Below, in pieces: positions 1-64,000 of a stretch of DNA of 64,000 bases. The stretch covers positions 32,001-96,000 of the IMG/VR virus record IMGVR_UViG_3300021400_000138. One strand, written 5' to 3'. The number at the start of each line of letters is the position of its first letter. Within the stretch, counting starts at the first letter, position 1. Both the position numbers and the translations under genes were made by a program. This DNA comes from a virus (Duplodnaviria; Caudoviricetes). The notes under the pieces are model-generated. The model had not been told where the DNA came from. It saw only the letters and a list, made by a program, of their open reading frames with translations, and did not search any database.

Positions 1-37
1 GCAAAAAATTTCATATAAAGAAAGGTTGGTCGATTAC

Positions 38-751
38 ATGGCATACAAAAAAGAAACAATCGTAAGCATCACAAAGAAGGCAGCTGAACTTACAAAGATT
101 TACAGAAACAAAAAGTCTAGTGAAATCAACATCTGCATTTCCAAAGGAAACAAAAAGATCGGTCGTGTACTTAATGTTTCTCTGATGCCGATTATGACTT
201 GCGGAAATTGCAAACACTGCCAGGGTATTTGCTATGACATCAAGGCTTGTGTCCAGTACAAGAATGTTCTGGATGCAAGAGTTCGCAATACGGTTCTTGT
301 TAAAGATCATAGAGATATCTATTTCAACAAGATTAAAGAAGCCTGCAAGAGAAGAAAAACAAACAAATTCTTCCGCTGGCATGTGGCTGGCGATATTCTT
401 GACTACGATTACTTCTGCCAGATGGTTGATATAGCAAGAGAATTTCCGGAGTTCATCTTCTGGACATACACAAAGATGTATTACATCGTTAATGAATGGT
501 GCGACAAAAACGGAAGAGAAAATCTTCCGAAGAATCTTTCGATTATGTACTCCGAGTGGAAGACGGTTGATGAAAATGGAAATTACGTTGTTGTTCCGTT
601 TGATAATCCTTATAACTTCCCTGTATTTGCAGTTCGCTTCAAGGGAGAAGATGCCCCGAAAATGCATCGTTGCCCTGGTAACTGTGATATCTGTAAAGAA
701 ACAAAACATGGTTGCCCGTTTGGAGAAAGCAGTTATGCAGATGAACATTAA
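38..751 (+). CDS. GP88-like phage protein (Cys-rich)
   Basis: CGNCKHCQGICY cluster, FFRWHVAGD and FWTYTK motifs typical of the gene product 88 family. Confidence 0.7.
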   Translation: MAYKKETIVSITKKAAELTKIYRNKKSSEINICISKGNKKIGRVLNVSLMPIMTCGNCKHCQGICYDIKACVQYKNVLDARVRNTVLVKDHRDIYFNKIKEACKRRKTNKFFRWHVAGDILDYDYFCQMVDIAREFPEFIFWTYTKMYYIVNEWCDKNGRENLPKNLSIMYSEWKTVDENGNYVVVPFDNPYNFPVFAVRFKGEDAPKMHRCPGNCDICKETKHGCPFGESSYADEH

Positions 752-795
752 ATATGAATAATAAAAAGTAGTTGACAAAAGAAAGGAGATATGAT

Positions 796-1317
796 ATGAA
801 TAAAGTAGGCTACAAGTTATTTGAAATGAATACAAATGGTGATCTCTTTCCTCTCTTTATTGACAAAAACACTCCAATTCCTAAAAACAAATGGATTCCC
901 GCTGAATATCATCCAACTAAAGGATTTGCACCAAGAGGTGGTTGGCACATTGGTGCAGATGTTCCTGATGCTCCCTGGTTAAAAGCTTATAACGGAACAG
1001 ATACTGGTTACTACAAACCGAGATGGAAACACGGTCAGCGTGTTTGGTGTGTAGTTGAGTACAATGCAAACCATGATTATAATATGGAAGTTTCTCAGTT
1101 AACAAAGAAATGTTTCACGGATCGGGTTCCGGAAGATGGATATTATTTCTTTAGAGAAGTTGGTAAAGGAACTTGGGTAATAACTTCTGATATTAAGATA
1201 CTGAAAGTTCTTACCGAGGAAGAAAGGCAGCATATTATAAAGGAAGCGAAATACGATGAAGCCGCAGCGTATAGTAAATATAAGGAGGCGTTTGAAAAAA
1301 GAGGAGTGGTTGCTTGA
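796..1317 (+). CDS. Hypothetical phage protein
   Basis: ORF with aggag RBS; GYKLF...LFPLFI and FAPRGGWH motifs. Confidence 0.6.
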   Translation: MNKVGYKLFEMNTNGDLFPLFIDKNTPIPKNKWIPAEYHPTKGFAPRGGWHIGADVPDAPWLKAYNGTDTGYYKPRWKHGQRVWCVVEYNANHDYNMEVSQLTKKCFTDRVPEDGYYFFREVGKGTWVITSDIKILKVLTEEERQHIIKEAKYDEAAAYSKYKEAFEKRGVVA

Positions 1318-1375
1318 AAAGAACATAATTGCTGTTGATGATAACGATAAACAAGAATAATAAAGAAAAGGAGAT

Positions 1376-2371
1376 ATGAATATGGCAGCAAATGTAGAAT
1401 GGATGTTCAGTGGCAGCAATGAAACCCCGTGGCACGGAATCGGTGAGGTTATAAAGGGAACCCTTTCTTCTGAAGAAGCAATCAAAGTAGCAAAACTTGA
1501 TTGGGATGTTATTCCTAAGCCGTTATTTGATGAAAAGCATAGAGAGATTCCAGGCTTCAAGGTAAATGTAAGAAGTTCTGATGATAAGATCCTTGGTGTT
1601 GTTACTGATAGATATAAAATCGTACAGAATGATGAAGCATTTGCTTTTACGGATTCTCTTCTTGGCAAGGGTGTTCAGTATGAATCAGCTGGTTCTCTTG
1701 CATCTGGAAAAAGAATTTGGATGCTGGCTCGTATGGAAAACACAACTCTTGCAGAAGAGAAAATTGATCCTTATCTGGTATTTACTAATTCTCATGATGG
1801 AACTGGTGCAATAAGAGTTGCTATTACTCCTGTACGTGTCGTTTGTCAGAACACGTTAAATCTTGCTCTTCATCAGGCATCTCGTCACTGGTCCTGTGTA
1901 CACACTGGTGATATTCAGGGCAAACTTGAAGAAGCCAGATATACATTATCTAATGCAGAAAGATATATGGAAGCATTAGAAGAAGAGTTCGGTGAACTTA
2001 AGCTGAAGAAAGTTACCGAAAAAGAAGTTAGAGATCTTACTGATAAGCTTTTGGAAATGGAGTTTGAAGATCTCGTAAAGAGAGCAAACGTTGACAAGAA
2101 AGTTGTTGACTTCAAAGACATCTTGAAGTCGCACAAAGCAGAAGAGAAACTCGATCAGAAAAGAACGGAGATCTTGAATATCTACTTTGATAAACCTGAT
2201 CTTCGTGGCACAGAACACACAGCATTTAGATTTGTTAATGCAATTAGTGATTATTGTACTCACACAACGGATCACAAAAACACTAGAAACTATCAGGAAA
2301 ACCTCTTCATGAAGGTTGTTGATGGACATAGCATGATCGATAACGCTTATAAGTTAGTTAAATCCGCTTAA
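1376..2371 (+). CDS. DUF932 phage/plasmid-like protein
   Basis: PWHGIG, YKIVQN, NSHDGTGA and RVVCQNTL motifs. Confidence 0.85.
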   Translation: MNMAANVEWMFSGSNETPWHGIGEVIKGTLSSEEAIKVAKLDWDVIPKPLFDEKHREIPGFKVNVRSSDDKILGVVTDRYKIVQNDEAFAFTDSLLGKGVQYESAGSLASGKRIWMLARMENTTLAEEKIDPYLVFTNSHDGTGAIRVAITPVRVVCQNTLNLALHQASRHWSCVHTGDIQGKLEEARYTLSNAERYMEALEEEFGELKLKKVTEKEVRDLTDKLLEMEFEDLVKRANVDKKVVDFKDILKSHKAEEKLDQKRTEILNIYFDKPDLRGTEHTAFRFVNAISDYCTHTTDHKNTRNYQENLFMKVVDGHSMIDNAYKLVKSA

Positions 2372-2399
2372 ACAACTAAATACAATTGAATAACATGCG

Positions 2400-2428
2400 A
2401 AGAGGGAATTCACAGCGAGTTTCCTCTT
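2400..2428 (+). terminator. Probable intrinsic terminator
   Basis: aagagggaattc...gagtttcctcttt hairpin after the DUF932 gene. Confidence 0.55.
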
Positions 2429-2470
2429 TGATTTCTCTAAAAGATTCTAAAAAAGAAAAGGAGATAAGAT

Positions 2471-3463
2471 ATGCTGAATAAGGCAAACATTACATGGAGC
2501 GCAAAACAGGTTTACAAGATGTGGTTAAACAACCTTTTTAGATTTGATAACATTATCCAAAGATCTTATATATGGGAACAGATAAGAAAATCTGAACTTA
2601 TTCATTCTATGCTGGAAGGTTATCCGATCCCGCCGTTTTACGCAAGAAAAGTTGACGGCAAGATTTATGACTTCCTGGATGGAAAGCAGAGAATGAATGC
2701 AATTACTGGATATATTAATGATGTATACGAACTCAAAGGAATTGATCTGGTTGAGTTTGAAGATAAAATAATTGATGTAAACGGAAAGAAGTTTTCTGAA
2801 CTTCCGGAAGATCTTCAGGACAGAATCAAAGATTATTCTTTGACAATTTATTACTACGAAGCAATCACGCCAGAGCAGGTAAGAACAATGTTCCGCAAAC
2901 TGAACAATGGAAAGCCGCTGTCGGCGAAGGAACGTAATATTGCAAATTGTGTTGATATCATTCGGGTATCAGATATTGGTAATCACGAACTCTTCCAGAA
3001 AATTCTTACAGAAAAGGGAAGAGATTCAAGGAAACAGTTGCCGATTGTTATGAAGATCTGGACCATGCTGAATGAAGAAGTTGATACAATCTCATTTGAC
3101 AGCAAGACATTTAATGAGATCATGCAGCAGACAAGAATTGCCGATGACGAAAAGGAAAGGATTGTTACGATTCTGGATAAGATCCTTGCAGTTTATAATC
3201 TTCTTGAAGAAGAAAAGAGAACCGAACGGAAGAAGATGGTTAATGAAACTCATCTGGTTTCGCTCATTCCATTTTTCGAGAAGGCTGTTGATGATGGTAT
3301 TGAAGATAAACTGATGGCAGACTTTATTGTGAAACTGTTCTGTGAAAGAGTTGTTTCTGAGGAATACGAAAAGGCTTGCCACGGCGGAGTTGCCAGAAAC
3401 GCAAACGTAGTTAAACGAAATGAAGAAATTCAGAAGGTTTGGAATGATTTCTTTGAACTTTAA
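2471..3463 (+). CDS. DUF262 (GmrS/ParB-like) domain protein
   Basis: IQRSYIW, LIHSMLEGYPIP, DGKQR and FRKLNNG motifs. Confidence 0.8.
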   Translation: MLNKANITWSAKQVYKMWLNNLFRFDNIIQRSYIWEQIRKSELIHSMLEGYPIPPFYARKVDGKIYDFLDGKQRMNAITGYINDVYELKGIDLVEFEDKIIDVNGKKFSELPEDLQDRIKDYSLTIYYYEAITPEQVRTMFRKLNNGKPLSAKERNIANCVDIIRVSDIGNHELFQKILTEKGRDSRKQLPIVMKIWTMLNEEVDTISFDSKTFNEIMQQTRIADDEKERIVTILDKILAVYNLLEEEKRTERKKMVNETHLVSLIPFFEKAVDDGIEDKLMADFIVKLFCERVVSEEYEKACHGGVARNANVVKRNEEIQKVWNDFFEL

Positions 3464-3510
3464 TTGTATCTGATAATAGTGTATAATAATAGAAAGGAGG
3501 TGGTGCAACT

Positions 3511-3717
3511 TTGAGAAAGACGAGGTTTATGGATCAGTCAACATTTATTTGCACCACATGTGGAAAAACATTTCCGCTTATGAGAAGTCATGGTCAGCAT
3601 AGAGAACGTGGACATATCAAGGATCTGTGGTGTCCCTTCTGCAAGGCAGAGCGAAAGTTCCGGGAAGTGAAACGCGGCGAAGGTTATATGACGGCTGCTG
3701 GTATGATATATATGTAA
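3511..3717 (+). CDS. Small zinc-ribbon protein
   Basis: CTTC...RERGHIKDLWCPFC; strong aggaggt RBS. Confidence 0.65.
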   Translation: MRKTRFMDQSTFICTTCGKTFPLMRSHGQHRERGHIKDLWCPFCKAERKFREVKRGEGYMTAAGMIYM

Positions 3718-3729
3718 AAATTTTGTAAT

Positions 3730-3772
3730 ACTTCATATATTGTGTTGCTCAAATATGTAGTTTTGATATAAT
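3730..3772 (+). promoter_or_regulatory. Sigma-A-type promoter overlapped by inverted ATATGWAGT operator half-sites
   Basis: TTGCTC (3745) - 16 nt - TATAAT (3767) with extended TGn; ACTTCATAT at 3730 and ATATGTAGT at 3753. Confidence 0.6.
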
Positions 3773-3802
3773 CCGTTTAGAAAATAAACGGAGGGTATTG
3801 AA

Positions 3803-4009
3803 ATGAAATATGTTATAATTACAAATAGTTGGAATGATAAAGCATCTGTTATAAAAGTTGACCAGGCAAATGCAAAAGAAAATTTAATAAAGAATTATTT
3901 GAAGCTGTATATGAACAGTAACACAGATAAAGAACATTCATATATGGACAAAGATTACGCAATAATAACCACAAAAGATAATCAGAAGATAGAATTATTT
4001 ATTGTATAA
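3803..4009 (+). CDS. Hypothetical protein
   Basis: ORF with ggaggg RBS. Confidence 0.55.
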   Translation: MKYVIITNSWNDKASVIKVDQANAKENLIKNYLKLYMNSNTDKEHSYMDKDYAIITTKDNQKIELFIV

Positions 4010-4024
4010 AGGAGAATAAAATAT

Positions 4025-4729
4025 ATGTTTGGAGCGCTTATTAGTATTGCACTGTTTGGATATCTTGGAATTGATGCAGCAATGAAGGTCGGTAATAATA
4101 CATCCTTAAGGCAGCAAGCCAGAGCACAGGGAAAGAAGTATTATATGGATAATAAAAATCGTTATCGTTCGGTAGATACAAATGAAATTTGTATAATTGA
4201 CAGAGATGGATTTTTTCATAATAAACATAATGTATGTTATGGAATTAAAACGGGTAGAATTGTTGATGATGCAACAAAAAATAAAGCAGCGGAATTTAAT
4301 GAGGATCTTGAGAGGAATGGAAAAGCGTATTATTATAAAGAATATTCAAGATTCAATCAGGTGAGAAATAAAAATACTTGGTATCCAATAGAAAAAGAAA
4401 CGGGAAGACCTTTTGAAATTCAGGTGTATACTGTTTATAAAGATAGTGAACTTAGACCAAGAAAAGTAAGAAGAGAGATTATTCTTTATTATTTAGATGA
4501 TCAGAAGATTAGAGATTATCAGTCTGGTCTTGAACCTGGTTATTTTGATTATGAAAAAACTAAGGAAGAAAAGGCTAAATGGAAAAAGAAATTATCTCTT
4601 GAAGAAGCACTTGCTTATACTTCTAAATATAACACCGTAGAAGAACTTGAAAATGAACTTTGTTTTCCAACTTGGAGGGATGATCATTATACGAATTGGG
4701 TATTTCCTGGCGTAAAAAGCTTTGGATGA
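4025..4729 (+). CDS. Hypothetical protein with N-terminal hydrophobic anchor
   Basis: aaggag RBS; hydrophobic N-terminus. Confidence 0.6.
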   Translation: MFGALISIALFGYLGIDAAMKVGNNTSLRQQARAQGKKYYMDNKNRYRSVDTNEICIIDRDGFFHNKHNVCYGIKTGRIVDDATKNKAAEFNEDLERNGKAYYYKEYSRFNQVRNKNTWYPIEKETGRPFEIQVYTVYKDSELRPRKVRREIILYYLDDQKIRDYQSGLEPGYFDYEKTKEEKAKWKKKLSLEEALAYTSKYNTVEELENELCFPTWRDDHYTNWVFPGVKSFG

Positions 4730-4750
4730 TTAAAATAGGAGAGTGATCGA

Positions 4751-5722
4751 ATGAAAGGCAGAGAAGAGAATAAGATCAAGATTGATAACCAGATCAAAGA
4801 AAAACTTATGGATCAGCCAAGAGTGCTGTATGAATATTTTGCATATTTGTCTAATAACGGAAGAGATTCCGCACCAACCAGAAGAGTATTTATTTATGGA
4901 ATCATTAGATTTTGCAACTGGTTAAAAGAAAACGGATACAATGTTAGTATCACTAGTGGATGGAAGAGAATTACTCCTGGCGTCATTAATACATATCTTC
5001 TTGAAATTGGGGCAAACGTAAAGCAGAAGACAAAGGCTAGTTATTATGAACATATTAAACTTTTCTTTGAATTTCTGTATAGTATGGATTATATTGAAGT
5101 TAATCCATTTGATGGAAACAAGATTCCGAAACAGAAATATAGTGAAGAAAATCATATTGAATATTTGACAGAAGAAGAGATTGTTGCAGTTAAAGAACAC
5201 ATTAGAGAAAACGAAGGAATTAATTCTCTTTTGTTTGAAACAATATTTACACTTGCATATAAGACTGGTATTCGTATTACAGCATTGACAGAAATCAATA
5301 TTGATGATATAAATATAAGTAATAATAGCATTGAAGTTACTGATAAGGAAAACTATACACGAGATGTATTTATTGGAAGCAGCACAGCAGAATTATTAAA
5401 GAAATATTTAAGATTTAGAGAAAGCCTTCCAACAGAAAGTAATGCATTATTTGTTATTAAAGATTGGGGACCGAAAGGATATGTAAGGATTCCATATAAA
5501 AGAGTTCACAGAATGATTCTTAGAAATACGGAATTCACAGGGAAACATATTACACCACATAAACTTCGTGATACTTGCGCAATGCTTGTATATGAGGAAA
5601 CTCATGACATTTATCTCACTGGGGAAGTCTTGGGCCATAAAAACTTCGAGAATACAAAAAAGTATGCTAAGGTAACGGAAAAGCGTAGAAGAGAAGCGGC
5701 GGATTTCCTTGATAAAATTTAA
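4751..5722 (+). CDS. Tyrosine recombinase, catalytically intact (YopP/SroD-like position)
   Basis: TGIR, PHKLR and LGH...TKKY give the full R-H-R-H-Y set. Confidence 0.9.
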   Translation: MKGREENKIKIDNQIKEKLMDQPRVLYEYFAYLSNNGRDSAPTRRVFIYGIIRFCNWLKENGYNVSITSGWKRITPGVINTYLLEIGANVKQKTKASYYEHIKLFFEFLYSMDYIEVNPFDGNKIPKQKYSEENHIEYLTEEEIVAVKEHIRENEGINSLLFETIFTLAYKTGIRITALTEINIDDINISNNSIEVTDKENYTRDVFIGSSTAELLKKYLRFRESLPTESNALFVIKDWGPKGYVRIPYKRVHRMILRNTEFTGKHITPHKLRDTCAMLVYEETHDIYLTGEVLGHKNFENTKKYAKVTEKRRREAADFLDKI

Positions 5723-5735
5723 AGGAGCGTAAAGT

Positions 5736-6992
5736 ATGCTAAAAACAAGAGACGAGCTGGACAAACATTTTGAAAGTGTAATTGTAAAGTACGCAGATGA
5801 TCCAAAGATCATGAGACGGATTGCGGATTATTGCTACGAAAATTTTGATCTTCCAAGAGCAAGAACAATGACAATTCTTGGTCTGAATGTTAGTATTCGT
5901 GAATGCAGCGAAAGCGAAATCTTTTGGATTCTTGTAGCCATGAATAATTATTCCGAGAGATGGAACCTAAAGATCTCTCAGTTCTTTACAGATACAGAAA
6001 TCAATGTCTATATGAAATCCAAAAATAATAACAACCCAATAGAATTTCCACTGAGATTTCCGATGATTCAAATAGCCGATGACCAGTGGATTGGGAAGAT
6101 AACGGCTAAGGAGCTTATTCGCCTCAGAAGGGCGGACATGATCACATATAACAAAAGCGCCCAACGTCGCGCCAAGACGATTGTACGGGGCGATAAGGAG
6201 TTTACAAGGCTAAATGTGATGGTCGGTGTCGTAAATAAAATTGCAGATTTATTAGTCAAACACAGATTTATATCAAACGCTATAACGTTAAATATACCTG
6301 ACGGAATGGCAGATTTCTTTTACGACAGTAAAAATAAAGAGTTGGTTATTAATAGCCTAAGATCATTTGATATCATAGATGGTTTTCACAGGTATGTTGC
6401 TATGTGTAATGTCGCCGATGAAAATATTGATTTTGATTATCCAATGGAACTTAGGCTTGTTGCTTTTTCAGAAGAGAAAGCTAATAACTTTATTTGGCAA
6501 GAAGAACAGAAGACAAGGATGCCAGTAATTGATGCCAAGTCATATAACATGAATGATCTGGCTAATAAGATTGCAAACAGAATTGCGGAATCGAGTATTT
6601 GCGCCTTAAGCGAAATCATTGATAGGAATGGACGAATACCTATTGGTCACCTGGCGTATGCAATTGATGGAATTTATCTTAAAAATATGCCAGAGGAAAA
6701 AAAGAAAACGGCTATTGTGGATGTTACTAAAGATATTATAGAAGATTTTAATATCTTAACTGACCATGATAGTAGCTTGTTGACAATGAATTGGAAAGTG
6801 TCTGATATTTATATTTGCATTAACGTATTCTTCTTAATGAGAAACAAGGACAAAAGAAAACTCTATGATAACTATGTGCTGGTAAGAGATTCAATAAAGG
6901 AAAATCCGATTGAAAAGAAATTTATGCTAAGTAATACCATTAAAAAGCAGATGCAAATAGTTGAGGCAATAATGGAGGATGAAGATGTATAA
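5736..6992 (+). CDS. DndB/ParB-like DGQHR-family protein (SPbeta YopQ/SroE-like)
   Basis: ITYNKSAQR, NAITLN and IIDGFHR motifs; lies between two integrase-fold genes. Confidence 0.75.
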   Translation: MLKTRDELDKHFESVIVKYADDPKIMRRIADYCYENFDLPRARTMTILGLNVSIRECSESEIFWILVAMNNYSERWNLKISQFFTDTEINVYMKSKNNNNPIEFPLRFPMIQIADDQWIGKITAKELIRLRRADMITYNKSAQRRAKTIVRGDKEFTRLNVMVGVVNKIADLLVKHRFISNAITLNIPDGMADFFYDSKNKELVINSLRSFDIIDGFHRYVAMCNVADENIDFDYPMELRLVAFSEEKANNFIWQEEQKTRMPVIDAKSYNMNDLANKIANRIAESSICALSEIIDRNGRIPIGHLAYAIDGIYLKNMPEEKKKTAIVDVTKDIIEDFNILTDHDSSLLTMNWKVSDIYICINVFFLMRNKDKRKLYDNYVLVRDSIKENPIEKKFMLSNTIKKQMQIVEAIMEDEDV

Positions 6993-7917
6993 TGAAAAGC
7001 AAAAGCTAAGGTATTTAAAAGATTGCGAGGGAGTATATGATGAGAGTACCATAAGAAATATTGTCAGCAAATTTAATGTTTGTGAATGGATAGAGATAGA
7101 AAGAGGGAAAGATATTTCTCTGTTTACAAAGTATGAAATTGACGATTATCTTTATACAGTAGGAATGAAGAGTTCTCCGGGATCTTTAGCAAGTATTGTT
7201 TCTTATTATTCTAAATATGTAGAGTGGTGTATTAACAATTCTTTGGTTCCAAGTGGAATTAATCATTTTGATGAAATTGTTGGTGAAAAGAAATTTGATA
7301 AGTATTTAAACAGAAGATTAACAAAGCGAAAATATATTACTCAAGGAGAATTTGATGATGTTTTAAATCGTATTCACAATCCCAGAGATCAATTTGTTTT
7401 ATGCTGCTTATATGAATTTGGAATTTCTCCAAACCAAGTGGAGATTATGAATATTCATTTTAGTGATTTTGATCTTAAAAACAATACAGTAAAATTGATT
7501 TCCGGAAGAGAACCGAAAGTATCACAAAAATTAATCCATTATGCAGAACTTGCAGATCAAGAACTTGAATATACAGTAGAAGTATATGATGGATCCTTTA
7601 GGAAATATAAACTTCTTGATAATGGTTTGGTATATAAAGATGTTGACTGGGGACCAATCAAGCCGAGTCCAAATGCTTCTCAGAGAATCTTCAAACTTCT
7701 ACGCCAAGTAAAGAAATCAACTGGATTGGATGATGCCGTCACAGCCAATAGTCTTTCTGATGCTGGATTTTTTATGTTTGTCGAATCAGAAGCAGAAAAA
7801 ATTGGAATAGATCCAATAGATTTCATAAAGGAAAATGAAGAGCTACTTATTAATCAGTATAACAAGAATACCGTAAGGGCATTAGTAATTTATAAAAAGG
7901 TAAAAGACCTGTTTTAA
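6979..7917 (+). CDS. Degenerate integrase-fold protein, probable master repressor (YopR/MrpR/SroF-like)
   Basis: MYNEKQKLRYL N-terminus; NPRDQFVLCCLYEFG with catalytic Arg replaced; no HxxR. Confidence 0.7.
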   Translation: MKMYNEKQKLRYLKDCEGVYDESTIRNIVSKFNVCEWIEIERGKDISLFTKYEIDDYLYTVGMKSSPGSLASIVSYYSKYVEWCINNSLVPSGINHFDEIVGEKKFDKYLNRRLTKRKYITQGEFDDVLNRIHNPRDQFVLCCLYEFGISPNQVEIMNIHFSDFDLKNNTVKLISGREPKVSQKLIHYAELADQELEYTVEVYDGSFRKYKLLDNGLVYKDVDWGPIKPSPNASQRIFKLLRQVKKSTGLDDAVTANSLSDAGFFMFVESEAEKIGIDPIDFIKENEELLINQYNKNTVRALVIYKKVKDLF

Positions 7918-7927
7918 GCGGGTCTTT
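7903..7927 (+). terminator. Intrinsic terminator
   Basis: aaagacctg-ttttaag-cgggtcttt. Confidence 0.55.
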
Positions 7928-7966
7928 GGTTATAAACTTAATTAATAAAGAAAGGAAATATAATTT

Positions 7967-8239
7967 ATGAAGAGTGTAGAATTTTATAATGACCTCGCTG
8001 CTGTTCTGGAAAATGGTTCTATTGGATTCTATCTTAGCACTTCCGCATTTGAGATGACCCTGAATGTTACAAAAGATAATCTTGTGTATCTGGATGAAAA
8101 TGGTTTGTCTGTTAATATTGGTTCTTCTGAATTTACCTTTTATTTTGATATGATGGAAATTGAGTGCAGAGAGGATGAATACGGGAAGACGTACATCCTT
8201 AAGGTAAATGAAAATGAAAGATTAACATTTATTGTTTGA
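7967..8239 (+). CDS. Hypothetical protein
   Basis: 90-aa ORF with RBS. Confidence 0.6.
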   Translation: MKSVEFYNDLAAVLENGSIGFYLSTSAFEMTLNVTKDNLVYLDENGLSVNIGSSEFTFYFDMMEIECREDEYGKTYILKVNENERLTFIV

Positions 8240-8251
8240 TAATATAAATAT

Positions 8252-8290
8252 TAAAGGGGAGTATAATTCTACTCCCCTTATTTATTTATT
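8252..8290. terminator. Bidirectional terminator between convergent genes
   Basis: ggggagta-taattc-tactcccc hairpin flanked by A/T tracts. Confidence 0.7.
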
Positions 8291-8822
8291 TATATGCCTG
8301 TATACTATTCTTTAAGAAATTTCTATTTGCATAGTTGAGATTTTTAGTTGTTAATAATCCTTTACTTTCCATGAGTTCTAATTTAAAATCAAGAAGATCA
8401 TTCGGAACATATAAAGATCTTGCAACTGCTTCAAAATCATTATATTCTTCAAAGGCAGATAGAACCTGTTCGTCAGAAAGCAAAAGTTCGGCGCAGAAAT
8501 AATGTGCTTGGACTTCGAGAGTATCAAGGGAATCATGAATGCCAATTTCGTGATACGTCATAACTGTGTCACCGTGGAGTATAGAATGTCCAAGTTCGTG
8601 GCCCAGAATTATTGGTTCATATTCTTCGTTGAGATTGCTATCTAATATGATGTTTTCAATTCCGAATTTATTAACATAGTAACCTTTAAGTTCTTTTTGC
8701 AAATCGTGATAATATACATTGATGTTTAGGGCAGAACAAATTTTGCGCGGATTTCGTGTTCCACATTCAGATATTATATTAGCAACTTTAAAACAAATTT
8801 CTTTTAAAACTGATTTCTTCAA
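8286..8822 (-). CDS. ImmA/IrrE-family metallopeptidase (anti-repressor)
   Basis: ILGHELGHSILH HExxH motif and EVQAHYFCAELLL; adjacent to an XRE gene. Confidence 0.85.
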   Translation of the reverse strand: MKKSVLKEICFKVANIISECGTRNPRKICSALNINVYYHDLQKELKGYYVNKFGIENIILDSNLNEEYEPIILGHELGHSILHGDTVMTYHEIGIHDSLDTLEVQAHYFCAELLLSDEQVLSAFEEYNDFEAVARSLYVPNDLLDFKLELMESKGLLTTKNLNYANRNFLKNSIQAYK

Positions 8823-8874
8823 AGTATTATCACCACCCTTCAGTTTATAGTTTATTAACTAAAGTGTATAAAAA

Positions 8875-9261
8875 TCATAACATCTCTTTTTCTAACGCTT
8901 TTCTAAGGGAATCCATAAATACCTGGCGGTAAGATTCCAGAAATATTTCTATTGTATTCTCTTCTATTGAGGTACCAGCCATGAGGGCAGGAGTTTTTTC
9001 TTTAACAAACTTTCGCAACTCTCTTTGATATGATTCCTCGTAGAAATCATCTCCTGGATCTGACACAGAATCATCGAAAAGAAATTCTTCAGTAACACAA
9101 AGTGCTTTGGCAAGTTTACGGATATTCTTCTTATGCGGTATTGCACCGAGTTTTTCATAAGAATGTATTGTTCTTTGGGATACGCCGATTTCTTCTGCCA
9201 GATCTGTTTGAAGTAATCCAAGGGAATTGCGGCAGAATTTAATCTTTTCTCCAAATGTCAT
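8875..9261 (-). CDS. XRE-family HTH repressor (ImmR-like)
   Basis: FGEKIKFCR...LQTDLAEEIGVSQRTIHSYE; aggagga RBS on the minus strand. Confidence 0.9.
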   Translation of the reverse strand: MTFGEKIKFCRNSLGLLQTDLAEEIGVSQRTIHSYEKLGAIPHKKNIRKLAKALCVTEEFLFDDSVSDPGDDFYEESYQRELRKFVKEKTPALMAGTSIEENTIEIFLESYRQVFMDSLRKALEKEML

Positions 9262-9281
9262 AGCTGTTCCTCCTGTTTAGC

Positions 9282-9349
9282 AAAATATGTAACTACATAT
9301 TTTGGATTATAATATATGAAGTTTTTGGTAGCAATAAGAAATATGAAGT
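9282..9349 (-). promoter_or_regulatory. Promoter and operators of the XRE repressor gene
   Basis: Minus-strand TTGCTA (9334-9329) - 17 nt - TATAAT (9311-9306); ATATGWAGT boxes at 9292 (inverted), 9314 and 9341. Confidence 0.6.
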
Positions 9350-9394
9350 TTTGAAAAATTTGTGAACAGAAAAATATAAATATTAAAAAAGATG

Positions 9395-9423
9395 TTGACA
9401 AGATAATTTATAGGTGGTATCAT
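9395..9423 (+). promoter_or_regulatory. Divergent sigma-A promoter
   Basis: TTGACA - 17 nt - TATCAT with extended TG. Confidence 0.7.
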
Positions 9424-9482
9424 ACACGATGTAAAGAAGTTCAGATGATTGTATATGTGAATAATAAAAAAGGAAACAACAT

Positions 9483-9758
9483 ATGTGGATTATAAATTCA
9501 TCAAGAAACGTAGCTCTTAACGCAGCGGAGATTAAATCTTTACAAGTAAATCCATTAGATGAATCTGGATCATGTTTTATGGTGGAACCGGATGAAGTAG
9601 TAGCTTATGGAGTGTTTTCTGGCATCAATCTCATTGCTGGTCCATATAAGTCACAAGAAAAGGCAAACGGAGTTATGATAGATATTGTTTGCAGTGTTTA
9701 TAGAGAGGATCCGTTTTATTGTCCTGAAGCGGATTATAAGGTAAAGGAATATGCATAA
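9483..9758 (+). CDS. Hypothetical protein
   Basis: First ORF after the promoter, with RBS. Confidence 0.6.
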   Translation: MWIINSSRNVALNAAEIKSLQVNPLDESGSCFMVEPDEVVAYGVFSGINLIAGPYKSQEKANGVMIDIVCSVYREDPFYCPEADYKVKEYA

Positions 9759-9924
9759 GATATTTCAGGTATTCAAAAATATAAGGGAACTGTTTTGTAA
9801 GCATCAGTTTGAAAGATTATATATGGACGAAGACCCGAAGGCATTGGTTTATAAGTGTAAAAAATGTGGCCAGGTTGTTCGGGCGGAGATTTTTGGAAGA
9901 GAAAATATTAACTTCCGTGGATGA
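9751..9924 (+). CDS. Small Cys/His protein (FCKH...CKKCG)
   Basis: 57-aa ORF read manually; aaggaa RBS. Confidence 0.5.
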   Translation: MHKIFQVFKNIRELFCKHQFERLYMDEDPKALVYKCKKCGQVVRAEIFGRENINFRG

Positions 9925-10027
9925 TATTTATTAGATAAAGAGATGGGTCGCACCCATCGGAGTCAAGGGAGCGAAGTTCGCAGATTGGTTAACTTGATAA
10001 GGTGGTAAGTGGGTAAGCCGCCATTAA

Positions 10028-10167
10028 TGGGCGTTCGCCAAGAGGTAAGGCACAGCGCTTGGCAAAATAGTATAAGGTAAATACGCCGTATTAACGGAGA
10101 TATTTGTGCAAGGCAGATTTTTGCTAATGACCGCTGCATTTCATTGGTTCGAATCCAATACGCTCAG
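10028..10167 (+). tRNA. tRNA-Gln(UUG) interrupted by a 67-nt insertion (exons 10028-10060 and 10128-10167)
   Basis: Acceptor TGGGCGT/ACGCTCA; D arm GCC-AAGAGGTAA-GGC; anticodon stem CAGCG/CGCTG with loop CTT|TGAC; T arm ATTGG-TTCGAAT-CCAAT; U1-A72 and G73 fit Gln. Confidence 0.85.
10061..10127 (+). ncRNA. tRNA-like element nested in the tRNA-Gln anticodon loop
   Basis: GGCAAAA/TTTTGCT acceptor; GTAT-AAGGTAA-ATAC D arm; CCGT-ATTA-ACGG short arm; ATTTG-TGCAAGG-CAGAT T arm. Confidence 0.75.
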
Positions 10168-10342
10168 ATCTATAACTCATTTTTGTACCTCCAAATGACC
10201 AGTTTGGCGGATCTGGACAAAACCGCCATTTATAAAGAGGAAGCGAAATTAAAAAATATATGGTTTATTCTTTAGTAATCGAAGAATATGTGAATTGTTA
10301 ATAGGCAAAAAATGCCTGTGAATAATCTAATATGAAAAGAAA

Positions 10343-10900
10343 GTGATTAATTTGGAAGATAGAAATTTTGATGGGTTCGCTATTACAGATAAAGAGACAG
10401 GTGAAATAATCGCCGAAACAGATCCTGGTGATAAAATTAAAATTATCACATCAAAGCAATTGGATTATTTAACCGATCCAGGAAGAGATTTTAATAAAGG
10501 AAAAACATTTGTGAAATTATATGATGAAGTTATCCCGGATTTAGTAGAGCATCTTAGTGGCACAGAATTGAAATATGTTATATCTATGGCACAACATGTT
10601 TCATATAAAGATTGTGTACTTAGAAAGACAAATAATAATTTAAGCGAACCTATTAGTGCAAGTGAATTTTGTAAAATTCATAATTATAATTATGAAACTG
10701 GAAGAAAGATTTTTAACTCTTTAAAGAAAAAAGGAGTAATAGCATATGTAGAAGTTGGTACTGTATTTCCTGATTATATCGGAAGAGTTAATAAAATGTT
10801 TTTAGTTAATCCTTATATCTATTTCAGAGGATCAGATATAAATGATACAGTAAAAACTATTTTTGATGAATCTGGATGGAAAGAAAAACTAAAAAAATAA
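10343..10900 (+). CDS. RepL-like winged-HTH replication/maintenance protein
   Basis: TDKETGEI, FVKLY, LKKKGVI and VNPYIYFRG resemble Firmicute RepL. Confidence 0.55.
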   Translation: MINLEDRNFDGFAITDKETGEIIAETDPGDKIKIITSKQLDYLTDPGRDFNKGKTFVKLYDEVIPDLVEHLSGTELKYVISMAQHVSYKDCVLRKTNNNLSEPISASEFCKIHNYNYETGRKIFNSLKKKGVIAYVEVGTVFPDYIGRVNKMFLVNPYIYFRGSDINDTVKTIFDESGWKEKLKK

Positions 10901-11067
10901 TAAGATAGATATAAGAGAGTACGAATTACATTTTCCTCATTACTACGAGATTTTTAATCAATTAAGGTGGTCAAAAATTTCCCATATAGAGGGGTATAAA
11001 TTTTCCCATTTGGTAAATACACGCACATAAAAGGAAAATAATTCCGTGTTATTTAATTGAGGTAAAT

Positions 11068-11865
11068 ATGAGTAAGAGAGTAATAAGAAGAAATATATTC
11101 GAGTCTAACAGCTCGTCGCAGCATTCAATCTGTGTTACCAAACGAGATGTCCACGTTGATCCAGAGGAATTTGATTATCACAGCGAAAAGTATCCGCACC
11201 CTGATGAATATCTTTATCTCTGGAATGGAAAGTTAGAAGTAAGAGACGTTGATGATGGATATGGTCGTTGGCCTTTTCAGATGTTAACGACATTCAAGGA
11301 TAAACTTCAATACGCTATCTGCGAGTTTCTTGGATACAAGTACTGTGACGATGATGACTATGATGATATCTTAGAAGAATTCAATGATATCTGCCGAGAA
11401 GTTGTTCCTGGATTCGAGAGTCTAAAATTTCATACCCACGATGTAGATATTTATCTCGATGAAAATGGAGATCCTATCCCTAGAAGAGAATTAGAATATG
11501 AAGGATGGGATGAGGAAAATCATAGAGATATTTATTCTTATCTGGACGAAGACGGAAATAAAAAATCGGCGATATTTGACGAGAAGAATTACTACGAAGT
11601 TCCCGCAATCGGAACGATTGATCATCAGAGTGCTGGGTTGCTTACGAATTTCTTGAAGGATAAGGGAATTTCGCTTAAGGAATTTTTGACGAACAAGAAA
11701 TACGTGGTTATTATTTCTGGTGATGAAGAACAAAAATGGGAAGAGTATAAGAGATCGGGTATGATCGATCTTGATTTTATTGTTGAAGAATATGACAGAT
11801 CAGGCGAAGATGTTGAATGGGAACAGTGGAAGGAGGAACACAGAGATGAAGAGAGTGATACGTAA
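11068..11865 (+). CDS. Acidic protein with N-terminal IRRNIFESNSSSQHS motif (paralogue 1)
   Basis: ORF with gaggt RBS; shared N-terminal motif. Confidence 0.75.
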   Translation: MSKRVIRRNIFESNSSSQHSICVTKRDVHVDPEEFDYHSEKYPHPDEYLYLWNGKLEVRDVDDGYGRWPFQMLTTFKDKLQYAICEFLGYKYCDDDDYDDILEEFNDICREVVPGFESLKFHTHDVDIYLDENGDPIPRRELEYEGWDEENHRDIYSYLDEDGNKKSAIFDEKNYYEVPAIGTIDHQSAGLLTNFLKDKGISLKEFLTNKKYVVIISGDEEQKWEEYKRSGMIDLDFIVEEYDRSGEDVEWEQWKEEHRDEESDT

Positions 11866-12304
11866 AGATGTGTGGGAATCCAATTCATCTTCAGTGCATA
11901 GCTTACAGATTTCTTCTGATGGAATGGAACCAAGCAAGCTTCCAGTTGATAAAGATGGATATATAACCGTTAAATACGGCGAATTCGGTAAGGATGGAAC
12001 TGTTTATTCGTCCCAGGAAGACAAATTGTCTTATCTTGTTACTCAATGTTATTATCTTGGTGGATGGGAATATGACATAAATAGAGATAATAATTACCAC
12101 TTCAGAAATATCGAAGACGCAATCATTGATTATACTGGTGCAAAGGGAATTAGAATTGTTGGTGGCGAACCTGATATAGATCATCAAACGGTTAGCCAAA
12201 TGGGTTACGACGGCATGCATCTTATTCAGAATGAATGGGACGAAAAGGAAATTCAGAGTTTTGTTTTCAACAAATATATAAGTTTGTTATGTGATTGTGA
12301 TTGA
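11846..12304 (+). CDS. Acidic protein with N-terminal IRKDVWESNSSSVHS motif (paralogue 2)
   Basis: ATG 11846 after aggagg; shares KLxY and IDHQ with paralogue 1. Confidence 0.75.
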   Translation: MKRVIRKDVWESNSSSVHSLQISSDGMEPSKLPVDKDGYITVKYGEFGKDGTVYSSQEDKLSYLVTQCYYLGGWEYDINRDNNYHFRNIEDAIIDYTGAKGIRIVGGEPDIDHQTVSQMGYDGMHLIQNEWDEKEIQSFVFNKYISLLCDCD

Positions 12305-12312
12305 GGTGAACA

Positions 12313-12741
12313 ATGAAAAAAGTAATTAGAAATGGTGTATTCGAGACAAATTCATCAACTCAGCATACTTGTGTGATTATGACCGAAGAACAGGATGAGA
12401 AATGGGAAGAAGAGAACCTATATTATTACGGAAAGGAATATTGGAATCGTTTTAAAAAACTTCCGGAAGATAAGCAGCCTAAAGCTGGAGGCTTATATAC
12501 AAAAGATGAAGTTTTAGAATTTTATAAACTTATTGGATATGAACCAGATCCAGAGATATATAGTCCAGATGAAGATGATGAAGAAAATGATGTAAATGAT
12601 ATTTTTATAAAAGAGATGGATGATTTTATTAGTTATGAAGACTGGGGTAACAGTGAATATCTCGAATATGATACCAATTACTACACGACTCCTGGCGGCG
12701 AGAAGATAGTAGTTAAATGTAAATATGGATATGATGGTTAA
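12313..12741 (+). CDS. Acidic protein with N-terminal IRNGVFETNSSTQHT motif (paralogue 3)
   Basis: gaggtg RBS; shared motif. Confidence 0.75.
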   Translation: MKKVIRNGVFETNSSTQHTCVIMTEEQDEKWEEENLYYYGKEYWNRFKKLPEDKQPKAGGLYTKDEVLEFYKLIGYEPDPEIYSPDEDDEENDVNDIFIKEMDDFISYEDWGNSEYLEYDTNYYTTPGGEKIVVKCKYGYDG

Positions 12742-12750
12742 GGAGAAGAT

Positions 12751-13650
12751 ATGGCCTGGGGCGTTTATAGAAATGGAAACTCAATTACAAGAATCAATCT
12801 CGAAGACGGTACAAAAATAAGAGAAACAAAAGATGATGAATTTGATCTTGATTTCCCAGAATCAATAGACCTGAATATAGGAACTAAGTGTGATGGCGGA
12901 TGCAGGTTCTGTTACATAAATGCGTCACCAAATGGAATTGATGCAGATCTTTTAAGTGTACCATTCATTAATACTTTGCATCCCTATACTGAATGCGCCA
13001 TCAATGGTAATTCAATTGATCATCCGCAGCTTATACCATTTTTGGAAAAACTGAAATCTAAAAATGTAATTGCCAATATTACAGTAAATCAAATTCATTT
13101 TGAAGCAAAGGAAGATATTATAAAAGATCTCGTTGATAAGGATTTGATAAAGGGAATTGGAATTTCTTTAAGGGATCCTACTTCAGAATTTATTAAACGA
13201 GTAAAGAAATATCCAAACGCAGTGCTACATGTAATTAATGGAATTTTCTCCCCCGAAGATATAGAAGCTACAAGAGATCAGGGGCTAAAGATATTAATTC
13301 TTGGTTATAAAAATCTTGGTCTCGGCGTTAGTTATAAAGAGAAGAATGATTATCTGATTAAGGCGAGACAGAAATATTTATATGATGTTCTTGAAACGCT
13401 GCCGAATCATTACAAGTGCTTGTCGTTTGATAATTTAGCCCTGGAGCAACTTGATGTAAAACGGATTCTTACTCCTGAAGAATGGGATGAGATCTTTATG
13501 GGCGAGGAAGGAACATCATCTATGTTCATTGATCTCGTCACAAAAAAATTCGGAATTAGTTCTCTGGCTTTAGAAGACGAAATGATGCCGATGCTAAATA
13601 ATATTCGAGATATGTTTCAGATTGTGAAAAGTAAAGCGAGGGAAATGTAA
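12751..13650 (+). CDS. Radical SAM protein
   Basis: CDGGCRFCY (CxxxCxxC). Confidence 0.85.
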   Translation: MAWGVYRNGNSITRINLEDGTKIRETKDDEFDLDFPESIDLNIGTKCDGGCRFCYINASPNGIDADLLSVPFINTLHPYTECAINGNSIDHPQLIPFLEKLKSKNVIANITVNQIHFEAKEDIIKDLVDKDLIKGIGISLRDPTSEFIKRVKKYPNAVLHVINGIFSPEDIEATRDQGLKILILGYKNLGLGVSYKEKNDYLIKARQKYLYDVLETLPNHYKCLSFDNLALEQLDVKRILTPEEWDEIFMGEEGTSSMFIDLVTKKFGISSLALEDEMMPMLNNIRDMFQIVKSKAREM

Positions 13651-13651
13651 T

Positions 13652-14059
13652 ATGGGTCTTGATATGTGTTTGCTCAAAAGAAAAAAGTTCCGAGAGAATG
13701 ATGATGCATATAATGCTTTAGCTAGAAAAGCTTCGGAAGAGTTGATGCATTGGGGCAAAGCAAATCAAATTCGGCAGTGGTTTGTAAATCATACGGAACT
13801 TCAGCGTAGTGATAATAATAGATATATTCCTTTAGCGAAAGAAACATTGATTTCACTAAGAGATGATTGCAATAAGGTGTGTGCCAATCATGAACTAGCA
13901 GAAGAATTAATGCCAACTTCATCTGGATACTATTTTGGCGCTGCTGATTATGATGATGTGTATTTTTCTCGATTAGAATATACGGCTGAATGCATAGATG
14001 AAATATTAGAATACGTTGATTTTGAAACAGAAGATATTGACTATTATGAAAGCTGGTAA
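13652..14059 (+). CDS. Conserved phage hypothetical protein (MGLDM...WGKANQI...YYESW)
   Basis: ORF starting immediately after the radical SAM gene. Confidence 0.65.
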   Translation: MGLDMCLLKRKKFRENDDAYNALARKASEELMHWGKANQIRQWFVNHTELQRSDNNRYIPLAKETLISLRDDCNKVCANHELAEELMPTSSGYYFGAADYDDVYFSRLEYTAECIDEILEYVDFETEDIDYYESW

Positions 14060-14094
14060 ATAAACGTTTGGCGGAGTTCGTAAACCGCCAACTT

Positions 14095-14176
14095 GCGGAT
14101 ATGATGGAATAGGAAGACATCGGGAACTTAAAATTCTCGGGCAAAAGCCGTGAGAGTTCGATCCTCTCTATCCGCA
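14095..14176 (+). tRNA. tRNA-Leu(UAA)
   Basis: GCGGATA/TATCCGC acceptor; loop CTTAAAA; long variable arm; GAGAG-TTCGATC-CTCTC. Confidence 0.9.
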
Positions 14177-14182
14177 TTTGTA

Positions 14183-14498
14183 CAGTTGACAAAGTAGAAT
14201 GCTGAAGGCCAAGGTGTTTGAAATGTTATATGTACAAAGGAAACGCGAGTGTACATAGCGATTCCAAAATCTCTGGAAAGATGCTTTAGAAAGAGATTCT
14301 TTTGTTCAACAAATTTTACAACTGAATATTGAATTTATGTTGGATCAGATGCAAAAGAAACTATAAACAGCTGAGAAATATTTGTTACTATGAAACTATG
14401 TATATATTACACACAGAATTGAAAAGACCTATTAACCACCCCGAGTGATTACGTCTTATTGTAGATTCTTTTGACTTCAAATTTGTATCTGATGCCAA
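14183..14498 (+). ncRNA. Unassigned structured RNA(s) between tRNA-Leu and tRNA-Ile
   Basis: No ORF; closing helices cagttg/caactg and ttggatcagatgcaaa/tttgtatctgatgccaa. Confidence 0.45.
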
Positions 14499-14501
14499 TA
14501 T

Positions 14502-14576
14502 CCGCCATTAGCATAGTTGGTATTATGCAGTCGCCTTATAAGCGAAAGATGCCCTGTTCGATCCAGGGATGGCGGA
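14502..14576 (+). tRNA. tRNA-Ile(UAU)
   Basis: CCGCCAT/ATGGCGG acceptor; loop CTTATAA; CCCTG-TTCGATC-CAGGG. Confidence 0.85.
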
Positions 14577-14579
14577 TTT

Positions 14580-14870
14580 GCTAGAAAGAGCAATGATCGT
14601 ATATCAGGTCTAGTCAGTTTGGTGAAACGATATATCCGCTGACCTTTCTAGCACGGGCTTATCCGAATTACTTAATTAGCGATGACGGCAACATAATAGA
14701 GAATTCGGTACGGCAGTTCTAAATCCTGGATAAGCACGGGACCTGGTTGCCAAGGTTAATATAAGAACTTCTGTATACGCATTGAGTATCTGCTGCTTCT
14801 GACGAGGAGTTGGATGTGGTGGGCTACGGAAACCAATCAAAGATGTTTTGCGTAAGGTAGTTGGAAGTAG
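14580..14870 (+). ncRNA. Unassigned multi-domain structured RNA downstream of tRNA-Ile
   Basis: Helices gctagaaag/ctttctagc, gcttatcc/ggataagc and tacgca/tgcgta; no + strand ORF. Confidence 0.45.
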
Positions 14871-14892
14871 CGGGGAAATTTGAGGAACGTAT

Positions 14893-15588
14893 ATGAACAA
14901 GCGAATCAAAAAGAAAAAACGAAATCAGTATCTTACTGGTACTGCAAAAGAAAGAAAATATAATCAATGGCTTTGCAAGAGATATCCCTTTCTCATTCCA
15001 AGATATGTGTGGACAGATAAGATGTCTTGGACTAGAGAAAAATACTACGCAAAAGTCCATGGCCATAAAGAATATGATCAGTTCAAGAGATTTTCTTATA
15101 CACTCGCCGAGGATTTTATGCCAGGTTGGTGGAAAACATTTGGATTGCTGCTTTGCGAAGAGTTACGAGAAGATCTGATTAAGTGTAAATATCTATATAA
15201 GTTTCGGTTTGTTCAAATAAAAGAGAAATACGGATCCGCGAGAATGTATTGCAACGGCGCTCCAGTAGAATCCAATGCGTTTGAAATTATTGATAAATAT
15301 GAATATATTTCAAATTATGTGTGCCAGTACTGTGGGAAGCCCGATGTTGCTCAAATAAATGACGGTTGGGTAATGACAATCTGTGAGGATTGCTACAATA
15401 AGATGAATCGCAGGAGAAAAAAGTATTTTAATCCTGTTCCATATGCGGAATTACTTGATGAAGACGAAGATTATACAATTCCAAATAAGCGAATAGTAAA
15501 AAGATACTCAAAGGAAGGAGATGAAATAATCGAGTACGACATTTCCGAAACTGTAAACGCCATCAGAAACAATTGGAGGGAGAGATGA
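14893..15588 (+). CDS. Phage hypothetical protein (QIKEKYG motif, Zn finger)
   Basis: CQYCG...ICEDC. Confidence 0.65.
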   Translation: MNKRIKKKKRNQYLTGTAKERKYNQWLCKRYPFLIPRYVWTDKMSWTREKYYAKVHGHKEYDQFKRFSYTLAEDFMPGWWKTFGLLLCEELREDLIKCKYLYKFRFVQIKEKYGSARMYCNGAPVESNAFEIIDKYEYISNYVCQYCGKPDVAQINDGWVMTICEDCYNKMNRRRKKYFNPVPYAELLDEDEDYTIPNKRIVKRYSKEGDEIIEYDISETVNAIRNNWRER

Positions 15589-16075
15589 TTTTGATGCGTT
15601 GTCCAAGCTGCTCCAGAATGATAACTTCAAAGAATAGTTATTCGTTACGAGGGCAGACAATTGTATTTACTTGTAAATGCGGTTTTCAGAGACAGTATTT
15701 ATCAGGGAGGAGGTATGAATATGGGAAAAGTAAGGGAATTCTTAAACAGGCATAACGTTCGAGTATATAGATGCGAAAGATGTGGAATTGTTGAAGCACC
15801 TTTTTTATATGGATCGAGTATCTGGGACTATGGTTGGCAAAAAGAAAATGGAAAGTTGTTTTGCAATAAGTGTATTCGACACCCTGGAATTTTAGATCCT
15901 CAATGCATTCAACGGCACAATAAATTTTTGCGGATGAAAGTGGCGAACAGTGGACATGTATGGTTTGCAAATCATGCAGATTTTGGCATTGTATGAACAA
16001 TTTGTGAAGTATACTTGAAAATATAAAGAGAATAATATAAAATATATACATAAATAATAAAGAAGGAGTAGAATA

Positions 16076-16453
16076 ATGGCTAAACCGAATAAAGCTCATC
16101 ATGATCGTTGCGTAAAATATAAAAATCGTGGACAGAGAGAGATTAACAAAAAGGTCAAGCAGGAACGTGACGCAAAACGGAGAGCTAAGTTTGCTGCTCG
16201 TAGAGAAGCTGGTAAATGTTATAAATACGAACCACTTCCGAAAGAACCCGAAAACAAGAATTCTCGCTCCTGGTATGAATGGTACGGAATGAAGAGAGAA
16301 AGAGAATTGAAAGCGGATCCTTACAGAACAAAAACCGAATATCAGAAATGGACGAGTATTATGCGGAAGGTTCAGAACGAGATTGATGAAGAGGTTCGTC
16401 TTATGAAGAAAGAGGAGGCTAAAATATCGACCAAGAATGATAAGAAAAAATAA
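16076..16453 (+). CDS. Basic hypothetical protein
   Basis: aaggag RBS; Lys/Arg-rich. Confidence 0.65.
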   Translation: MAKPNKAHHDRCVKYKNRGQREINKKVKQERDAKRRAKFAARREAGKCYKYEPLPKEPENKNSRSWYEWYGMKRERELKADPYRTKTEYQKWTSIMRKVQNEIDEEVRLMKKEEAKISTKNDKKK

Positions 16454-16507
16454 CTGGCAATGTGATTTATCCCCTGATCGCTTGGCGGTTGGAAAGGGGG
16501 AGATCGT

Positions 16508-16693
16508 GTGGAATGTGGTAGATGTAAATGCACATTCAGATATAAAGAAGAAGACATAAAATTTGATGAAAATGGATATGGATATAGTACAAAGTATGTA
16601 TTATGTCCAAGATGTAAATCTGTTTGTGTTATAGATTATATAGAAGATGAATGTTTGAATGTTAATGAAGATGAAAAATATTATGAGTATTAA
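16508..16693 (+). CDS. Small zinc-ribbon protein
   Basis: CGRC...CPRC. Confidence 0.55.
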   Translation: MECGRCKCTFRYKEEDIKFDENGYGYSTKYVLCPRCKSVCVIDYIEDECLNVNEDEKYYEY

Positions 16694-16705
16694 TGAGATA
16701 AATTG

Positions 16706-17968
16706 ATGAATTATACGGAGGATTTTTTCAAAACATAGATTGACGATCTCCGATTTGAAATTGGAGATCATATAGATAATAAATTTCTTCATGCTACAAT
16801 TATAAACGTAAAAGCAAACGGTGACAAAATTGGATATACTTGTAGATGTGATAAATGCGGTCATGAATTTCATAGACCACAAGGACAAGTATTAAATGGG
16901 GTTGGCTGCGGAGCATGTTCGGGGCGAACATTAGTTAAGGGCATAAATGATATCCCAACAACAAATCCATGGATGGTTAAATATTTTCCTGGTGGTGAAG
17001 AAGAAGCGTCTAATTATACTGCAAATACAAATAGCAAATCATTTATTCCTATATGTCCATTTTGTGGAAGATTAGGAGATAAGCCTACAACGCCAAACAA
17101 AATATATCATTTACATGGAATTAGTTGTATATGCAAAGACGGAATATCAATTCCAAACAAAATGATAAGAGGATTAATGGAACAAGCATTAAAACTAGGA
17201 ATAATATCTTCTTATGAAAAAGAGTATAAAGAATTTGATGAAAATGGAATTATAAGACGTTTTGATATAAAATTCTTTGACTTATACAATAATCCTTATT
17301 TCATTGAAATGGATGGGGGAAGACATGGTTACATTATAAGGAAGCATAGTAATAAAGCATTTACTCCTCTTCCAGCAAAAATGTTCTATTCGGATTTGAT
17401 GAAAGACAATATAGCTGCCGAGTTAATGATTCCTTTAATTCGAGTAGATTGTTTTAAGTCAGATACTGATTATATTATGAATGAACTATATAAGTCAGAA
17501 TTATCTGCAATAATTAATCTAGATAAGATTGACTGGATTAAATTAGAAGAAATATGTTTTAATAGTTTGATGACCGATGTATGTAATTATAGAAATGAAA
17601 ATCCGGAATTATTTTCTTCAGAAGTTGCAGAGATTTTTGGCATATCTCCTGATTCCGTAAAAGATTATTGGAAAAAGGGAACTAAATTAGGATTATGCGA
17701 ATATAATCCAGAAAAGGAATTTAACAGAAGAAACTCATTAAAAAGAAATTGGCATAATAGTATAAAATTATATGTTGAAAATCTGAACGATGGCAAAAGT
17801 TGGACTTTTGATAGTATGAGCGAATTTTGCAGAGACTCTTCTCAATATCTTGATGGAGATAAGCTATCAAGACATATGTTAGAAAAAAGATTTAATAAAG
17901 TAGCGAACGATTATTTTATATATGATAGTGGATTGCATGAATATTTAATTTGGAAATATAAGGAGTGA
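16706..17968 (+). pseudogene. Zn-ribbon plus Vsr/DUF559-like endonuclease (homing-endonuclease-like), with in-frame TAG at 16736
   Basis: Frame open from 16739 (CDKCGH, CGACSG, KGINDIPTTNPWM) to 17968; RRFDIKF and IEMDGGRH nuclease motifs; upstream ATG 16706 separated by an amber codon. Confidence 0.55.
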
Positions 17969-17975
17969 TATTAAT

Positions 17976-18893
17976 ATGGCGACTGGATTCATTAAGGCTG
18001 TAAGAGAAGATGTGTGGTTGAAAATCCAGATGGGTGGAACATCTGGCGCTGGTAAAACAATGTCTGCTCTTAGAGTTGGAACAGGAATTGCAAGAAGATG
18101 TAATAGTGGAATTGCATTTATTTCTTCGGAGAAATCAAGAACATTATATTATGCGGATAAGTTTGATTATGACGTGCTTGAGTTAGATGATTATTCTCCG
18201 GAAGATTATATAAAAGCTATTGATATGGCGGTTGATGCGGGATACAAGGTAATCATTATTGATTCTACTAGCCATGAATGGCAATGGCTGAATGATGTTC
18301 ATGGAAAGATGCCAGGAAACAGCTTCCAGAACTGGGGAAAACTCAAACCGCGTCATGCAAAATTTCAGCAGAAGATACTTCAATGTCCAGCTCATGTTAT
18401 TACATGTGCAAGGGCAAAAACGGAATGGTCACTTGAAGATAAAGATGGTAAGAAGGTTCCGGTAAAACTTGGTCTTGGAAATGAAGGCGATAAACAAGCA
18501 GATTTTGATTATACTGTTTCATTTTCTATTGCACAAGGATCACATATTGCTTCTGTAGATGCTGGCGGCAAAGATAATACTGGATTATTTAATGAAAAAT
18601 ATGAGGTGTTGACAGAACGTCACGGGGAAATGCTTTATGAATGGGCAAATTCTGGCGAAAAACCCGCTTCGATTCCGAAAGAAATTCCTGAACCGGGAGA
18701 TGCAATCGTACAAGCTGCTGATGAACTTAAGGCGGTTAAAGCCCAGATTATCGAAGCCGCAAAAGCAGCTGGTGGTTCATCAAATGAAACCGTTATGACT
18801 ACTGTTAAACAATATGTAGCAAGTGGAAATCCAAATGCAATTCGAGATATTGATAAAGCGAAGGAACTTCTTGCGAAGCTTCAGTCTATGTAA
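17976..18893 (+). CDS. AAA_24-like ATPase (Sak4-like recombination protein)
   Basis: Walker A GTSGAGKT, Walker B IIIDS; directly upstream of ssb. Confidence 0.75.
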   Translation: MATGFIKAVREDVWLKIQMGGTSGAGKTMSALRVGTGIARRCNSGIAFISSEKSRTLYYADKFDYDVLELDDYSPEDYIKAIDMAVDAGYKVIIIDSTSHEWQWLNDVHGKMPGNSFQNWGKLKPRHAKFQQKILQCPAHVITCARAKTEWSLEDKDGKKVPVKLGLGNEGDKQADFDYTVSFSIAQGSHIASVDAGGKDNTGLFNEKYEVLTERHGEMLYEWANSGEKPASIPKEIPEPGDAIVQAADELKAVKAQIIEAAKAAGGSSNETVMTTVKQYVASGNPNAIRDIDKAKELLAKLQSM

Positions 18894-18917
18894 AATTAAT
18901 AAAAAGGAGAATAATAA

Positions 18918-19340
18918 ATGAATTTAGTAGTATTAGAAGGTAGAATGACTGCTGATCCTGAAATCAGATATTCAACTGGAGAAAACGCAACTGCAAACTT
19001 GAATTTTTCGGTTGCTGTTAATAGGGATTTTAAAAATGCCGAAGGTAATTATGATGCCGACTTCATTCGTTGTGTAGCATGGAGAAGTCAGGCAGAATTT
19101 ATTTCCAAGTATTTCCATAAAGGAGACCCTATTCTCATTACCGGGAATATCAGAACTGGCAGCTATACAAATAAGGATGGCGCAAAAGTTTATACAACGG
19201 ATGTTTATGTTGATAAGGTAAGCTTTGTGGTAGGCGGAAAGAGCGGAAATGGAACCGCTGGTCAGCCAACGCCTGGAAAAGTTGATACGAGTTTTATGAA
19301 CATTCCAGACGGAATTGAAAATGATGAAATGCCATTCTGA
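18918..19340 (+). CDS. ssb: Single-stranded DNA-binding protein
   Basis: NLVVLEGRMTADPE, ADFIRCVAW and acidic DEMPF tail. Confidence 0.95.
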   Translation: MNLVVLEGRMTADPEIRYSTGENATANLNFSVAVNRDFKNAEGNYDADFIRCVAWRSQAEFISKYFHKGDPILITGNIRTGSYTNKDGAKVYTTDVYVDKVSFVVGGKSGNGTAGQPTPGKVDTSFMNIPDGIENDEMPF

Positions 19341-19350
19341 GGAAAAATAA

Positions 19351-19881
19351 GTGGCTAATAAACAGAAAATAAAAACCGTACATTGCAGATATCCAAAATG
19401 TTCTCAGTTACATGAATCAACTGAGTTGCCAAAAGATGAGGCAGTTCAGGGTGGTAGCAAAAATTCCTACTATCATCCTGACTGTTATCACACACTTCAG
19501 ACGGTAAATAAAATCAGAGATTTATTCGTATTGAAGATCGACTCGACATTAACCGGAAAGCAAGTAGGGATGCTGGTTTCGACGATCAACAACATTATTT
19601 TTTCCAAAAAAGTTAATGTTGATTTTCTGGAATTCGCTCTAGAATATATGATCAAAAACAAACCTGGTGTATTAAAACATCCTGCGGGTCTTCATTACAT
19701 TATCCAAAATCAAGATATTATAAATGCATGGAATAAAGAAAAGGAATGGAAGATTAAAACGGAGATTAAAAATCATGAAACCATAATGGTTAATGATGAA
19801 TTTCTACTGGATGATTTGCCAGAACAAAAGTACACATATAAACCGCAAGGACCAAGGAGCTTTGCGGATATATTGAGATAG
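19351..19881 (+). CDS. Hypothetical replication-associated protein
   Basis: Between ssb and dnaB; CRYPKC...YHPDC. Confidence 0.6.
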   Translation: MANKQKIKTVHCRYPKCSQLHESTELPKDEAVQGGSKNSYYHPDCYHTLQTVNKIRDLFVLKIDSTLTGKQVGMLVSTINNIIFSKKVNVDFLEFALEYMIKNKPGVLKHPAGLHYIIQNQDIINAWNKEKEWKIKTEIKNHETIMVNDEFLLDDLPEQKYTYKPQGPRSFADILR

Positions 19882-19899
19882 ATAATGGAGGGATAATAC

Positions 19900-21246
19900 A
19901 TGGACATAAGTGCAATTACAGATACTCAGGCGGAAGCGGGGGTCATTGCCACTTTGGTGTATCATCCCGATTTTATTTTACATAGTGATTATTTAAAGCC
20001 TGGATATTTTTATAATATTGAAAATGGATGTCTATACTGGGCAATCTCAGAATTATATAAAGCAGGAATTGATGTAATAGATGCATTGAATATTTCTAAT
20101 ATGCTTAATAGCAATAAAGCTGTAAAGCGGAAAATGGAAGAATGTAATCTTGGAAACATCAATGAATTTATTACAATGGCACAATATGCCGCCAGACATA
20201 CATTAGAAGAATATAAATTACTAGTTAATAGTGTTGTTACATGCAGCTTCAAAAGAAATTTGGCAAAGATTGCATCAGAGATCCAGACTGATTGTTATAA
20301 TTCGGATATGGATCTTTCTAAAATGAATGAAGTTGTTAATTCAAAAATATCCAAGTTAGTTGAAAGCTATATTACGTCAAACGAGGTTGAATTATTTTCA
20401 GAGAAAACGAATAGATTGTGGGAGAAATTAAGATCTCAAGATGCTTCAGAGAGAATACCATCAAAATTCAAATTGTTTAATCCGTATTTTAAATATAAAC
20501 CGGGAGAATTAGTTCTACTAAAAGCAAGAATGAAACAGGGGAAGAGCGCATTCTTCTTAAATGAACTCGTGGATAAAATATCCAATGGAATTCCAACTTT
20601 ATATGTTGATACGGAGATGGACGATGATAATTTTTATGAAAGATTATTGGCGCATCTATCTGGCATACAATACGAATTAATTGATGAAAATCGGTTGACA
20701 GAAGACCAGGTTAATAGACTGGAAAAGTGTAATGAATGGATTAACAATCATCCATTTGTTCATATTTATATGCCTGATGTAAACTACGATGAGATATATT
20801 CTATCTGCAAAATTCTAAAATATAAAATCAATCTGAAGTTTTTTATATTCGATTATATAAAGAGTAATAAAGAAGGGGCTGCTGAAAACGCAAATCTTCT
20901 TGGTGCAAGAACAGATTTTTTAAAGAATAGAATCGCTGGCGAATTAGAATTAGCTGTGCTGTCTGGAGCACAACTCGGAAGAAGTGGAGACGTTGCGGAT
21001 TCAGATAAAATTCTCCGGTATGTATCAACAAGTATTTATTGGAGATTTAAAACCGTAGAGGAAATATCTACTGATGGATTAGAGTGCGGAAATATTTTGG
21101 CTTATGTTGATGTAAATAGAAATGGTCGCCAGATGATGGAAGACGAGGCAATTTCATTTTCTTTTGATGGAGATCGAATGAGAATTACGGAAGCCAAACA
21201 ACCAGATAGACCCAAAACACCATTTGATGATAATAAGAAATCATGA
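19900..21246 (+). CDS. dnaB: DnaB-like replicative helicase
   Basis: ARMKQGKS Walker A, DTEM, FDYIK and AQLGR. Confidence 0.85.
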   Translation: MDISAITDTQAEAGVIATLVYHPDFILHSDYLKPGYFYNIENGCLYWAISELYKAGIDVIDALNISNMLNSNKAVKRKMEECNLGNINEFITMAQYAARHTLEEYKLLVNSVVTCSFKRNLAKIASEIQTDCYNSDMDLSKMNEVVNSKISKLVESYITSNEVELFSEKTNRLWEKLRSQDASERIPSKFKLFNPYFKYKPGELVLLKARMKQGKSAFFLNELVDKISNGIPTLYVDTEMDDDNFYERLLAHLSGIQYELIDENRLTEDQVNRLEKCNEWINNHPFVHIYMPDVNYDEIYSICKILKYKINLKFFIFDYIKSNKEGAAENANLLGARTDFLKNRIAGELELAVLSGAQLGRSGDVADSDKILRYVSTSIYWRFKTVEEISTDGLECGNILAYVDVNRNGRQMMEDEAISFSFDGDRMRITEAKQPDRPKTPFDDNKKS

Positions 21247-21263
21247 GTGATATTAATTAGGAT

Positions 21264-22271
21264 GTGAAAATGATATATTCCCAGGAAGCACTCGAAGAAA
21301 TGGCTGATCAGGTTGATCTTCTGGATTATGCAAGTCAAACAGTTGATTTTGTAAAACATTCTGGGAATACACATTTTGCCGTTTGTCCCTTTCATTCGGA
21401 AAAAACTGCAAGCCTTGCGGTTAATGAAGACGAAAACTTCTTTCATTGCTTCGGTTGCGGACGTTCCGGAAATATATATAAATGGATCCAGTGGACAGAA
21501 GGTCTAACATTTGATCAATCAGTAAAAAAAGTTGCTGATATTACAAATTCAGATATTAGTAAATATGTTGAGTCTGAAACAATGAGTTTCTTTAAAATGT
21601 TAAAAAAATTAAAGGAACCACATAGAAAAGAAAATTTAAAAAGATCATATTTAGATATAGATCTTGACTATAAACAAAAGTATTTAGATGAAATCCCAGA
21701 AGAATGGATAAAAGAAGGAATCTCATCTGAAGAAATAAAAAAATATGAAATACTCATTGATCCATCGTCTAACCGAATTGTTTATCCAGTAAGAGATGCA
21801 AATTATCAAATGATTGGAGTAAAGGGAAGAACAAGATTTCAAAATTATAAAGACCTTGGAATCATGAAGTATATGAATTATAACCGTATAGGCATACTTG
21901 ATTACTTTACTGGCATGATGCAAGCAGCGGATTATATAAAAGAAAGCAGCGAGATTATAATTGTTGAAGGCATAAAGTCGGTAATGAAATTAGATCATTG
22001 GGGATTTCACAACGTTGTTTCGGCAGAAACCAGTACACTTAATGAGTATCAGGTTGAACTTCTTGTTAGAATGCAAGTGAAGAGAGTGGTAATTGCATTT
22101 GATAAAGACGTACGTCTTAAAAAAATCAAAGAGTGTACCGGATTATTAAAACGATTTACCAATGTTTATGCTGTTATTGATAGATGGAATTTATTAAAGA
22201 ACAAAGAATCACCTTGCGATGATGGGGAAGATGTATTCCGTTCTTTATATGAGAGGAAAGTAAAACTTTGA
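21264..22271 (+). CDS. dnaG: DNA primase (CHC2 Zn finger plus Toprim)
   Basis: CPFHSEKTAS...HCFGCG, VEG and AFDKD. Confidence 0.9.
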   Translation: MKMIYSQEALEEMADQVDLLDYASQTVDFVKHSGNTHFAVCPFHSEKTASLAVNEDENFFHCFGCGRSGNIYKWIQWTEGLTFDQSVKKVADITNSDISKYVESETMSFFKMLKKLKEPHRKENLKRSYLDIDLDYKQKYLDEIPEEWIKEGISSEEIKKYEILIDPSSNRIVYPVRDANYQMIGVKGRTRFQNYKDLGIMKYMNYNRIGILDYFTGMMQAADYIKESSEIIIVEGIKSVMKLDHWGFHNVVSAETSTLNEYQVELLVRMQVKRVVIAFDKDVRLKKIKECTGLLKRFTNVYAVIDRWNLLKNKESPCDDGEDVFRSLYERKVKL

Positions 22272-23068
22272 ATGAATGTAATGCAGAAGATTTTATAATT
22301 TCGACTATGAAATGGTCGTTCTCCAGATTAAATAGTTTTGATACGGGATGTCCATATGAATGGTATCAACATTATATAGAATGCGAACCATCAAAACAGG
22401 GATTCTTTGGATCATTCGGTGGGTTTTGTCATAGCTGCCTGGAAAAATATTCCAAGGGTGAACTTGACCTATTTGATTTGTCTTCGTATTACGAGGACAA
22501 TTTTGCAACAGAGGTTCCTTATGATGCACCACCAAACAAATATACAGATATTAAAAGTGATTATTATCAAAAAGGATTAGATTACTTTGATAACATAGAT
22601 TTACCGCTCGATGAATATAAAATCATTGGCGTGGAAAAACGTGTGGATTTTATGATAGATAAATATCCATTCATAGGTTTTATAGATTTGTTATTACAGG
22701 ATCCGGAAGATGGTAAGTTAATTCTATGCGACCATAAATCTGCATCCATTAAAATTTTAAAATCAGGTGCCATTAGTAAATCTGACCAACATCATTTTCT
22801 TGAATTCAAAAGACAGCAGTATTTATATGCAAAGGCTATTATCGAAGAATTTGGCAAGGGTTGTGTAAAAGAACTCTGGTGGAATATGTTCAAGGATCAG
22901 AAGTGGATAAAAATTCCTTTTAATATAGACGAGTATCAGGAAGCGCAACAGTGGGCATTAGATACTATTCATAGAATAGAAAAAGAAACTGAGTGGCTAC
23001 CTAATCCTGAAATGTGGTATTGCAATTATTTGTGTGGACAATCTGGCGGATGTCCATATAAGGTGTAA
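22268..23068 (+). CDS. PD-(D/E)xK nuclease (Cas4/AddB-like)
   Basis: WSFSRL...CP, GFIDL, CDHKS, QQYLY and C-terminal Cys cluster. Confidence 0.85.
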   Translation: MNECNAEDFIISTMKWSFSRLNSFDTGCPYEWYQHYIECEPSKQGFFGSFGGFCHSCLEKYSKGELDLFDLSSYYEDNFATEVPYDAPPNKYTDIKSDYYQKGLDYFDNIDLPLDEYKIIGVEKRVDFMIDKYPFIGFIDLLLQDPEDGKLILCDHKSASIKILKSGAISKSDQHHFLEFKRQQYLYAKAIIEEFGKGCVKELWWNMFKDQKWIKIPFNIDEYQEAQQWALDTIHRIEKETEWLPNPEMWYCNYLCGQSGGCPYKV

Positions 23069-23092
23069 ATAAATGAATTGGAGTTGTAAAGA

Positions 23093-24316
23093 TTGGCGAC
23101 AGCAGCACGATATAAATATAATGATGATGAAATAATTAAAATATATAATGATGAATATATTAAAGAACATATAGGCGGAACTACATTAACACGTAAATAC
23201 GGAGTTGATTTTTATAATGATTTCAAACGGCTTGGTTTAACTATGAGAAATAATCAAGAAAAAAGTAGAAAATATACTTGTAATTCTGATTATTTTAAAG
23301 ATATTAATACGGAAGAAAAAGCCTACTGGTTTGGATTTATCTATGCTGATGGATATATTACACATCCAACCGATGACAGCAATGGTATTCTAAGATTTGG
23401 ATTGAGTATTATGGAAGGCGATTTTAGTCATTTGGAAAAATTTAAATCTGCAATTTCTTCAGATGCGGCAATAAATCATTATACAGTGGAACGTGGATAT
23501 AAGATTGGAGCAAAATATTGTAGGATTATAATTTCAGATAATCGCTTTGCTCATAATTTATTAAATCATGGTCTTGTAGAAAGAAAGTCGAATATAGTTG
23601 AACCACCAATTGGTGTTCCTAAAGAACTTGAAAAGCATTTTATTAGAGGATTCATGGATGCAAACGGATCGATAGTTCAAAATAAACCATCAAATGGTTC
23701 GACTTGCGATTCATATACGATAAAATGGAGTTCAACAGAGAGTGTTCTGAAATGGATAATGAGACATTTGATAGATAATAATATTTTGAGTCATGAATAT
23801 CCATTGGTTAAACGAAAAGAAGAACATATTGTTACCGCCTTTGAATTTGGTGGAAATTATCAAGTGAAAAAATATCTTGATTATGTATATGACGGAGCAA
23901 CGGTATGGTTGGATAGAAAACATGACCGTTATTTGCGATTGTGTAAGATATTAGAAGAAAGAGAGAAAAATAAAAGAATAAATAAATGTGCCTATTGTGG
24001 AACAGAAGATAGTTCTCAATTTATCATATGGACACATGGTGGAGAGTACGACGGGAAAATAGTTTGTGGAAAGCACTATCAACAGCTTAATAAATATGGA
24101 AAAATAATACCAGATAAGAAGGATAGTTGTGATATATGTGGTAATTCGACTGGAAAATTATTGCATGTAGGATCTAAATATCCAGAATATCACGGAATGA
24201 CACTTTGCAAAAAACATTATGATCAGTTAATAAGCGGAAGATTAATTGATAATAAGGATCATGAAAATGAAAAATTATGTGACATATCATCTACATACGA
24301 TGTTAAGTCTGCTTGA
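23093..24316 (+). CDS. Free-standing LAGLIDADG homing endonuclease with C-terminal Zn-binding repeats
   Basis: YWFGFIYADG and FIRGFMDANG; two CxxC...CxKHY repeats. Confidence 0.85.
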   Translation: MATAARYKYNDDEIIKIYNDEYIKEHIGGTTLTRKYGVDFYNDFKRLGLTMRNNQEKSRKYTCNSDYFKDINTEEKAYWFGFIYADGYITHPTDDSNGILRFGLSIMEGDFSHLEKFKSAISSDAAINHYTVERGYKIGAKYCRIIISDNRFAHNLLNHGLVERKSNIVEPPIGVPKELEKHFIRGFMDANGSIVQNKPSNGSTCDSYTIKWSSTESVLKWIMRHLIDNNILSHEYPLVKRKEEHIVTAFEFGGNYQVKKYLDYVYDGATVWLDRKHDRYLRLCKILEEREKNKRINKCAYCGTEDSSQFIIWTHGGEYDGKIVCGKHYQQLNKYGKIIPDKKDSCDICGNSTGKLLHVGSKYPEYHGMTLCKKHYDQLISGRLIDNKDHENEKLCDISSTYDVKSA

Positions 24317-27300
24317 TAGCTGTACAAGTTATAAAGACTATATAAGGTATGCAAAAGAAATTGGACAAAAGGCTATATGTATAACGGAGCATGGTAATTG
24401 CTTTAACTGGATAGAGAAAAAATTATATTGTGAATCAACACAATATAAAATTATTTATAACGGTGAGACACGGTATATTGATGACAAAAAGAAACTTGAT
24501 AACTTAATTAATTCGTTGGAATGCGAATACGAGTTAATTGAATTAAAACCTATAAAATTTTTGTTTGGAATCGAAGTATATATGACTGCCAACAAATTAG
24601 ACGTGGAACAAAAGACGAGAGATAATTATCATACAATTTTAATAGCTAAAAATCATGATGGATTAAAAGAGATCAATACATTAGCTATGGAGAATGGTAG
24701 TAAATCGGATCACTTTTATTTCACAAGAAGAATAACATTCGATGAATTTTTAAACTTGTCAGATAATGTAATAAAGATATCTGCCTGTCTTGCATCACCG
24801 TTGAATAAGTTTGTTCCTCAAAATGTCGAAGAAGAGCAGATGCTTATCAAACTTCTGAATAAATATGATTACTATGAGGTACAACCACATGTAAATTCAG
24901 ACGATCAAAATACATACAATAAAAAGCTTGCCGTATTATCAAAACAATTTAATAAGCCTTTAATCGCTGGTACAGATACTCATAGTCTAAATCAATATAA
25001 GGCTGAATGCAGAAAAGTTCTCATGAAGGGTAAAAAGAATAAGTATTCATACGAGGAGAACTTAGATCTTACATATAAAACATACAATGAACTCGTTGAT
25101 ATGTTTAAACGCCAGAAAGCTTTGACAGAAGATGAGTATCTTGCAGCGATTGATAATACAAATTTAATGGCAGATTCTGTTGAAGATTTTGTGTTAGATA
25201 CCTCGTTTAAATATCCTAAGTTATATGAAAATGAGGATGATGTTTTTGTAAAACGTATCTGGACAATGTACGATGACAAGGTGAAACGAGGTGTTATTAA
25301 AGACGAACAAATATATAAAGACAACATAGAAGAGGAACTCCGTGTTTTTAGAAAAATCGGTATGATCGGTTTTATGTTGTTTATGTCAGAACTTGTAAGT
25401 TGGTGTTGGGAACACAATATTCCTGTTGGATTTTGTAGAGGTTCTGTTGGTGGTTCAACAATTGCATATATAACAGATATAATCGATGTTAATCCAGTAA
25501 AATGGGGATGCGTCTTTTCACGTTTTGCAAATGAAACTCGTATGGAGATCGGTGATATTGATGTAGATATTAGTCCAGATCAACGTGAATTGGTATTTAA
25601 ATATATTACAGATAGATTTGGTAATGATTATACTGCATACGTTTTGGCGATTACTACAATTGCGGAAAAGGGTTGTATAGATGATATTGGAAGGGCTTTA
25701 TATTACACCTGGATTGAAGAACATTTTTCTCAAGAATTAAATGAAATATCTAACAGACTCCGAGATAAAAAGAACGATCGGGACTTTGTATTTGGTGTAT
25801 GGGAGATTGAAAAATATTTAAGTGAAACCTCACAAAAAATAAATGAAGATAAAAATCCATATACGCTAAATAGAATTGCCAATATAAAGAAAGAATACGA
25901 TGAGAATCCAGAAGAAACTAAATCAAAATACAAAGATTTATTCTATTATTTTGATGGTCTTGTTGGAACAACCGTTTCACAGTCAATGCATCCCGCTGGA
26001 ATTATTGTAAGTCCAATTTCACTATATGATAATTATGGAACATTTTGGAGTGACGGTAATCATATTTTAGCTATTAATATGGAAGAGTGTCATGAAATTT
26101 CGCTAGTAAAATATGATATTCTTGGACTAAAAAATATCCAAATTATCCGTGAAACATGCGAACTAGCTGGTATTAAATATCCAAAGTCTCATGAATTAAA
26201 CTGGAATGATAAAGAAGTATGGAAACATATAACCGATAGTCCAGTTGGTATATTTCAATTTGAAGGTTCATATGCATTTGATTTGCTAAAAAAGTATGGT
26301 CCAGAAGAAATAAACTCTCTTTCACTGGTAAATGCCAGCCTTCGCCCATCGGGAGAAAGCTATAGAGATAGATTAATATCTGGTGAAATAAACCAAAATC
26401 CTTCTGAAATTATTAATAAAATGCTAGAGAAAAATCATGGATTTTTGGTTTTTCAGGAGGACACGATTCGATTTTTAACAGATATATGTGGTCTATCAGG
26501 ATCTGACGCAGATAATATTCGCCGAGCAATTGGTAGAAAACAGGTTGATAGACTTGAAGCTGCTATGCCTGACATTCTTGAAGGTTATTGTAGTAAATCG
26601 GATAAACCGAGAGATATAGCTGAACAAGAAGCAAAACAATTTTTGCAGATCATAAGTGACAGCTCTAATTATCAATTTGGGTTCAACCATTCTACTGGAT
26701 ATTCAATGATAGGCTATACATGTGGATATCTCAGACATTATTATCCAGTTGAATTTATAACTGCATATTTAAATTCTGCGGCTAACGATGACGATTTAAA
26801 GATGGGAACCGATTTAGCAAGACAACTCGGCATAACAATGCTGAAACCAACATATGGGTATTCTAGATCAAAGTTCTATTGTGATGCAAATAACAACAAT
26901 ATTTATAAAGGAATTGGTTCATTAAAAAATATGTCTGAAAAATCAGCAGCAGAAATTGTGCCGCTTTATAATAATCATTACGATGATTATATTGATTTAC
27001 TGTTTGATCTAAAAGAGAAGACAACTATTAATTCAAGAATGTTAGATATCCTCATCAAAATTGATTTTTTCCAGGAATTCGGAGATATCAATACCTTGCT
27101 TTGGATAGCCAGTGAATTTGATTCATTGTATGGCAAAAAATCAATCAAAAAAGATTCCATCATTGTCCAATCATTTGGCGAAAATATGATGCGAAAGTTT
27201 TCCGATTCAGAAACTCCGACTCATATTGACGAAATTAATCCAATAGATTTTTTCCGGAGCAGAGGAATAGAAGACATTAAACAAATTGAATCTCTTATGG

Positions 27301-27881
27301 ATGATTGCCAGAAATTTAAATATATAAAGCATGATGATGGCACCAAAGAAAAAACTCCAAATGGCATAAGTTTCATGAAGATGTATAAAAAATTTAATGT
27401 TACTGAAGAGGAGAAAAAACAATTTGCCATCAAAACTGTTTATGGAAAATTCGACGGCATTTATACAAGAAAACTTTTAAAATATTTATTAAATAATAGC
27501 AAATACCCGCCGTGTACTCTGAAGCAAAAGATTAAATACCAGGCAGAACATCTTGGATATATAGATTACAAAGATTCAAAATTAGATAAAAGATATTTCG
27601 TTGTTGAAAATCTTGATACAAAGTATTCTCCAAAATTTACGGCTTATTGTCTTAACAATGGTAACTCTAGTGAACTTCGAGTTAAGAAAAAACGTAATCC
27701 AAAGAACAAGATGGATAAATGCAAAGTATCATTTGGTGAAAAGCCTTTTGAAAACGGTGACATTATTTATCTTAAAGCTTGGGGTAAAGAACCAAAGATG
27801 AAGAAGACGGAAGATGGATGGGAGAAAGATCCATCGGTAATGTATAACTGGATGTACGATTACGAAATTGCAAATTTATAA
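24261..27881 (+). CDS. dnaE: DNA polymerase III alpha subunit
   Basis: PHP HLHT...TEHG, RGSVGGS, GDIDVD, KYDILGL and YQFGFNHS. Confidence 0.95.
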   Translation: MKMKNYVTYHLHTMLSLLDSCTSYKDYIRYAKEIGQKAICITEHGNCFNWIEKKLYCESTQYKIIYNGETRYIDDKKKLDNLINSLECEYELIELKPIKFLFGIEVYMTANKLDVEQKTRDNYHTILIAKNHDGLKEINTLAMENGSKSDHFYFTRRITFDEFLNLSDNVIKISACLASPLNKFVPQNVEEEQMLIKLLNKYDYYEVQPHVNSDDQNTYNKKLAVLSKQFNKPLIAGTDTHSLNQYKAECRKVLMKGKKNKYSYEENLDLTYKTYNELVDMFKRQKALTEDEYLAAIDNTNLMADSVEDFVLDTSFKYPKLYENEDDVFVKRIWTMYDDKVKRGVIKDEQIYKDNIEEELRVFRKIGMIGFMLFMSELVSWCWEHNIPVGFCRGSVGGSTIAYITDIIDVNPVKWGCVFSRFANETRMEIGDIDVDISPDQRELVFKYITDRFGNDYTAYVLAITTIAEKGCIDDIGRALYYTWIEEHFSQELNEISNRLRDKKNDRDFVFGVWEIEKYLSETSQKINEDKNPYTLNRIANIKKEYDENPEETKSKYKDLFYYFDGLVGTTVSQSMHPAGIIVSPISLYDNYGTFWSDGNHILAINMEECHEISLVKYDILGLKNIQIIRETCELAGIKYPKSHELNWNDKEVWKHITDSPVGIFQFEGSYAFDLLKKYGPEEINSLSLVNASLRPSGESYRDRLISGEINQNPSEIINKMLEKNHGFLVFQEDTIRFLTDICGLSGSDADNIRRAIGRKQVDRLEAAMPDILEGYCSKSDKPRDIAEQEAKQFLQIISDSSNYQFGFNHSTGYSMIGYTCGYLRHYYPVEFITAYLNSAANDDDLKMGTDLARQLGITMLKPTYGYSRSKFYCDANNNNIYKGIGSLKNMSEKSAAEIVPLYNNHYDDYIDLLFDLKEKTTINSRMLDILIKIDFFQEFGDINTLLWIASEFDSLYGKKSIKKDSIIVQSFGENMMRKFSDSETPTHIDEINPIDFFRSRGIEDIKQIESLMDDCQKFKYIKHDDGTKEKTPNGISFMKMYKKFNVTEEEKKQFAIKTVYGKFDGIYTRKLLKYLLNNSKYPPCTLKQKIKYQAEHLGYIDYKDSKLDKRYFVVENLDTKYSPKFTAYCLNNGNSSELRVKKKRNPKNKMDKCKVSFGEKPFENGDIIYLKAWGKEPKMKKTEDGWEKDPSVMYNWMYDYEIANL

Positions 27882-27891
27882 GAGGAACAAG

Positions 27892-28428
27892 ATGTTAGAT
27901 TTATTTCATTATACAAAGACCGAACAGGATAAGCTTCTTAAATCAATGACGATCCTTTGTGATACTAGGGAACATGATGGTAAAAACGATCACATACTTT
28001 CTTATTTTGACTCAAAGAATATCCCATGGATGAAATATAAGCTTATGCACGGTGATTATTCTTGCATGCTTCCAGCCAATGAAGAACTAAAAATACCAAA
28101 AGATTTATACTTTACAGATAAGATTTGCGTAGAAAGAAAAGCCTCGCTTGACGAATGGGCCGGGAACATTGTCGATGATAGACAAGGAATAAAAAAGAAA
28201 TTCTCTCTCATGCCAGATAAAAAAGTATTTATTATTGAAAATGGAAGCTATGCCGATTTGGTAAATCATAATTATAGATCTCATTATGATCCAAAGAGTT
28301 ATTGGGCAACGTTGCATTCAATGTGGAATGAGTTTGATATTCCAATTATTTTTATGCCAGATCCAAAATATACGGGCATGTTTATCAGAGGATTTTTTTA
28401 TTACTATTTAAGAGGAATTATTAAATGA
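27892..28428 (+). CDS. ERCC4-domain nuclease
   Basis: DTRE, GDYS and VERKAS. Confidence 0.85.
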   Translation: MLDLFHYTKTEQDKLLKSMTILCDTREHDGKNDHILSYFDSKNIPWMKYKLMHGDYSCMLPANEELKIPKDLYFTDKICVERKASLDEWAGNIVDDRQGIKKKFSLMPDKKVFIIENGSYADLVNHNYRSHYDPKSYWATLHSMWNEFDIPIIFMPDPKYTGMFIRGFFYYYLRGIIK

Positions 28429-29165
28429 TATTTGATGAAATTTTAACTACTATAGAAAATGAAGATATTAAACAATTCGCTGAAAAATGTGTAAATGAAC
28501 TTGTCCCATATTTCTATGTTGTTCCTGCATCAAGTACGGGGAAATATCATCCATCATATTCGTTAGGCGAAGGTGGTCTTCTTCGCCATAGTATTGCCGT
28601 TGTTAGATTTCTTAATCATATGTTTAATGTAGAATCAATTGCAAATCAGTTTACATCTAGAGAAAGAGATCTGCTTCGTGTAGCTGCGATAATGCACGAC
28701 TCGCGGAAAAGTGGAAGCCAGGAAGAATACGAAAGGTCAAAATGGACAAAATTTAATCATCCCCTTCTTGCGGCTGAATTGATCAGAAGTCTTGATGGTT
28801 TGCCGAGGGAAGAAATCGAATTAATTGCTCATGCTATTGAATCACATATGGGAATATGGAACACAGATAAAAGATATCCGGATTTAGTTCTTCCAAAGCC
28901 ACAAGACAAGTATCAAATCATTCTTCATCTTGCGGATTATTTAGCTTCTCGAAAAGACATTGAAATGAAATTTGATGGATTCGATTTACCTGAAAATAAA
29001 CCAGAACCATTACCTGATATTAATGATTGGAGATTTACATTTGGTAAATACTCCGGAAAAACAATTCCGGAAATCGCCGCTATTGACCAGGGATATATCA
29101 GATGGGCAAAAGAGAATATGGAAAAAGAACCCGCAAGAACTTTGCTTAAAGATTTTGTTATATGA
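28425..29165 (+). CDS. HD-domain hydrolase with C-terminal FGKYSGKT module
   Basis: PASSTGKYHP, MHD and LADY. Confidence 0.8.
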   Translation: MIFDEILTTIENEDIKQFAEKCVNELVPYFYVVPASSTGKYHPSYSLGEGGLLRHSIAVVRFLNHMFNVESIANQFTSRERDLLRVAAIMHDSRKSGSQEEYERSKWTKFNHPLLAAELIRSLDGLPREEIELIAHAIESHMGIWNTDKRYPDLVLPKPQDKYQIILHLADYLASRKDIEMKFDGFDLPENKPEPLPDINDWRFTFGKYSGKTIPEIAAIDQGYIRWAKENMEKEPARTLLKDFVI

Positions 29166-29177
29166 GGTTATACCGTC

Positions 29178-29543
29178 ATGAAAATATACGTTATAGAAAA
29201 AGGCAGCTACTCCGACAGACATGTAGTTGGAGTAACTGAAACCAAAGAAGAAGCAGAAGAAATTTGTAAAGCAATAACTGGCAAATATAAATACGAAAAA
29301 GCCTCATATACAGAATATGACACAAAACAATTTCAAATTAATCAAATCAGGTTCCAAATTTCATATCTTTGTAATGAATGGGAAGCCGAATATGATGATT
29401 ATGATTTTTACGAAAAATATAAAGAAAACACGGAAGTATATGAAGACTTTTACATAATCTACGCCAATTCTCCAGACCAGGCAATTAAAATTGCTCAGGA
29501 TATGAGAGCAGAAAAGTTGGCGAAGGATAAAGGATTGATATAA
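29178..29543 (+). CDS. Hypothetical protein (GSYSD family; related to 45180..45638)
   Basis: MKIYVIEKGSYSD versus MKVYIVTSGIYSD. Confidence 0.6.
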   Translation: MKIYVIEKGSYSDRHVVGVTETKEEAEEICKAITGKYKYEKASYTEYDTKQFQINQIRFQISYLCNEWEAEYDDYDFYEKYKENTEVYEDFYIIYANSPDQAIKIAQDMRAEKLAKDKGLI

Positions 29544-29546
29544 ATC

Positions 29547-30014
29547 ATGAACGTATATCTAGCCGTTCCAATAGTGGGCATCGATCAAGATATGAAAATT
29601 GAAAAAGAATGTATAAAAAACATTCTCAGAGAAATTAACATAAACGTATATGATCCATCAGAACCAGGACACGGTGTTCCAAATGCATGGGGCTGCTCAA
29701 TGGATGAGTGGACAAGAGCAATATTCTCGCTTGACGTTGTTGCCATAGATAACTGTGACTGGATGGTTGTATTAGATTACGGAAGACAGTGTACTGCGGG
29801 AACTGCCTGGGAATGCGGATATGCTTTTGGTAAGGGTAAGAAGATACTTATTGTCAAGATGGATGATGATTCTCATTATAGCGTAATGATGCGTGGTTGT
29901 AGTTCAAATTATTGTAAGTTGAAGGATTTTATCAATCCACCTTTGAATATGATTGAATCAAAATTCTTTATAGAACGAGGAAGAGTAAAGACTGACACAA
30001 CAATTTGTGACTGA
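29547..30014 (+). CDS. Nucleoside 2-deoxyribosyltransferase-like protein
   Basis: VYLA, DVVAIDNCD and GTAWECGYA. Confidence 0.85.
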   Translation: MNVYLAVPIVGIDQDMKIEKECIKNILREININVYDPSEPGHGVPNAWGCSMDEWTRAIFSLDVVAIDNCDWMVVLDYGRQCTAGTAWECGYAFGKGKKILIVKMDDDSHYSVMMRGCSSNYCKLKDFINPPLNMIESKFFIERGRVKTDTTICD

Positions 30015-30023
30015 GGAATAAGT

Positions 30024-30494
30024 ATGAAAAAGATGGTAGATAAACATCCAGAGAATCAACATATCGCGAGGCGCAAAGGTTTTAAGCGTCACCAATATCT
30101 TGAAGATCTTGGATATAAACTGGAAGCTTGTGGAACAAATTTTACAGATAATAGAGATCCAAGAAGAAAATACTTTAAAGAATTTAAAGATCTATATGGA
30201 GTTGATCCACGAGAAACATGGGATCTTGATGTAACATTCTTCCAGTGGCTTTATGAAAGAGTAATGGCATATAAAGATAAAGCAGAAGATATTATCAATC
30301 TGAATTATCATAAGATAATAATTCGTGGCAAAACATATACGCAGCTTGCCGCAATGAATATGCTCTTGCGAAATCTACGCTATATTCTCACAAAGGATTG
30401 GATTTGGGATGTTAAAAAAAATAAAAGATATAGAGAAAAAGCAAAACTGGTTATGGAAATTTGGGGCGAACTTCATCCTCATATGTGGTGGTAA
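30024..30494 (+). CDS. Conserved phage hypothetical protein (ETWDLD...MWW)
   Basis: ORF with RBS. Confidence 0.6.
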   Translation: MKKMVDKHPENQHIARRKGFKRHQYLEDLGYKLEACGTNFTDNRDPRRKYFKEFKDLYGVDPRETWDLDVTFFQWLYERVMAYKDKAEDIINLNYHKIIIRGKTYTQLAAMNMLLRNLRYILTKDWIWDVKKNKRYREKAKLVMEIWGELHPHMWW

Positions 30495-30497
30495 TTT

Positions 30498-31655
30498 ATG
30501 AAATCTAAAATACTTGAGTTGATAAAAATAAATCCTGATTGGCAGAAGATTCTGGAAGATAAGAATATCAAAATCAAAATAGATATTGATAATCTGGCGA
30601 TTTTTAACTATGGAATTGACGTTGATCCATTCGATCCATATGTTAAAGAAGCCAGGGGAATCATTATTGATTTAGACAATCTCTCGGTTGTATGCTGGCC
30701 TTTTACTCGATTTTATAACTCGCACGAAGAGGCTGCACAGGAAGATGTGGCGAACTTTGATTGGAATCATTGTCGAGTAGAAAACAAAATTGATGGCAGT
30801 ATTTGTAAGCTCTTCTATCGACCGTATAAGGGTGCATTGGCAATTGATCTTGGAATTGATGGCTACTGGTCATGGGCAACAAATTCATGTATCAATGCTT
30901 TCGATGCACCAATCATGGGATCTAAGAAATCATTTGGCGAGGTTATTGAATCTGCTGTGAATTTCAAAGATATTCCGTTTGATGAGCTTGATAAAGATTG
31001 TACATATATTTTTGAATTGGTTAGTCCATTAACTCAGGTTGTGGTTTCATATCCTTATACAAAGCTTTATCATATAGGAACCAAAAACAATATTACGGGC
31101 GAAGAATACAAGATTAACATCGGGATTGACTGGCCCAAGGTTTATGATCTGCATAGTTTGAAAGATTGTCTGAATTTTGTAGATCATATTAACGACGGTC
31201 TTGATCATGTCGAATGGGAAGGGTTTGTTGCAGTTGATAAAGATTGGCACAGGTTGAAGATAAAAAGCCCCGCATATCTTGAAGCACATTATATATTCGG
31301 GAATGGTAATTGTTCCAAAGAACGATTGTTAAAACTCTTGGATGATTATGGTCTGACTAAGCTGACTAATCTCAATCCAAGCATGTTTGTTCAGTTGAAG
31401 TATTATGATTATCGTAGAACTGAACTGGAATATATTGTATCTCAGTATATATCTTATGTCAGAGGATTATATGAAGAATATAATCACGATAGAAAAGCCG
31501 TAGCTAATCAAATCAAAACTGATAAACTCGCTCCGTTTGGTTTCGCTGCAATTGGAAATGATAAAGCAGCAGAAAAGCTGCTGTTAGATACTCGAAGAAA
31601 AGTTATTGCAGATCTGTTGCCTAATTATGAAAGTAGAGATATGTGGAGGATGTAA
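30498..31655 (+). CDS. RNA ligase, T4 Rnl1-like
   Basis: EARGII, PFTRFYN, KIDGS (motif I), FELVS, EGFV and KIKS. Confidence 0.85.
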   Translation: MKSKILELIKINPDWQKILEDKNIKIKIDIDNLAIFNYGIDVDPFDPYVKEARGIIIDLDNLSVVCWPFTRFYNSHEEAAQEDVANFDWNHCRVENKIDGSICKLFYRPYKGALAIDLGIDGYWSWATNSCINAFDAPIMGSKKSFGEVIESAVNFKDIPFDELDKDCTYIFELVSPLTQVVVSYPYTKLYHIGTKNNITGEEYKINIGIDWPKVYDLHSLKDCLNFVDHINDGLDHVEWEGFVAVDKDWHRLKIKSPAYLEAHYIFGNGNCSKERLLKLLDDYGLTKLTNLNPSMFVQLKYYDYRRTELEYIVSQYISYVRGLYEEYNHDRKAVANQIKTDKLAPFGFAAIGNDKAAEKLLLDTRRKVIADLLPNYESRDMWRM

Positions 31656-31656
31656 T

Positions 31657-32544
31657 ATGTTAAAAGAACCAACACTTGTGCTTTTATGCGGCCTCCCTGG
31701 TTCTGGTAAAAGCAATTATGCTAAATCAATTGCTGGTGATCATCCGGAATATGTTATTCATAGTTCTGATGCTCTGCGCAAAGAAATGTTTGGCGATGAA
31801 AATTGTCAGGATGACGGCGATAAAGTGTTCACTGAACTTCACAGAAGAATAAAAGAAGACCTCCGCAATGGCAAGAGTGTTATCTATGACGCTTGTAATG
31901 TTCATTCCAAAAGGCGCATGGCTTTTCTTCGTGAACTGAAGAACATTAATTGCAGTAAAGAATGTCATATCATTGCTACACCTTATGAGATTTGTCTCCG
32001 CAATAACTGGATGAGAGAGCGGAAGATACCAGACGAAGTTATCTATCGCATGTATACCAACTGGCAGACACCTTGGTATTTTGAGGGATGGGATTACATA
32101 AAGGTCATTAATAATTATATTGATTATCACAGATCTATTTTATATGAGGGCCTCGTATATTATAACCAGGGCAATCCTCATCATACAAAAACCCTTGGTG
32201 TCCATATGCTTGCAGCAAAAGAATATATGCGTAGTCGGGGTGGTGATGAGATCATGATACTTGCTGCTACGTGGCACGATTGCGGGAAGTGTTTTACACG
32301 TTCTGTTGGAGAAGATGGTGTTTGTCATTATTATAATCATCACAACGTTGGAGCATATGATGCATTATCTTTATATGATCTTCCTCTTGAAGTGTCTGCG
32401 TTGATTACATATCATATGGCACCATTCTTCTGGGATGCTGATAAAAATCCCGAAAGATTGCATGATAAATATAGACATCTTTGGGGTGATAGTTTTTATA
32501 ATAAGGTGATGTTGCTCCACGAAGCAGACGTTGCGGCGAGGTAA
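31657..32544 (+). CDS. Polynucleotide kinase (AAA_33) fused to HD phosphoesterase (RNA end-healing)
   Basis: GLPGSGKS, SSDALR, NPHH...H, WHDCGK and ADV. Confidence 0.85.
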   Translation: MLKEPTLVLLCGLPGSGKSNYAKSIAGDHPEYVIHSSDALRKEMFGDENCQDDGDKVFTELHRRIKEDLRNGKSVIYDACNVHSKRRMAFLRELKNINCSKECHIIATPYEICLRNNWMRERKIPDEVIYRMYTNWQTPWYFEGWDYIKVINNYIDYHRSILYEGLVYYNQGNPHHTKTLGVHMLAAKEYMRSRGGDEIMILAATWHDCGKCFTRSVGEDGVCHYYNHHNVGAYDALSLYDLPLEVSALITYHMAPFFWDADKNPERLHDKYRHLWGDSFYNKVMLLHEADVAAR

Positions 32545-32687
32545 ACGTATGGAAGAGAGAAGAATTTGCGAGAATTGTTTGTTTAACGACAAAGTTGATT
32601 ATATGGGCAACGGTTGGTGTGACGAAAAAGAAGATTATGTAAGATGGAGTGATTGTTGTCTGGCTTGGAAAGAAAGGTATAAAAAAG

Positions 32688-32960
32688 ATGAAAACGTATA
32701 AGAAGGTAATTATATTTATAGTTTTGTTTGCGATACTAGCATTTTTTGCAAGGAATGTCCATGGGTTTAACTTCCAATTTTTTGATACAACATGGTATTT
32801 TGATGAGGCACAGATTGCTATGCCAGATGGCAGCGTGATCAGCGGACCTGTTGATACGTGGAAAGATTATGAAGACAGTGATATGGTCCAGGTTGTGATT
32901 AATGATGTAGCGTATTATACACATGGATCTAATGTTGTGCTGATAAAGAAGGGTGAGTAA
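32688..32960 (+). CDS. Small membrane-anchored or secreted protein
   Basis: Signal-like N-terminus. Confidence 0.55.
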   Translation: MKTYKKVIIFIVLFAILAFFARNVHGFNFQFFDTTWYFDEAQIAMPDGSVISGPVDTWKDYEDSDMVQVVINDVAYYTHGSNVVLIKKGE

Positions 32961-34878
32961 TATGTCTTTAGATGAATTAATCAAAGAAATAAATCAGGCA
33001 AAAGAAGACTACTATTCGACAGGTCGGAGTAAATATACTGATCGAGAATATGATCTTATGGTTTCTCAGGCGGAGAAGCTCGGATATATTGAATCTGTGG
33101 GTGCTGCTCCAGTTAAAGAGATTCCGACTATTAAGCATGAACATTTGATGTTATCTTTGGATAAGGTACATACAGCTGAAGAAATAAAGAAGTTTATAAA
33201 AAAAGACTACGTCATGATGTATAAGGCGGATGGGCTTAGTGTGTCGGCAACTTATTTTGATGGTATTCTTACAAGACTGGAAACTCGTGGCAATGGAGAT
33301 ATTGGTAATGATATATTGTTCCATGCCAATTCTTTCGAAAATCTTCCAAAGAAGATTGATAAATCTGGCAAGTATGTAATAGATGGAGAATGTGTAATTC
33401 TATATTCTGATTTCGAGAAGATTAACGAAAACCTTATAGAAAAGTTTAGTAATCCCAGGAACCTTGCGGCTGGATCTCTTAATCAGCTAGATCCAAATGT
33501 TTCAAAGAAACGTCATCTTAGATTTTATGCATGGGATGTAATCGAGGGAGGCGAATCCAGTTCATTATTTGATAATCTGAAAAAAGCTTCTAATCTTGGT
33601 TTTGAAACTGTTAGATATTTAAAAACGAATGATTTTGAAATCGAACATATTAAGAACTTATTGGAAGATTTTCGACTCAGTGCAAAAGAAGAGGGATTTC
33701 CAATTGATGGTGTTGTTATCAAGTATGATTCAATTTCATATAGTAAAACATTAGGAAGAACAGAGAAATTTTTCAGAAACGCTATTGCTTATAAATATGA
33801 GGATGATAGATATCCAACTAAACTTCGCTCAGTAATATTTCAGATGGGGAAGACTGGTCAGCTTACACCAGTTGCGAATTTTGATCCCGTGGAAATCTCA
33901 GGAAGTGTTGTTGAAAAAGCTAGTCTTCACAACATTAGTATTTTAAAGCAGCTTCAATTAACAAATGGATGTACATGTTACATATTTAAAGCGAATGATA
34001 TCATACCACAGATTGATTGTGCTGATCCTGATGGTGATGGAGAAATTGAAATACCAAAGATCTGTCCTGAATGCGGTTCTAAATTAAAAATCATAAAAGA
34101 AAACGATTCGGAAGTTCTCTATTGTACAAATGATACTAATTGTCCAGGCATAATCCTCGGCCTGTGGAAGACATTCGTATCAAAACAAGGTATGGATATT
34201 GATGGACTTTCAGAAGAAACGCTGCGGAAATTTTTGAAACGTGGATATCTTACAAATATGTTCATCAGTATATATGAGTTACACATCTTTAAGGACCAGC
34301 TTTATAAGATGAGTGGCTTTGGCAAGAAATCCATTGATAAACTTCTGGCATCTATAGAAGCAAGTAAATCAGTAGATCTGGTACATTTCCTGACGGCGTT
34401 TTCAATTGAAGGTGTTGGCGTAGGACAATCAAAACTTCTGGCAAAGAGGTTTAAAACATTCGAGGCTTTTGCCCAAGCTTGTGATGACGGGTTTGACTTT
34501 TCTAAAATTAATGGCATTGGACCAGTTCTGAATGCAAATATTCACACCTGGTGGGTTAATAACCATATTCAGATGATTGACGTTGCGGGAGTTGTAAATT
34601 TTGCCTCAGATGAATTTATGAATCCGCCTACTGGAAATTATCCATTGGCCGGGAAAATTTTTGTAATCACAGGAAAAGTTAATCATTTTCCAAATAGAGA
34701 TGCCGTTAAAGAAAAAATCGAGTCACTTGGTGGCAAGGTTACTGGATCTGTTAGTAAGAGTACGGATTATTTGATTAACAATGATAAAACATCAACCTCA
34801 GGAAAGAACAAGAAAGCGCAAGAATTAAATATCCCCGTTATATCTGAAGATGATTTTTTGAAAATGATAGAGGTGTAA
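32953..34878 (+). CDS. ligA: NAD-dependent DNA ligase
   Basis: KADG, TRGNG, NPRNLAAG, Zn finger and BRCT domain. Confidence 0.95.
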   Translation: MSNMSLDELIKEINQAKEDYYSTGRSKYTDREYDLMVSQAEKLGYIESVGAAPVKEIPTIKHEHLMLSLDKVHTAEEIKKFIKKDYVMMYKADGLSVSATYFDGILTRLETRGNGDIGNDILFHANSFENLPKKIDKSGKYVIDGECVILYSDFEKINENLIEKFSNPRNLAAGSLNQLDPNVSKKRHLRFYAWDVIEGGESSSLFDNLKKASNLGFETVRYLKTNDFEIEHIKNLLEDFRLSAKEEGFPIDGVVIKYDSISYSKTLGRTEKFFRNAIAYKYEDDRYPTKLRSVIFQMGKTGQLTPVANFDPVEISGSVVEKASLHNISILKQLQLTNGCTCYIFKANDIIPQIDCADPDGDGEIEIPKICPECGSKLKIIKENDSEVLYCTNDTNCPGIILGLWKTFVSKQGMDIDGLSEETLRKFLKRGYLTNMFISIYELHIFKDQLYKMSGFGKKSIDKLLASIEASKSVDLVHFLTAFSIEGVGVGQSKLLAKRFKTFEAFAQACDDGFDFSKINGIGPVLNANIHTWWVNNHIQMIDVAGVVNFASDEFMNPPTGNYPLAGKIFVITGKVNHFPNRDAVKEKIESLGGKVTGSVSKSTDYLINNDKTSTSGKNKKAQELNIPVISEDDFLKMIEV

Positions 34879-35000
34879 GATGAAGAAATTTTTTAGAAAA
34901 CTAATCCCTCGATTATATTTCTGCCGGGATGTGATCGTTATATACTGGATGGATTATGAATTTATTGTAAAGAAGTAAATATGAATAATAAAAAATTATG

Positions 35001-35029
35001 TTGACACATTATGAAGTGGGTAGTATAAT
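35001..35029 (+). promoter_or_regulatory. Consensus sigma-A promoter driving the accessory gene array
   Basis: TTGACA - 17 nt - TATAAT with A-rich UP element. Confidence 0.85.
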
Positions 35030-35047
35030 GCATGATGTAGAAAAGAG

Positions 35048-35629
35048 GTGATTCATATCAGCGTCTACAGTGGGAAATGTGATCTAAAAGACACATTAGA
35101 TATCTTTGGAGTAAATGAAATTATTAATAAATACAAAATCTATGCACCAAATCAAATATTACCTCTTGAAGTAAATGACCAAGAAGATCTTATCCCCTAT
35201 TATCCCTTTTTAGTATCATCTATGAGCAGTGATAAAGCTCTCGGAGGAACAATACATCTTGCTTCTGAGTCATATGTAGATACAGAAGAGCGTGAACATC
35301 TAACCTGGACACTAAATGATCTTATAAGAATCTGGAAGCGTTGTAAGAGAAAAAAAATCCCATTTGACAAAGAAGAAGCATTATCACAAACAACTTTATT
35401 CACACCTCGCGAACACGAGGAAGAAATTGCAAACAGAGTTGCCGAATTTGGAGATAAGGCCACAATTGATGGCATTCACTTAAAGTTACATGATAGGTAC
35501 CGTCAGGATCTATATGAAGAAATGATAAAAAATGGATGGGATGAATCCAGATCATATATTTGGTGTTTTGGATTTGACAGATGGGTAAAGAGGAATAAGG
35601 AAGAGAAGGATGTTTTGGGTAGTATTTAA
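35048..35629 (+). CDS. Hypothetical protein
   Basis: First gene after the consensus promoter. Confidence 0.65.
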   Translation: MIHISVYSGKCDLKDTLDIFGVNEIINKYKIYAPNQILPLEVNDQEDLIPYYPFLVSSMSSDKALGGTIHLASESYVDTEEREHLTWTLNDLIRIWKRCKRKKIPFDKEEALSQTTLFTPREHEEEIANRVAEFGDKATIDGIHLKLHDRYRQDLYEEMIKNGWDESRSYIWCFGFDRWVKRNKEEKDVLGSI

Positions 35630-36047
35630 TCTGGTAGTTGCAGCTTTTTGTTTTGGCACTTCATATATTTCACATCTTGAAAAAGAAAAAGGTTGTACTA
35701 TATATTTCGCATTAATGGGAATATTTAATATGTTGGTATCATATTTAAATTTCTGGAGGTTAAGATGAGTTACAAGCTTAAAGAAATTTTAGAATATCTT
35801 GATGAGTCGGAATCTCCGGATGAATTGGAGATCCAGTATAGAACAAGAGTTGAAACTGAAGATGAAGTGCAGGACATTTTTGCTGGATCATGTAGATATG
35901 ACTTTGAAACTGGGCAGCTGATATCTGAAGACGGCGATAATTATTCATTAAATGATAGGATTGTAGATTATGTTTATGAATATTATGATCCGGAAGATGA
36001 AGATGCTGGCGTATATTTGATTGTCTGGTATGAAAGTGGGGATGTAA

Positions 36048-36230
36048 ATGTTTAAATACGGAATGCGACTCCGTGGATTTGCTCCTGGTTGTCAACCGTT
36101 GATTGGATTCGTTAGGCGCGAAGATGATCCGCTTGGAAAATACTATGACATTTTGGTATATAGCAGACCTCTCAATGATCACGAACAAGATGGTTATGAA
36201 TTGGATTATCTTGGAGAAGTAAAAGAATGA
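36048..36230 (+). CDS. DarA C-terminal-like small protein
   Basis: YGMRLRGFAPGCQP...ILVYSRPL...YEL pattern, recognised from memory. Confidence 0.5.
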   Translation: MFKYGMRLRGFAPGCQPLIGFVRREDDPLGKYYDILVYSRPLNDHEQDGYELDYLGEVKE

Positions 36231-38941
36231 AAAAAGTAATTACGATAATTTTGGTAATATTAATTGCATTGGCTATTAGCTTCTTCAGTACTGCGGGACT
36301 TATTAAACTTGCATGCTGGGCTTTTGGTTATACATTTTCGTGGAAACTATCTGTTGGAATATGGGTTGTGTTGTGGCTGTTAGGATCTTTTTTTAAATCT
36401 TCGAAATGAGGCAAGATACATGACAAATCAGGAAGCAACAGAAATTCTTAAACGACTTCAGGAACCAGAAGTATGGGAACCGCAAATAACAGATAAGACG
36501 TTTGATGCACTTGGTATGGGGATTGATAGTCTTCATAAAAATATAAAACTTTTAGATTATGTTAAGAGAAAATGTTATGAAATTTTAGCTGAGAAGCATT
36601 ATTATGAATCCATAAAACATAATTTCATTTACCAGGCTGATAAGATAAAAAATGGAAGTATTATTAGAACAAGTAATATTTATGAAGAGGCTGTAAACTT
36701 AAAAGTAGAACAAGAAAAATTGGATGTTCTGATATACGATATTTCGCAACTGTGTCATATTCTCGGTGGCGAATATCTGAAAATGTGGGAAGAGATTGTT
36801 CAGGGGCAATGAATAGATATGAATCAATCTAATTTAAAATTAATCATGAGTGCGAGGGAATATATGAATCAAAAAGAAGAGAAGAATCCACGTCAAATAT
36901 TTATTGACTGGGCAGAGAATGTAAGACAATATGCAACAAAAGGTAATTATGCGCTGAAACAAGATAATGAATCTAAATCCAAATCCATAGATACTGCATC
37001 AGATTATTTCAATTCGATAATTGGTGCCTGTGATACAATGCTAACCATTTTAAAAAGTGGTATTTAATATGAATAATAAAGAATGTTGTAAAAACTGTAA
37101 GTATCATTTAAAGCTGCTGAAATGGGATTATTCTCATGGTGGATGCGAACATTCTGAATATGATGGATTTGCTTGTATTGCATTGGCTAATGAAGGAGTA
37201 GTAATACATCAAGTACATTCGGATAATGCATTTGCCGAGGAGAATGATTATTGTGAGATGTTTACTCTGAAGGAGAAGGCAATATGAGGATATTAAATAC
37301 GGCAAGACAGCTTTTGTTTATAGAAGAAGATATGCGGAGGAAGGATCCCGAAAAAGAGTTCGACATATATATGTTTGAACAAACCTGGGGATCCACGGCA
37401 TTAGGATTTGGCGAAATGGGTGGACAAGCAATAACTGGTGAGACAACGTTCGTGTTGATTCCGTATGACAGAGAAATAGCTTATGTATTCTTCGGTGCAA
37501 ACTTTGCGTACAAGATTGAAGGATATAATGATCTGTTTAAAGAAGATTTGCGGAAGCATCGCATGGCAAGTGTTCGCGAGAGTGGAAAGTATAGAAGAAA
37601 CAGAGAATAAAATTTTGGTTTTACCAATTTGTATAAGGAATTAATTCATGAGCAAACATAAGCATAAAGGTCGATTAATCGATCATCTCTGGACATTTAT
37701 CAAATACAAACATGACGAAGCTATCTATGCACGTTGTAGTTGTGGATTTGTATATTCCTGTTATAAGCATGTTGATGAACTAGGCTTAAAAATAGTTATT
37801 GCTCCAGAAAAGCCATATCCATATTGTCCATGGTGTGGTGCAAGAAAGAAAAGATATGATGAAGAAGTGAAGAGAGTGGATTATTCTTGGTGGGAGAAAT
37901 GACATGCCAGAAAAATTTAGCATTATAAGAAACATTGATATCGAAGTTTTAGAGCGTAAGCTGGATGCCTGGAATATTACTCATGATTATTTTCCAATTA
38001 TATTGATATCAGTAGATACATTTAAAGATCTTCCTCCTTTCATGAGTGAGGATGTAATTATTAGTACTGAATATAATTACATATATCATGGATTCAAGGT
38101 ATTTATTGATCCAGAAAAGACATATGGAGATGTTGAGTTAAGATGAATATTGAAGCAAGATGGTCAGGATCATATCCAACTTTATGTTTTGGACATTGGA
38201 CATTGCTGATCGATGGAGAAGATGTATCAGAAAAAATTCCAGAAGATGTTCGTAAAAGCCCGATGAATACCTTCGGAATCTATCAGGATTGGCATTTTGA
38301 AAACTGGATGGAAGTTTTCGAAAATTATGCCGATGGATTACTTTGCGATGAGTGGATTGAAGAAAATGATTATTGGCTGAAAGATATAACCGATGATTAT
38401 AGTGTTAAAGAAGAAATCTATGATGCTTTTAATTCAGAGGATTTTCGATATGGAAGCTGCGGTGGATGTATATAAGGGGTTATAAAATATGAAAGAAAAA
38501 ATTTCAGAATTGTTGTATCAACAACTCGGCGGAATTTATTGCGATAGCTGCGAGTATCAAGATAATGAAGATTATTGCGAGGGATGCCATCGTAAGTATA
38601 TGAAATGGGCGATTAGCAAAAATGCTACTGATGGATTGGCGGAAGCAATTATGGAGATAGTTAACGAATGAAATTACATACACGTTGGAAAAGAAAATAC
38701 CCGAACATAATCGGCAAACGATTCTTTGATGGCGGTGAATACGGTCTAGGATATTTTACGGTGCTTAAGGCTTGGAAATGCAAAGAGTATTGTAAATCCG
38801 CATTCGCTCCAGATGGTACACGTTGGTTTGATAAAGAGATGATTCTGATTAAAACAGATACGGGATTAAAGTACAAAGTTCCGTTTTGTCCCTGGGCAAA
38901 AATAACCGATGAAGATGGCAAATGGTGGAGTAAATACTTTA

Positions 38942-39406
38942 ATGAAAAACCTTGGTAAAGAATATATCCATTACGGACATACTTTATTTGATCAGGACAT
39001 ATTCCAGCCAGTAAAAAATCAGGAATGGGGTGCCGCAAAACCGTTAGGTGGCTTTTGGGCATCTCCAGTAGATGCAGAAAGAAGTTGGAAGAATTGGTGT
39101 GAAGATGAAGAGTTTCGTCTGGAAAATTTGAATACCAGTTTCAGATTTCATCTTAAAGATGATGCTAGAGTATTTCACATCTATAGATCAGATCAACTTC
39201 AGCAGCTTCCAGAACTTGATACAATTATTAAAGTAACCTGGTATTGTATAGACTTTGAAAAAGCCGCCGAAAATTGGGATGCTATTGAACTTCATTTATC
39301 TGAGGAGATTTGCGATGATTACTTGGAAAGCTTATACTTTCGCCTTTATGGTTGGGATTGCGATTCTATATTGATTATGAATCCGGAGATTATATATAAT
39401 GTTTAA
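38942..39406 (+). CDS. Conserved phage hypothetical protein (KPLGGFWAS...YGWDCDS)
   Basis: ORF overlapping the previous gene's end. Confidence 0.6.
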   Translation: MKNLGKEYIHYGHTLFDQDIFQPVKNQEWGAAKPLGGFWASPVDAERSWKNWCEDEEFRLENLNTSFRFHLKDDARVFHIYRSDQLQQLPELDTIIKVTWYCIDFEKAAENWDAIELHLSEEICDDYLESLYFRLYGWDCDSILIMNPEIIYNV

Positions 39407-39582
39407 TTTTGATGATCGTGAAATGGAAATTATAAATTATACAATGGAGTTACTTAATGGATTTTTGCTTAGGTTCAGTGAATTGGAAGAAAGAGTGTCG
39501 TCCTTAGAAAAAATGTTGAATATTGAAAAAGTTAAAGGCACAAGTCTTGAAAATCAGTTTATTCAAAATGAAGGAGTTCATC

Positions 39583-39849
39583 ATGACACATGAACTTAAG
39601 GTTTTGCCAGAATATTTTGAGGCTTTGGTTAATGGAAGTAAAACATTCGAGATTAGAAAAAATGATCGAAACTTTCAGGTTGGTGATTGGCTATTATTAA
39701 AAGAATGGAATCCAGAAACTGAAGAATATACTGGTTATTCTGTTCTGCGCTATGTAAGTTATATTCTTTATGATTGGCAAGCTGGACTGAAAGATGGTTA
39801 TTGTATTATGGGATTAAAACATGGTGCGCCAACGGCAACACTTGATTGA
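39583..39849 (+). CDS. ASCH/DUF3850 protein
   Basis: HELKVLPEYF...GSKTFEIRKNDRNFQVGD. Confidence 0.85.
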   Translation: MTHELKVLPEYFEALVNGSKTFEIRKNDRNFQVGDWLLLKEWNPETEEYTGYSVLRYVSYILYDWQAGLKDGYCIMGLKHGAPTATLD

Positions 39850-42459
39850 GGGGATAGTATGGCAGTTGTTGTAAAAGATCTTAAAATGCCAAAATGTTGT
39901 AATGAATGTCAGATGTGTTATGAATATGTCAAAGAACATTGTTGGAAGAATGGCGATTGGTTTTCACGAAGTGGATTTGATCCAGAAAAGAGCAGATTAC
40001 CTGAGTGTCAGTTAATGGCAGCTAAAGTTGTAAATGCTTGACGAACGTCAAGTAATAAGGAGAAAAAATGAATTATATAGTTAATCCATTATGGTTTTAT
40101 TTGATAAGTGTTGCGGAAGGTATTGATATAGCGGCTTTTGTTGTATGTACAATAACTTTGATTGCATTGTGCGTCTTTTCATTAATTCTTTGTTTTTACT
40201 ATGATGAAATAGATGATTCCGATAAAAAGACGATTGAATCTATATTTAAGAAATCTATCATTCTATTAATAACATCATCGATAATTGCCATAATAGTTCC
40301 TGGGCGAGAAGATATGGAAAAAATGTTGATTGCTTCTTATGCTACCGAGGAAAATGTTTCCGCAGCAACTAACTATGGTAAGGATTTGGTTGATTATATC
40401 TTTGATAAGGTTAATGGCGTTAATAAAGAGGAGAAGAAATGAGCTTATTGATCAAAGGCGAATCAATGCCAGATAGTTGTTCTGTTTGTCCTCTTATGCA
40501 TGATAACGGTTGTTGTATAACTGGTTATCAATGGATATCTCGAACTTATATTGATATAAATTTTGATTCAACTAAAAAGAGATTGAAAGATTGCCCATTG
40601 GTTGAAATAAAATCACATGGGGATCTAATTGACAGGGATGTTCTCAAACAGGATTTGAGCGATTTTTACACAGATATCGTGACAGCGAGACGATTAAAGT
40701 AAGCAGAACAGTTGAGTGGTAATAGATAATGAAAGAAGTAAAGGTATATCAATGTGAAACATGCGGAACGAAATATAACGACAGAGGAACAGCTGAGTGG
40801 TGTGAAAGATCACACAACGACAAGCATTTATTAGAGATGACTTACTTATACTTGTTATTAGCTCAACAGCTAGGAATAAAATTTCAGGAGGCACAACATG
40901 AACTTTTATGAGGTATGAGAATGCCAAAATTCGGAATATTAAATGATCCATTTTCAGAAAGGGAATATAATCGACCCATTTGTAGTAAATGTATGTTTTA
41001 TGATTTTAATGAGATGTCTGATGAAGCATATTGTGCCGCCAAAGATTATGAACCGATTCAGTTATATCGAAAACATCGTCCTAACTGGTGTCCAAGATTG
41101 GAAAATATATATGGATATTATTTATGATGAAGATTATCTCGTTTGCGAACCATGTTTAAGCTGCGAAAAATCATATACAGAAGATATATGGTGGGAAACA
41201 TTCTGCGATGAAAAAGAGTGCATTCATAAGAAAGAATACGAAAATCAGATGAAAAAGCTGCCAGAAGAAAGGATATGACATTTTGAAAGATCGAATAAAT
41301 TTAATTCTTGACGCAAAAGAAGTAGATATTGTTATTGATGCGCTTGATTGTTATGTATATATGGCCTCTAGTCTTTCAGAAGTTAATAAATACATAGAAA
41401 TTAATACAGTTAGAAATCATATCTATGAGAAATGCCAGAAGGAATTTGATGAGGAATTATCTGTATGAATGATGGTTATATTATCTGTGAATACAAAGGT
41501 GATTTAGTTCGTGTTCAATTTGATAATGAAATGAGCGGTTGGTATCCAAAATATGATTCTGCCAAAGTTATTAAAAAGAATTGTCAACCATTGAATGATT
41601 ATGGGCTGCTTTGCGAAAGAGATTGGGAATTTTCTTATAAACTTGTTAAAGATTCATGGGATGGATTTCAGCCAGTTGATGATATTGATTTGGATAAAGT
41701 GGATGCTATAGATATTGTAATTGATATTCTCCTACAATTTAGACATGGAATAATGGATGGTTACGGATGCAAAAAAAACAAATTATGATTGGTGAATTAA
41801 AAATTCCTAGATCTCGTTGTGATGAAACGGCGAAAGATTTATTAATAAAAATAAGTGAAAGTTATTATATGGGTAGAACTAATACGGATGATGAGTATAT
41901 TTACTTTGAAATATATGATAAAGATGAATTTAGTAAATATAGTAGCCCTGTAAATGTAGATTGTTTAAAGGATGATTTTTATAAATGAAGTTTATCTTAA
42001 ATGGTTGTGACATTAGCTTTATTGCTGAAGCGCCAGATGATATAACCTTAAAGCAATTAATAAAACAATGTGATAAGATCAAACCAGATTGGTGTGCTTG
42101 CGGAATATGTTCTCTAGAATATGAAAATTATCCAGAAGATACTGAAGTCGAAATCATTTTTGGATATGATTCAGTTAGAAAAGCCAATGAAGATGTTAGT
42201 TGTAGGATTACAGAAAGCAGTAAATGGATTGAAGAATAAATATGAGGTATAAGATGGTTAAAGTATTTACGACAAATAGCAACGGGAAAATAGAATTTAC
42301 TAAAGAAGAACTTGAAAATCTGCTTAATGAAGTTTGGCAAGATGGATATCAATCAAATAAATCTTATTGGTGGACATCACCTACGATTACTACACCGCAT
42401 CTTCCAACGAATATTATATATAGTAATGAAAATTAAAAGAATAAAATGAGGGATTAGAA

Positions 42460-42966
42460 ATGATAATTATCGGATACCAAGGAATCGGGAAGTCTACTTT
42501 GGCAAGATCAGAGAATGGATATATAGATCTGGAAAGTGGATGCTTTTGGAATGATGGTAAACGCCCAGATGATTGGTATATCTATTATTGCCAGATAGCA
42601 GAGCATTTATCTAGGCAAGGTTATGTTGTTTTTGTATCTTCTCATCAGACCGTCAGAGATTTTCTTAGAGAATCGGCAGAGATTGTGATTACTATTTATC
42701 CTTCAATTCTTCTTGCCGATAAGTGGAAGAACAAATTAAAGAAAAGATATGAATCTACAAGAACCGAAAAGGATTATAAAGCCTGGATGAACGCGGAAAA
42801 TTATTATCATGTAAATATCTCGCATTTAATGATGTGTGGAATTCTTCATTTAGAGATTGAGAATATTAATTATGATTTGGATAAAATGATACGTGCCGTG
42901 ATTAAGAAAAATCCAAAAGTGTTTCCGGACGATTCATACAGCAAATTAATGTGGGTAGAAGAATAA
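42460..42966 (+). CDS. P-loop kinase-like protein
   Basis: GYQGIGKST. Confidence 0.7.
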   Translation: MIIIGYQGIGKSTLARSENGYIDLESGCFWNDGKRPDDWYIYYCQIAEHLSRQGYVVFVSSHQTVRDFLRESAEIVITIYPSILLADKWKNKLKKRYESTRTEKDYKAWMNAENYYHVNISHLMMCGILHLEIENINYDLDKMIRAVIKKNPKVFPDDSYSKLMWVEE

Positions 42967-42977
42967 AGGATTAATTT

Positions 42978-43376
42978 ATGAGAACAATTTTGTTATATAT
43001 AATGATTTTTCTTCATATAGTAGATGACTATTATCTTCAAGGAATACTTGCCAGTATGAAGCAGAAATCCTGGTGGGAGAAGAATGCGCCAGACCAACTA
43101 TATAAAAACGATTACAAGGTTGCGTTGATTGAACATGCATTTAGTTGGACCTTTATGGTCATGTTGCCAATAACTGTGCTGATGGTGGCTAACAATAATA
43201 TATTGATAATTCCATGGAGTATAGCATTTGTTGTTAACTGGATTATCCATGGATGGGTGGATCATTTAAAAGCTAATGTTAAAAATTGTAGTCTTGTAGT
43301 TGATCAAATAATTCATGCATGCCAGATTTTTGCAACATGGTGTGTAATGACAGAGTTAATGGGGGTTGTCGGATGA
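42978..43376 (+). CDS. DUF3307 membrane protein
   Basis: HIVDDYYLQ, HGWVD and DQIIH. Confidence 0.75.
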   Translation: MRTILLYIMIFLHIVDDYYLQGILASMKQKSWWEKNAPDQLYKNDYKVALIEHAFSWTFMVMLPITVLMVANNNILIIPWSIAFVVNWIIHGWVDHLKANVKNCSLVVDQIIHACQIFATWCVMTELMGVVG

Positions 43377-44902
43377 GTGTCTTGATTAAAGGTATAAAGA
43401 TGCCAGAGAGTTGTCTGGATTGCCCCATATACGACAGTTATTATTATCATTGCAATCTGTATGGTTACGGCATTCCAGCAAGACATGACTATGATCCATC
43501 AAAAATACCAGAATGGTGCGAACTCGAAGAATTCCCAGAACATCATGGTAGATTGATTGATGCGGATGTTCTAGCTGCGGAATCACTTGCGGATGGTGCT
43601 TATGGATATGTGGACACAAAAGAGATTTACGATGCACCTACGATTGTTGAAGCGGAATGAAGGGTGGCAACGATGATTAAATTAGATCTTGAAATGCCTA
43701 AGGATACCTTTGAATGCCCGTTTTTAGAGGAAGATACGGATAGTGTTCTTTGGTGCTATTTTGCACCGCAAGTTGAGAAAAGATGTATTGGATTATTTAA
43801 GGGTGAATGTCCAATAATAAGAGAAGAAAATTCAGAATGAAAGGGTTATTTGATGGAAGATAGTATGCCTTATTTTTTGGCTTGTTTTTATATGACATAT
43901 ACGGAAGAACATGATAGATTATTATCCAATATAAGATCTGAACATGATCCCACAGAAGCCATTGTAGATTATGGGTGTAGAAAGTATTCTGATAGATATG
44001 CAATAAACTGTAGAAAGTATTTATACAACTTATATCCGCAATTTAAAAAAGCATGGAATGAAGAGATACGTAAGCATAACAATTATTCTGCGCAACATTG
44101 GATAGACGAATATGAAAGATTAACCAATGATGGCTGGAATATTAAAGGATATCGCAATCACGATTTATTTGCTGTTTTTGATAACGAGGGGCTTATTTGA
44201 TGAGATTCAGTCTTGTATATAAAAAGAATAATAAATTCAAAGAGTTATATTCAATTATGAAAAACAATATTGAAGAAGCTTCAAAAACATTTAATAGTAA
44301 TTTACCCAAAGATAACAAGGACTATTATATAAGAGTTATCAGACCAAAAGCTGAATATTATGATTTAAGCGGGAAACCTATTAATATAGAAGTTGGATGA
44401 GGGTTATTTGATGTGCAAGTTTTGCGATAATTTATCGGAAAGAAAAGAACGAGAAAATTTGTATGGATATTTTGACCCGGAACTTGGTAGATGGATACAG
44501 GAATATACTGTTGCATTAGTGATCCATAGTTGGTATCAAAAACGTGGCAAGAAGTCTGCATTTAGGACGGTTGACTTCAGAAACAAAGGTTTAGGATATA
44601 AATTGAATTATTGTCCAGAGTGCGGGAAAGAATTATAAAGTGGGGCTATTTGATGAACTATAAAGAATTTGCGAAAACATTATTCGATTCTGAAGACCAA
44701 ATGTTTCCAAATGGTACAGACGCACAGACTTGTTTAAATATTTTGGCGGAGCATTTCTTGGGAAAAGATTTGGTGTTAAATTATCCAGGTCATATAACTC
44801 AATGGAATTCTGAAGTTACTCACGAAATTTTGAGAAAATATCCATCTGGAAAAATTAGAAGGATACATAAATAAAACGATTTTTTTACTGAGGGGTATAT
44901 AA

Positions 44903-45168
44903 ATGCCAAAATATTTTAGTATTTTACGCAATATTGATACAAAAATCTTAGATGAACAAATTGCTGATTGGTTTGATGAACATAAATACGATCCGATAAT
45001 ATTGATGTCACCAGATACATTGAAAGAAATACCAACACTTGAGGACTTGGGAATTCATATTACGAAAAGTACGTATAATAAAATTGCACAGGCAGAGTTG
45101 GCACATACGAGGGAACAAAAGTATTTAGCGATCCAAGCATGAAATATGGTGAAGTTGAATTGAGATAA
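44903..45168 (+). pseudogene. Frameshifted paralogue of 37904..38146
   Basis: A -1 shift near 45082 restores ...KVFSDPSMKYGEVELR*. Confidence 0.65.
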
Positions 45169-47533
45169 AATAAGTTTTTATGGTGAGGCATATGAAAGTA
45201 TATATAGTGACTTCTGGTATATATTCGGATTATATGATACGAAAGATTTTTCTAGATAAAGACAAAGCTGAGGAATATAAAGAATGGATTCCAAACAGTA
45301 ATGATATTGAAGAATATGATACTTCAGATGAAAATATTATAGATAAGTTATATAAAATCAGAATTGATCTAAGATGGTATCCGAATAAAGAAGAAAAACT
45401 TTTTGCAAGTGCATGTAAAGATTGTGAATCGGATTATAATTACAATCATTACTCCAATTACAGTGATATATGGGAAGAATTGGTTGTTGTAAGAACAGTA
45501 AACGGGGAAAATTTTAACGAAGAGTTTTGGAAAGATAAATTAACAAAGTATATATATGATTTAAAAGCCTATGTTAAATATCTTAAAACAGAAGGCTGCA
45601 ATGAGAAACAAATAAGAGATGCAATAGAATTAAAATGAGTTTTTGATTAGGATTATATTATGAGTAAATCTTTAGATTTTTGTAAAAGTAGAGCATCTAA
45701 CCCGGAAATTTCAAGCTATGCCGACCGCAATTGGGATAATGCGGTTGAACAGAATATAACTAATTGTTTAGATTTTATTATAAAAGGTGTAAGAAATTAT
45801 AAACTTACATGGTATTTAGATGATGGTACAGTAGCGTTCTATAATGTCAATTTAGAAATAAATCCGAATGCTGACTTTGATTATTTTACATCTGATTCTT
45901 TTATATGTGATGGCACGTTAATATTTCTTGCTGAGTCAATTGATAAGATGCTACGAAAAATTCTTAGTCTTGGAACATATAATAAAAATTTGGGTGAGCC
46001 TCCTAATGGTTGCACTGTAAATTATGTTATTGGCAATGCTGTTATTCTTTCGGAATATGATGGCGATTGGATACCAAATGGCAAACAATGGATGCGAGAA
46101 AGAAATACCGTACTTATACCGCTAAAGGTTTGGTATGAATAAAAAGATTATTTGAATGAGGTATCTGTATGGAATTGTTATTAAATGGTTATCTAACTAA
46201 AGACTATGATGGTCATCCAGCTTTAACAGAAAAACCAACATCATCTAAATACTGGGCAAAATCAATTCCCAGAGAAATACAGTATAAATTTGGAAAAACA
46301 TTTTATGACGATAAATGCCTTGGAAAAGACATTAGTTATATTCCAGATTGCTGTATGAGTATCTGGTATACAGATGGAGAATGTACTTTTGATGAAGCCC
46401 AGGAAGCTTTATGTAATTATTTGGACGGTTATATGACGGTTGAGGTAGCATATCAGGGTTATTCTGAATGGACAATTACTGGATTTGATTTAGAAGAATT
46501 CAGAATCGGCGGACATAACTTGGAGAAAGAACTTGAAGATCATATGGGCGAGTATTGTTGGATAAGAATAACGAGGTAAGAATTTATGAGAGTAACAATA
46601 TCAAATGAATTTACACCTTCTCCGCAAGATATGATTGAAGAATTCTGGGAGAGCACCGCTGAAAGACAGGCGGAAATATTGTATTCATTAGCATTGATTT
46701 GTAAATATGATTTATATTCATTCTGTATGCAAATGTCTTATGTGTCAAATGAATTGGATGAATTGGATAAAGATGCCAGAGAAGATATTCTGTTTTGTTT
46801 GAAAGAAATGGTCAATCAAATTGAAAGATAATGCAGAGTGATATGGATAAAGAATATATTATTAATGTAATAACAGCAAAGATCAATAAATTTATATTAG
46901 AGATAAGCGAGAATTCTAAACATCATGCTGATTTTATTCAAGACAATACCAATATGGTTGTATTTGGTGCTGAAACAGCTTTAGATATTATGAAGGAAAC
47001 AATACTGGATTTATTTGATGATGTTTAGAATTGGAATAGATGAGGTTAAAATATATGACATACGAAGAAAAGCGTGAACTTCGATTACAGATTAGTCAAC
47101 TACTTGCAGACGCTGGAATCAATCAAGAATATCTTAAAGAACTTGCACGAGAAGAACTTGAAAAGAAAAGTGAACGTGCAATTAAACAGGTGGTTGAAAA
47201 TAGAGTGAAAGAAATCTTGCCAACTATGTTAAAACGAGAAATCCAATCTAGTTTATATTCTGCTGTAAAAGGTGAAATCCAAAATAGGATCATCCAAGTT
47301 GTATTAAAGGATTGCGAAAATGGATAAGGAATTATTAATATGTCCAGTATGTGGAAAAGAGAATAAATACGATTATTATTCAGAAATTGAATGGGGCGTA
47401 GTCGAGCAGCATTATTATTGTCCACGATGTACATATTTTGTTGATCAAGTATATAGCCCAATTATCAAAGGCATTAGTACAGATTGTCCAGAGGAATATA
47501 TTGAAAAAGCCAAAGAGTTAAAATTGGATTTTT

Positions 47534-47739
47534 ATAAGCCAGAGGAGATACCATAAATATCATGATTGACTTCGGATTTGGGACAGCATTTAGAAATAAT
47601 TTAACTGATAAAGAAGAAGCTGCTCTGGATCATCTATTAAATATGATGACTGCTATAAAACAACAAATTCTTTTAAGAAGAGCGATGAAAGAAGAGTCAA
47701 ATATTTATAGGAAAAAAGATAAGCCAGAGGAAATACCAT
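47534..47739 (+). repeat. 21-nt direct repeat flanking a small ORF
   Basis: ataagccagaggaRataccat at 47534-47554 and 47719-47739. Confidence 0.8.
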
Positions 47740-48654
47740 GAAATATGATTTTCGAAGAATATTTAATCCAACAGAAGAAGAACAGGAAGAAGATCGACGG
47801 AAATATAAAGAATTGCATTATGAACTGGCGGAGAAAAAAGGTTGTTCAACTTGCAAACATTGTATTCACGTTAGAACTTATCCAGATTATGTAACAGGCG
47901 AAGAATGTGAATGCTCTGCTGGTTTGGAATGCGATACCGTTTTATTTTCGGTAACCAATTGTCCAGAATGGATAGATGATTTTGAGGAGTTATCATGATA
48001 CTTAAAGACATTAGTAGTGAATGTCAACGCTGCGTTAACTTGAAAGCATGGAATATCCGTATGAATGGCGAACATGATTATTGTTGTAAACGCAGACCTA
48101 CAAAATTTATTGATAAGTATTTGCATCAAGAACCTTGTGAGGAGTTTATAAATATAGATTGTATTGATTGTATTAACCATGGCGGTGATTGGGAATGCGA
48201 TTATGTCCACTGCCATAAAGGAGAAAGTCATGAGTGAATATATCGACAAATCCAATGCGATAGATATTCTGGATGATCTTTGGAATAGGGATAGGAATAA
48301 TAGTAGAGCTTTCTATTTACGATTACGAAAAGCCATATATGATTTACCAACTGAAGAAATAATCCATTGCAAAGATTGTAAATACTATTGCAACGTTTTA
48401 TATCAGGGTACTCAGTTTGAATATGGCGAATGTGACGCAGTCGATGAGTTTTATATTGAGAATAAAAAACCACATGATTTTTGTAGTATGGCGAAGTTGA
48501 AAGAATGAAGATGGGATATTATGCTAAAGAACCTTTTGATGAATTAATAAAGACTTTTAAGGACTCCGGTCAATATGATTTTCTTGAAAAACTTACCGAG
48601 GATGAACTTTGGAAAATATTTTTATTAATTACATTTTTAAATCTCTATGGGTCT

Positions 48655-48718
48655 TATTCCCCGCAACTTGCTGCAGACAAACTAAGCGAAGCTCGGGCTG
48701 ATACCCCGCAGCAAGCTG
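48655..48718. repeat. GC-rich inverted-repeat insertion (possible IS200/IS605-end or MITE remnant)
   Basis: ccccgcaacttgctgc...ccccgcagcaagctg inside an AT-rich ORF. Confidence 0.45.
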
Positions 48719-49357
48719 ATGACATGAATTTACAGGAAAAAGATTTACATCAAGTTAATAACAAAGATGTTCTATTAATTAATATCAAAACATCAATTAA
48801 TGACTTCATTACAGAATTACAAGAAAATGCAAAATATCATGCTGATTTTATAAAAGACAATGTAAACCTGGTTGTGTTTGGAGCTGAAGAAGCTTTGAGA
48901 ATTGTAGAAGAAACAATAGAAAAATATGAAGATATGTAACGCTACTGGCAACGGTATTTGTATTAATTGCAATCGAATTCCGCCAAAAATCAATGGATAT
49001 TCGTATGGAAATATCTGTAGAATTGATGTCGAAGATATATTAGCTGCTTTGGAATGTGGTAATCTTGTTTGTTATAACTCAGATAACGGTAGATTTTATG
49101 AAAAGATAATGTATGAACATCCGAGAGATTTTATAGATGATGAATGGGAGTGTATTGGATGAATGATGATGAATTCAGAATCTGTGATCGAGTGTTTTTT
49201 TCTGGAAAATATGGTCTTGGTTATTTTGGAAACATAGAAAAGATTGATCACGATGGACAAAAATTGTTAGTACGAACTGATGATATGAGACTATATGAAA
49301 TATCTATGGATAAAGTTACACTCTTAAAACATAGATAACCAATAAAAGAAGTGTTTT

Positions 49358-49528
49358 ATCTGCGGTAGACAAGCATTAAAAGTCGATAAGAAAATGAAGC
49401 TCCGGGAAAGGGACACAGGCGTAGCTATGGCTCCGTCGATTGGAGAGACACCTTTGAGACAATAACCTCAGAATCTTCGTTGCAACCCGTAAGGAGATGC
49501 GTGTGATTGAAACTGCACACCCGCAGAT
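49358..49528 (+). ncRNA. Unassigned structured RNA, about 170 nt
   Basis: Closing helix ATCTGCGG/CCGCAGAT enclosing several hairpins; GC-rich intergenic gap. Confidence 0.55.
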
Positions 49529-52500
49529 TTGGAGATTAGTAAATGAATAAAAATTGGAATGCATGTAATAGGAGAGATTAGTAATGGCTGAATATATTAA
49601 CAGTGGTGTTAAAGCGGTTGGTATTGGTGACAATGTGGGAATTGATATTCCAAAGCCAATTGCATCAATAAATTTTGATGCACTTCATGCTGGAACGTAT
49701 GTAGTGGATGTTAAACAAGATGGATCATATTTGGCTACTTTTGTTGGAACGATGTATGAAAGTGAATTAAGGAGCAAGATTATGACAGGATTAGAAGAAC
49801 TTAAGGATGTATATGAAATAATTAAAAATGGGTATGGTTATCTTTGCAAAAGTATATCTTTACCATACGAGGATAACGAATATACAAAATTTGTATTTGA
49901 ATATCAAGGATTTCCAATAAAGCATTCATTTTCATATTTGCTATATGAGAGTCCATACGGAGAAAATGATGACGTTGAATTCTTTGATAGCGAGAATAAG
50001 GTAATATTTACTGTGGCACAATTGTTCGCCATTGCGTATCTTGTTAGAACTATTCAGAAAAACAGAGACGATAAAAATACGATTAATGGGTTTATTGAAT
50101 ATCTTAAGAAGGATATCAGGTGATTTATGAAAATTAAAAGCGGCAAAGAGAAAGAATATGAGATTTGTGTGGAAAACAATAGTAAGGACGGATATTCTAA
50201 AGCAGTCATAGACTATTTGGAACGATGGGCAAATTTAATGGAAAAAAGAATTGCTGATGGTGATAAAATCTGTGACATTGCAAAACAAACATCTCACGAA
50301 GCCGATACAGAAGGAATTACTGGTTTTATGTACGGTTGTGCAGTAAATATATTATCGCAATTATGGGAATATGGGGAAGATCTTCGTAAATGGCATAATA
50401 AAGAATATGGGTATGAAGGAGAGAGGGTTGTTAATCCGGCAGTGTTAACAGTTGGATGATGAATTTTATACGAAATTCAACTGTGAAATTTACTTGAAAG
50501 GGGAAACATATGTGGGATCCAGAAAAAGATGCTTGTGATTATTGCTTTGAATGTGAATATTTTTTAGATGATTATTGGAACTGTCAGGGTGGCATAGAAC
50601 CTTGTTGGGAATTTGTTCCAAAGAAAGATTCTAAATATAAAAAAGTTGAAATAGAAATAACTAATGAAACAAGTCTTTGATAAACGATTATGAAGAAAAT
50701 TTTGATAACTAAGAATGGGAATATCCCAGTTGGAGTCTATAACGTTGAAGCAGTTGATGAACATTGGAGTTGGGGATATCACTGGTTTGATTTTCAGCTA
50801 AGTGATGGGAGTAAATCAGTGTATTATCCAATACCAATGTACCATTATTATATTGTTGCTGATAGAAATTAGATTCAATGAGAAGAACAATATGGATATT
50901 ATAGAAGAGTTGTATAGTATTATTATTAATGGAATTATTCATAGATTTCCATTAGAGACGTTTACTAATAAACGCGGAACATTTGAATTGATAGAATTAA
51001 TGGTAGAAGAAATATGCGACAAACATATAGACAATTTTTATAAGTCATATTTTGATAAGTTTGTCGATGTTAAGGACTTTGGAAATTAGATTTGATTGGA
51101 GAAGTAATTATGAATAACAAATTACCGCAACCGATAGATCCTACCGTATGGTTTAAACCGAAAACACAAGATGATATTCTGATTGAAGGCATCACAAGTG
51201 GAATTAAAGCTGCCGGGGTTCGTGGAGAAGATGTAACAGTGCTGTTAATCGAAGCATTAAAGAGCATGGGTAGAAAAGATTTAGTTCCACCATGTTGTCA
51301 GTAGGAGGGAATGAAATGACAAGACAAGAAGCAATTAGAAGAATCAAGGATCATATAGATATCCACCGCATGTATGAACCAAAAGGAACTAAAATTTCAG
51401 AAGCTTTAGAAATGGCAGTAAAATCTCTTGAGAAGCCAGTTTTATTCGTATACAAAAAGCCAGGAGTAATGGTAGGTCACAATTTTACAGATGATGTAGC
51501 AATAACATATGCGACAACCAAAGAGGAGGCTATAAAAAAGTTTAAAGAATTTTATAGTGATGTAAATAATGAAAACGTATCTGAGCCATATTTTAATTAT
51601 GCTAGAGTTGCAATACTTACTGATTACTAATGATGACTGAATTTTGATGGGAGAAAATATGAACTATAACGAGAACGGTATTTGTAAATTTACAATAGAA
51701 CGAGAAGATAGTCATGGTTCACAGCAAAAACACCCGCTGCAATTGGTGGCGAGAATAGATGTTGATGACCTAGTAAAGCTATTCGATGAAGCCTCGACAA
51801 ATTTTGATGGTGAGAACCCCATTTGTAAAGTAAAAGATCCAATTAAATTTACGGAGTTTGTTATCAGAAGGTTGTGGGATGATGCACCATATGAAGCCGA
51901 TGACGTTGTTTGGGCGCAGCCGTTGACTTATATCTTTGAACAATTGCTGGAAGATTATAAGCCAGAGTTTCTTGAGTATTTTGATGAAGTATAAAACAGT
52001 GGTTAATATGGACAATATAAAATACGTTACAAAAGAAGAAGTTGATGAAGAAAAATATAGTTATGCAGTATGCGAATGCACAGTTTTTGGTCCAGACTAT
52101 GGTATACAAGTACCGAGGAAAAAGTATAATGATTTTGTTGAATTTAAATGTCCAAGATGTGGCAGAAAACTCGGACTATTTGTAAGAGGTACCGATTTGA
52201 ATTGTGATTATTTTAATGTATGTTAAAATTGAGGTTTTATCGGGAAAATGAAAATTAAAGATATTACTGTGAAAAAGGTAGAAAAAGTAGAATGGCATAC
52301 TGAAACCCCAATAAATACAGGAGTTTTGGACGCATATTTGGATGCTGATATGGATGTTAAGCGAGAAATCGTTATAGTTCCCCAAATTGCACCCAATTAA
52401 TGGTCTGGATTGCATGGATAAACTTCGTGATTGGTGTAAAATTGAAAGGAGTCTTTGAGGAGGAAAAATATGTATAAAGAGATGCCACCAGATGCTATGC

Positions 52501-53698
52501 AACCACATGACACTTGGGTTATTGCATTTTGTCCAGATACAGATTCGTTCTTTGTCACCAATCAAAGAGCATTCTACTGGGAATCCGAAGAAGAATTTGA
52601 ATCAGAAGAAGCTGGAATATATTTTTTTGAGCATCAGATTCAATACTTCATTGATGTAGAAGAAAAATTAATGAGCGACATGTTTATTAATGCTTGGAGT
52701 ACTGATCGTGTTTTTCTGGAGAACACAAATAGACAATATTTTAAAAACTAAGTTTTATGGGAGAGGTTACATATTAATGAACACACTATATAATATAACT
52801 TCAACTAATATTGGAATTTTTTATAAAGATCAAAAGTGGAAGGACGATCTATTTAAAGAATTGGTACGTGAAGCGCATGAATGCAAAACTCTGTATAGCT
52901 ATAGTGTAACCGAAAATAAAATTCGGTTTTGTGATACATATATTAATATCAATATTATTTTCGTGGGAGCAAACGAACATTCACGAGGACATAGATTTGA
53001 TAGGATCTATTATCAGAATGACATTGATCAAAACACTTTCTCAATGGTGATACGTCCATTGTTTATGCCGAAAATATTTCCGTTATAATTAGATGAAAAA
53101 TTCATAGATAAAATAAGTATTTCATCCAAAAAGGAGTAAAAATGGATAAATTTGAAAAAATAGCTCAAATTAGGTGTTTTGACCAAAATGCAACAAAAGA
53201 CGTTGTGAAAACTCTTGAAAAATCTGGGTTTTATATATGCTTTGAAGATAATTATGGTCCAGATGGGAATGACTTTATTTTAATGAAAAAAGTAACCCAA
53301 TAAAAATTTACTTTTATTGAGAAACGGGAGAATTCTATGACCTACGAAGAAAAATATATGACTTTTGAAAAAGGTGAAAAAAATTAAATGGCAACTAAGA
53401 AAAACTTTTTTAGTGAAATAACTCCGGCACATCCGGTATTTCCGAAGGATGAAAATGAACGCCGGGATTGGGAATTGTGGAGCGCGGTATCAACTGCAAT
53501 CCATATGTGCGGTTATAGCGGCGAAGACGTAGCAGCGATGTCTTTTGAAGTAATGAAGGAAATTGGAAGACAAGATTTGCTTCCACCGTGTGATAGATGA
53601 GGTATCTAATTTATGATGTTATCTATTAATGAAATTGAAAGATCAAAATGGATTGTTGATAATGAAGGAAGAGATTATATAGAGCAAAGGTTTTAAAG

Positions 53699-53972
53699 AT
53701 GATTGAAGTTAAGTTTAAAGTTAAAATCCAAAATAGATATGGAGAAATAGAATCAAATCTAAAATAGAAGATTCAACATCTTAAAAACAGCAAGAGATTG
53801 TCCTATATGTATAGATGGAAAATGTATCGGAGTAATAACAGACGTTGACACAAAAACTGATGAATGTTATGGATATATTTTTGATCAAGACGCTGTTATT
53901 GAATTATCACAAGATTTTCAAGAAGTGGTTTCGGTAGAAATTATAGATTCCAAAACAGGATGTGGCTTATGA
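53699..53972 (+). pseudogene. Frameshifted small gene
   Basis: MIEVKFK...ESNL continues in the +1 frame at about 53762 as NRRFNILKTARDCPICIDG...GCGL*. Confidence 0.5.
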
Positions 53973-55598
53973 ATATCAAAGATCTATTTGAAAAAAGATC
54001 AATAAATGCCTATAAGGCCATATATAACAATGGCTTACCATGTTTATATAAACGTAATGATCTATGCACTTGGGCGGAAGAAGCCTATGAAAGAGGAGAA
54101 AAATACTTCTATTGTAGGCCAGTTGATCCAGATGACCCATATGGTAAGTTTGAATTATGTGAGCCAGAATATAGATGGTTTATTAAGGATAAGAATGGTT
54201 TGACAGAAGAACAGTTTAATCAGATTTGTAATGCCATAACAGCCCCGTAGAAGATTGTGAGTTGAAAGATGACGCGGTTGATGGTATGATGTGCGAGGAT
54301 ACATTAACTGCCTGATGCAAAGAAGTAGGAGAATAATCATGGATTTTAAAGTTGGAGACAAAGTAATAGCCAATCATTTCGGTGGAATGGAAACAAGATC
54401 TATTGGGACTATAGTCAAGATAACACCCAAACGGCAGGATATCGTTGTTGATTTTGGAAATTACCAAGAAACATTTGATAAAACAGGATGGCAAAAGGGC
54501 AGTAATATATGGTATAAGAGTTCGATTGAATTACTTACGCCTGAGATTGAGAAAGAATTGCAGGACGCTGCTCTGATTAGAAAATGCAAGGATGTTTTTA
54601 ATAAAACTGAGCTTACGCCAGAAATTGCCGCAAAGATATTGGAGGTATTAAATGAAGTGGACGTACATTAAACGAGATAAGGTCTGGAAGAAACAACTCC
54701 ATCATTACTGGACAACTGTGACAGATGCCTGGGGTGTTTCTTCTGATGAAAGATATAATTATAAGATTGACACTTATTTATACAAATGTTTTTCATTCAA
54801 GCATGGTTTTTGGTATCAAGTGAAAGTGCCAAATTTTACTGCGAATAATAAAACACTTGGTGGAGTATTAGATCAATTGTTTGGATATCTTTATAGAGAT
54901 GGCGGGACACCTTGTTATCAAAGGCTGGAAGATGAGTTGATAAGTAAGGGGTTCTGGAAAAAATTAGGATAAATTTTGATTTAGTGAACAATCTGTGTAC
55001 AATTCCCAAAATCTAACATAAATAATATATAATACAATATATAATTAATAAACAACAAGAGGTATTTATATGAGATCAGCAGAATCAGCAAGATTTCAAA
55101 GTGAACATAGAGCAAAGATTAACACATTCATAGATGATATAAGCCAAAAAATTGAAGAAGCTATAGATGACGGCAGATATAGTTGCAAATATGATATTCC
55201 AGTTGACACAGACCAATTAGTAAGAAATGAATTGGAAAAAATATTAAAGGATAATGGTTATAGTGTAAATATTCCGGTAAAAGAAGATTATAGTAGATAT
55301 CCATGTGATCAAATGCGTTATTGGGATGAGATAAGAATAGGTTGGGAAATATGAAAATTATTGGTAAATCAGAAGACGGATATATATTAACCGCATCGAA
55401 ATCAGATGTCGCGGCGATTGAGGGATTATATAGTCATGAAAAAAGATATGAGATTGGCGATATCATAGATATAGAGGGTTTATTTAGAGAATATACAATT
55501 GTAGATAATGCCCTTAAAAATATAGATAAGCTTCGCCATACATCAGAGTTGTTAAACGATGCAGTTGATTGGATTGAACAATTTAGAGGAGAGAAAGA

Positions 55599-55820
55599 AT
55601 GAGAGATCCGAATAGATTAGATGGATTTTATGATGAGTTAAAAAAGATTCACAAGAAGAGCTGGGCTGACATTCGCTTTGGACAATTGTGCAGTAATTTC
55701 TTTGGTTGGCTTCGTGTAGAAAAAGGCATTGATCTTTTCTTTCCGGAGGAAGATCAGATGATGGAATATTTTAAGGAATATACAAATACAAATTCTCATA
55801 TGTATAGAGGTTGGAAATGA
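55599..55820 (+). CDS. DUF1040/YihD-like small phage protein
   Basis: MRDPNRLD...DIRFGQL. Confidence 0.5.
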   Translation: MRDPNRLDGFYDELKKIHKKSWADIRFGQLCSNFFGWLRVEKGIDLFFPEEDQMMEYFKEYTNTNSHMYRGWK

Positions 55821-58149
55821 TTTATATACCAAAACCACACGGAAGAATTATAGATGCAGACAAACTTGCGGATGATTTAGAATGGGACGCAGAAAGAATA
55901 AGTGAGGAACTTGAACAACTAGATCCGTTAACCGCAGAATACGTACAAAAAAGAATTGAAAGAGACACAAAACAAAATGCTGCCTGGTGGATACGAGATG
56001 AGGCTGATAAAAATTGTCTCGTTCCTGCGGAGAATTGACAATGACTGTTAAAGAATTTTATGAATACTGTGTAGAGAAGCATATTGAAGATTTTGAAATC
56101 TATGTAGATCAAATATCTGTGAATGGTTGTTTTATTGGGTATGATAAATTAACTAATGAAAAAATAGATATTGGTTATGGCGAAAAAATAATATCTCTTG
56201 GGTGATTATATGGATAAACTATCTGGCGGCGAAATAATAAAACTTTTAGATAATCTCATTGGTCCGACCGAAGCTGTTGGTGAAACAAATGCAGATAATA
56301 AAATCAAGAAGAATGTTGACACTTTAATAGATGTTACTTATTGGTGTCTTGATAAGCTTATTGATTCTTCCAAAACTGCGGACAGGCCAGAAGCTTCAAT
56401 GAAAGAAATCGGAGAACTTGCGCAGAAGGCATTAGATGAATACAAAGAATATTATTGTTCTTCTGGGTGGACATCAGTTAAGGATCATAATCCGGAAATT
56501 GATATGTCATATCCTCATAGCGATACTTACTGGGTAAAGTATAAAGATGGTGGATATGATGTAGCGAGATTTTGTAACTATAATAGATTTTGGGTTCATC
56601 AGGTTCTTGAACCGCCTTGGTGGAACTGTGCGCAGTATTGTGAAGTAGAAGCCTGGAGGAGGATTGATTTATATGACGGAGAAAAACCAGAATGAATTTA
56701 AACCCATGAAATTTACCGCTCATCATGATGCGTATGTAGATCATAATGGCTATGAATATAAGGAATATAATTCAGAATTTGAATCACCATTTGTTCCTAG
56801 TATTGATGGATTGAACAGACGTTGTTGGGTTATCTATCAGGGATTTTTTGGAAAGTATAAAATTCGCGAATGCATAGTAACCGCAATTGTTTATACGAAC
56901 TGTTGGCTATGGAAGATGGATAATGGATGGACGTATTTTGCCGATTACCTTGGTAAAGAAGTATTTCTTCGTGATCAGTTGGGTAAGGCGATTAAAATCT
57001 GTGAAGAAAGAAACCGTATGAGAAAAGTAAAGGTTAAACGTTTATGAAGGGTGAACTAGAAGGAGAATAATATGAACGGTATAAAATTTGATGGAGAAAA
57101 GGTAAAGAGATGTATTGATGCTTATTATGATCAGCATGGAAGTTATCCGTATTTGATTATGAATAGTAAAACATATGATATTATACCGCTAGAAAAACCA
57201 GGTATAATTTTGGACAGTAATTCATTAACGGTTAGCAGTTATACACTTTCCAATGTGAACGTTGCCCCGGTTGATGAAATAAAGGTTGGTAATAATACAT
57301 ATATTTTAAAACGAGATCCTGTTTATAAAAAATGGTATAATGCAAAAATTCTTGTTGATGAAGAATTGAAATTTGGGGAGGTACATATTGGATAAAGAAG
57401 GAGGTGAAGAAGATGACGAATGGCGACAGAATACGAGTGATGAACAACACACAGCTGGCAGCATTGCTTGATGATTCTCGTGATTTTTTCTCTTGCAACG
57501 ATTGTCCGCTAGAAGAAGGATCCGATGAATGCGAACGTGGATGTATTCCGCAGATTTTGGATTTCTTAAACCAGGAAATTTCTTTTGATGGTACTTATAA
57601 GAAATATAAATTATATAAAATCGCTCATAGTGGTAGAAAAGGTCCGCGAGATGCTCCGCTAAATAATTGCAAATATGACGGAATGGTTGATTCTATTGTC
57701 AGGTCTTATGATATAAGATATCTACATCCTTTCCAGAGGTATCATTTCAAATTTCTTAAAACAAAATCTCCGTATGAATCATGGATAACGAGTGAAGTTG
57801 TTAGACTTATTGAACTGGATACTGGGATATTTATGTTAGAGACAGTAAATACGTTATATTACTTCGAAGAAATTAAATAAAAGGGGAGTGGACGTAGTGA
57901 TCAGCTACGCCCACAGCGGAAGTATGAAAAAGAATCCGCCAATTGATATTATATCACATTTGTCAAGGAGATGGATACATGCAGGATAAAGATAAGCTGG
58001 AAAACATTCTTCATCAACTTAGAATTCCACATTCTTTTTCAGATAATGTAATGTATATCTATTGTATCTCCGGGACCATTGCTGTTTATTTTACAGATTA
58101 CGGAGAGTATTTAGATATAGAGTCAAATAATCATAGAAAGGAGGAGTAA

Positions 58150-58719
58150 ATGGATTGGAAGAAGTTATTCTGGAGAAAAAGTACGCTTATACAAGATTTG
58201 GAGTACTACAAAAGAATAAATAAAGAGTTAGAAGATACCGTAAAAGAATTACAAGCGGATAATTTAGCAAAACATAATGCATTAGAAGAACTTCAAAGAC
58301 AAGTTAATAAATTGGTGCATGTAAAAGATGATAATCTGTGTTTGATAGAAAAACATAATAAAGAGATAGAAGATCTAAATAATCAGTATAAAGATTTATT
58401 TGATACCGCGAATAAAGAATATGCTGATAATATCGAAAAATACAAAGATATCGCCGCGAAAGAGATAGAAAATTCCAAATCATCAGTAGAAACAAGTAAA
58501 GCACTTGCGGGAATTATTGCTTCACAACAATCTTCTATAAGTGCTTTGGCGGAAGGTATTTATAATCAGGAACACATTGAATTCTTTGCTCTTAAGACAT
58601 ATAGAGGTTGGAAATATATTTGTGTGAATGGACAGAAAATTACCGACTTTAATAATGTAAACACAATTAATGTGTCTTGGAATAAAAATGATACGAGATT
58701 AAAAGTAGATATTAAATAA
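58150..58719 (+). CDS. Coiled-coil hypothetical protein
   Basis: Heptad-rich sequence; aggaggag RBS. Confidence 0.65.
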   Translation: MDWKKLFWRKSTLIQDLEYYKRINKELEDTVKELQADNLAKHNALEELQRQVNKLVHVKDDNLCLIEKHNKEIEDLNNQYKDLFDTANKEYADNIEKYKDIAAKEIENSKSSVETSKALAGIIASQQSSISALAEGIYNQEHIEFFALKTYRGWKYICVNGQKITDFNNVNTINVSWNKNDTRLKVDIK

Positions 58720-58766
58720 AAACCGTACATTGAAACTGTACATTGATTAGCAAAACCGTACATTGA
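58720..58766. repeat. Three AAACYGTACATTGA direct repeats (operator-like)
   Basis: Copies at 58720, 58733 and 58753. Confidence 0.75.
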
Positions 58767-58782
58767 ATTAAGGAGAAATAAT

Positions 58783-59211
58783 ATGACTAGAAAGGACATT
58801 AAGTTTTTTGTAAAACCCGAAGAAAGAATTATTGTTGGTGTTTATGAATATGACGAGGATGATCTGTGGCAGGAAGTTTATGATAAGTTTCCGGGATGGA
58901 TGCTTGACATCATTGAAGCAGCAGTTAGTAGCGAAAAATTTCCGGTTTATCCTAATGTGATCAGAGCAACTGCCGTTTGCAGTATTGACGATGAATGGAA
59001 CGAAGAGATTGGAAAGAAAGTTGTTGAGGCGAAGATTAATCTCAAGAGGCACTATAGGGTTTACCGTATGATTTCACATATTATTATTATGTTGAGTGAA
59101 ATTGATGATAGATTTTCTGATCTTTGCGAAAATCATTTAGAAAAAATGCAGTCAATTGAAAACGATATTGTAGATTATTTTAATGACGGAAAGGCTGGTG
59201 AGAATAGTTGA
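58783..59211 (+). CDS. Conserved phage hypothetical protein
   Basis: AVCSIDDEWNEEIGK; aaggag RBS. Confidence 0.6.
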   Translation: MTRKDIKFFVKPEERIIVGVYEYDEDDLWQEVYDKFPGWMLDIIEAAVSSEKFPVYPNVIRATAVCSIDDEWNEEIGKKVVEAKINLKRHYRVYRMISHIIIMLSEIDDRFSDLCENHLEKMQSIENDIVDYFNDGKAGENS

Positions 59212-59771
59212 AATCGCTTTATGCGGGGATAAGTATTGGTCTTGGAGGAATAATCTTTCTAAACTGTGTGGATAAAACTCTTGGAGCGCTTCTGTTTTCT
59301 ATTGGGTTATTTGCGGTTCTGGTATTTGGTTTTGATTTATTTACCGGAAAAGTTTGTAACAAAGATTATTTAAAAAGACCAGTTGATTTGATTGAAATTT
59401 GGCTTGGTAATTTAGTTGGTGCTGTACTTATGGGACTCGTTGCATCAACGAATGTTAATACGTATCAGGCGGCAAATGTTATTGCCAATTCCAAATTAGA
59501 AAAATCAATCCCGCTTGTTCCTGGGTTTATTTGTGGGATCTGCATTGCTATTGCTGTCAAGGGTTATCAAAAAGCTGAAGGATTTGGAAAGTATCTGGCT
59601 ATTGTACTTGGCGTAATGGTATTTATTCTTTGCGGATCGGAACACTGCGTGGCGGACATGTTTTATTTTGCTGCCGCAAGGATGTGTAATCTTGAAGTTG
59701 TGAAGTTTATTTTGATTGTAACTATTGGAAATGTTTTAGGCGGAGCTTTGTTCTCCGAGATTGAGGGATGA
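59208..59771 (+). CDS. Formate/nitrite transporter (FNT) family, short form
   Basis: DLFTG, FILCGSEHCVADM and GNVLGG; multiple hydrophobic helices. Confidence 0.85.
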   Translation: MKSLYAGISIGLGGIIFLNCVDKTLGALLFSIGLFAVLVFGFDLFTGKVCNKDYLKRPVDLIEIWLGNLVGAVLMGLVASTNVNTYQAANVIANSKLEKSIPLVPGFICGICIAIAVKGYQKAEGFGKYLAIVLGVMVFILCGSEHCVADMFYFAAARMCNLEVVKFILIVTIGNVLGGALFSEIEG

Positions 59772-59772
59772 T

Positions 59773-59976
59773 ATGAAAGTAACTTTGTATTCAACTAATT
59801 GTCCAAGATGTATTGTTTTGGAGAAAAAATTGAATCAGAAAAATATTGAATTTGATCTGGTTTCTGATGAAGATACGATGATAAATAAAGGATTTATGAC
59901 CGCTCCAATGTTGGAAGTGGGTAACGAGGTATATGATTTTAAAGGTGCGGTAGATTGGCTTAATGGACTGGAGTGA
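59773..59976 (+). CDS. nrdH: NrdH/glutaredoxin-like protein
   Basis: LYSTNCPRC...TAPML. Confidence 0.75.
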   Translation: MKVTLYSTNCPRCIVLEKKLNQKNIEFDLVSDEDTMINKGFMTAPMLEVGNEVYDFKGAVDWLNGLE

Positions 59977-59983
59977 TAATTGA

Positions 59984-61942
59984 GTGAATATAAATATTAA
60001 ATTGATGAAAAATTTTGTATCTCAATACAACAAATTACAGGCAGAATTTGGGACAGAAATTGCAAAGATTAATGGTTTTGATGACGGACAATTGAGTTAT
60101 ACGGATTTCATTGACAATTTTGTTGATGAAGATACTGTTGCAGATGCGAGTATTGATGGTAATTCTAATGTTAGTCATAAAGATATCGTGACTCTTGAAC
60201 GAGAAATGCCAAAACCTCATTCAAAACTTCTTGCATTTAATAAAATTTATTATGAGATTAATAAAAAATTTGGATTCAAAATTGCTAATGATTGGCTAAG
60301 AATGGAATGGATGGGATATCTTTACATGCATGATGCTCCATCGAGTACATTTAGAAGTTATTGTTTTGCTTATGATTTAAAGGATCTGGCTGAAAAAGGC
60401 TTGTATTTTATTGATGGTCAAAATGCTGAGAGAGCAAGACATTTGACCACATTTGTTGACTTCATTAAAGAATTCGTTAGTTTTGCATGTAATCGAACAA
60501 GTGGTGCCGTGGGTCTTCCAAATATTATCCCCTATATGTACTACTTCTGGAAAAAAGATGTAGACAGTGATTATCTTGGAATTAAAACATCTGGTCAAGA
60601 AAAATATTACGCTCGGCAGAATTTCCAGCGTTTTATATATGCAGTAAATCAGCCATATGTACGTGATGGATCGCAGTCGGCATTCACAAATACAAGCGTA
60701 TTTGATCATTCTTATTTTGAAGCTTTGTTTGGTGGCGCAGAATTTCCTGATGGATCTTTTATGATTGACTACGAAGAAGAAATTATAGAATTCCAGAAAT
60801 GGTACATGGAAGTAATGTCCGAGATTCGTAGTACAAATATGTTTACTTTCCCAGTTAGTACAATTTCTTTACTTCGCCAGGATGGAAAATTCGTAGATAA
60901 AGATTTTGCACTTTGGGCCATTAAGCACAATATGAAGTGGTCAGATAGTAATCTGTTTGTTGACAGCAGCGTAAATTCTTTGAGTAATTGTTGCAGATTG
61001 AAGTCTAATATTGAAGATCTGGGCTATTTCAACAGTATCGGGGGAACCGCTCTCAAGGTTGGTTCGGTAAAAGTTAATACCATTAATCTTGCAAGAATTG
61101 CTCTTGATACAAAAACAGAAGAAGAATATCTAGAAGAGCTTAAATATAGGGTTTATGTATGCCTCTGCGCACTCGATTCAGTAAGATATATTATTGGTCG
61201 TAATGTTGATAAAAACATTCTTCCGAATTTTTCATACGGACTGATTGATTTTGAACATCTTTATAATACCATTGGATTCATTGGAATTTATGAAACAATG
61301 AAAAAATTTGGTTATATAACAAAAGATGAATTTGGAAATACATTCTATACAGATAAAGCTTCTGCGTTTGGAGAAAAGATATTTAAAGTAATGCGTGAAA
61401 CGGCAGATAACTTTATTAAAGAATATGAATGTAATTATCAAATAAATACAGAACAAATTCCAGGAGAATCAGCAGCCGCAAAATTAATGAAGAAAGACAA
61501 GTTCTTCTATCCAAGAGCAAAAATTTACGATCTTCCTCTCTATGGTAATCAGTTTATTCCTCTTGGAATCCAGACAACACTTCAGGAGCGAGTAAGAATT
61601 CAGGCAATGTTTGATGGATATTGCAATGGTGGATCTATCTTACACGCCAATATTGATGCTCCATTTGATAGTTTTGATAAAGCATGGAAGATGGTTAATT
61701 ATATTGCAGAACAAGGTGTAACATATTTTGCATTTAATACGAAGATTCAAGCTTGTGAAAACAATCATGCTTTTTATGGAAAAGTTTGTCCGACATGTGG
61801 AAAACCAGTTGATAGTGAATATACAAGAATAGTTGGATTCTACACGAAGATTAAGTCGTGGTCTGATGAAAGAAAAAATGAGTACAAACTTAGAAAATGG
61901 GAACCAATTAATGAAACATCTGAGGAAATTTTAAATGCCTGA
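59984..61942 (+). CDS. nrdD: Anaerobic (class III) ribonucleotide reductase without ATP cone
   Basis: YMHD, FTFPV, SNCCRL, EQIPGE, Zn site CENNH...CPTC and glycyl loop TRIVGFY. Confidence 0.95.
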   Translation: MNINIKLMKNFVSQYNKLQAEFGTEIAKINGFDDGQLSYTDFIDNFVDEDTVADASIDGNSNVSHKDIVTLEREMPKPHSKLLAFNKIYYEINKKFGFKIANDWLRMEWMGYLYMHDAPSSTFRSYCFAYDLKDLAEKGLYFIDGQNAERARHLTTFVDFIKEFVSFACNRTSGAVGLPNIIPYMYYFWKKDVDSDYLGIKTSGQEKYYARQNFQRFIYAVNQPYVRDGSQSAFTNTSVFDHSYFEALFGGAEFPDGSFMIDYEEEIIEFQKWYMEVMSEIRSTNMFTFPVSTISLLRQDGKFVDKDFALWAIKHNMKWSDSNLFVDSSVNSLSNCCRLKSNIEDLGYFNSIGGTALKVGSVKVNTINLARIALDTKTEEEYLEELKYRVYVCLCALDSVRYIIGRNVDKNILPNFSYGLIDFEHLYNTIGFIGIYETMKKFGYITKDEFGNTFYTDKASAFGEKIFKVMRETADNFIKEYECNYQINTEQIPGESAAAKLMKKDKFFYPRAKIYDLPLYGNQFIPLGIQTTLQERVRIQAMFDGYCNGGSILHANIDAPFDSFDKAWKMVNYIAEQGVTYFAFNTKIQACENNHAFYGKVCPTCGKPVDSEYTRIVGFYTKIKSWSDERKNEYKLRKWEPINETSEEILNA

Positions 61943-62417
61943 TATTGAACTAAAGGGAATTATTGATGAGGATTTTGTTAACTATAAAAAGGTTTCAATG
62001 GTACTAATGTTTCCTTGCTGTACTTTTAAATGTGGGAATGAGTTCTGCCAGAACTCTTCCCTTGTTAATGAACCTGATATAAATATCGAAATCACAAAAT
62101 TATGTGAACGGTATTTATCTAATGATATCAGTGAAGCTATTGTTCTACAGGGTATGGAACCATTTGATAGTTATATGGATGTTTTAAATTTTATAAATAC
62201 TTTGAGATACCAGTATAAATGCAATGATGACATAGCTATTTATACCGGGTACACAAAAGAAGAATGTTTAGAAAATGGTTTTATACAACCTTTGAAAGAC
62301 ACGAAAAATATAATCATAAAATTCGGCAGATATATTCCAAATCAAGATCCTCATTATGATGAAGTATTAGGAGTCAATTTAGCCTCTGATAATCAATATG
62401 CAGAGAGGATATGTTAA
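61935..62417 (+). CDS. nrdG: NrdG activase (radical SAM)
   Basis: CTFKC...CQN, IYTGY, KFGRY and ASDNQ. Confidence 0.9.
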   Translation: MPDIELKGIIDEDFVNYKKVSMVLMFPCCTFKCGNEFCQNSSLVNEPDINIEITKLCERYLSNDISEAIVLQGMEPFDSYMDVLNFINTLRYQYKCNDDIAIYTGYTKEECLENGFIQPLKDTKNIIIKFGRYIPNQDPHYDEVLGVNLASDNQYAERIC

Positions 62418-62619
62418 TGAAGAAACTAACAACAAATATTTCAATAATAAATCCAGATCTTTTTTCCAAGGCTTATTCAGCATTTGTGCAAACATATGGG
62501 TATGCTCCTGGCACAGCATATCTAAATAAGGATACATTAAATTCCATGGATAAAAATCTTGATATATCAATAATTTTTGAAGTCGATGAATTCATGCCGT
62601 ATGGAGAAGTAGCTTTCGG

Positions 62620-62886
62620 ATGAAAGTGATTGGATTAGGAGATGTGGTGTACTGGGCCAGGGTACACCATTTCACTGGTGTTTACGAAGTTTATGAACTT
62701 ACTGTCCGCACAGTATATGAAGATTGTTTTATTGGAACTGATAAAGAAACCAGCAGAGCTTTTATAATCTCATATGATGAATGCGACGAGACGGTATTTG
62801 ATAACCGAGAGGACGCTCTTAGAGTTGTGAAAAATGCAGAGAAGAAAAAGAAGGAGTTTACTATAATAGATGGAGATTTTGAATAG
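62620..62886 (+). CDS. Hypothetical protein
   Basis: ORF overlapping the previous stop codon. Confidence 0.55.
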   Translation: MKVIGLGDVVYWARVHHFTGVYEVYELTVRTVYEDCFIGTDKETSRAFIISYDECDETVFDNREDALRVVKNAEKKKKEFTIIDGDFE

Positions 62887-63389
62887 TTATCCAGTTCTAA
62901 TTGAAAAGAATTCTTATCTGGCTGCTATATTCTTTACACTATTATTATTGTCTCCTGGTTTAGCTGCAATTATTTTTAATAAATTTTATACATCTATAGG
63001 TGTAGTTTTGATATTATTAATAGTAACGTTGTCTACCATTGGATTTAAATATTTTGAACAAGACATACCATCTGAAAAATTAGAATATCAAATTATTATA
63101 TCTGATGACTACTCTGCTAAAGACTTATATGAAAACTACGAAGTAATAAAAACCGAGGGCAAGATTTGGTATATCAGGGATAAGGAGAAGAATAATGAAA
63201 ATGTTGACAATAAATGATAAGCAGCTGAAATGGCTAGAAGAAGAACTTGGATATCTTATGGAGCAGAAAGAAAAAGATCATGACGATTTGATCAGAGTAA
63301 CTTCTGTATTAGATTTTCTGGTAAATACCCAGACGAAAGAATTAGAAACTGCAATAGATAACGATTGGAAATAATTTTATGGGGGAGTT

Positions 63390-63920
63390 ATGGAAAAACG
63401 TATTGCAAAGTTTGAAAAAGTTAGTTTTAAGCAATTTGATGAAGATTATAGAAATGCCAGGAAAACACTTCTGATATTTGGCGAACCAGATACAGAGGAG
63501 ATAGAGGAAATTTATAAAGATATAAAACTTCCGAAGAGATCAACTGGCGGAAGTGCTGGGTATGATTTTTATTCTCCGATTTATTTTATCCTTGTTCCAG
63601 GAGAAGATATTGTTATTCCTACTGGAATTAGATGTCAGATGGAAGAAGGTTGGGGATTGTTTTTGTATCCCAAGAGTGGATTAGGATTTAAGTGTTATAC
63701 ACGCCTAGCCAATACAATTGGTATCGGGGACGAAGATTACTATTATTCAGATAACGAAGGTCATATTTTAATTAAGTTAAGAAATGAAAGTAAGGATAAA
63801 ACTCTCGTTATTAACCGAGGAGACAAATTCATTCAGGGAGTTTTCCATGAATATGGCATTACTTACGATGATTTTGTGGATACAGTAAGAAATGGTGGTT
63901 TCGGGAGTACTGGAAGATGA
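63390..63920 (+). CDS. dut: Trimeric dUTPase
   Basis: SAGYDF, PKSGLG, DEDYY, QGVF and RNGGFGSTG. Confidence 0.95.
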   Translation: MEKRIAKFEKVSFKQFDEDYRNARKTLLIFGEPDTEEIEEIYKDIKLPKRSTGGSAGYDFYSPIYFILVPGEDIVIPTGIRCQMEEGWGLFLYPKSGLGFKCYTRLANTIGIGDEDYYYSDNEGHILIKLRNESKDKTLVINRGDKFIQGVFHEYGITYDDFVDTVRNGGFGSTGR

Positions 63921-64000
63921 CAGAACAAGAATTACACGCGATACCTTTCTATTTTTGCGATCTTAAAACAGGAGATCAGGAATGTGACAAAAAAGACACT

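Follow-up and report, generated by a model that had tools for sequence, protein, structure and literature searches.

A tRNA-Gln(UUG) gene of an uncultured phage (positions 10028-10167 of the window) carries, between anticodon bases 34 and 35, an insert of 67 nt that is itself shaped like a tRNA. We conclude with high confidence that this is a real, conserved and mobile insert in a tRNA-Gln gene that looks live. It is one of 13 distinct inserts identified in uncultured phages—11 in tRNA-Gln and two in tRNA-Asn—and we propose, with a probability of about 0.5 and from sequence comparison, that these constitute a family of mobile mini-tRNA introns that would be excised by RNase P and RNase Z and sealed by a ligase.

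The interrupted tRNA-Gln gene

The window, the whole stretch of 64,000 nt that was analysed, corresponds to positions 32001-96000 of a virus record (G000) that is complete, is 185,390 bp long and has direct terminal repeats. Its G+C content is 33%, the + strand holds most genes, and the standard code suits the half of the genome that contains it. The nested tRNA-Gln lies in an early-looking region, where it adjoins a repressor-like gene (8875-9261) and an MrpR-type recombinase gene (6979-7917); a further tRNA of the window is listed in Table 1. The segment 100000-185390 of the record is open only with TAG as a sense codon (ORF cover 0.36-0.75 rises to 0.71-1.0), there is a CUA-anticodon tRNA in the 100-185 kb part, and the late half contains group I introns, three of which are above the Rfam gathering score.

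The 5' exon contributes the 5' strand of the acceptor, the D arm, the 5' strand of the anticodon stem (CAGCG) and C32 U33 U34; the 3' exon starts with U35 G36 A37 C38, continues through the 3' strand of the anticodon stem (CGCTG), the variable loop and the T arm, and ends with the 3' strand of the acceptor and the discriminator G10167. CCA is not encoded, the next bases being ATC. U1-A72 and G73, both expected in a tRNA-Gln, are present in the body, and the 5' exon matches the tRNA-Gln of L012 and L013 at 92.6% over 27 nt. ARAGORN with default settings called no tRNA at this position in the genomic stretch, and the gene was also missed by an Rfam scan at the gathering score. When 10061-10127 is deleted, ARAGORN calls a 73-nt tRNA-Gln(ttg); the first-pass annotation of this DNA, which had predicted such a product with the loop CUU/UGAC and suggested this run on the spliced sequence, is borne out, and the uninterrupted alleles agree.

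With introns allowed, ARAGORN reports an interrupted gene with a 67-nt intron, placing the junction one base rightward and giving UGG/Pro. The uninterrupted tRNA-Gln genes at the same locus (L012, L013, L014 and L015) have loops reading [A/C]TTTGAC, and for this reason the junction 10060/10128 and the anticodon UUG are correct and the UGG of ARAGORN is not. CTTTGAC is recreated only by removal of exactly 10061-10127, which leaves CAGCGCTTTGACCGCTG across the spliced anticodon-loop junction; the other junctions initially allowed for do not yield the loop of the uninterrupted relatives and can be set aside. The stems of these relatives differ from those of the window by paired changes (CAGCG/CGCTG versus CAGGA/TCCTG and CTGG/CCAG).

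The same 140-nt nested gene is present in L188, an independent Logan assembly, with one substitution, A10126 to G, at the first base of the insert tail. Contigs from other samples encode an identical downstream 185-aa protein, and L188 extends upstream from there to the nested gene. Misassembly, which would have disposed of the first-pass proposal, is thereby rejected.

Directly after tRNA-Gln, L188 and L186 also have an odd tRNA-like gene of 89 nt (GGCAACATAGCTTAATGG...), which the Rfam tRNA model scores at 43 bits; its D loop is expanded by 19 nt and its anticodon loop has 8 nt. The window is without this gene, which is thus a presence/absence polymorphism among isolates of the window phage; the same gene in L001 follows a different, uninterrupted tRNA-Gln.

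Table 1. Coordinates of features in the window and in other records, with lengths and 3' tails of the inserts.
Feature	Record	Coordinates	Strand	Basis or remarks
5' exon of tRNA-Gln(UUG)	window	10028-10060	+	ARAGORN on joined exons; aligned to uninterrupted alleles
tRNA-shaped insert, 67 nt	window	10061-10127	+	Rfam tRNA model; family model R1; covariation; L188
3' exon of tRNA-Gln(UUG)	window	10128-10167	+	Sequence; ARAGORN on joined exons; aligned to uninterrupted alleles
tRNA, Ile-type, anticodon UAU	window	14502-14576	+	Loop CUUAUAA; Rfam 51.6 bits, missed by ARAGORN
Rnl1-type RNA ligase, candidate sealing enzyme	window	30498-31655	+	Pfam RNA_lig_T4_1, 42.2 bits (cut-off 28.3)
P-loop kinase + HD protein, adjoins ligase	window	31606-32544	+	Pfam AAA_33 77.8 bits; HD 20.8 bits, just below cut-off
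Insert in tRNA-Gln, 67 nt	window, L188			Tail AA, GA
Insert in tRNA-Gln, 57 nt	L018			Tail CC
Insert in tRNA-Gln, 57 nt	L136/L152/L155			Tail TA
Insert in tRNA-Gln, 57 nt	L156			Tail TC
Insert in tRNA-Gln, 64 nt	L147			Tail TC
Insert in tRNA-Gln, 67 nt / 61 nt	L158 / L160			Tail C
Insert in tRNA-Gln, 65 / 68 / 63 nt	L135 / L146 / L154			Tail ACCA
Insert in tRNA-Gln, 48-nt minihelix	L164			Tail GCCA
Insert in tRNA-Asn(GUU), 65 nt	L136/L155, L137/L138			Tail T
tRNA-Gln locus, empty	L137	3715-3830	-	Uninterrupted tRNA-Gln
tRNA-Gln locus with insert	L136	6215-6380	-
tRNA-Gln locus, broken	L138	7791-8366	-	With surrounding 700 nt; broken after base 32 by HNH-like ORF
tRNA-Gln 5' half	L094	91-111	-	Stops after CACAGG
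Free-standing copy of insert family	L164	1963-2038	+	R1 44 bits; ends ACCA; un-nested, in tRNA array
89-nt tRNA-like gene	L188	580-681
89-nt tRNA-like gene	L186	1-100
89-nt tRNA-like gene	L001	849-937
Second insert kind	L118	717-832	-
Second insert kind	L121	1982-2100
Second insert kind	L056	11132-11246	-
Second insert kind	L092	2058-2178
Second insert kind	L061	6711-6834	-
Second insert kind	L119	2876-3006	-
Second insert kind	L073	7531-7654
Second insert kind, perhaps	L007	4039-4154
tRNA-Leu(UAA), 185-nt insert at 34/35	L015	1429-1699		ARAGORN call only; possibly small group I intron
tRNA-Asp(GUC), 485-nt ORF-bearing insert in anticodon loop	L046	77-637		ARAGORN call only
GOLLD-like RNA	L018	466-922	-
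GOLLD-like RNA	L136	4582-5040	-
Group I intron	G000	162436-162781	-
Group I intron	G000	138279-138669	-
Group I intron	G000	124708-124982	-

A family of tRNA-shaped inserts

The first-pass annotation described the insert as a cloverleaf with a shrunken anticodon arm, and both parts of this description are upheld. The Rfam tRNA model RF00005 matches 10061-10126 with 36.8 bits (E 3.7e-5; gathering score 29) and finds the acceptor, D and T arms, and R1, a covariance model built for the family, gives the window insert 59.1 bits. The acceptor (10061-10067/10119-10125) has 7 bp, its terminal pair being a G1.U72 wobble; the D arm spans 10070-10084, and the T arm (10102-10118) has the loop TGCAAGG, with G55 in place of U55. 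In the place of the anticodon arm is a mini arm (10086-10097; CCGT-ATTA-ACGG) of 4 bp with the loop ATTA, seen both in the sequence and in the Rfam alignment, where a decoding tRNA has a 5-bp stem and a 7-nt loop; in the inserts of relatives this arm has 3-5 bp or is absent. The tail after the acceptor consists of two bases, A10126 and A10127. Minimum free energy folding was not significant against shuffles for either the insert (z -1.2) or the whole gene (z -0.9), and since neither folds better than its shuffles the cloverleaf is unsupported by thermodynamics alone. We consider it real from the covariance model together with covariation in the relatives. The 185-kb genome contains the insert only once, and its identity as a repeat or MITE was rejected on that ground.

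Over the full cloverleaf, 90% of cells are paired among six inserts, versus 69% in shuffles. For the acceptor and T stems alone, aligned across twelve inserts, 93.1% are paired, the figure falling to 59.6% in shuffles and to 37-50% with a slid partner strand; 11 of the 12 pairs change on both sides (covariation score 0.96 versus 0.26). All 12 aligned inserts have the 7-bp acceptor, the 5-bp T stem and the 7-nt T loop. The conserved unit is an acceptor/T-arm minihelix, with D and middle arms that are variable or, in the 57-nt type, missing. The proposal had been made to depend on conservation of the insert structure in homologues; the two stems do covary, and uninterrupted alleles exist. In about 1.36 Mb of phage DNA, R1 matches only these inserts and one free-standing copy, and the DNA scanned is rich in tRNAs, ARAGORN calling 569 in 1.14 Mb of it. 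The free-standing copy is in L164, which also has one further insert, a 48-nt minihelix in tRNA-Gln.

A pattern for the 5' half of tRNA-Gln was found at 117 viral loci, of which 112 are intact tRNA-Gln genes and one (L018) is interrupted; further members came from gap patterns and the insert motif in viral and metagenome collections, the records being from IMG/VR, JGI, ENA and Logan. Phage contigs that are unrelated to each other thus share such inserts, which are found in two tRNA species (Gln and Asn), and some of the inserts, taken by themselves, are recognized by the Rfam tRNA model (33.8 bits for the L135 insert and 36.2 bits for the tRNA-Asn insert of L136). No interrupted tRNA was present among 21 pattern hits in bacterial genomes: these are ordinary uninterrupted tRNA-Gln genes in which the pattern matched downstream by chance, and bacterial carriers were accordingly rejected. 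These 21 genes, mostly of Lachnospiraceae, are nearly identical to the phage exons, a similarity that points to Clostridia-type hosts. A DNA search of a phage collection for close relatives of the window phage gave no match, and nothing was found in a viral contig collection scanned with the neighbouring proteins, DNA polymerase III and the exact junction pattern. Distant homologues of a neighbouring gene (L016 and L017) lie in unrelated contexts and were rejected as relatives.

A second kind of insert, 33-58 nt long and not tRNA-shaped, was observed in other phage tRNAs, within the anticodon loop or close to it (Table 1); its members share a hairpin followed by ACAGCAAT. Two longer tRNA interruptions, one of them ORF-bearing, were called by ARAGORN in L015 and L046. 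GOLLD-like RNAs adjoin tRNA arrays with nested tRNAs in L018 and L136, with matches of 104-106 bits (E about 1e-27) that are under the Rfam gathering score of 150. A link between GOLLD and nested tRNAs was considered and has no support. No GOLLD match was listed at E <=1 in window positions 9400-15000; other parts of G000 were scanned at the gathering score only, which the L018 and L136 matches themselves fall short of.

Junctions and the 3' tail

In 13 of 13 inserts the 5' junction lies right after a U and before base 1 of the 7-bp inner acceptor stem, which is anatomically an RNase P-type site; RNase P prefers U at position -1. The 3' junction follows a tail of 4, 2 or 1 nt after the same stem, and the inner tail has the CCA style of its genome. 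Contigs with NCCA tails encode CCA in 30 of 31 ordinary tRNA genes and in all four outer tRNA-Gln genes; those with short tails (1-2 nt) encode it in 4 of 77 ordinary tRNA genes and never in the outer gene, and CC occurs at positions 74-75 in none of the CCA-less members.

RNase Z cuts CCA-less precursors directly after N73 and is inhibited by CC after the discriminator (PMC7479834); in CCA-bearing precursors the cut falls directly after CCA and leaves a 3'-OH (PMC7479834; PMC1540738). The 3' junction coincides with these published sites in L135, L146, L154 and L164 (NCCA) and in L158, L160 and the three Asn loci (1 nt). The 2-nt tails (window, L188, L018, L136, L156 and L147) end one base beyond the published site, and the caveat of the first-pass annotation that the UUG product needs a 3' cut one base past the discriminator is correct: were the window RNA cut right after the discriminator, one base too many would remain and the loop would have 8 nt. 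No single rule places the 3' junction in the whole family: a constant spacing, be it measured from the inner stem or the outer anticodon stem, suits some members at most. Whether N73 pairs with U-1 or with G1 tells nothing, since every base can pair with one of the two.

If RNase P and RNase Z made these textbook cuts throughout, the product would be an altered decoder, with either an 8-nt loop (CUUAUGAC, junction CAGCGCTTATGACCGCTG) or, when RNase P cuts at -1, an altered anticodon (AUG in the window, CUG in L018, L156 and L147). The RNase Z site directly after N73 in CCA-less precursors (PMC7479834) speaks for this reading, as does U10060, which can pair with A10126 (G in L188) and could shift the RNase P site. 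We nevertheless consider it quite unlikely. Its products would vary from member to member, whereas a canonical loop results from exact excision in 13 of 13 members, and His codons would be misread by a Gln body bearing AUG. The tail is moreover the most variable part of the insert—the sole difference between the window and L188, and CC, TA or TC among otherwise identical 57-nt inserts—so its bases are unlikely to belong to a mature anticodon loop; base 74 is C, A and C in the near-identical L018, L136 and L156.

Mobility at the tRNA-Gln locus

An orthologous locus that shares its upstream flank among contigs was found in three states. It is empty in L137; in L136, L155, L152, L156 and L018 a 57-nt insert lies exactly between CTT and TGAC; and in L138 the gene is broken by an HNH-like ORF (Pfam HNH 20.3 bits, under the cut-off of 21.4), after which comes a second, different and intact tRNA-Gln(UUG). 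Because the same locus is found empty, filled or HNH-broken, the insert is mobile. On the evidence of these alleles, the anticodon-loop DNA of the tRNA-Gln gene is a target of homing-endonuclease traffic, and an insert at this point would destroy the homing target site. The insert probably persists because it interrupts a tRNA-gene site attacked by phage homing endonucleases while the tRNA stays usable. The inserts of L018, L136 and L156 are identical over 55 nt, and the greater conservation of the insert than of the surrounding exons suggests a recent spread. In L094 the tRNA-Gln 5' half gives way to an apparent ORF (ATGACAAAAGAATTG...), and the locus ends early; the same site may have been disrupted here once more.

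Protection of the DNA site could suffice as an advantage, and the HNH-like gene disrupts that very site in L138. The insert might accordingly never be removed, being selfish DNA or a scar of homing-endonuclease immunity in a dead tRNA-Gln gene, with RNase P and 3' processing at most freeing an inner mini-tRNA and two dead halves. The host would then supply tRNA-Gln, and Lachnospiraceae genomes do hold near-identical uninterrupted genes; the misfit of the 2-nt tail with the published RNase Z site is also in keeping with this explanation, which we regard as unlikely. The exons argue against it. In every carrier they remain perfect cloverleaves, with differences that are compatible with structure (G-C to G.U, loop positions), and conservation covers the exons and the insert stems but not the tail bases, which vary freely. 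A tRNA-Gln(UUG) is retained at this locus in every relative, no second one was found in G000, and L136 has both its Gln and its Asn tRNA interrupted, with no spare copy in the 12.6 kb examined.

Candidate enzymes and proposed removal of the insert

The genome of the window phage encodes a candidate sealing enzyme, an Rnl1-type RNA ligase that matches the T4 RNA ligase 1 structures 2c5u and 5tt6 (E 2e-5). Its neighbour, a kinase-HD protein, is likely from its domains to be an RNA end-healing enzyme. The complete genome of L135 has an Rnl1-type ligase with an RlaP-like neighbour, so that an Rnl1-like ligase is present in both complete genomes with nested tRNAs, a co-occurrence based on two genomes; three half-complete contigs have an RNA-ligase-like ORF at sub-threshold scores only. 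RtcB, RNase Z, a CCA-adding enzyme and EndA (PF01974) were searched for in the genome of the window phage and none was found, and all steps except sealing would therefore need host enzymes.

We propose the following sequence of events. The transcript would fold with the insert as an acceptor/T-arm minihelix; host RNase P would cut before G10061, leaving the 5' exon as ...CUU-3'OH, and a host tRNA 3' endonuclease of the RNase Z type would cleave past the short tail, so that the 3' exon begins with 5'-P-UGAC.... The tRNA halves would remain paired through their acceptor and anticodon stems, and the nick in the anticodon loop would be sealed by an RNA ligase, for which the phage Rnl1-like enzyme is the likeliest candidate, the predicted 3'-OH and 5'-P ends being directly ligatable without healing. 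Support for such end processing comes from the 5' junction at acceptor base 1, the conserved minihelix, the CCA-style tails and the phage Rnl1-like ligase. The first-pass annotation had proposed excision by tRNA-processing enzymes followed by ligation; the junction anatomy, the style of the tails and the ligase favour it in part, whereas the 2-nt tail sits uneasily with the RNase Z site, and G55 in the T loop and the terminal G.U pair also count against it.

Since ends made by RNase P and RNase Z need no healing, the kinase-HD neighbour is unexplained by this model, and the ligase cassette may serve only counter-defence. The presence of a healing enzyme next to the ligase is what would be expected if another endonuclease of phage or host, for example one like an anticodon nuclease, left 2',3'-cyclic-phosphate and 5'-OH ends at both junctions for the kinase-HD protein to heal and the Rnl1-like ligase to seal, after the manner of T4 Pnkp/Rnl1 repair; the tRNA shape would then mainly hold the exon ends together or serve the excised RNA. 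Tails of 1, 2 or 4 nt, with no fixed distance, are also awkward for a single measuring enzyme. This explanation is nonetheless unlikely: no candidate nuclease was found and the phage has no EndA, Rfam ribozymes gave no match at E <=1, and both the 5' junction at minihelix base 1 and the CCA-style tail would be left unexplained.

Excision by RNase P and an RNase Z-type enzyme remains our preferred reading also when set against the idea of an RNA that splices or cleaves itself, be it a small ribozyme or a degenerate group I intron. The insert does follow a U in the anticodon loop, the site of bacterial group I tRNA introns, and group I introns occur elsewhere in the same genome. A catalytic origin is nevertheless highly improbable, given that the conserved features are tRNA stems and not a catalytic core, and that no group I or small-ribozyme match was found by Rfam in 9400-15000 at E <=1 (all five Intron_gpI hits in G000 lie elsewhere). 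The first-pass annotation was right that the insert is too short for a group I intron and lacks a terminal G, being only 67 nt long with A10127 as its last base. As there is no ribozyme core in the insert, excision would fall to proteins or to RNase P.

Implications and comparison with known systems

We would put at a shade below even odds the wider claim that these inserts represent a distinct class of mobile tRNA intron, spliced with neither a ribozyme nor a splicing endonuclease: a mini-tRNA would act as a decoy that RNase P and the tRNA 3' endonuclease cut out, the anticodon loop would be closed again by an RNA ligase, and the driving force would be conflict with homing endonucleases directed at tRNA genes. 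If true, this would be a third, so far undemonstrated route of tRNA splicing, native to bacteria and their phages; phage RNA ligases would gain a housekeeping role beside counter-defence, and tRNA genes missed by standard annotation (ARAGORN with default settings, Rfam scan at the gathering score) would be accounted for. The tail rule indicates which enzyme is worth trying at the bench, and the three-state locus points to tRNA genes as battlegrounds of phage homing endonucleases.

The prevailing view is that tRNA introns in bacteria belong to the self-splicing group I kind and that protein-mediated tRNA splicing is archaeal and eukaryotic. Like group I tRNA introns, the inserts lie in the anticodon loop after U, show presence/absence polymorphism and are linked to homing endonucleases at the same DNA site; they differ in having neither a ribozyme core nor a terminal G, and in size (67 nt versus roughly 200 nt or more). 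With the archaeal and eukaryal introns removed by EndA or TSEN, and sealed by RtcB or Trl1, they would share a cut-and-seal process in which the tRNA body holds the exons. No bulge-helix-bulge, in which a 4-bp helix lies between two 3-nt bulges of opposite strands and the cuts fall within the bulges, is formed, however: by inspection, the two insert junctions lie opposite one another in an internal loop of 3 x 6 nt between the anticodon stem and the insert acceptor stem, made up of CUU and AAUGAC, without staggered bulges, and the phage has neither EndA nor RtcB. The ends predicted here are 3'-OH and 5'-P, not cyclic phosphate and 5'-OH. No tRNA splicing endonuclease of the EndA/TSEN type is known from bacteria.

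Recruitment of RNase P and RNase Z by a tRNA-shaped module has its counterpart in MALAT1 mascRNA, where such a module within a longer RNA is cut at both ends by the two enzymes. Plant mitochondrial t-elements (PMC1920247) are alike in this respect. In both of these cases the flanks are not rejoined, whereas here rejoining would be the essential step. A sealing step of the kind proposed resembles the T4 Pnkp/Rnl1 system, which repairs tRNA-Lys cut by PrrC. There, the damage comes from the host, the ends are cyclic phosphates and nothing is removed; here, an Rnl1-type phage ligase would likewise act on an anticodon-loop nick, with the nick coming from excision of the insert.

The closest precedent is in the Lak megaphages, whose tRNAs contain introns described as 'enigmatic', for which no mechanism was offered (Devoto et al. 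2019, Nat Microbiol, PMC6784885, Fig. 4); we found no other description of nested or tRNA-like introns in phages in the literature. The first-pass annotation had taken the splicing route to be undescribed, which is fair for the mechanism and not for the intron type, already remarked upon in that study. Lak introns have alleles with and without the intron, and the insert is almost identical across samples (PMC6784885), just as near-identical inserts are shared here by L018, L136 and L156. The Lak phages are 540-kb phages of Prevotella with the intron in tRNA-Thr, whereas the window phage has a 185-kb genome and a Lachnospiraceae-like tRNA-Gln, and the tRNAs interrupted here are Gln or Asn. Devoto et al. 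(2019) described the Lak introns without a structure test, a junction rule or a mechanism; this kind of intron has barely been described before, and new here are the covariation across the family, the rule that links the tail to CCA style, the locus with its three states and the 2-nt tail.

Follow-up and report, generated by a model that had tools for sequence, protein, structure and literature searches.

A serine-rich N-terminal tag shared by otherwise different phage proteins is linked to a divergent radical SAM enzyme and suggests a widespread phage protein-modification system

The closest described counterparts of the locus reported here are the radical SAM maturases of RiPPs, such as SuiB with SuiA (streptide), SkfB, CteB, and PqqE with PqqA and PqqD. 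Most known peptide-modifying enzymes of this kind use auxiliary clusters, and peptide-bound structures exist for SuiB-SuiA, CteB, ChlB-ChlA and anSME. The last of these works on a whole enzyme, in which it converts a Ser or Cys within a short conserved motif of the N-terminal region into the catalytic formylglycine. Glycyl-radical enzyme (GRE) activases such as PFL-AE offer another parallel, as small single-cluster radical SAM enzymes acting on a mobile loop that leaves a folded protein for the barrel. To our knowledge, modification of whole proteins is known for only a few radical SAM enzymes, and hardly any of these are viral. In the HXS antiphage system, the radical SAM enzymes HxsB and HxsC mature a protein effector, HxsA, which is reported to be processed at its N-terminus and to undergo a site-specific mass change (PMC13128918). 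CrpC-CrpA is reported as another recent experimental case of a radical SAM enzyme maturing a whole protein (PMC13692751). Both resemble the phage locus in pairing such an enzyme with whole proteins, in conflict or unknown contexts; they differ from it in being cellular and in relying on SPASM enzymes that act on HxS repeats or Cys-rich proteins.

In a 185-kb uncultured phage, three neighbouring genes (A, B and C) open with a common, near-invariant serine-rich tag of about 20 residues. They lie with a radical SAM gene in the window, that is, the whole 64,000-nucleotide stretch of DNA that was analysed:

11068..11865, + strand: tagged protein A, 265 aa, pI 4.46, with the N-terminal tag and an A/B-type body
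11068..11127, + strand: tag of A, residues 1-20, MSKRVIRRNIFESNSSSQHS
11846..12304, + strand: tagged protein B, 152 aa, pI 4.68, a minimal A/B-type body and paralogue of A
11846..11902, + strand: tag of B, residues 1-19, MKRVIRKDVWESNSSSVHS
12313..12741, + strand: tagged protein C, 142 aa, pI 4.27
12313..12369, + strand: tag of C, residues 1-19, MKKVIRNGVFETNSSTQHT, the portion predicted to contact the radical SAM enzyme
12751..13650, + strand: radical SAM enzyme, 299 aa, divergent, matching phrog_16999 at 5.5e-32
13652..14059, + strand: gene E, 135 aa, acidic, in the same operon, matching phrog_7971 at 2e-6

A first-pass annotation had described a tight operon of very acidic proteins, and the layout bears this out: A runs 20 nt into B, the gaps are 8 nt (B to C), 9 nt (C to the radical SAM gene) and 1 nt (radical SAM gene to E), and the three tagged proteins have the low isoelectric points listed above. 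A GAGG-type ribosome-binding site precedes every gene of the operon, while internal promoters or terminators do not exceed the shuffled expectation; B starts at 11846 (MKRVIRKD) and not at a TTG further upstream. The module sits in the early region, beside a repressor switch. Gene E had been counted as a conserved small gene, which the comparison contradicts: its sole relative among 82 comparison loci is a distant one, at locus L014, and gene E is not a member of the conserved module.

All three N-termini fit M-K-x-x-I-R-x-x-x-[FW]-E-[ST]-N-S-S-[ST]-x-H. The motif was found where it had originally been noticed, and its region is the top or sole significant match in pairwise BLASTP (A-B, 13/22 identical, E 3e-6; A-C, 11/21, E 1e-6; B-C, E 3e-4). 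Its recurrence is far above what chance would give: the six-frame translation of related loci, 4.75 million residues, contains 233 unique ORFs bearing the anchor E[ST]NS[ST], of which 232 also have an arginine at -5, an aromatic residue at -1 and a histidine at +7, and in 204 of them the tag Glu stands 9-11 residues from a Met. The general consensus can be written [MK][KR]xIRxxx-[FYW]-E-[TS]-N-S-S-S-x-H-[SA]. The tag is also portable: BLAST groups the 315 unique bodies that carry it into 15 clusters (A/B 153, C 118, a third family 20), and it is equally invariant across A/B, C and the other bodies although C has nothing else in common with A or B. At least 7,990 protein clusters carry it in a search with a 42-residue tag profile, and just one of the best 120 matches contains a Pfam domain (Trans_reg_C). 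The sequence logo has a single S-x-H-S with no His-Xaa-Ser repeats, no P/A-x-R after the serines and no conserved Gly in the invariant part. Differently to anSME and AtsB, whose substrate motif is (C/S)xPxR or (C/S)-x-(P/A)-x-R, and to the GRE activases, whose substrate proteins carry a C-terminal loop of RVxG[FWY] type, the tag lacks the corresponding residues, including the glycine, and is N-terminal. The C-terminal peptide motifs that Kaur et al. (2020; PMC7159879) describe for radical SAM/SPASM genes of vWA-MoxR systems are a different element from this tag.

The association between tag and enzyme holds in both directions. An alignment-based search of IMG/VR, where a single-sequence search gave no match, yielded 80 radical SAM loci; in all 80 there is a tagged ORF within 6 kb, and in 64 there are two or more. 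With few exceptions these ORFs share the strand of the enzyme gene and lie directly upstream of it. Species genomes give a tagged ORF at 36 of 43 radical SAM loci, most of the others being cut at a contig end. Conversely, the enzyme lies within 8 kb of C-type genes in 74/80 loci (three of the six exceptions encode it elsewhere in the same genome and three are fragments) and within 10 kb of A-type genes in 77/80, with two of the three exceptions truncated. The co-occurrence proposed as a check on the initial idea is thus found from either side, and no further gene is conserved across the module neighbourhoods. A natural fusion, P0295 (575 aa), assembled independently from two sequencing runs, joins an A-type body to the radical SAM enzyme that follows it; six other long members of the family, two of fusion length, contain no informative Pfam domain. 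Frequent neighbours of the module are genes for tRNAs and for RNA repair (kinase-HD, RlaP, T4 Rnl1, Thg1).

Could such a tag serve sorting rather than chemistry? It might be a signal for capsid packaging or degradation, cut after the Glu by a phage protease in the manner of the T4 internal proteins, with the radical SAM enzyme unrelated. Prohead protease sites have a hydrophobic-x-Glu pattern before a small residue, which the tag resembles, and one N-terminus common to several paralogues would fit. However, the N-S-S-S-x-H stretch after the Glu is as invariant as the residues before it, the strict linkage is to the radical SAM enzyme and to neither protease nor head genes, and the location is early, next to the repressor switch; a sorting role is very improbable.

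The CxxxCxxC gene expected downstream of C is present as CDGGCRFC. This is the motif that holds the SAM-cleaving [4Fe-4S] cluster, and its cysteines C47, C51 and C54 do not vary among 31 homologues. No other cysteine in that alignment is invariant or nearly so, such as the C-terminal set with which SPASM/twitch enzymes bind one or two auxiliary [4Fe-4S] clusters. The AF2 model (pLDDT 90.9) has an N-terminal three-stranded sheet (residues 3-25), the cysteine motif and a partial TIM barrel. Against PF04055 the enzyme scores 19.9 bits, below the Pfam gathering cut-off of 29.5 and over residues 42-68 only, and a few close homologues carry a precomputed match to this family. Judged by its motif and modelled fold, it is a member of the radical SAM superfamily, divergent by sequence, and at least 6,775 homologue clusters were found at 90% identity. 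More than 20 solved radical SAM enzymes align with the model at Z 12-16.6, and in this comparison, as in Foldseek, the nearest folds are peptide-modifying enzymes. The best matches are SuiB (Z 16.6, 274 residues aligned, rmsd 3.9) and SkfB (16.1), followed by BlsE (15.2), ChlB and EpeE (13.9), anSME and PqqE (13.6), CteB (13.3) and viperin (13.1). The VIA-align superposition matches model residues 1-299 to SuiB 5-399, N-terminal region included. The leader-binding PqqD-like RRE of the maturases consists of a winged helix plus a three-stranded sheet; residues 3-25 of the model form three strands, and the helices are absent. Among NCBIfam/TIGRFAM maturase models the best were ScmE (17.2 bits) and ACGX (16.5 bits) against cut-offs of 400, and the NCBIfam matches at E<=1 include no Hxs model.

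How the enzyme may meet the tag is indicated by a model of the radical SAM enzyme with C, a 4Fe-4S cluster and SAM. Its ipSAE of 0.79 (runs at 0.79, 0.95 and 0.61, against 0.00 for the best control) is a measure of model confidence, obtained with custom alignments and riding ligands unlike the conditions under which the score mark was calibrated (reached by 58/80 solved complexes and 2/110 mismatched pairs). The runs have at least 55% of contacts in common, with partner pLDDT of at least 60. Motif residues 1-20 of C, plus a few others, are placed against the N-terminal sheet and in the barrel: tag residues 3-6 are predicted to pair with enzyme residues 21-24, and Phe10 to touch residues 81, 107, 109, 134 and 135 inside the barrel. 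Part of the score could reflect likeness to the peptide-bound structures of distant relatives mentioned above, although identity to these is only 9-15%.

These data suggest a phage-borne two-part module, in which a single-cluster radical SAM enzyme is paired with otherwise different acidic folded proteins that carry one tag. We give a probability of roughly 0.55 to the reading that the tag both docks on the enzyme and is the substrate peptide that the enzyme modifies. The first-pass annotation had proposed a leader or substrate of this sort; the linkage, the P0295 fusion, the peptide-maturase folds and the controlled complex model all speak for it, and from them we infer the covalent change. 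The first half of the tag, which is basic (residues ~3-8), would dock as an extra beta-strand on the small N-terminal sheet of the enzyme, much as RiPP leaders do on their maturases, and the aromatic-E-T-N-S-S-S-x-H half would enter the SAM barrel by threading through its open face. There, the 5'-deoxyadenosyl radical might abstract a hydrogen from an invariant tag residue, most plausibly Ser+3 or Ser+4, leaving an aldehyde by oxidation, a dehydration product or a cross-link. The modified N-terminus would then serve the protein body.

This proposal comes nearest to the RiPP maturases. They are the best structural matches of the enzyme, one maturase likewise handles several co-encoded substrates with a conserved N-terminus, and in the model the N-terminal element of the enzyme binds the conserved N-terminus of its partner as an added strand, with the next residues entering the barrel. 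The differences are also clear. The phage enzyme has three invariant cysteines and no SPASM/twitch set, and its modelled three-stranded sheet is without the winged helix of a PqqD-like RRE. It is 9-15% identical to the maturases in sequence, and none of their NCBIfam or Pfam models matches it above the cut-off; moreover, its partners are not short peptides but folded proteins (100-320 aa), recognition and presumed target fall within the same 20 residues, and the system is phage-encoded. Three observations run against the substrate reading itself, namely the missing auxiliary clusters, the scores of small-molecule radical SAM enzymes (BlsE, Z 15.2; viperin, Z 13.1), which are nearly those of the peptide maturases, and the enzyme-like invariant residues of A and B, in which the tag might form part of the protein's own active site.

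Alternatively, the tag might be a docking and active-site peptide that is no substrate, the tagged proteins being subunits that can replace one another on the enzyme and lend it specificity or regulate it. Tag Glu, Asn, Ser and His would then complete a composite site, and the holoenzyme would act on another target, for instance a nucleotide, a host molecule, a tRNA or other RNA. Such an arrangement agrees equally well with the linkage, the fusion and the predicted interface, and the invariance of the tag exceeds what docking needs; BlsE, viperin and DesII are close structural neighbours, the enzyme is without auxiliary clusters, and tRNA and RNA-repair genes are often nearby. However, the top fold matches are peptide maturases that align over the N-terminal region too, the tag fills the barrel at the substrate position in the model, and RNA-repair neighbours occur at only about one-quarter to one-third of loci, mostly in closely related phages. 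An adaptor role of this kind is possible but unlikely.

If the tag is a substrate, what are the bodies that carry it? The three proteins had been taken for paralogues, which is correct for A and B: with the tag removed, their alignments match in hhalign at 96.8% probability (E 2.3e-10), and the KLxY and IDHQ elements attributed to both were found in both. It does not extend to C, which shares only the tag (hhalign probabilities of 0.4% and 2.6% against A and B on tag-less alignments). The body of A has conserved GxGRxPF, DKLxYA, IDHQS and FLxNKKY elements and a strand followed by GDE, and the alignment of its 174 homologues has R7, E12, S15, S16, S17, H19, R67, P69, K79, D185, D219 and E220 invariant. 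In C, the tag is followed by a Trp that is conserved (near residue 31), by a middle part that is acidic and variable and, at the C-terminus, by the conserved hairpin YTTxxGExxVxxxxYGYDG; C-type proteins are present in 75/83 loci and are the members most often directly upstream of the enzyme. The AF2 model of A (pLDDT 89.7) is of low confidence only in the tag (48 for residues 1-10, 71 for residues 11-20), which fits a segment free to enter a partner.

No match of A, B, C or E to Pfam, NCBIfam or PADLOC rose above noise, and PHROGs returned only families of unknown function (phrog_28997 for B). A has no match by tblastn in 50,697 phage records; its fold reached at best E 0.13 in Foldseek against the PDB and Z 2.8 in VIA-align against 48,161 chains, and found only unnamed viral proteins in the ESM Atlas and BFVD. 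Weak resemblances of A to a LeuRS editing domain and a portal cover only a beta-rich insert and were not taken as meaningful, and a HAD-like assignment prompted by a strand with acidic residues and then GDE was dropped, there being no Rossmann-like fold match. The Atlas model of B has a TM of 0.58 to a 261-aa cluster annotated Tad2-like; PF11195 has no match in the genome of this phage. The earlier suggestion that the proteins assemble into a heteromeric enzyme with nucleotides or defence signals as its targets gains nothing from these comparisons, with A, B and C matching no Pfam, NCBIfam or PADLOC entry and A showing no known fold.

A/B-type bodies contain invariant polar residues in a combination that resembles an enzyme's (R67, K79, D185-H186, D219-E220) and is missing from C-type and minor bodies, and by sequence conservation the tag might belong to the active site of A and B themselves. 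Asn-Ser and Ser-Ser bonds are typical self-cleavage sites, and the motif could, as the first-pass annotation also proposed, be an intrinsic catalytic or autoprocessing site, cut for instance before a Ser to expose an N-terminal nucleophile (Ntn) or form a pyruvoyl group, the radical SAM enzyme being a mere pathway neighbour that does not touch it. The active-site-like look of the extra polar residues would agree. However, C-type and minor bodies keep the tag unchanged without them, A has no known autoprocessing fold among the PDB entries and chains compared, and the near-obligate adjacency of the enzyme, the fusion and the predicted insertion of the tag are left unexplained, making autoprocessing improbable.

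A bolder version of the substrate reading, offered tentatively and rather doubtful as it stands, is that the enzyme turns one invariant tag serine into a reactive group (an aldehyde, dehydro-residue or cross-link) and so switches on a set of phage proteins. A/B-type proteins would be enzymes of a new fold whose modified N-terminus acts as an intrinsic cofactor; the C-type and other members, once modified, would bind host targets. The pairing of anSME and AtsB with sulfatases is comparable in fold match (Z 13.6) and in that A and B have enzyme-like residues which a modified Ser could serve, and differs in that the phage enzyme has no SPASM domain and A has no alkaline-phosphatase or sulfatase fold by Foldseek or VIA-align. 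The GRE activases, which are not among the best fold matches of the enzyme, provide an analogy of their own, as one activase serves both large enzymes and the small stand-alone carrier GrcA, much as A/B might compare with C.

The tag almost always stands beside this one radical SAM family in hundreds of phages, which suggests a widespread phage protein-modification system. Both the enzyme and the tag are almost restricted to large phages whose bacterial hosts live in the gut, the rumen and freshwater, Lak megaphages among them, and only 43 of 185,579 species genomes contain the enzyme. Neither a paper nor a curated family naming the tag-radical SAM system was found in the literature and family libraries searched. 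The system is present in the cultured Microcystis phage Ma-LMM01 (gp130 and gp128), whose transcriptome paper does not mention gp128-gp131 in its main text, and gp130 with gp128 makes the question directly testable. The chemistry, once worked out, would add a new radical SAM reaction on proteins, account for thousands of phage genes now called 'hypothetical', and provide a short portable tag for enzyme-directed protein modification. If the conversion of a tag serine into a reactive group is true, phages would share a system of 'activase plus tagged clients', which would be a new form of post-translational control in viruses.

The three tagged proteins (A, B and C), the radical SAM enzyme (rSAM) and a small gene (E) belong to a complete virus record (185,390 bp with direct terminal repeats, the window being its bases 32001-96000). 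The window has ~33% G+C and nearly all of its genes are on the same strand. The module and the switch before it are arranged as follows:

8286-9261, - strand, ImmA/XRE-type switch, followed by a few small genes and then the A-B-C-rSAM-E operon
11068-11865, + strand, A, 265 aa
11846-12304, + strand, B, 152 aa, start MKRVIRKD
12313-12741, + strand, C, 142 aa
12751-13650, + strand, rSAM gene, 299 aa
13652-14059, + strand, E, 135 aa

This layout bears out the tight operon proposed in the first-pass annotation: B overlaps A by 20 nt in a different frame, the gaps that follow are 8 nt (B-C), 9 nt (C-rSAM) and 1 nt (rSAM-E), and a GAGG-type ribosome-binding site precedes each of the five genes. Shuffled sequence yields promoter-like and terminator-like sites at least as often as the operon does. 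The switch encodes an ImmA-like metallopeptidase (HExxH) and an XRE-type repressor, divergent to the early operon leading to the module; a switch of this type is unusual in a 185-kb phage with terminal repeats. Located 3' of E is tRNA-Leu(taa) (14094-14177), the sole tRNA called by ARAGORN in the whole window; it makes no call for an interrupted tRNA-Gln at 10028-10167, on the upstream side of the module. E itself, formerly described as a conserved small gene, has only one distant relative among the clustered neighbourhoods. Further downstream, 14893-15588 encodes a 231-aa protein with a C-terminal zinc-ribbon-like region and weak matches to DUF7685 and DZR_2, 65% identical to the product of a gene at the equal relative position in the locus of the closest relative (L001), the only one with which this synteny is kept.

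A, B and C are indeed acidic (pI 4.27-4.68), although the tag, the N-terminal ~20 residues that they share, is itself basic. Pairwise comparison among the three gives its top, or its sole significant, match in the motif region, confirming the common N-terminus, and their genome contains exactly three tagged genes. Six-frame translation of the window and the fetched loci (4.75 million residues) gives 233 unique ORFs with the anchor E[ST]NS[ST], 232 of which carry the full motif. Counting from the Glu as 0, R-5, N+2, S+3, S+4 and H+7 are invariant in all 232, while position -1 is F in 200, Y in 18, W in 13 and H in one, and +5 is S in 221, with A, M and I tolerated. In 204 of these, a Met precedes the Glu by 9-11 residues. 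The single exception lacks the R and the H and has its anchor deep within the ORF. Judged by its sequence, the tag is not a chance motif.

Tag and rSAM also prove to co-occur, as the first-pass annotation had anticipated, whichever of the two is taken as the starting point. A tagged ORF is found within 6 kb of the rSAM in 80/80 IMG/VR loci (two or more in 64), nearly always just upstream of it and in the same orientation, and at 36 of the 43 rSAM loci from species genomes, most of the others ending at a contig edge. Conversely, the rSAM lies within 8 kb of a C-type gene in 74/80 loci, usually as the next gene; of the six loci where this fails, three have it at another place on the genome, and the remaining three come from incomplete records or a short contig. 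Starting from A-type genes, it is found within 10 kb in 77/80 loci, with two of the three exceptions ending just past the A-type gene. ORF clustering of 83 neighbourhoods places the rSAM in 80 (strict cut-off), C-type proteins in 75, B-type in 43 and A-type in 41. The two partners can even be a single polypeptide: P0295 (575 aa) has an A-type part and an rSAM in one chain, and two separate runs each yielded this ORF in identical form. Another fusion, P0243, joins A-type and B-type proteins in one ORF; its second tag lies inside the ORF and retains a Met before it. This fusion could be an error, since it comes from a single 1.4-kb contig (L174) and the 20-nt overlap of A and B in the window involves two reading frames, where a one-base error could fuse them. 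The L001 locus has a fourth tagged paralogue (174 aa), and its rSAM (8208-9320, 370 aa, 67% identity) is ~70 residues longer at the C-terminus than that of the window.

Why do such different proteins carry the same tag? The three had been called paralogues, which holds for A and B but not for C. Homology of A and B persists once the tag and first strand are taken away (hhalign probability 96.8%, E 2.3e-10, 99 columns), A having an insert of ~40 residues, and DKLxY and IDHQ occur in both. Profile-profile comparison of C with the A and B bodies (hhalign) gave no match (probabilities 0.4% and 2.6%), leaving only the tag in common. In C-type proteins a variable, acidic middle is flanked by conserved parts: on one side the tag and a Trp at about residue 31, on the other a C-terminal hairpin whose last residues are YGYDG. 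Overall, the tagged bodies fall into 15 BLAST clusters, the largest being A/B (153), C (118) and a third family (20). Outside the tag, R67, K79, D185, D219 and E220 are invariant in A/B, and H186, Q187 and S188 nearly so, a set suggestive of an enzyme. The tag stays unchanged on C and the minor bodies, where this set is missing, which argues that the constraint on the tag comes from a partner common to these proteins and not from the active site of each one.

In the AF2 model of A (pLDDT 89.7) the tag is the low-confidence part (residues 1-10 at 48, 11-20 at 71). The model of A resembles none of the solved structures, the best matches having E 0.13 (Foldseek, PDB) and Z 2.8 (VIA), nor any named predicted one, as Atlas and BFVD return only unnamed viral proteins; this does not in itself prove a new fold. 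The B model (ESM Atlas) aligns over 119 residues (TM 0.58) with a 261-aa viral cluster annotated as Tad2-like (PF11195). On these models, the cluster might be a fusion of a domain resembling a tagged body with a Thoeris anti-defence domain; PF11195 has no match in the phage's own genome.

The rSAM conserves only three cysteines in the alignment, C47, C51 and C54, and thus lacks a SPASM or twitch auxiliary cluster. Pfam matches its cluster loop only (19.9 bits, under the cut-off), and NCBIfam gives only noise-level matches to SPASM maturases. The AF2 model (pLDDT 90.9) comprises a three-stranded N-terminal sheet (residues 3-25), a barrel and a C-terminal helical part. Its top folds (Foldseek and VIA-align) are the peptide maturases SuiB (Z 16.6, 274 aligned, rmsd 3.9) and SkfB (16.1), followed by BlsE (15.2), ChlB and EpeE (13.9), anSME and PqqE (13.6), CteB (13.3), viperin (13.1) and BtrN (12.3). 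The margin over small-molecule enzymes is small, and the modelled fold favours, without settling, a peptide or protein substrate.

A complex of rSAM (alignment A3) and C (alignment A4) was modelled with a 4Fe-4S cluster and SAM. It scores 0.79 (three runs: 0.79, 0.95, 0.61) versus 0.00 in all three controls. That mark is reached by 58/80 solved complexes and 2/110 mismatched pairs in a calibration made without such own alignments or riding ligands. At least 55% of contacts are common to the runs, and the partner has a pLDDT of at least 60. The predicted interface on C takes in residues 1-20, the precise extent of the tag, together with 38, 57-62, 108 and 111-112; on the rSAM it covers 70/299 residues, including, by our own count, 20 of the 56 invariant positions. 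Tag residues 3-6 are predicted to pair with rSAM residues 21-24, a strand of the N-terminal sheet, while Phe10 touches 81, 107, 109, 134 and 135, the strand ends lining the barrel. The model is support, not proof, for binding of the C tag in the barrel, because the calibration differs and peptide complexes of distant relatives have already been solved.

We put the probability that the rSAM binds or recognises the tag at roughly 0.8; that it also leaves a covalent change there is somewhat favoured. The tag would be leader and core in one: its basic stretch would dock on the rSAM by strand addition and the aromatic-E-T-N-S-S-S-x-H stretch would enter the barrel, to be modified by radical chemistry. 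The likeliest targets would be the invariant S+3 and S+4, S+5 being less likely since A, M and I are tolerated there. Candidate products are an aldehyde formed by Ser oxidation, a dehydrated residue or a new cross-link. Thioether formation and the known Cys-dependent epimerase route seem unlikely, given that the tag has no conserved Cys and the rSAM no fourth conserved Cys or auxiliary cluster. Sulfatase-type chemistry likewise seems unlikely, its motif being absent from the tag.

Such a module would resemble in its working the rSAM maturases with leader-bearing substrates but lacks the SPASM cysteines. It would equally resemble anSME or a glycyl-radical activase, which act on whole enzymes, but it has neither (C/S)xPxR nor a glycine loop. 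Maturation of a whole protein by an rSAM has recently been described for the HXS defence system (PMC13128918) and for CrpC-CrpA (PMC13692751). Both are found in cells, rely on SPASM enzymes and have different motifs, whereas the module is phage-borne and without SPASM. None of the curated family models matched the module, and a literature search on this rSAM/tag family found no paper.

The family is widespread. A has 174 word-indexed homologues, all metagenomic and none named, and its family profile reaches 1,706 clusters at 50% identity (E<=1e-3). The 42-residue tag profile matches at least 7,990 of 8,000 scored candidates, with up to 85 bits for single-tag proteins. The rSAM has 6,775 homologues at E<=1e-3; these are 45-92% identical, much more conserved than the tagged bodies. 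Species genomes (one for each of 185,579 species) yield only 43 rSAM loci, nearly all on phage-sized MAG contigs from gut or rumen. GenBank phages with the rSAM comprise 15 Lak megaphage and 9 Microcystis phage records. In Lak-A2 the rSAM is immediately followed by five tagged ORFs. In the cultured Microcystis phage Ma-LMM01, gp130 is a B-type tagged protein two genes before the rSAM, gp128 (annotated 'Fe-S oxidoreductase'); gp131, annotated 'histidyl tRNA synthetase', adjoins gp130.

Roughly one quarter to one third of loci have RNA-repair-type neighbours at 3-5 kb on the downstream side of the module (AAA_33 kinase-HD fusion in 29, RlaP-like nucleotidyltransferase in 20, T4-type RNA ligase 1 in 12, and Thg1 in L002), as at three comparison loci:

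L009, 10124-11902, RNA-repair-type gene
L022, 9742-11046, RNA-repair-type gene
L002, 8467-9342, RNA-repair-type gene

L002, a 200-kb metagenomic contig, also has a second, different rSAM gene directly upstream of the tag module (4994-5951; 284 aa, PF04055 and Fer4_12), with a 33-aa ORF at its 3' side whose Cys/Gly-rich end reads ...GHCDGDGGSGGCGHCS; the two may be a small peptide-maturase pair.

The module lies in the early region, beside the lysogeny switch, a tRNA adjoins it in the window, and each phage has 1-5 fast-diverging acidic paralogues alongside the slowly evolving rSAM. A possible role in host takeover or counter-defence would fit the early position, the fast-diverging paralogues and the RNA-repair and tRNA neighbours. 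The system matters as one that is large, unnamed and open to test in a cultured phage.

Follow-up and report, generated by a model that had tools for sequence, protein, structure and literature searches.

The window, that is, the whole 64,000-nt stretch that was analysed, belongs to a gut phage (positions 32,001 to 96,000 of IMG/VR record IMGVR_UViG_3300021400_000138) and contains an array of small genes, all on the plus strand, which is headed by a perfect sigma-70-type promoter (35001-35029, plus strand). The preliminary description had placed a consensus promoter here, which was borne out by 12/12 matches. In this phage and its SPbeta-like relatives, many of the small early genes are separated by a 16-base palindrome, TRAAA-N6-TTTYA. 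Six further sites, forming a first array, are found within 1.5 kb directly upstream of the window (genome 28763-30314), and the sites are absent from the replication and late genes.

An XerC/D-type tyrosine recombinase is encoded at 4751-5722 (plus strand), between the two arrays, 6 kb past the first one and 30 kb ahead of this one. It is the positional equivalent of SPbeta YopP, which carries an XerC-superfamily domain (PMC8612738), and appears to be intact, as described earlier, since its R, HxxR, H, and Y motifs are all present. Homologues were identified in the relatives G001-G004, 4-6 kb downstream of the first array. The recombinase gene is followed by a YopQ homologue (5736-6992, plus strand; tblastn against SPbeta yopQ, 27.6% over 243 aa, E 1e-13) and by a gene of the MrpR/YopR-like, recombinase-fold master-repressor family (6979-7917, plus strand; Pfam PF22822, N-terminal core-binding domain only; PMC10516654). 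In c-st, the PF00589 recombinase gene is not located beside the YopQ/YopR homologues, the one match being about 65 kb away. The window also encodes an AAA_24 (Sak4-like) candidate annealing recombinase (17976-18893) and a PD-(D/E)XK nuclease (22268-23068), a candidate recombination exonuclease, both on the plus strand, and carries Tad4, Tad8, and ProQ-like Pfam tags.

Palindromic sites at the gene junctions

All 12 strict sites of the preliminary description were recovered, all on the plus strand, while a 13th strict match (47519) falls within coding sequence. The left arm forms the stop codon at the junction palindromes 37608-37623 (stop of 37284-37610; next start 37648), 44872-44887 (between the Tad8-like gene 44653-44874 and gene 44903-45142), 52224-52239 (stop of 51936-52226; next start 52248), and 53301-53316 (stop of 53142-53303; 8-bp arms), and at the junction sites 43838-43853 (stop of 43673-43840; Shine-Dalgarno sequence in the spacer, right arm overlapping the start at 43853) and 46140-46155 (stop of 45660-46142; next start 46169). 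The stop codon is inside the spacer at 45631-45646 (gene 45192-45638; next start 45660) and at the palindrome 52742-52757 (gene 52470-52751; next start 52777), and inside the right arm at 50665-50680 (gene 50510-50680; next start 50690). Three sites stand apart from it: the palindrome 49343-49358 lies 5 nt past the stop of 49159-49338, and no ORF occupies the 225 nt or so after it; 52443-52458 sits in a 70-nt spacer, directly before a Shine-Dalgarno sequence and the start at 52470; 53109-53124 lies 21 nt past the stop of 52777-53088 (next start 53142). The sites, said to supply the stop codon often, therefore do so in half of the cases. The stop-derived left arms are TAA or TGA, never TAG. Among the three near-copies proposed earlier, 45166-45181 (right arm displaced; preceding the DUF7336 gene 45192-45638) and 51080-51095 (TGGAA left arm; upstream of gene 51110-51304), both on the plus strand, are true degenerate members, whereas 47739 is merely an ATGA gene overlap.

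The comparison with shuffled sequence that had been suggested revealed enrichment with a strict preference for six bases between the arms. The whole window contains 24 strand-hits (8.4 +/- 3.6 after shuffling). On the plus strand of 37-53.5 kb, the N6 spacing gave 13 hits and each other spacing from 0 to 12 gave at most two. When only spaced gene junctions were considered and stop and start codons were kept fixed in the shuffles, N6 gave 10 hits in the window (0-1 for the other spacings of N3-N9; shuffle mean 0.07) and 32 hits in four relatives (0-4 for other spacings; shuffle mean 0.48). The half of left arms that are stop codons would suit a by-product of AT-rich junctions and TAA/TGA stops, but these spacing scans and junction-only shuffles exclude AT richness and stop-codon bias as the cause, and in G006 the stop codon and the site are separate; such an origin is so improbable as to be negligible. 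Expectation-maximisation, applied to upstream regions as a de novo motif search, was discarded because it settled on a weak and generic signal.

In the lineage of this phage, the coding strand often reads TTTGA at the right arm, a strand-biased variant usually placed 0-3 nt from the Shine-Dalgarno sequence, which hints at a role of some kind in expression. The site precedes the Shine-Dalgarno sequence by a median of 2 nt here (G006, 5 nt; SPbeta, 12 nt), a placement several-fold commoner than at random positions. According to a logo of 64 distinct junction sites, arm information extends over 5-6 bp only and drops to background past the first base flanking either arm; two positions within the arms are free to vary. 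The spacers have a lower AT content than their surroundings.

At 10/12 window sites, RNA folding was no better than in shuffles, the exceptions being 45631 and 53301 (z -7.7 at the latter). In G006, every pairing of the two variable arm positions is represented (A-T 5, A-C 10, G-T 9, G-C 5). Because the two half-sites vary independently, RNA processing, an alternative raised in the preliminary description, is unlikely, and the site is best read as a double-stranded DNA element, not RNA. Some SPbeta sites stand beside terminators without a start codon afterwards, which likewise speaks for DNA. An apparent hairpin covariation between arm positions 2 and 15 was rejected; the association, present across site types, was seen neither in G001 nor in G006 taken alone and apparently reflects lineage composition. 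An Rfam search of 35-56 kb gave no match.

These features bear on a reading in which the site would be an expression signal only, such as an operator, roadblock, processing, or translation-context element of early accessory genes, mosaic boundaries coinciding with it because intergenic joints are tolerated and the element must be kept. Its placement 5' of the Shine-Dalgarno sequence, its restriction to the early genes, the strand-specific TTTGA variant, and a geometry shared, as general knowledge has it, with 434-type helix-turn-helix operators all agree with this, and the SPbeta family encodes several Xre-type regulators and the ParB/Srx-like YopQ (PMC8612738). However, no promoter or terminator consensus, conserved -35/-10 element, or GC stem was found around the sites, and promoter- or terminator-like sites are not in excess in 34.6-54.5 kb. 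In SPbeta, no start site follows about half of the sites. Together with the mosaic boundaries described below, this makes a purely expressional role rather unlikely. The idea of YonO promoters was also rejected, because YonO uses a single late promoter.

Distribution among SPbeta-like phages and order of the sites

The motif is common to SPbeta-like phages, including the model phage SPbeta, which has 34 perfect palindromes (0-4 at other spacings). Strand-hits against controls were 40/37 vs 5/3 in SPbeta, 30/30 vs 2/2 in phi3T (30 copies), 34/29 vs 3/1 in G006, 45/50 vs 8/13 in G007, and 45/42 vs 16/15 in c-st, while SPO1 and the unrelated Clostridium phage Amboise were at control level. Six bases between two inverted arms, as in an Xer/dif-type core site, were found in the window, in four relatives, and in SPbeta. 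A locus search with a single ligase protein found no relatives, and relatives were located through alignment of ligase homologues. Two ENA relatives showed no enrichment in the 10 kb directly following the ligase, to which a part of the present array with one site corresponds. Relatives with 42% ligase identity share two or three spacer types (about 0.3 by chance), one of these matches being coding, which is weak evidence that spacers may be deeply conserved. The contigs carrying gene 45660-46142 are all 100% identical to the window, so there is no variation among them to use.

Individual sites recur with identical spacers in four relatives, and their order is unchanged: 68/68 shared spacer types are colinear (null: mean 41, maximum 51), compared with 160/188 gene families. 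The genes between the sites often change: a given site is followed by unrelated proteins in different phages, the distance separating the same pair of sites differs, and relatives differ by gain, loss, or replacement of one or a few genes. Site 43838 has an identical 16-mer in G001, G003, and G004, and the type of 44872 is present in G001-G004. The spacer of 45631 is also present in G001 and G004, where the gene before it may be related or unrelated, that of 46140 has the same rank in G002 and G004, and that of 50665 recurs in G002 and in distant relatives, there between unrelated genes. The 16-mer of 52742 is shared with G001, G002, and G004, both flanks being unrelated in G001 and G002; 53109 is identical in G004; and 51080 is strict in G001, where the upstream flank is about 95% identical and the downstream flank unrelated. 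Counterparts of 37608 and 52443 were not found in relatives.

Mosaic boundaries and routes of exchange

Homology blocks between this phage and its relatives frequently end at the sites: blocks start at 43836, at 44870 (with others ending at 44874), at 45165-45168 (G003 and G004), and at 49346 (G001), and end at 52249. Among the block ends, 8.9% fall on the 1.3% of sequence at the motif, and breakpoints occur at 69% of motif junctions vs 46% and 36% of other junctions. However, 134/173 breakpoint junctions have no strict motif; exchange therefore neither requires the motif nor follows from its presence alone. The breakpoints of relatives, which had been expected to coincide with the sites, are concentrated there, while most lie at junctions without a strict motif.

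A similar pattern was observed between SPbeta and phi3T, where 7/60 block ends are at sites (0.9% expected), some of them exact to the base. A 3.2-kb block of 99.97% identity extends from the first base of one SPbeta site to base 14 of another, and for the yoqH-yoqI stretch, which lies between two SPbeta sites, the phi3T joint is at the boundary of left arm and spacer and joins both sites. A seemingly inverted SPbeta/phi3T site proved only apparent, as it lies within a larger imperfect palindrome without minus-strand blocks. Exact shared words of 12-14 nt were swamped by chance matches and are informative only as longer islands.

Whole linkers of 30-50 nt can be kept, and tandem copies flank inserted genes. 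The same site and linker precede unrelated genes annotated Gad1 and Gad2 in SPbetaL4 and SPbetaL7. Gene 47562-47741 is flanked by a 21-nt duplication and the Goe13 insert by a 13-nt repeat; short repeats other than the motif also flank inserted genes. Genes were also found in changed slots without their sites. In laboratory phi3T-SPbeta hybrids, four of five crossovers fall in identical stretches of 1.4-13 kb, too wide to inform on the sites, and the fifth, mapped to 40 nt, contains no site; these crossovers are ordinary homologous ones.

One explanation would be site-specific cassette exchange, in which the YopP-like XerC-family recombinase (4751-5722) would cut on either side of the 6-bp spacer and recombine only sites whose spacers agree, so that these phages would have a natural counterpart of recombinase-mediated cassette exchange. 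In its favour are the inverted arms with exactly 6 bp between them, spacer types that are individually conserved and strictly colinear unlike the gene families, sites intact between unrelated flanks, spacers less AT-rich than their surroundings, and the phi3T joint exactly at the left arm/spacer boundary. An orphan tyrosine recombinase is conserved in the yopP position, and SPbeta itself integrates by the serine recombinase SprA (PMC8612738); the palindromes suggest a possible role for YopP. On the other side are the short arms with two free positions, the breakpoints lying mostly outside strict sites, the insertions flanked by other short repeats, the genes that shift slots and leave sites behind, the hybrid crossovers, and the c-st recombinase gene far from its YopQ/YopR homologues. 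Known tyrosine recombinases need arms of about 9-13 bp. On balance we regard site-specific exchange as unlikely, and we also doubt that the sites serve as addresses whose matching spacers enable phages in the same cell to trade anti-defence and other accessory genes one slot at a time while the order is kept.

We tentatively prefer, with somewhat less than even confidence, a candidate protein-binding double-stranded DNA site within conserved linkers that act as preferred joints for gene exchange. The linker layout is stereotyped (stop codon, palindrome, 0-25 nt, Shine-Dalgarno sequence, start), with the palindrome as one module, and the linkers set small accessory genes apart, singly or a few at a time. 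A phage-encoded protein may bind the site as a dimer or pair; half-sites of 5-6 bp with centres 11 bp apart would fit helix-turn-helix dimers and recombinase core sites alike. Since the linkers are the sole sequence common to otherwise unrelated neighbour genes, we infer that they are preferred joints, and exchange between co-infecting or resident relatives would proceed mainly by short-homology recombination, for which the phage Sak4-like protein, the PD-(D/E)XK nuclease, and host RecA are proposed as agents. Identity edges exactly at the site edge in many independent comparisons are hard to attribute to selection alone, and identical spacers between unrelated flanks are left unexplained if the site serves expression only. 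An island of 12-25 nt is very short for homologous recombination, and a plain operator model does not predict the conserved order of distinct spacers, for which frequent recent exchange would be needed.

The motif often marks where SPbeta-like phages swapped accessory genes. The arrays punctuated by it hold counter-defence genes, as indicated by the Tad4, Tad8, and ProQ-like tags and by Gad1/Gad2 in SPbetaL4/SPbetaL7, and an element marking exchange points would help to explain the quick renewal of accessory genes in large temperate Firmicutes phages. With 34 palindromes in SPbeta and 30 in phi3T, it is directly testable by Bacillus subtilis genetics. A literature search of incomplete coverage found no paper naming the motif.

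Comparison with known systems

The preliminary description had suggested an integron-like system. The resemblance holds for the cassette-like array of promoterless same-strand genes behind a common promoter (35001), the gain, loss, and replacement of genes among relatives, an imperfect inverted repeat at gene boundaries, and a tyrosine recombinase in the genome. It fails in that no integrase adjoins an attI and the array, the recombinase being 30 kb away, and in that the sites are not attC-like. Integron attC sites are 57-141 bp long, act as folded single strands, and travel with the cassette, whereas the phage sites are 16 bp, mostly show no fold beyond shuffles, and keep a fixed order while genes change.

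Operators of 434-type repressors have inverted half-sites of 4-5 bases with six weakly constrained bases between them and overlap a few promoters. The phage sites are similar in their short inverted half-sites one helical turn apart, which vary independently, but they number 30-45 per genome and lie at intercistronic junctions in operons without a promoter. Another repeated intergenic element of SPbeta-like phages is SPBRE, the box of MrpR (SroF), whose binder has a recombinase fold and a homologue here at 6979-7917. About ten promoter-region sites are bound, and the phi3T box is 26 bp, non-palindromic, and read by a monomer (PMC10516654; bioRxiv 10.1101/2025.11.27.690993). On the evidence of the phi3T box, which lacks the motif, the idea that the palindromes are MrpR operators was set aside; the numbers also differ, with 34 palindromes in SPbeta against about 10 boxes.

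In the pdif (Xer) modules of Acinetobacter plasmids, each arm spans 11 bp and has a defined sequence (PMC6449649, PMC13141974). Like them, the phage arrays consist of gene modules bounded by inverted arms around a 6-bp spacer, with an Xer-family recombinase on hand; unlike pdif and other Xer core sites (arms of about 11 bp), the phage sites are conserved no further than 5-6 bp. The PeSL of T4-type phages, a composite of sigma-70 promoter and stem-loop terminator, was proposed for modular shuffling by recombination (PMC2839356, PMC4122927). It differs from the present element, a variable-core palindrome of 16 bp that has neither promoter nor terminator and is located in operons just 5' of the Shine-Dalgarno sequence in another phage group. 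Both are short conserved intergenic elements among small non-essential genes, at which indels and replacements of relatives end; at the palindromes such boundaries are enriched, though not exclusive.

The TRAAA-N6-TTTYA motif at gene junctions

The motif TRAAA-N6-TTTYA, two five-base arms around a six-base spacer, is real and, as far as the literature could be searched, previously undescribed. All 12 sites listed in the preliminary description were found in the window, and the + strand between 37 and 53.5 kb carries 13 matches at the six-base spacing, whereas no alternative spacing between 0 and 12 yields more than two. Its enrichment was borne out in spaced junctions against shuffles that kept stop and start codons fixed (10 at N6, 0-1 at other spacings, shuffle mean 0.07). 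Six further sites cluster in a 1.5-kb stretch shortly upstream of the window; the replication and late regions contain the motif at chance level, and one strict match (47519) is coding sequence. The suggestion that the site supplies the stop codon held for half of the sites: only six of the 12 left arms double as the stop of the preceding gene, and such arms use TAA or TGA, never TAG. In most cases, the Shine-Dalgarno (SD) sequence of the next gene follows 0-3 nt after the right arm.

The sequence patterns argue that the motif is a DNA site and not an RNA hairpin. In the more distant relative G006, the combinations found at these sites' two variable arm positions are A-T (5), A-C (10), G-T (9), and G-C (5); the two half-sites thus vary independently of each other, and the commonest combination is the non-pairing one. 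RNA folding was no better than shuffles for 10 of 12 window sites, and an Rfam search found nothing. A sequence logo built from 64 distinct sites at junctions carries no information farther than one base outside each arm, and the SD comes next.

A distant SPbeta-like phage and its relatives

The source genome (IMG/VR; 185,390 bp, G+C ~33%; the window being bases 32001-96000) has direct terminal repeats. Homology and domain matches identify three genes in 4751-7917, for a XerC/D-type tyrosine recombinase, a YopQ homologue, and a product with an MrpR core-binding domain, in the same order as yopP-yopQ-yopR of Bacillus phage SPbeta. SPbeta YopP carries a XerC-superfamily domain (PMC8612738), and YopR (MrpR) is a recombinase-fold master repressor (PMC10516654). 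Ranked by ligase identity, Clostridium phage c-st (39%) comes closest among named phages; it has homologues of YopQ, YopR, YorF, YorI, and YorJ beside its ligase. Because of this gene order and this neighbor, gene content assigns the window phage to the temperate SPbeta-like phages as a distant member. Matching the MrpR core-binding domain only, the last gene of the operon is a candidate for a master repressor of the recombinase fold in a phage of gut Firmicutes; a strict motif match (7901-7916) overlapping the stop of this gene, within a terminator-like hairpin, is probably a chance match. Other genes of the phage specify a protein whose N-terminal domain is GmrSD (2471-3463) and, outside the window, an HU-type DNA-binding protein (genome 2921-3199, minus strand; PF00216, 50.8 bits), possibly a binder of A-tract/T-tract palindromes.

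Judging from match counts, the motif is common to the SPbeta-like group. In four closer IMG/VR relatives (G001-G004; ligases 62-65% identical), it is 2-12-fold above a reversed-pattern control, and in distant relatives (ligase identity ~42%) enrichment is stronger still. Matches against control are 34/29 vs 3/1 in G006, 45/50 vs 8/13 in G007, 45/42 vs 16/15 in c-st, 40/37 vs 5/3 in SPbeta, and 30/30 vs 2/2 in phi3T; SPO1 and Clostridium phage Amboise stay at control level. SPbeta has 34 perfect TAAAA-N6-TTTTA copies (0-4 at other spacings). In SPbeta and G006, sites occupy intergenic junctions, mostly 5' of the SD and on either strand according to the gene's strand; some adjoin terminators without a downstream start.

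Ordered sites, changing cargo, and breakpoints

Many 16-mers recur in G001-G004 with identical spacers, and the shared spacer types are colinear in every pairwise comparison (68/68; null mean 41, maximum 51); of the single-copy gene families, 160 of 188 are colinear. Proteins encoded next to a given site, before or after it, show no relationship in sequence or length from phage to phage; the distance between the same two sites ranges from 178 to 743 nt, and each array is a mosaic of one-gene or few-gene blocks (70-95% identity), some in different slots. Such comparisons indicate that the sites form an ordered scaffold with changing cargo. Directly after site 49343, ~225 nt lack an ORF (49358-49583); this stretch has no Rfam match, related sequence starting tctgcggtgg follows another site type in G001, G002, G003, and G004, and it may be a non-coding RNA in a gene slot. 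Between site 53301 and gene 53388-53600 there is a mini-ORF of 16 codons (53337-53387) that has an SD of its own.

Among the window phage and G001-G004, 8.9% of block ends fall no more than 12 nt from the centre of a site, a zone covering 1.3% of sequence, and breakpoints occur at 36/52 motif, 69/150 other spaced, and 65/180 tight junctions. Between SPbeta and phi3T, 7/60 block ends are at most 15 nt away from such a centre (0.9% expected; ~2e-6, Poisson estimate). A 3.2-kb block of 99.97% identity runs from the first base of site 83688 to base 14 of site 86886, and identity sets in at the edge of four others (92394, 92753, 113664, and 131162). SPbeta yoqH-yoqI lies between two sites; in phi3T, the first site's left arm is joined to the second's spacer. 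In SPbetaL4 and SPbetaL7, unrelated genes annotated Gad1 and Gad2 are preceded by the same site and linker.

Linkers as proposed joints for gene exchange

Several findings speak against the integron-like capture proposed earlier: the sites have short arms and do not move along with genes, and exchange is not restricted to them, most breakpoint junctions lacking the strict motif. Linkers of 30-50 nt are sometimes conserved whole, with tandem copies on both sides of inserted genes. A 21-nt duplication, SD included, on both sides of small gene 47562-47741 (47534-47757) looks like the footprint of a short-homology insertion, and together with a 13-nt repeat flanking the insert in Goe13 points to short-homology events. 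Candidate recombination functions of the phage itself are a Sak4-like protein and a PD-(D/E)XK nuclease. Two phi3T-SPbeta hybrids from laboratory evolution have four of their crossovers within identical stretches of 1.4-13 kb, and the sole crossover narrowed to 40 nt contains no site.

Other repeated elements also occur at junctions. The 12-nt direct repeat TTAATTATTAAA, with no exact copy in the window phage, brackets or adjoins sigma-A-type promoters at many junctions of G001, G002, and G004 (stretches L095-L100, e.g., L095:4074-4141) and looks like an operator. A second linker module, aaaaataaaatta, stands between palindrome and SD at several Bacillus-phage junctions (stretch L128:15248-16072; L129 and L130, after a yoqX homologue; SPbeta 113664-113710 and 132747-132800), within the 3' end of yoqX, and on both sides of the inserted gene in Goe13.

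A less likely reading, and the most interesting one, is that the YopP-like recombinase would act site-specifically on the motif. The best reading makes the motif a putative protein-binding DNA site in conserved linkers at which genes would preferentially be exchanged; the PeSLs of T4-type phages are a comparable case.
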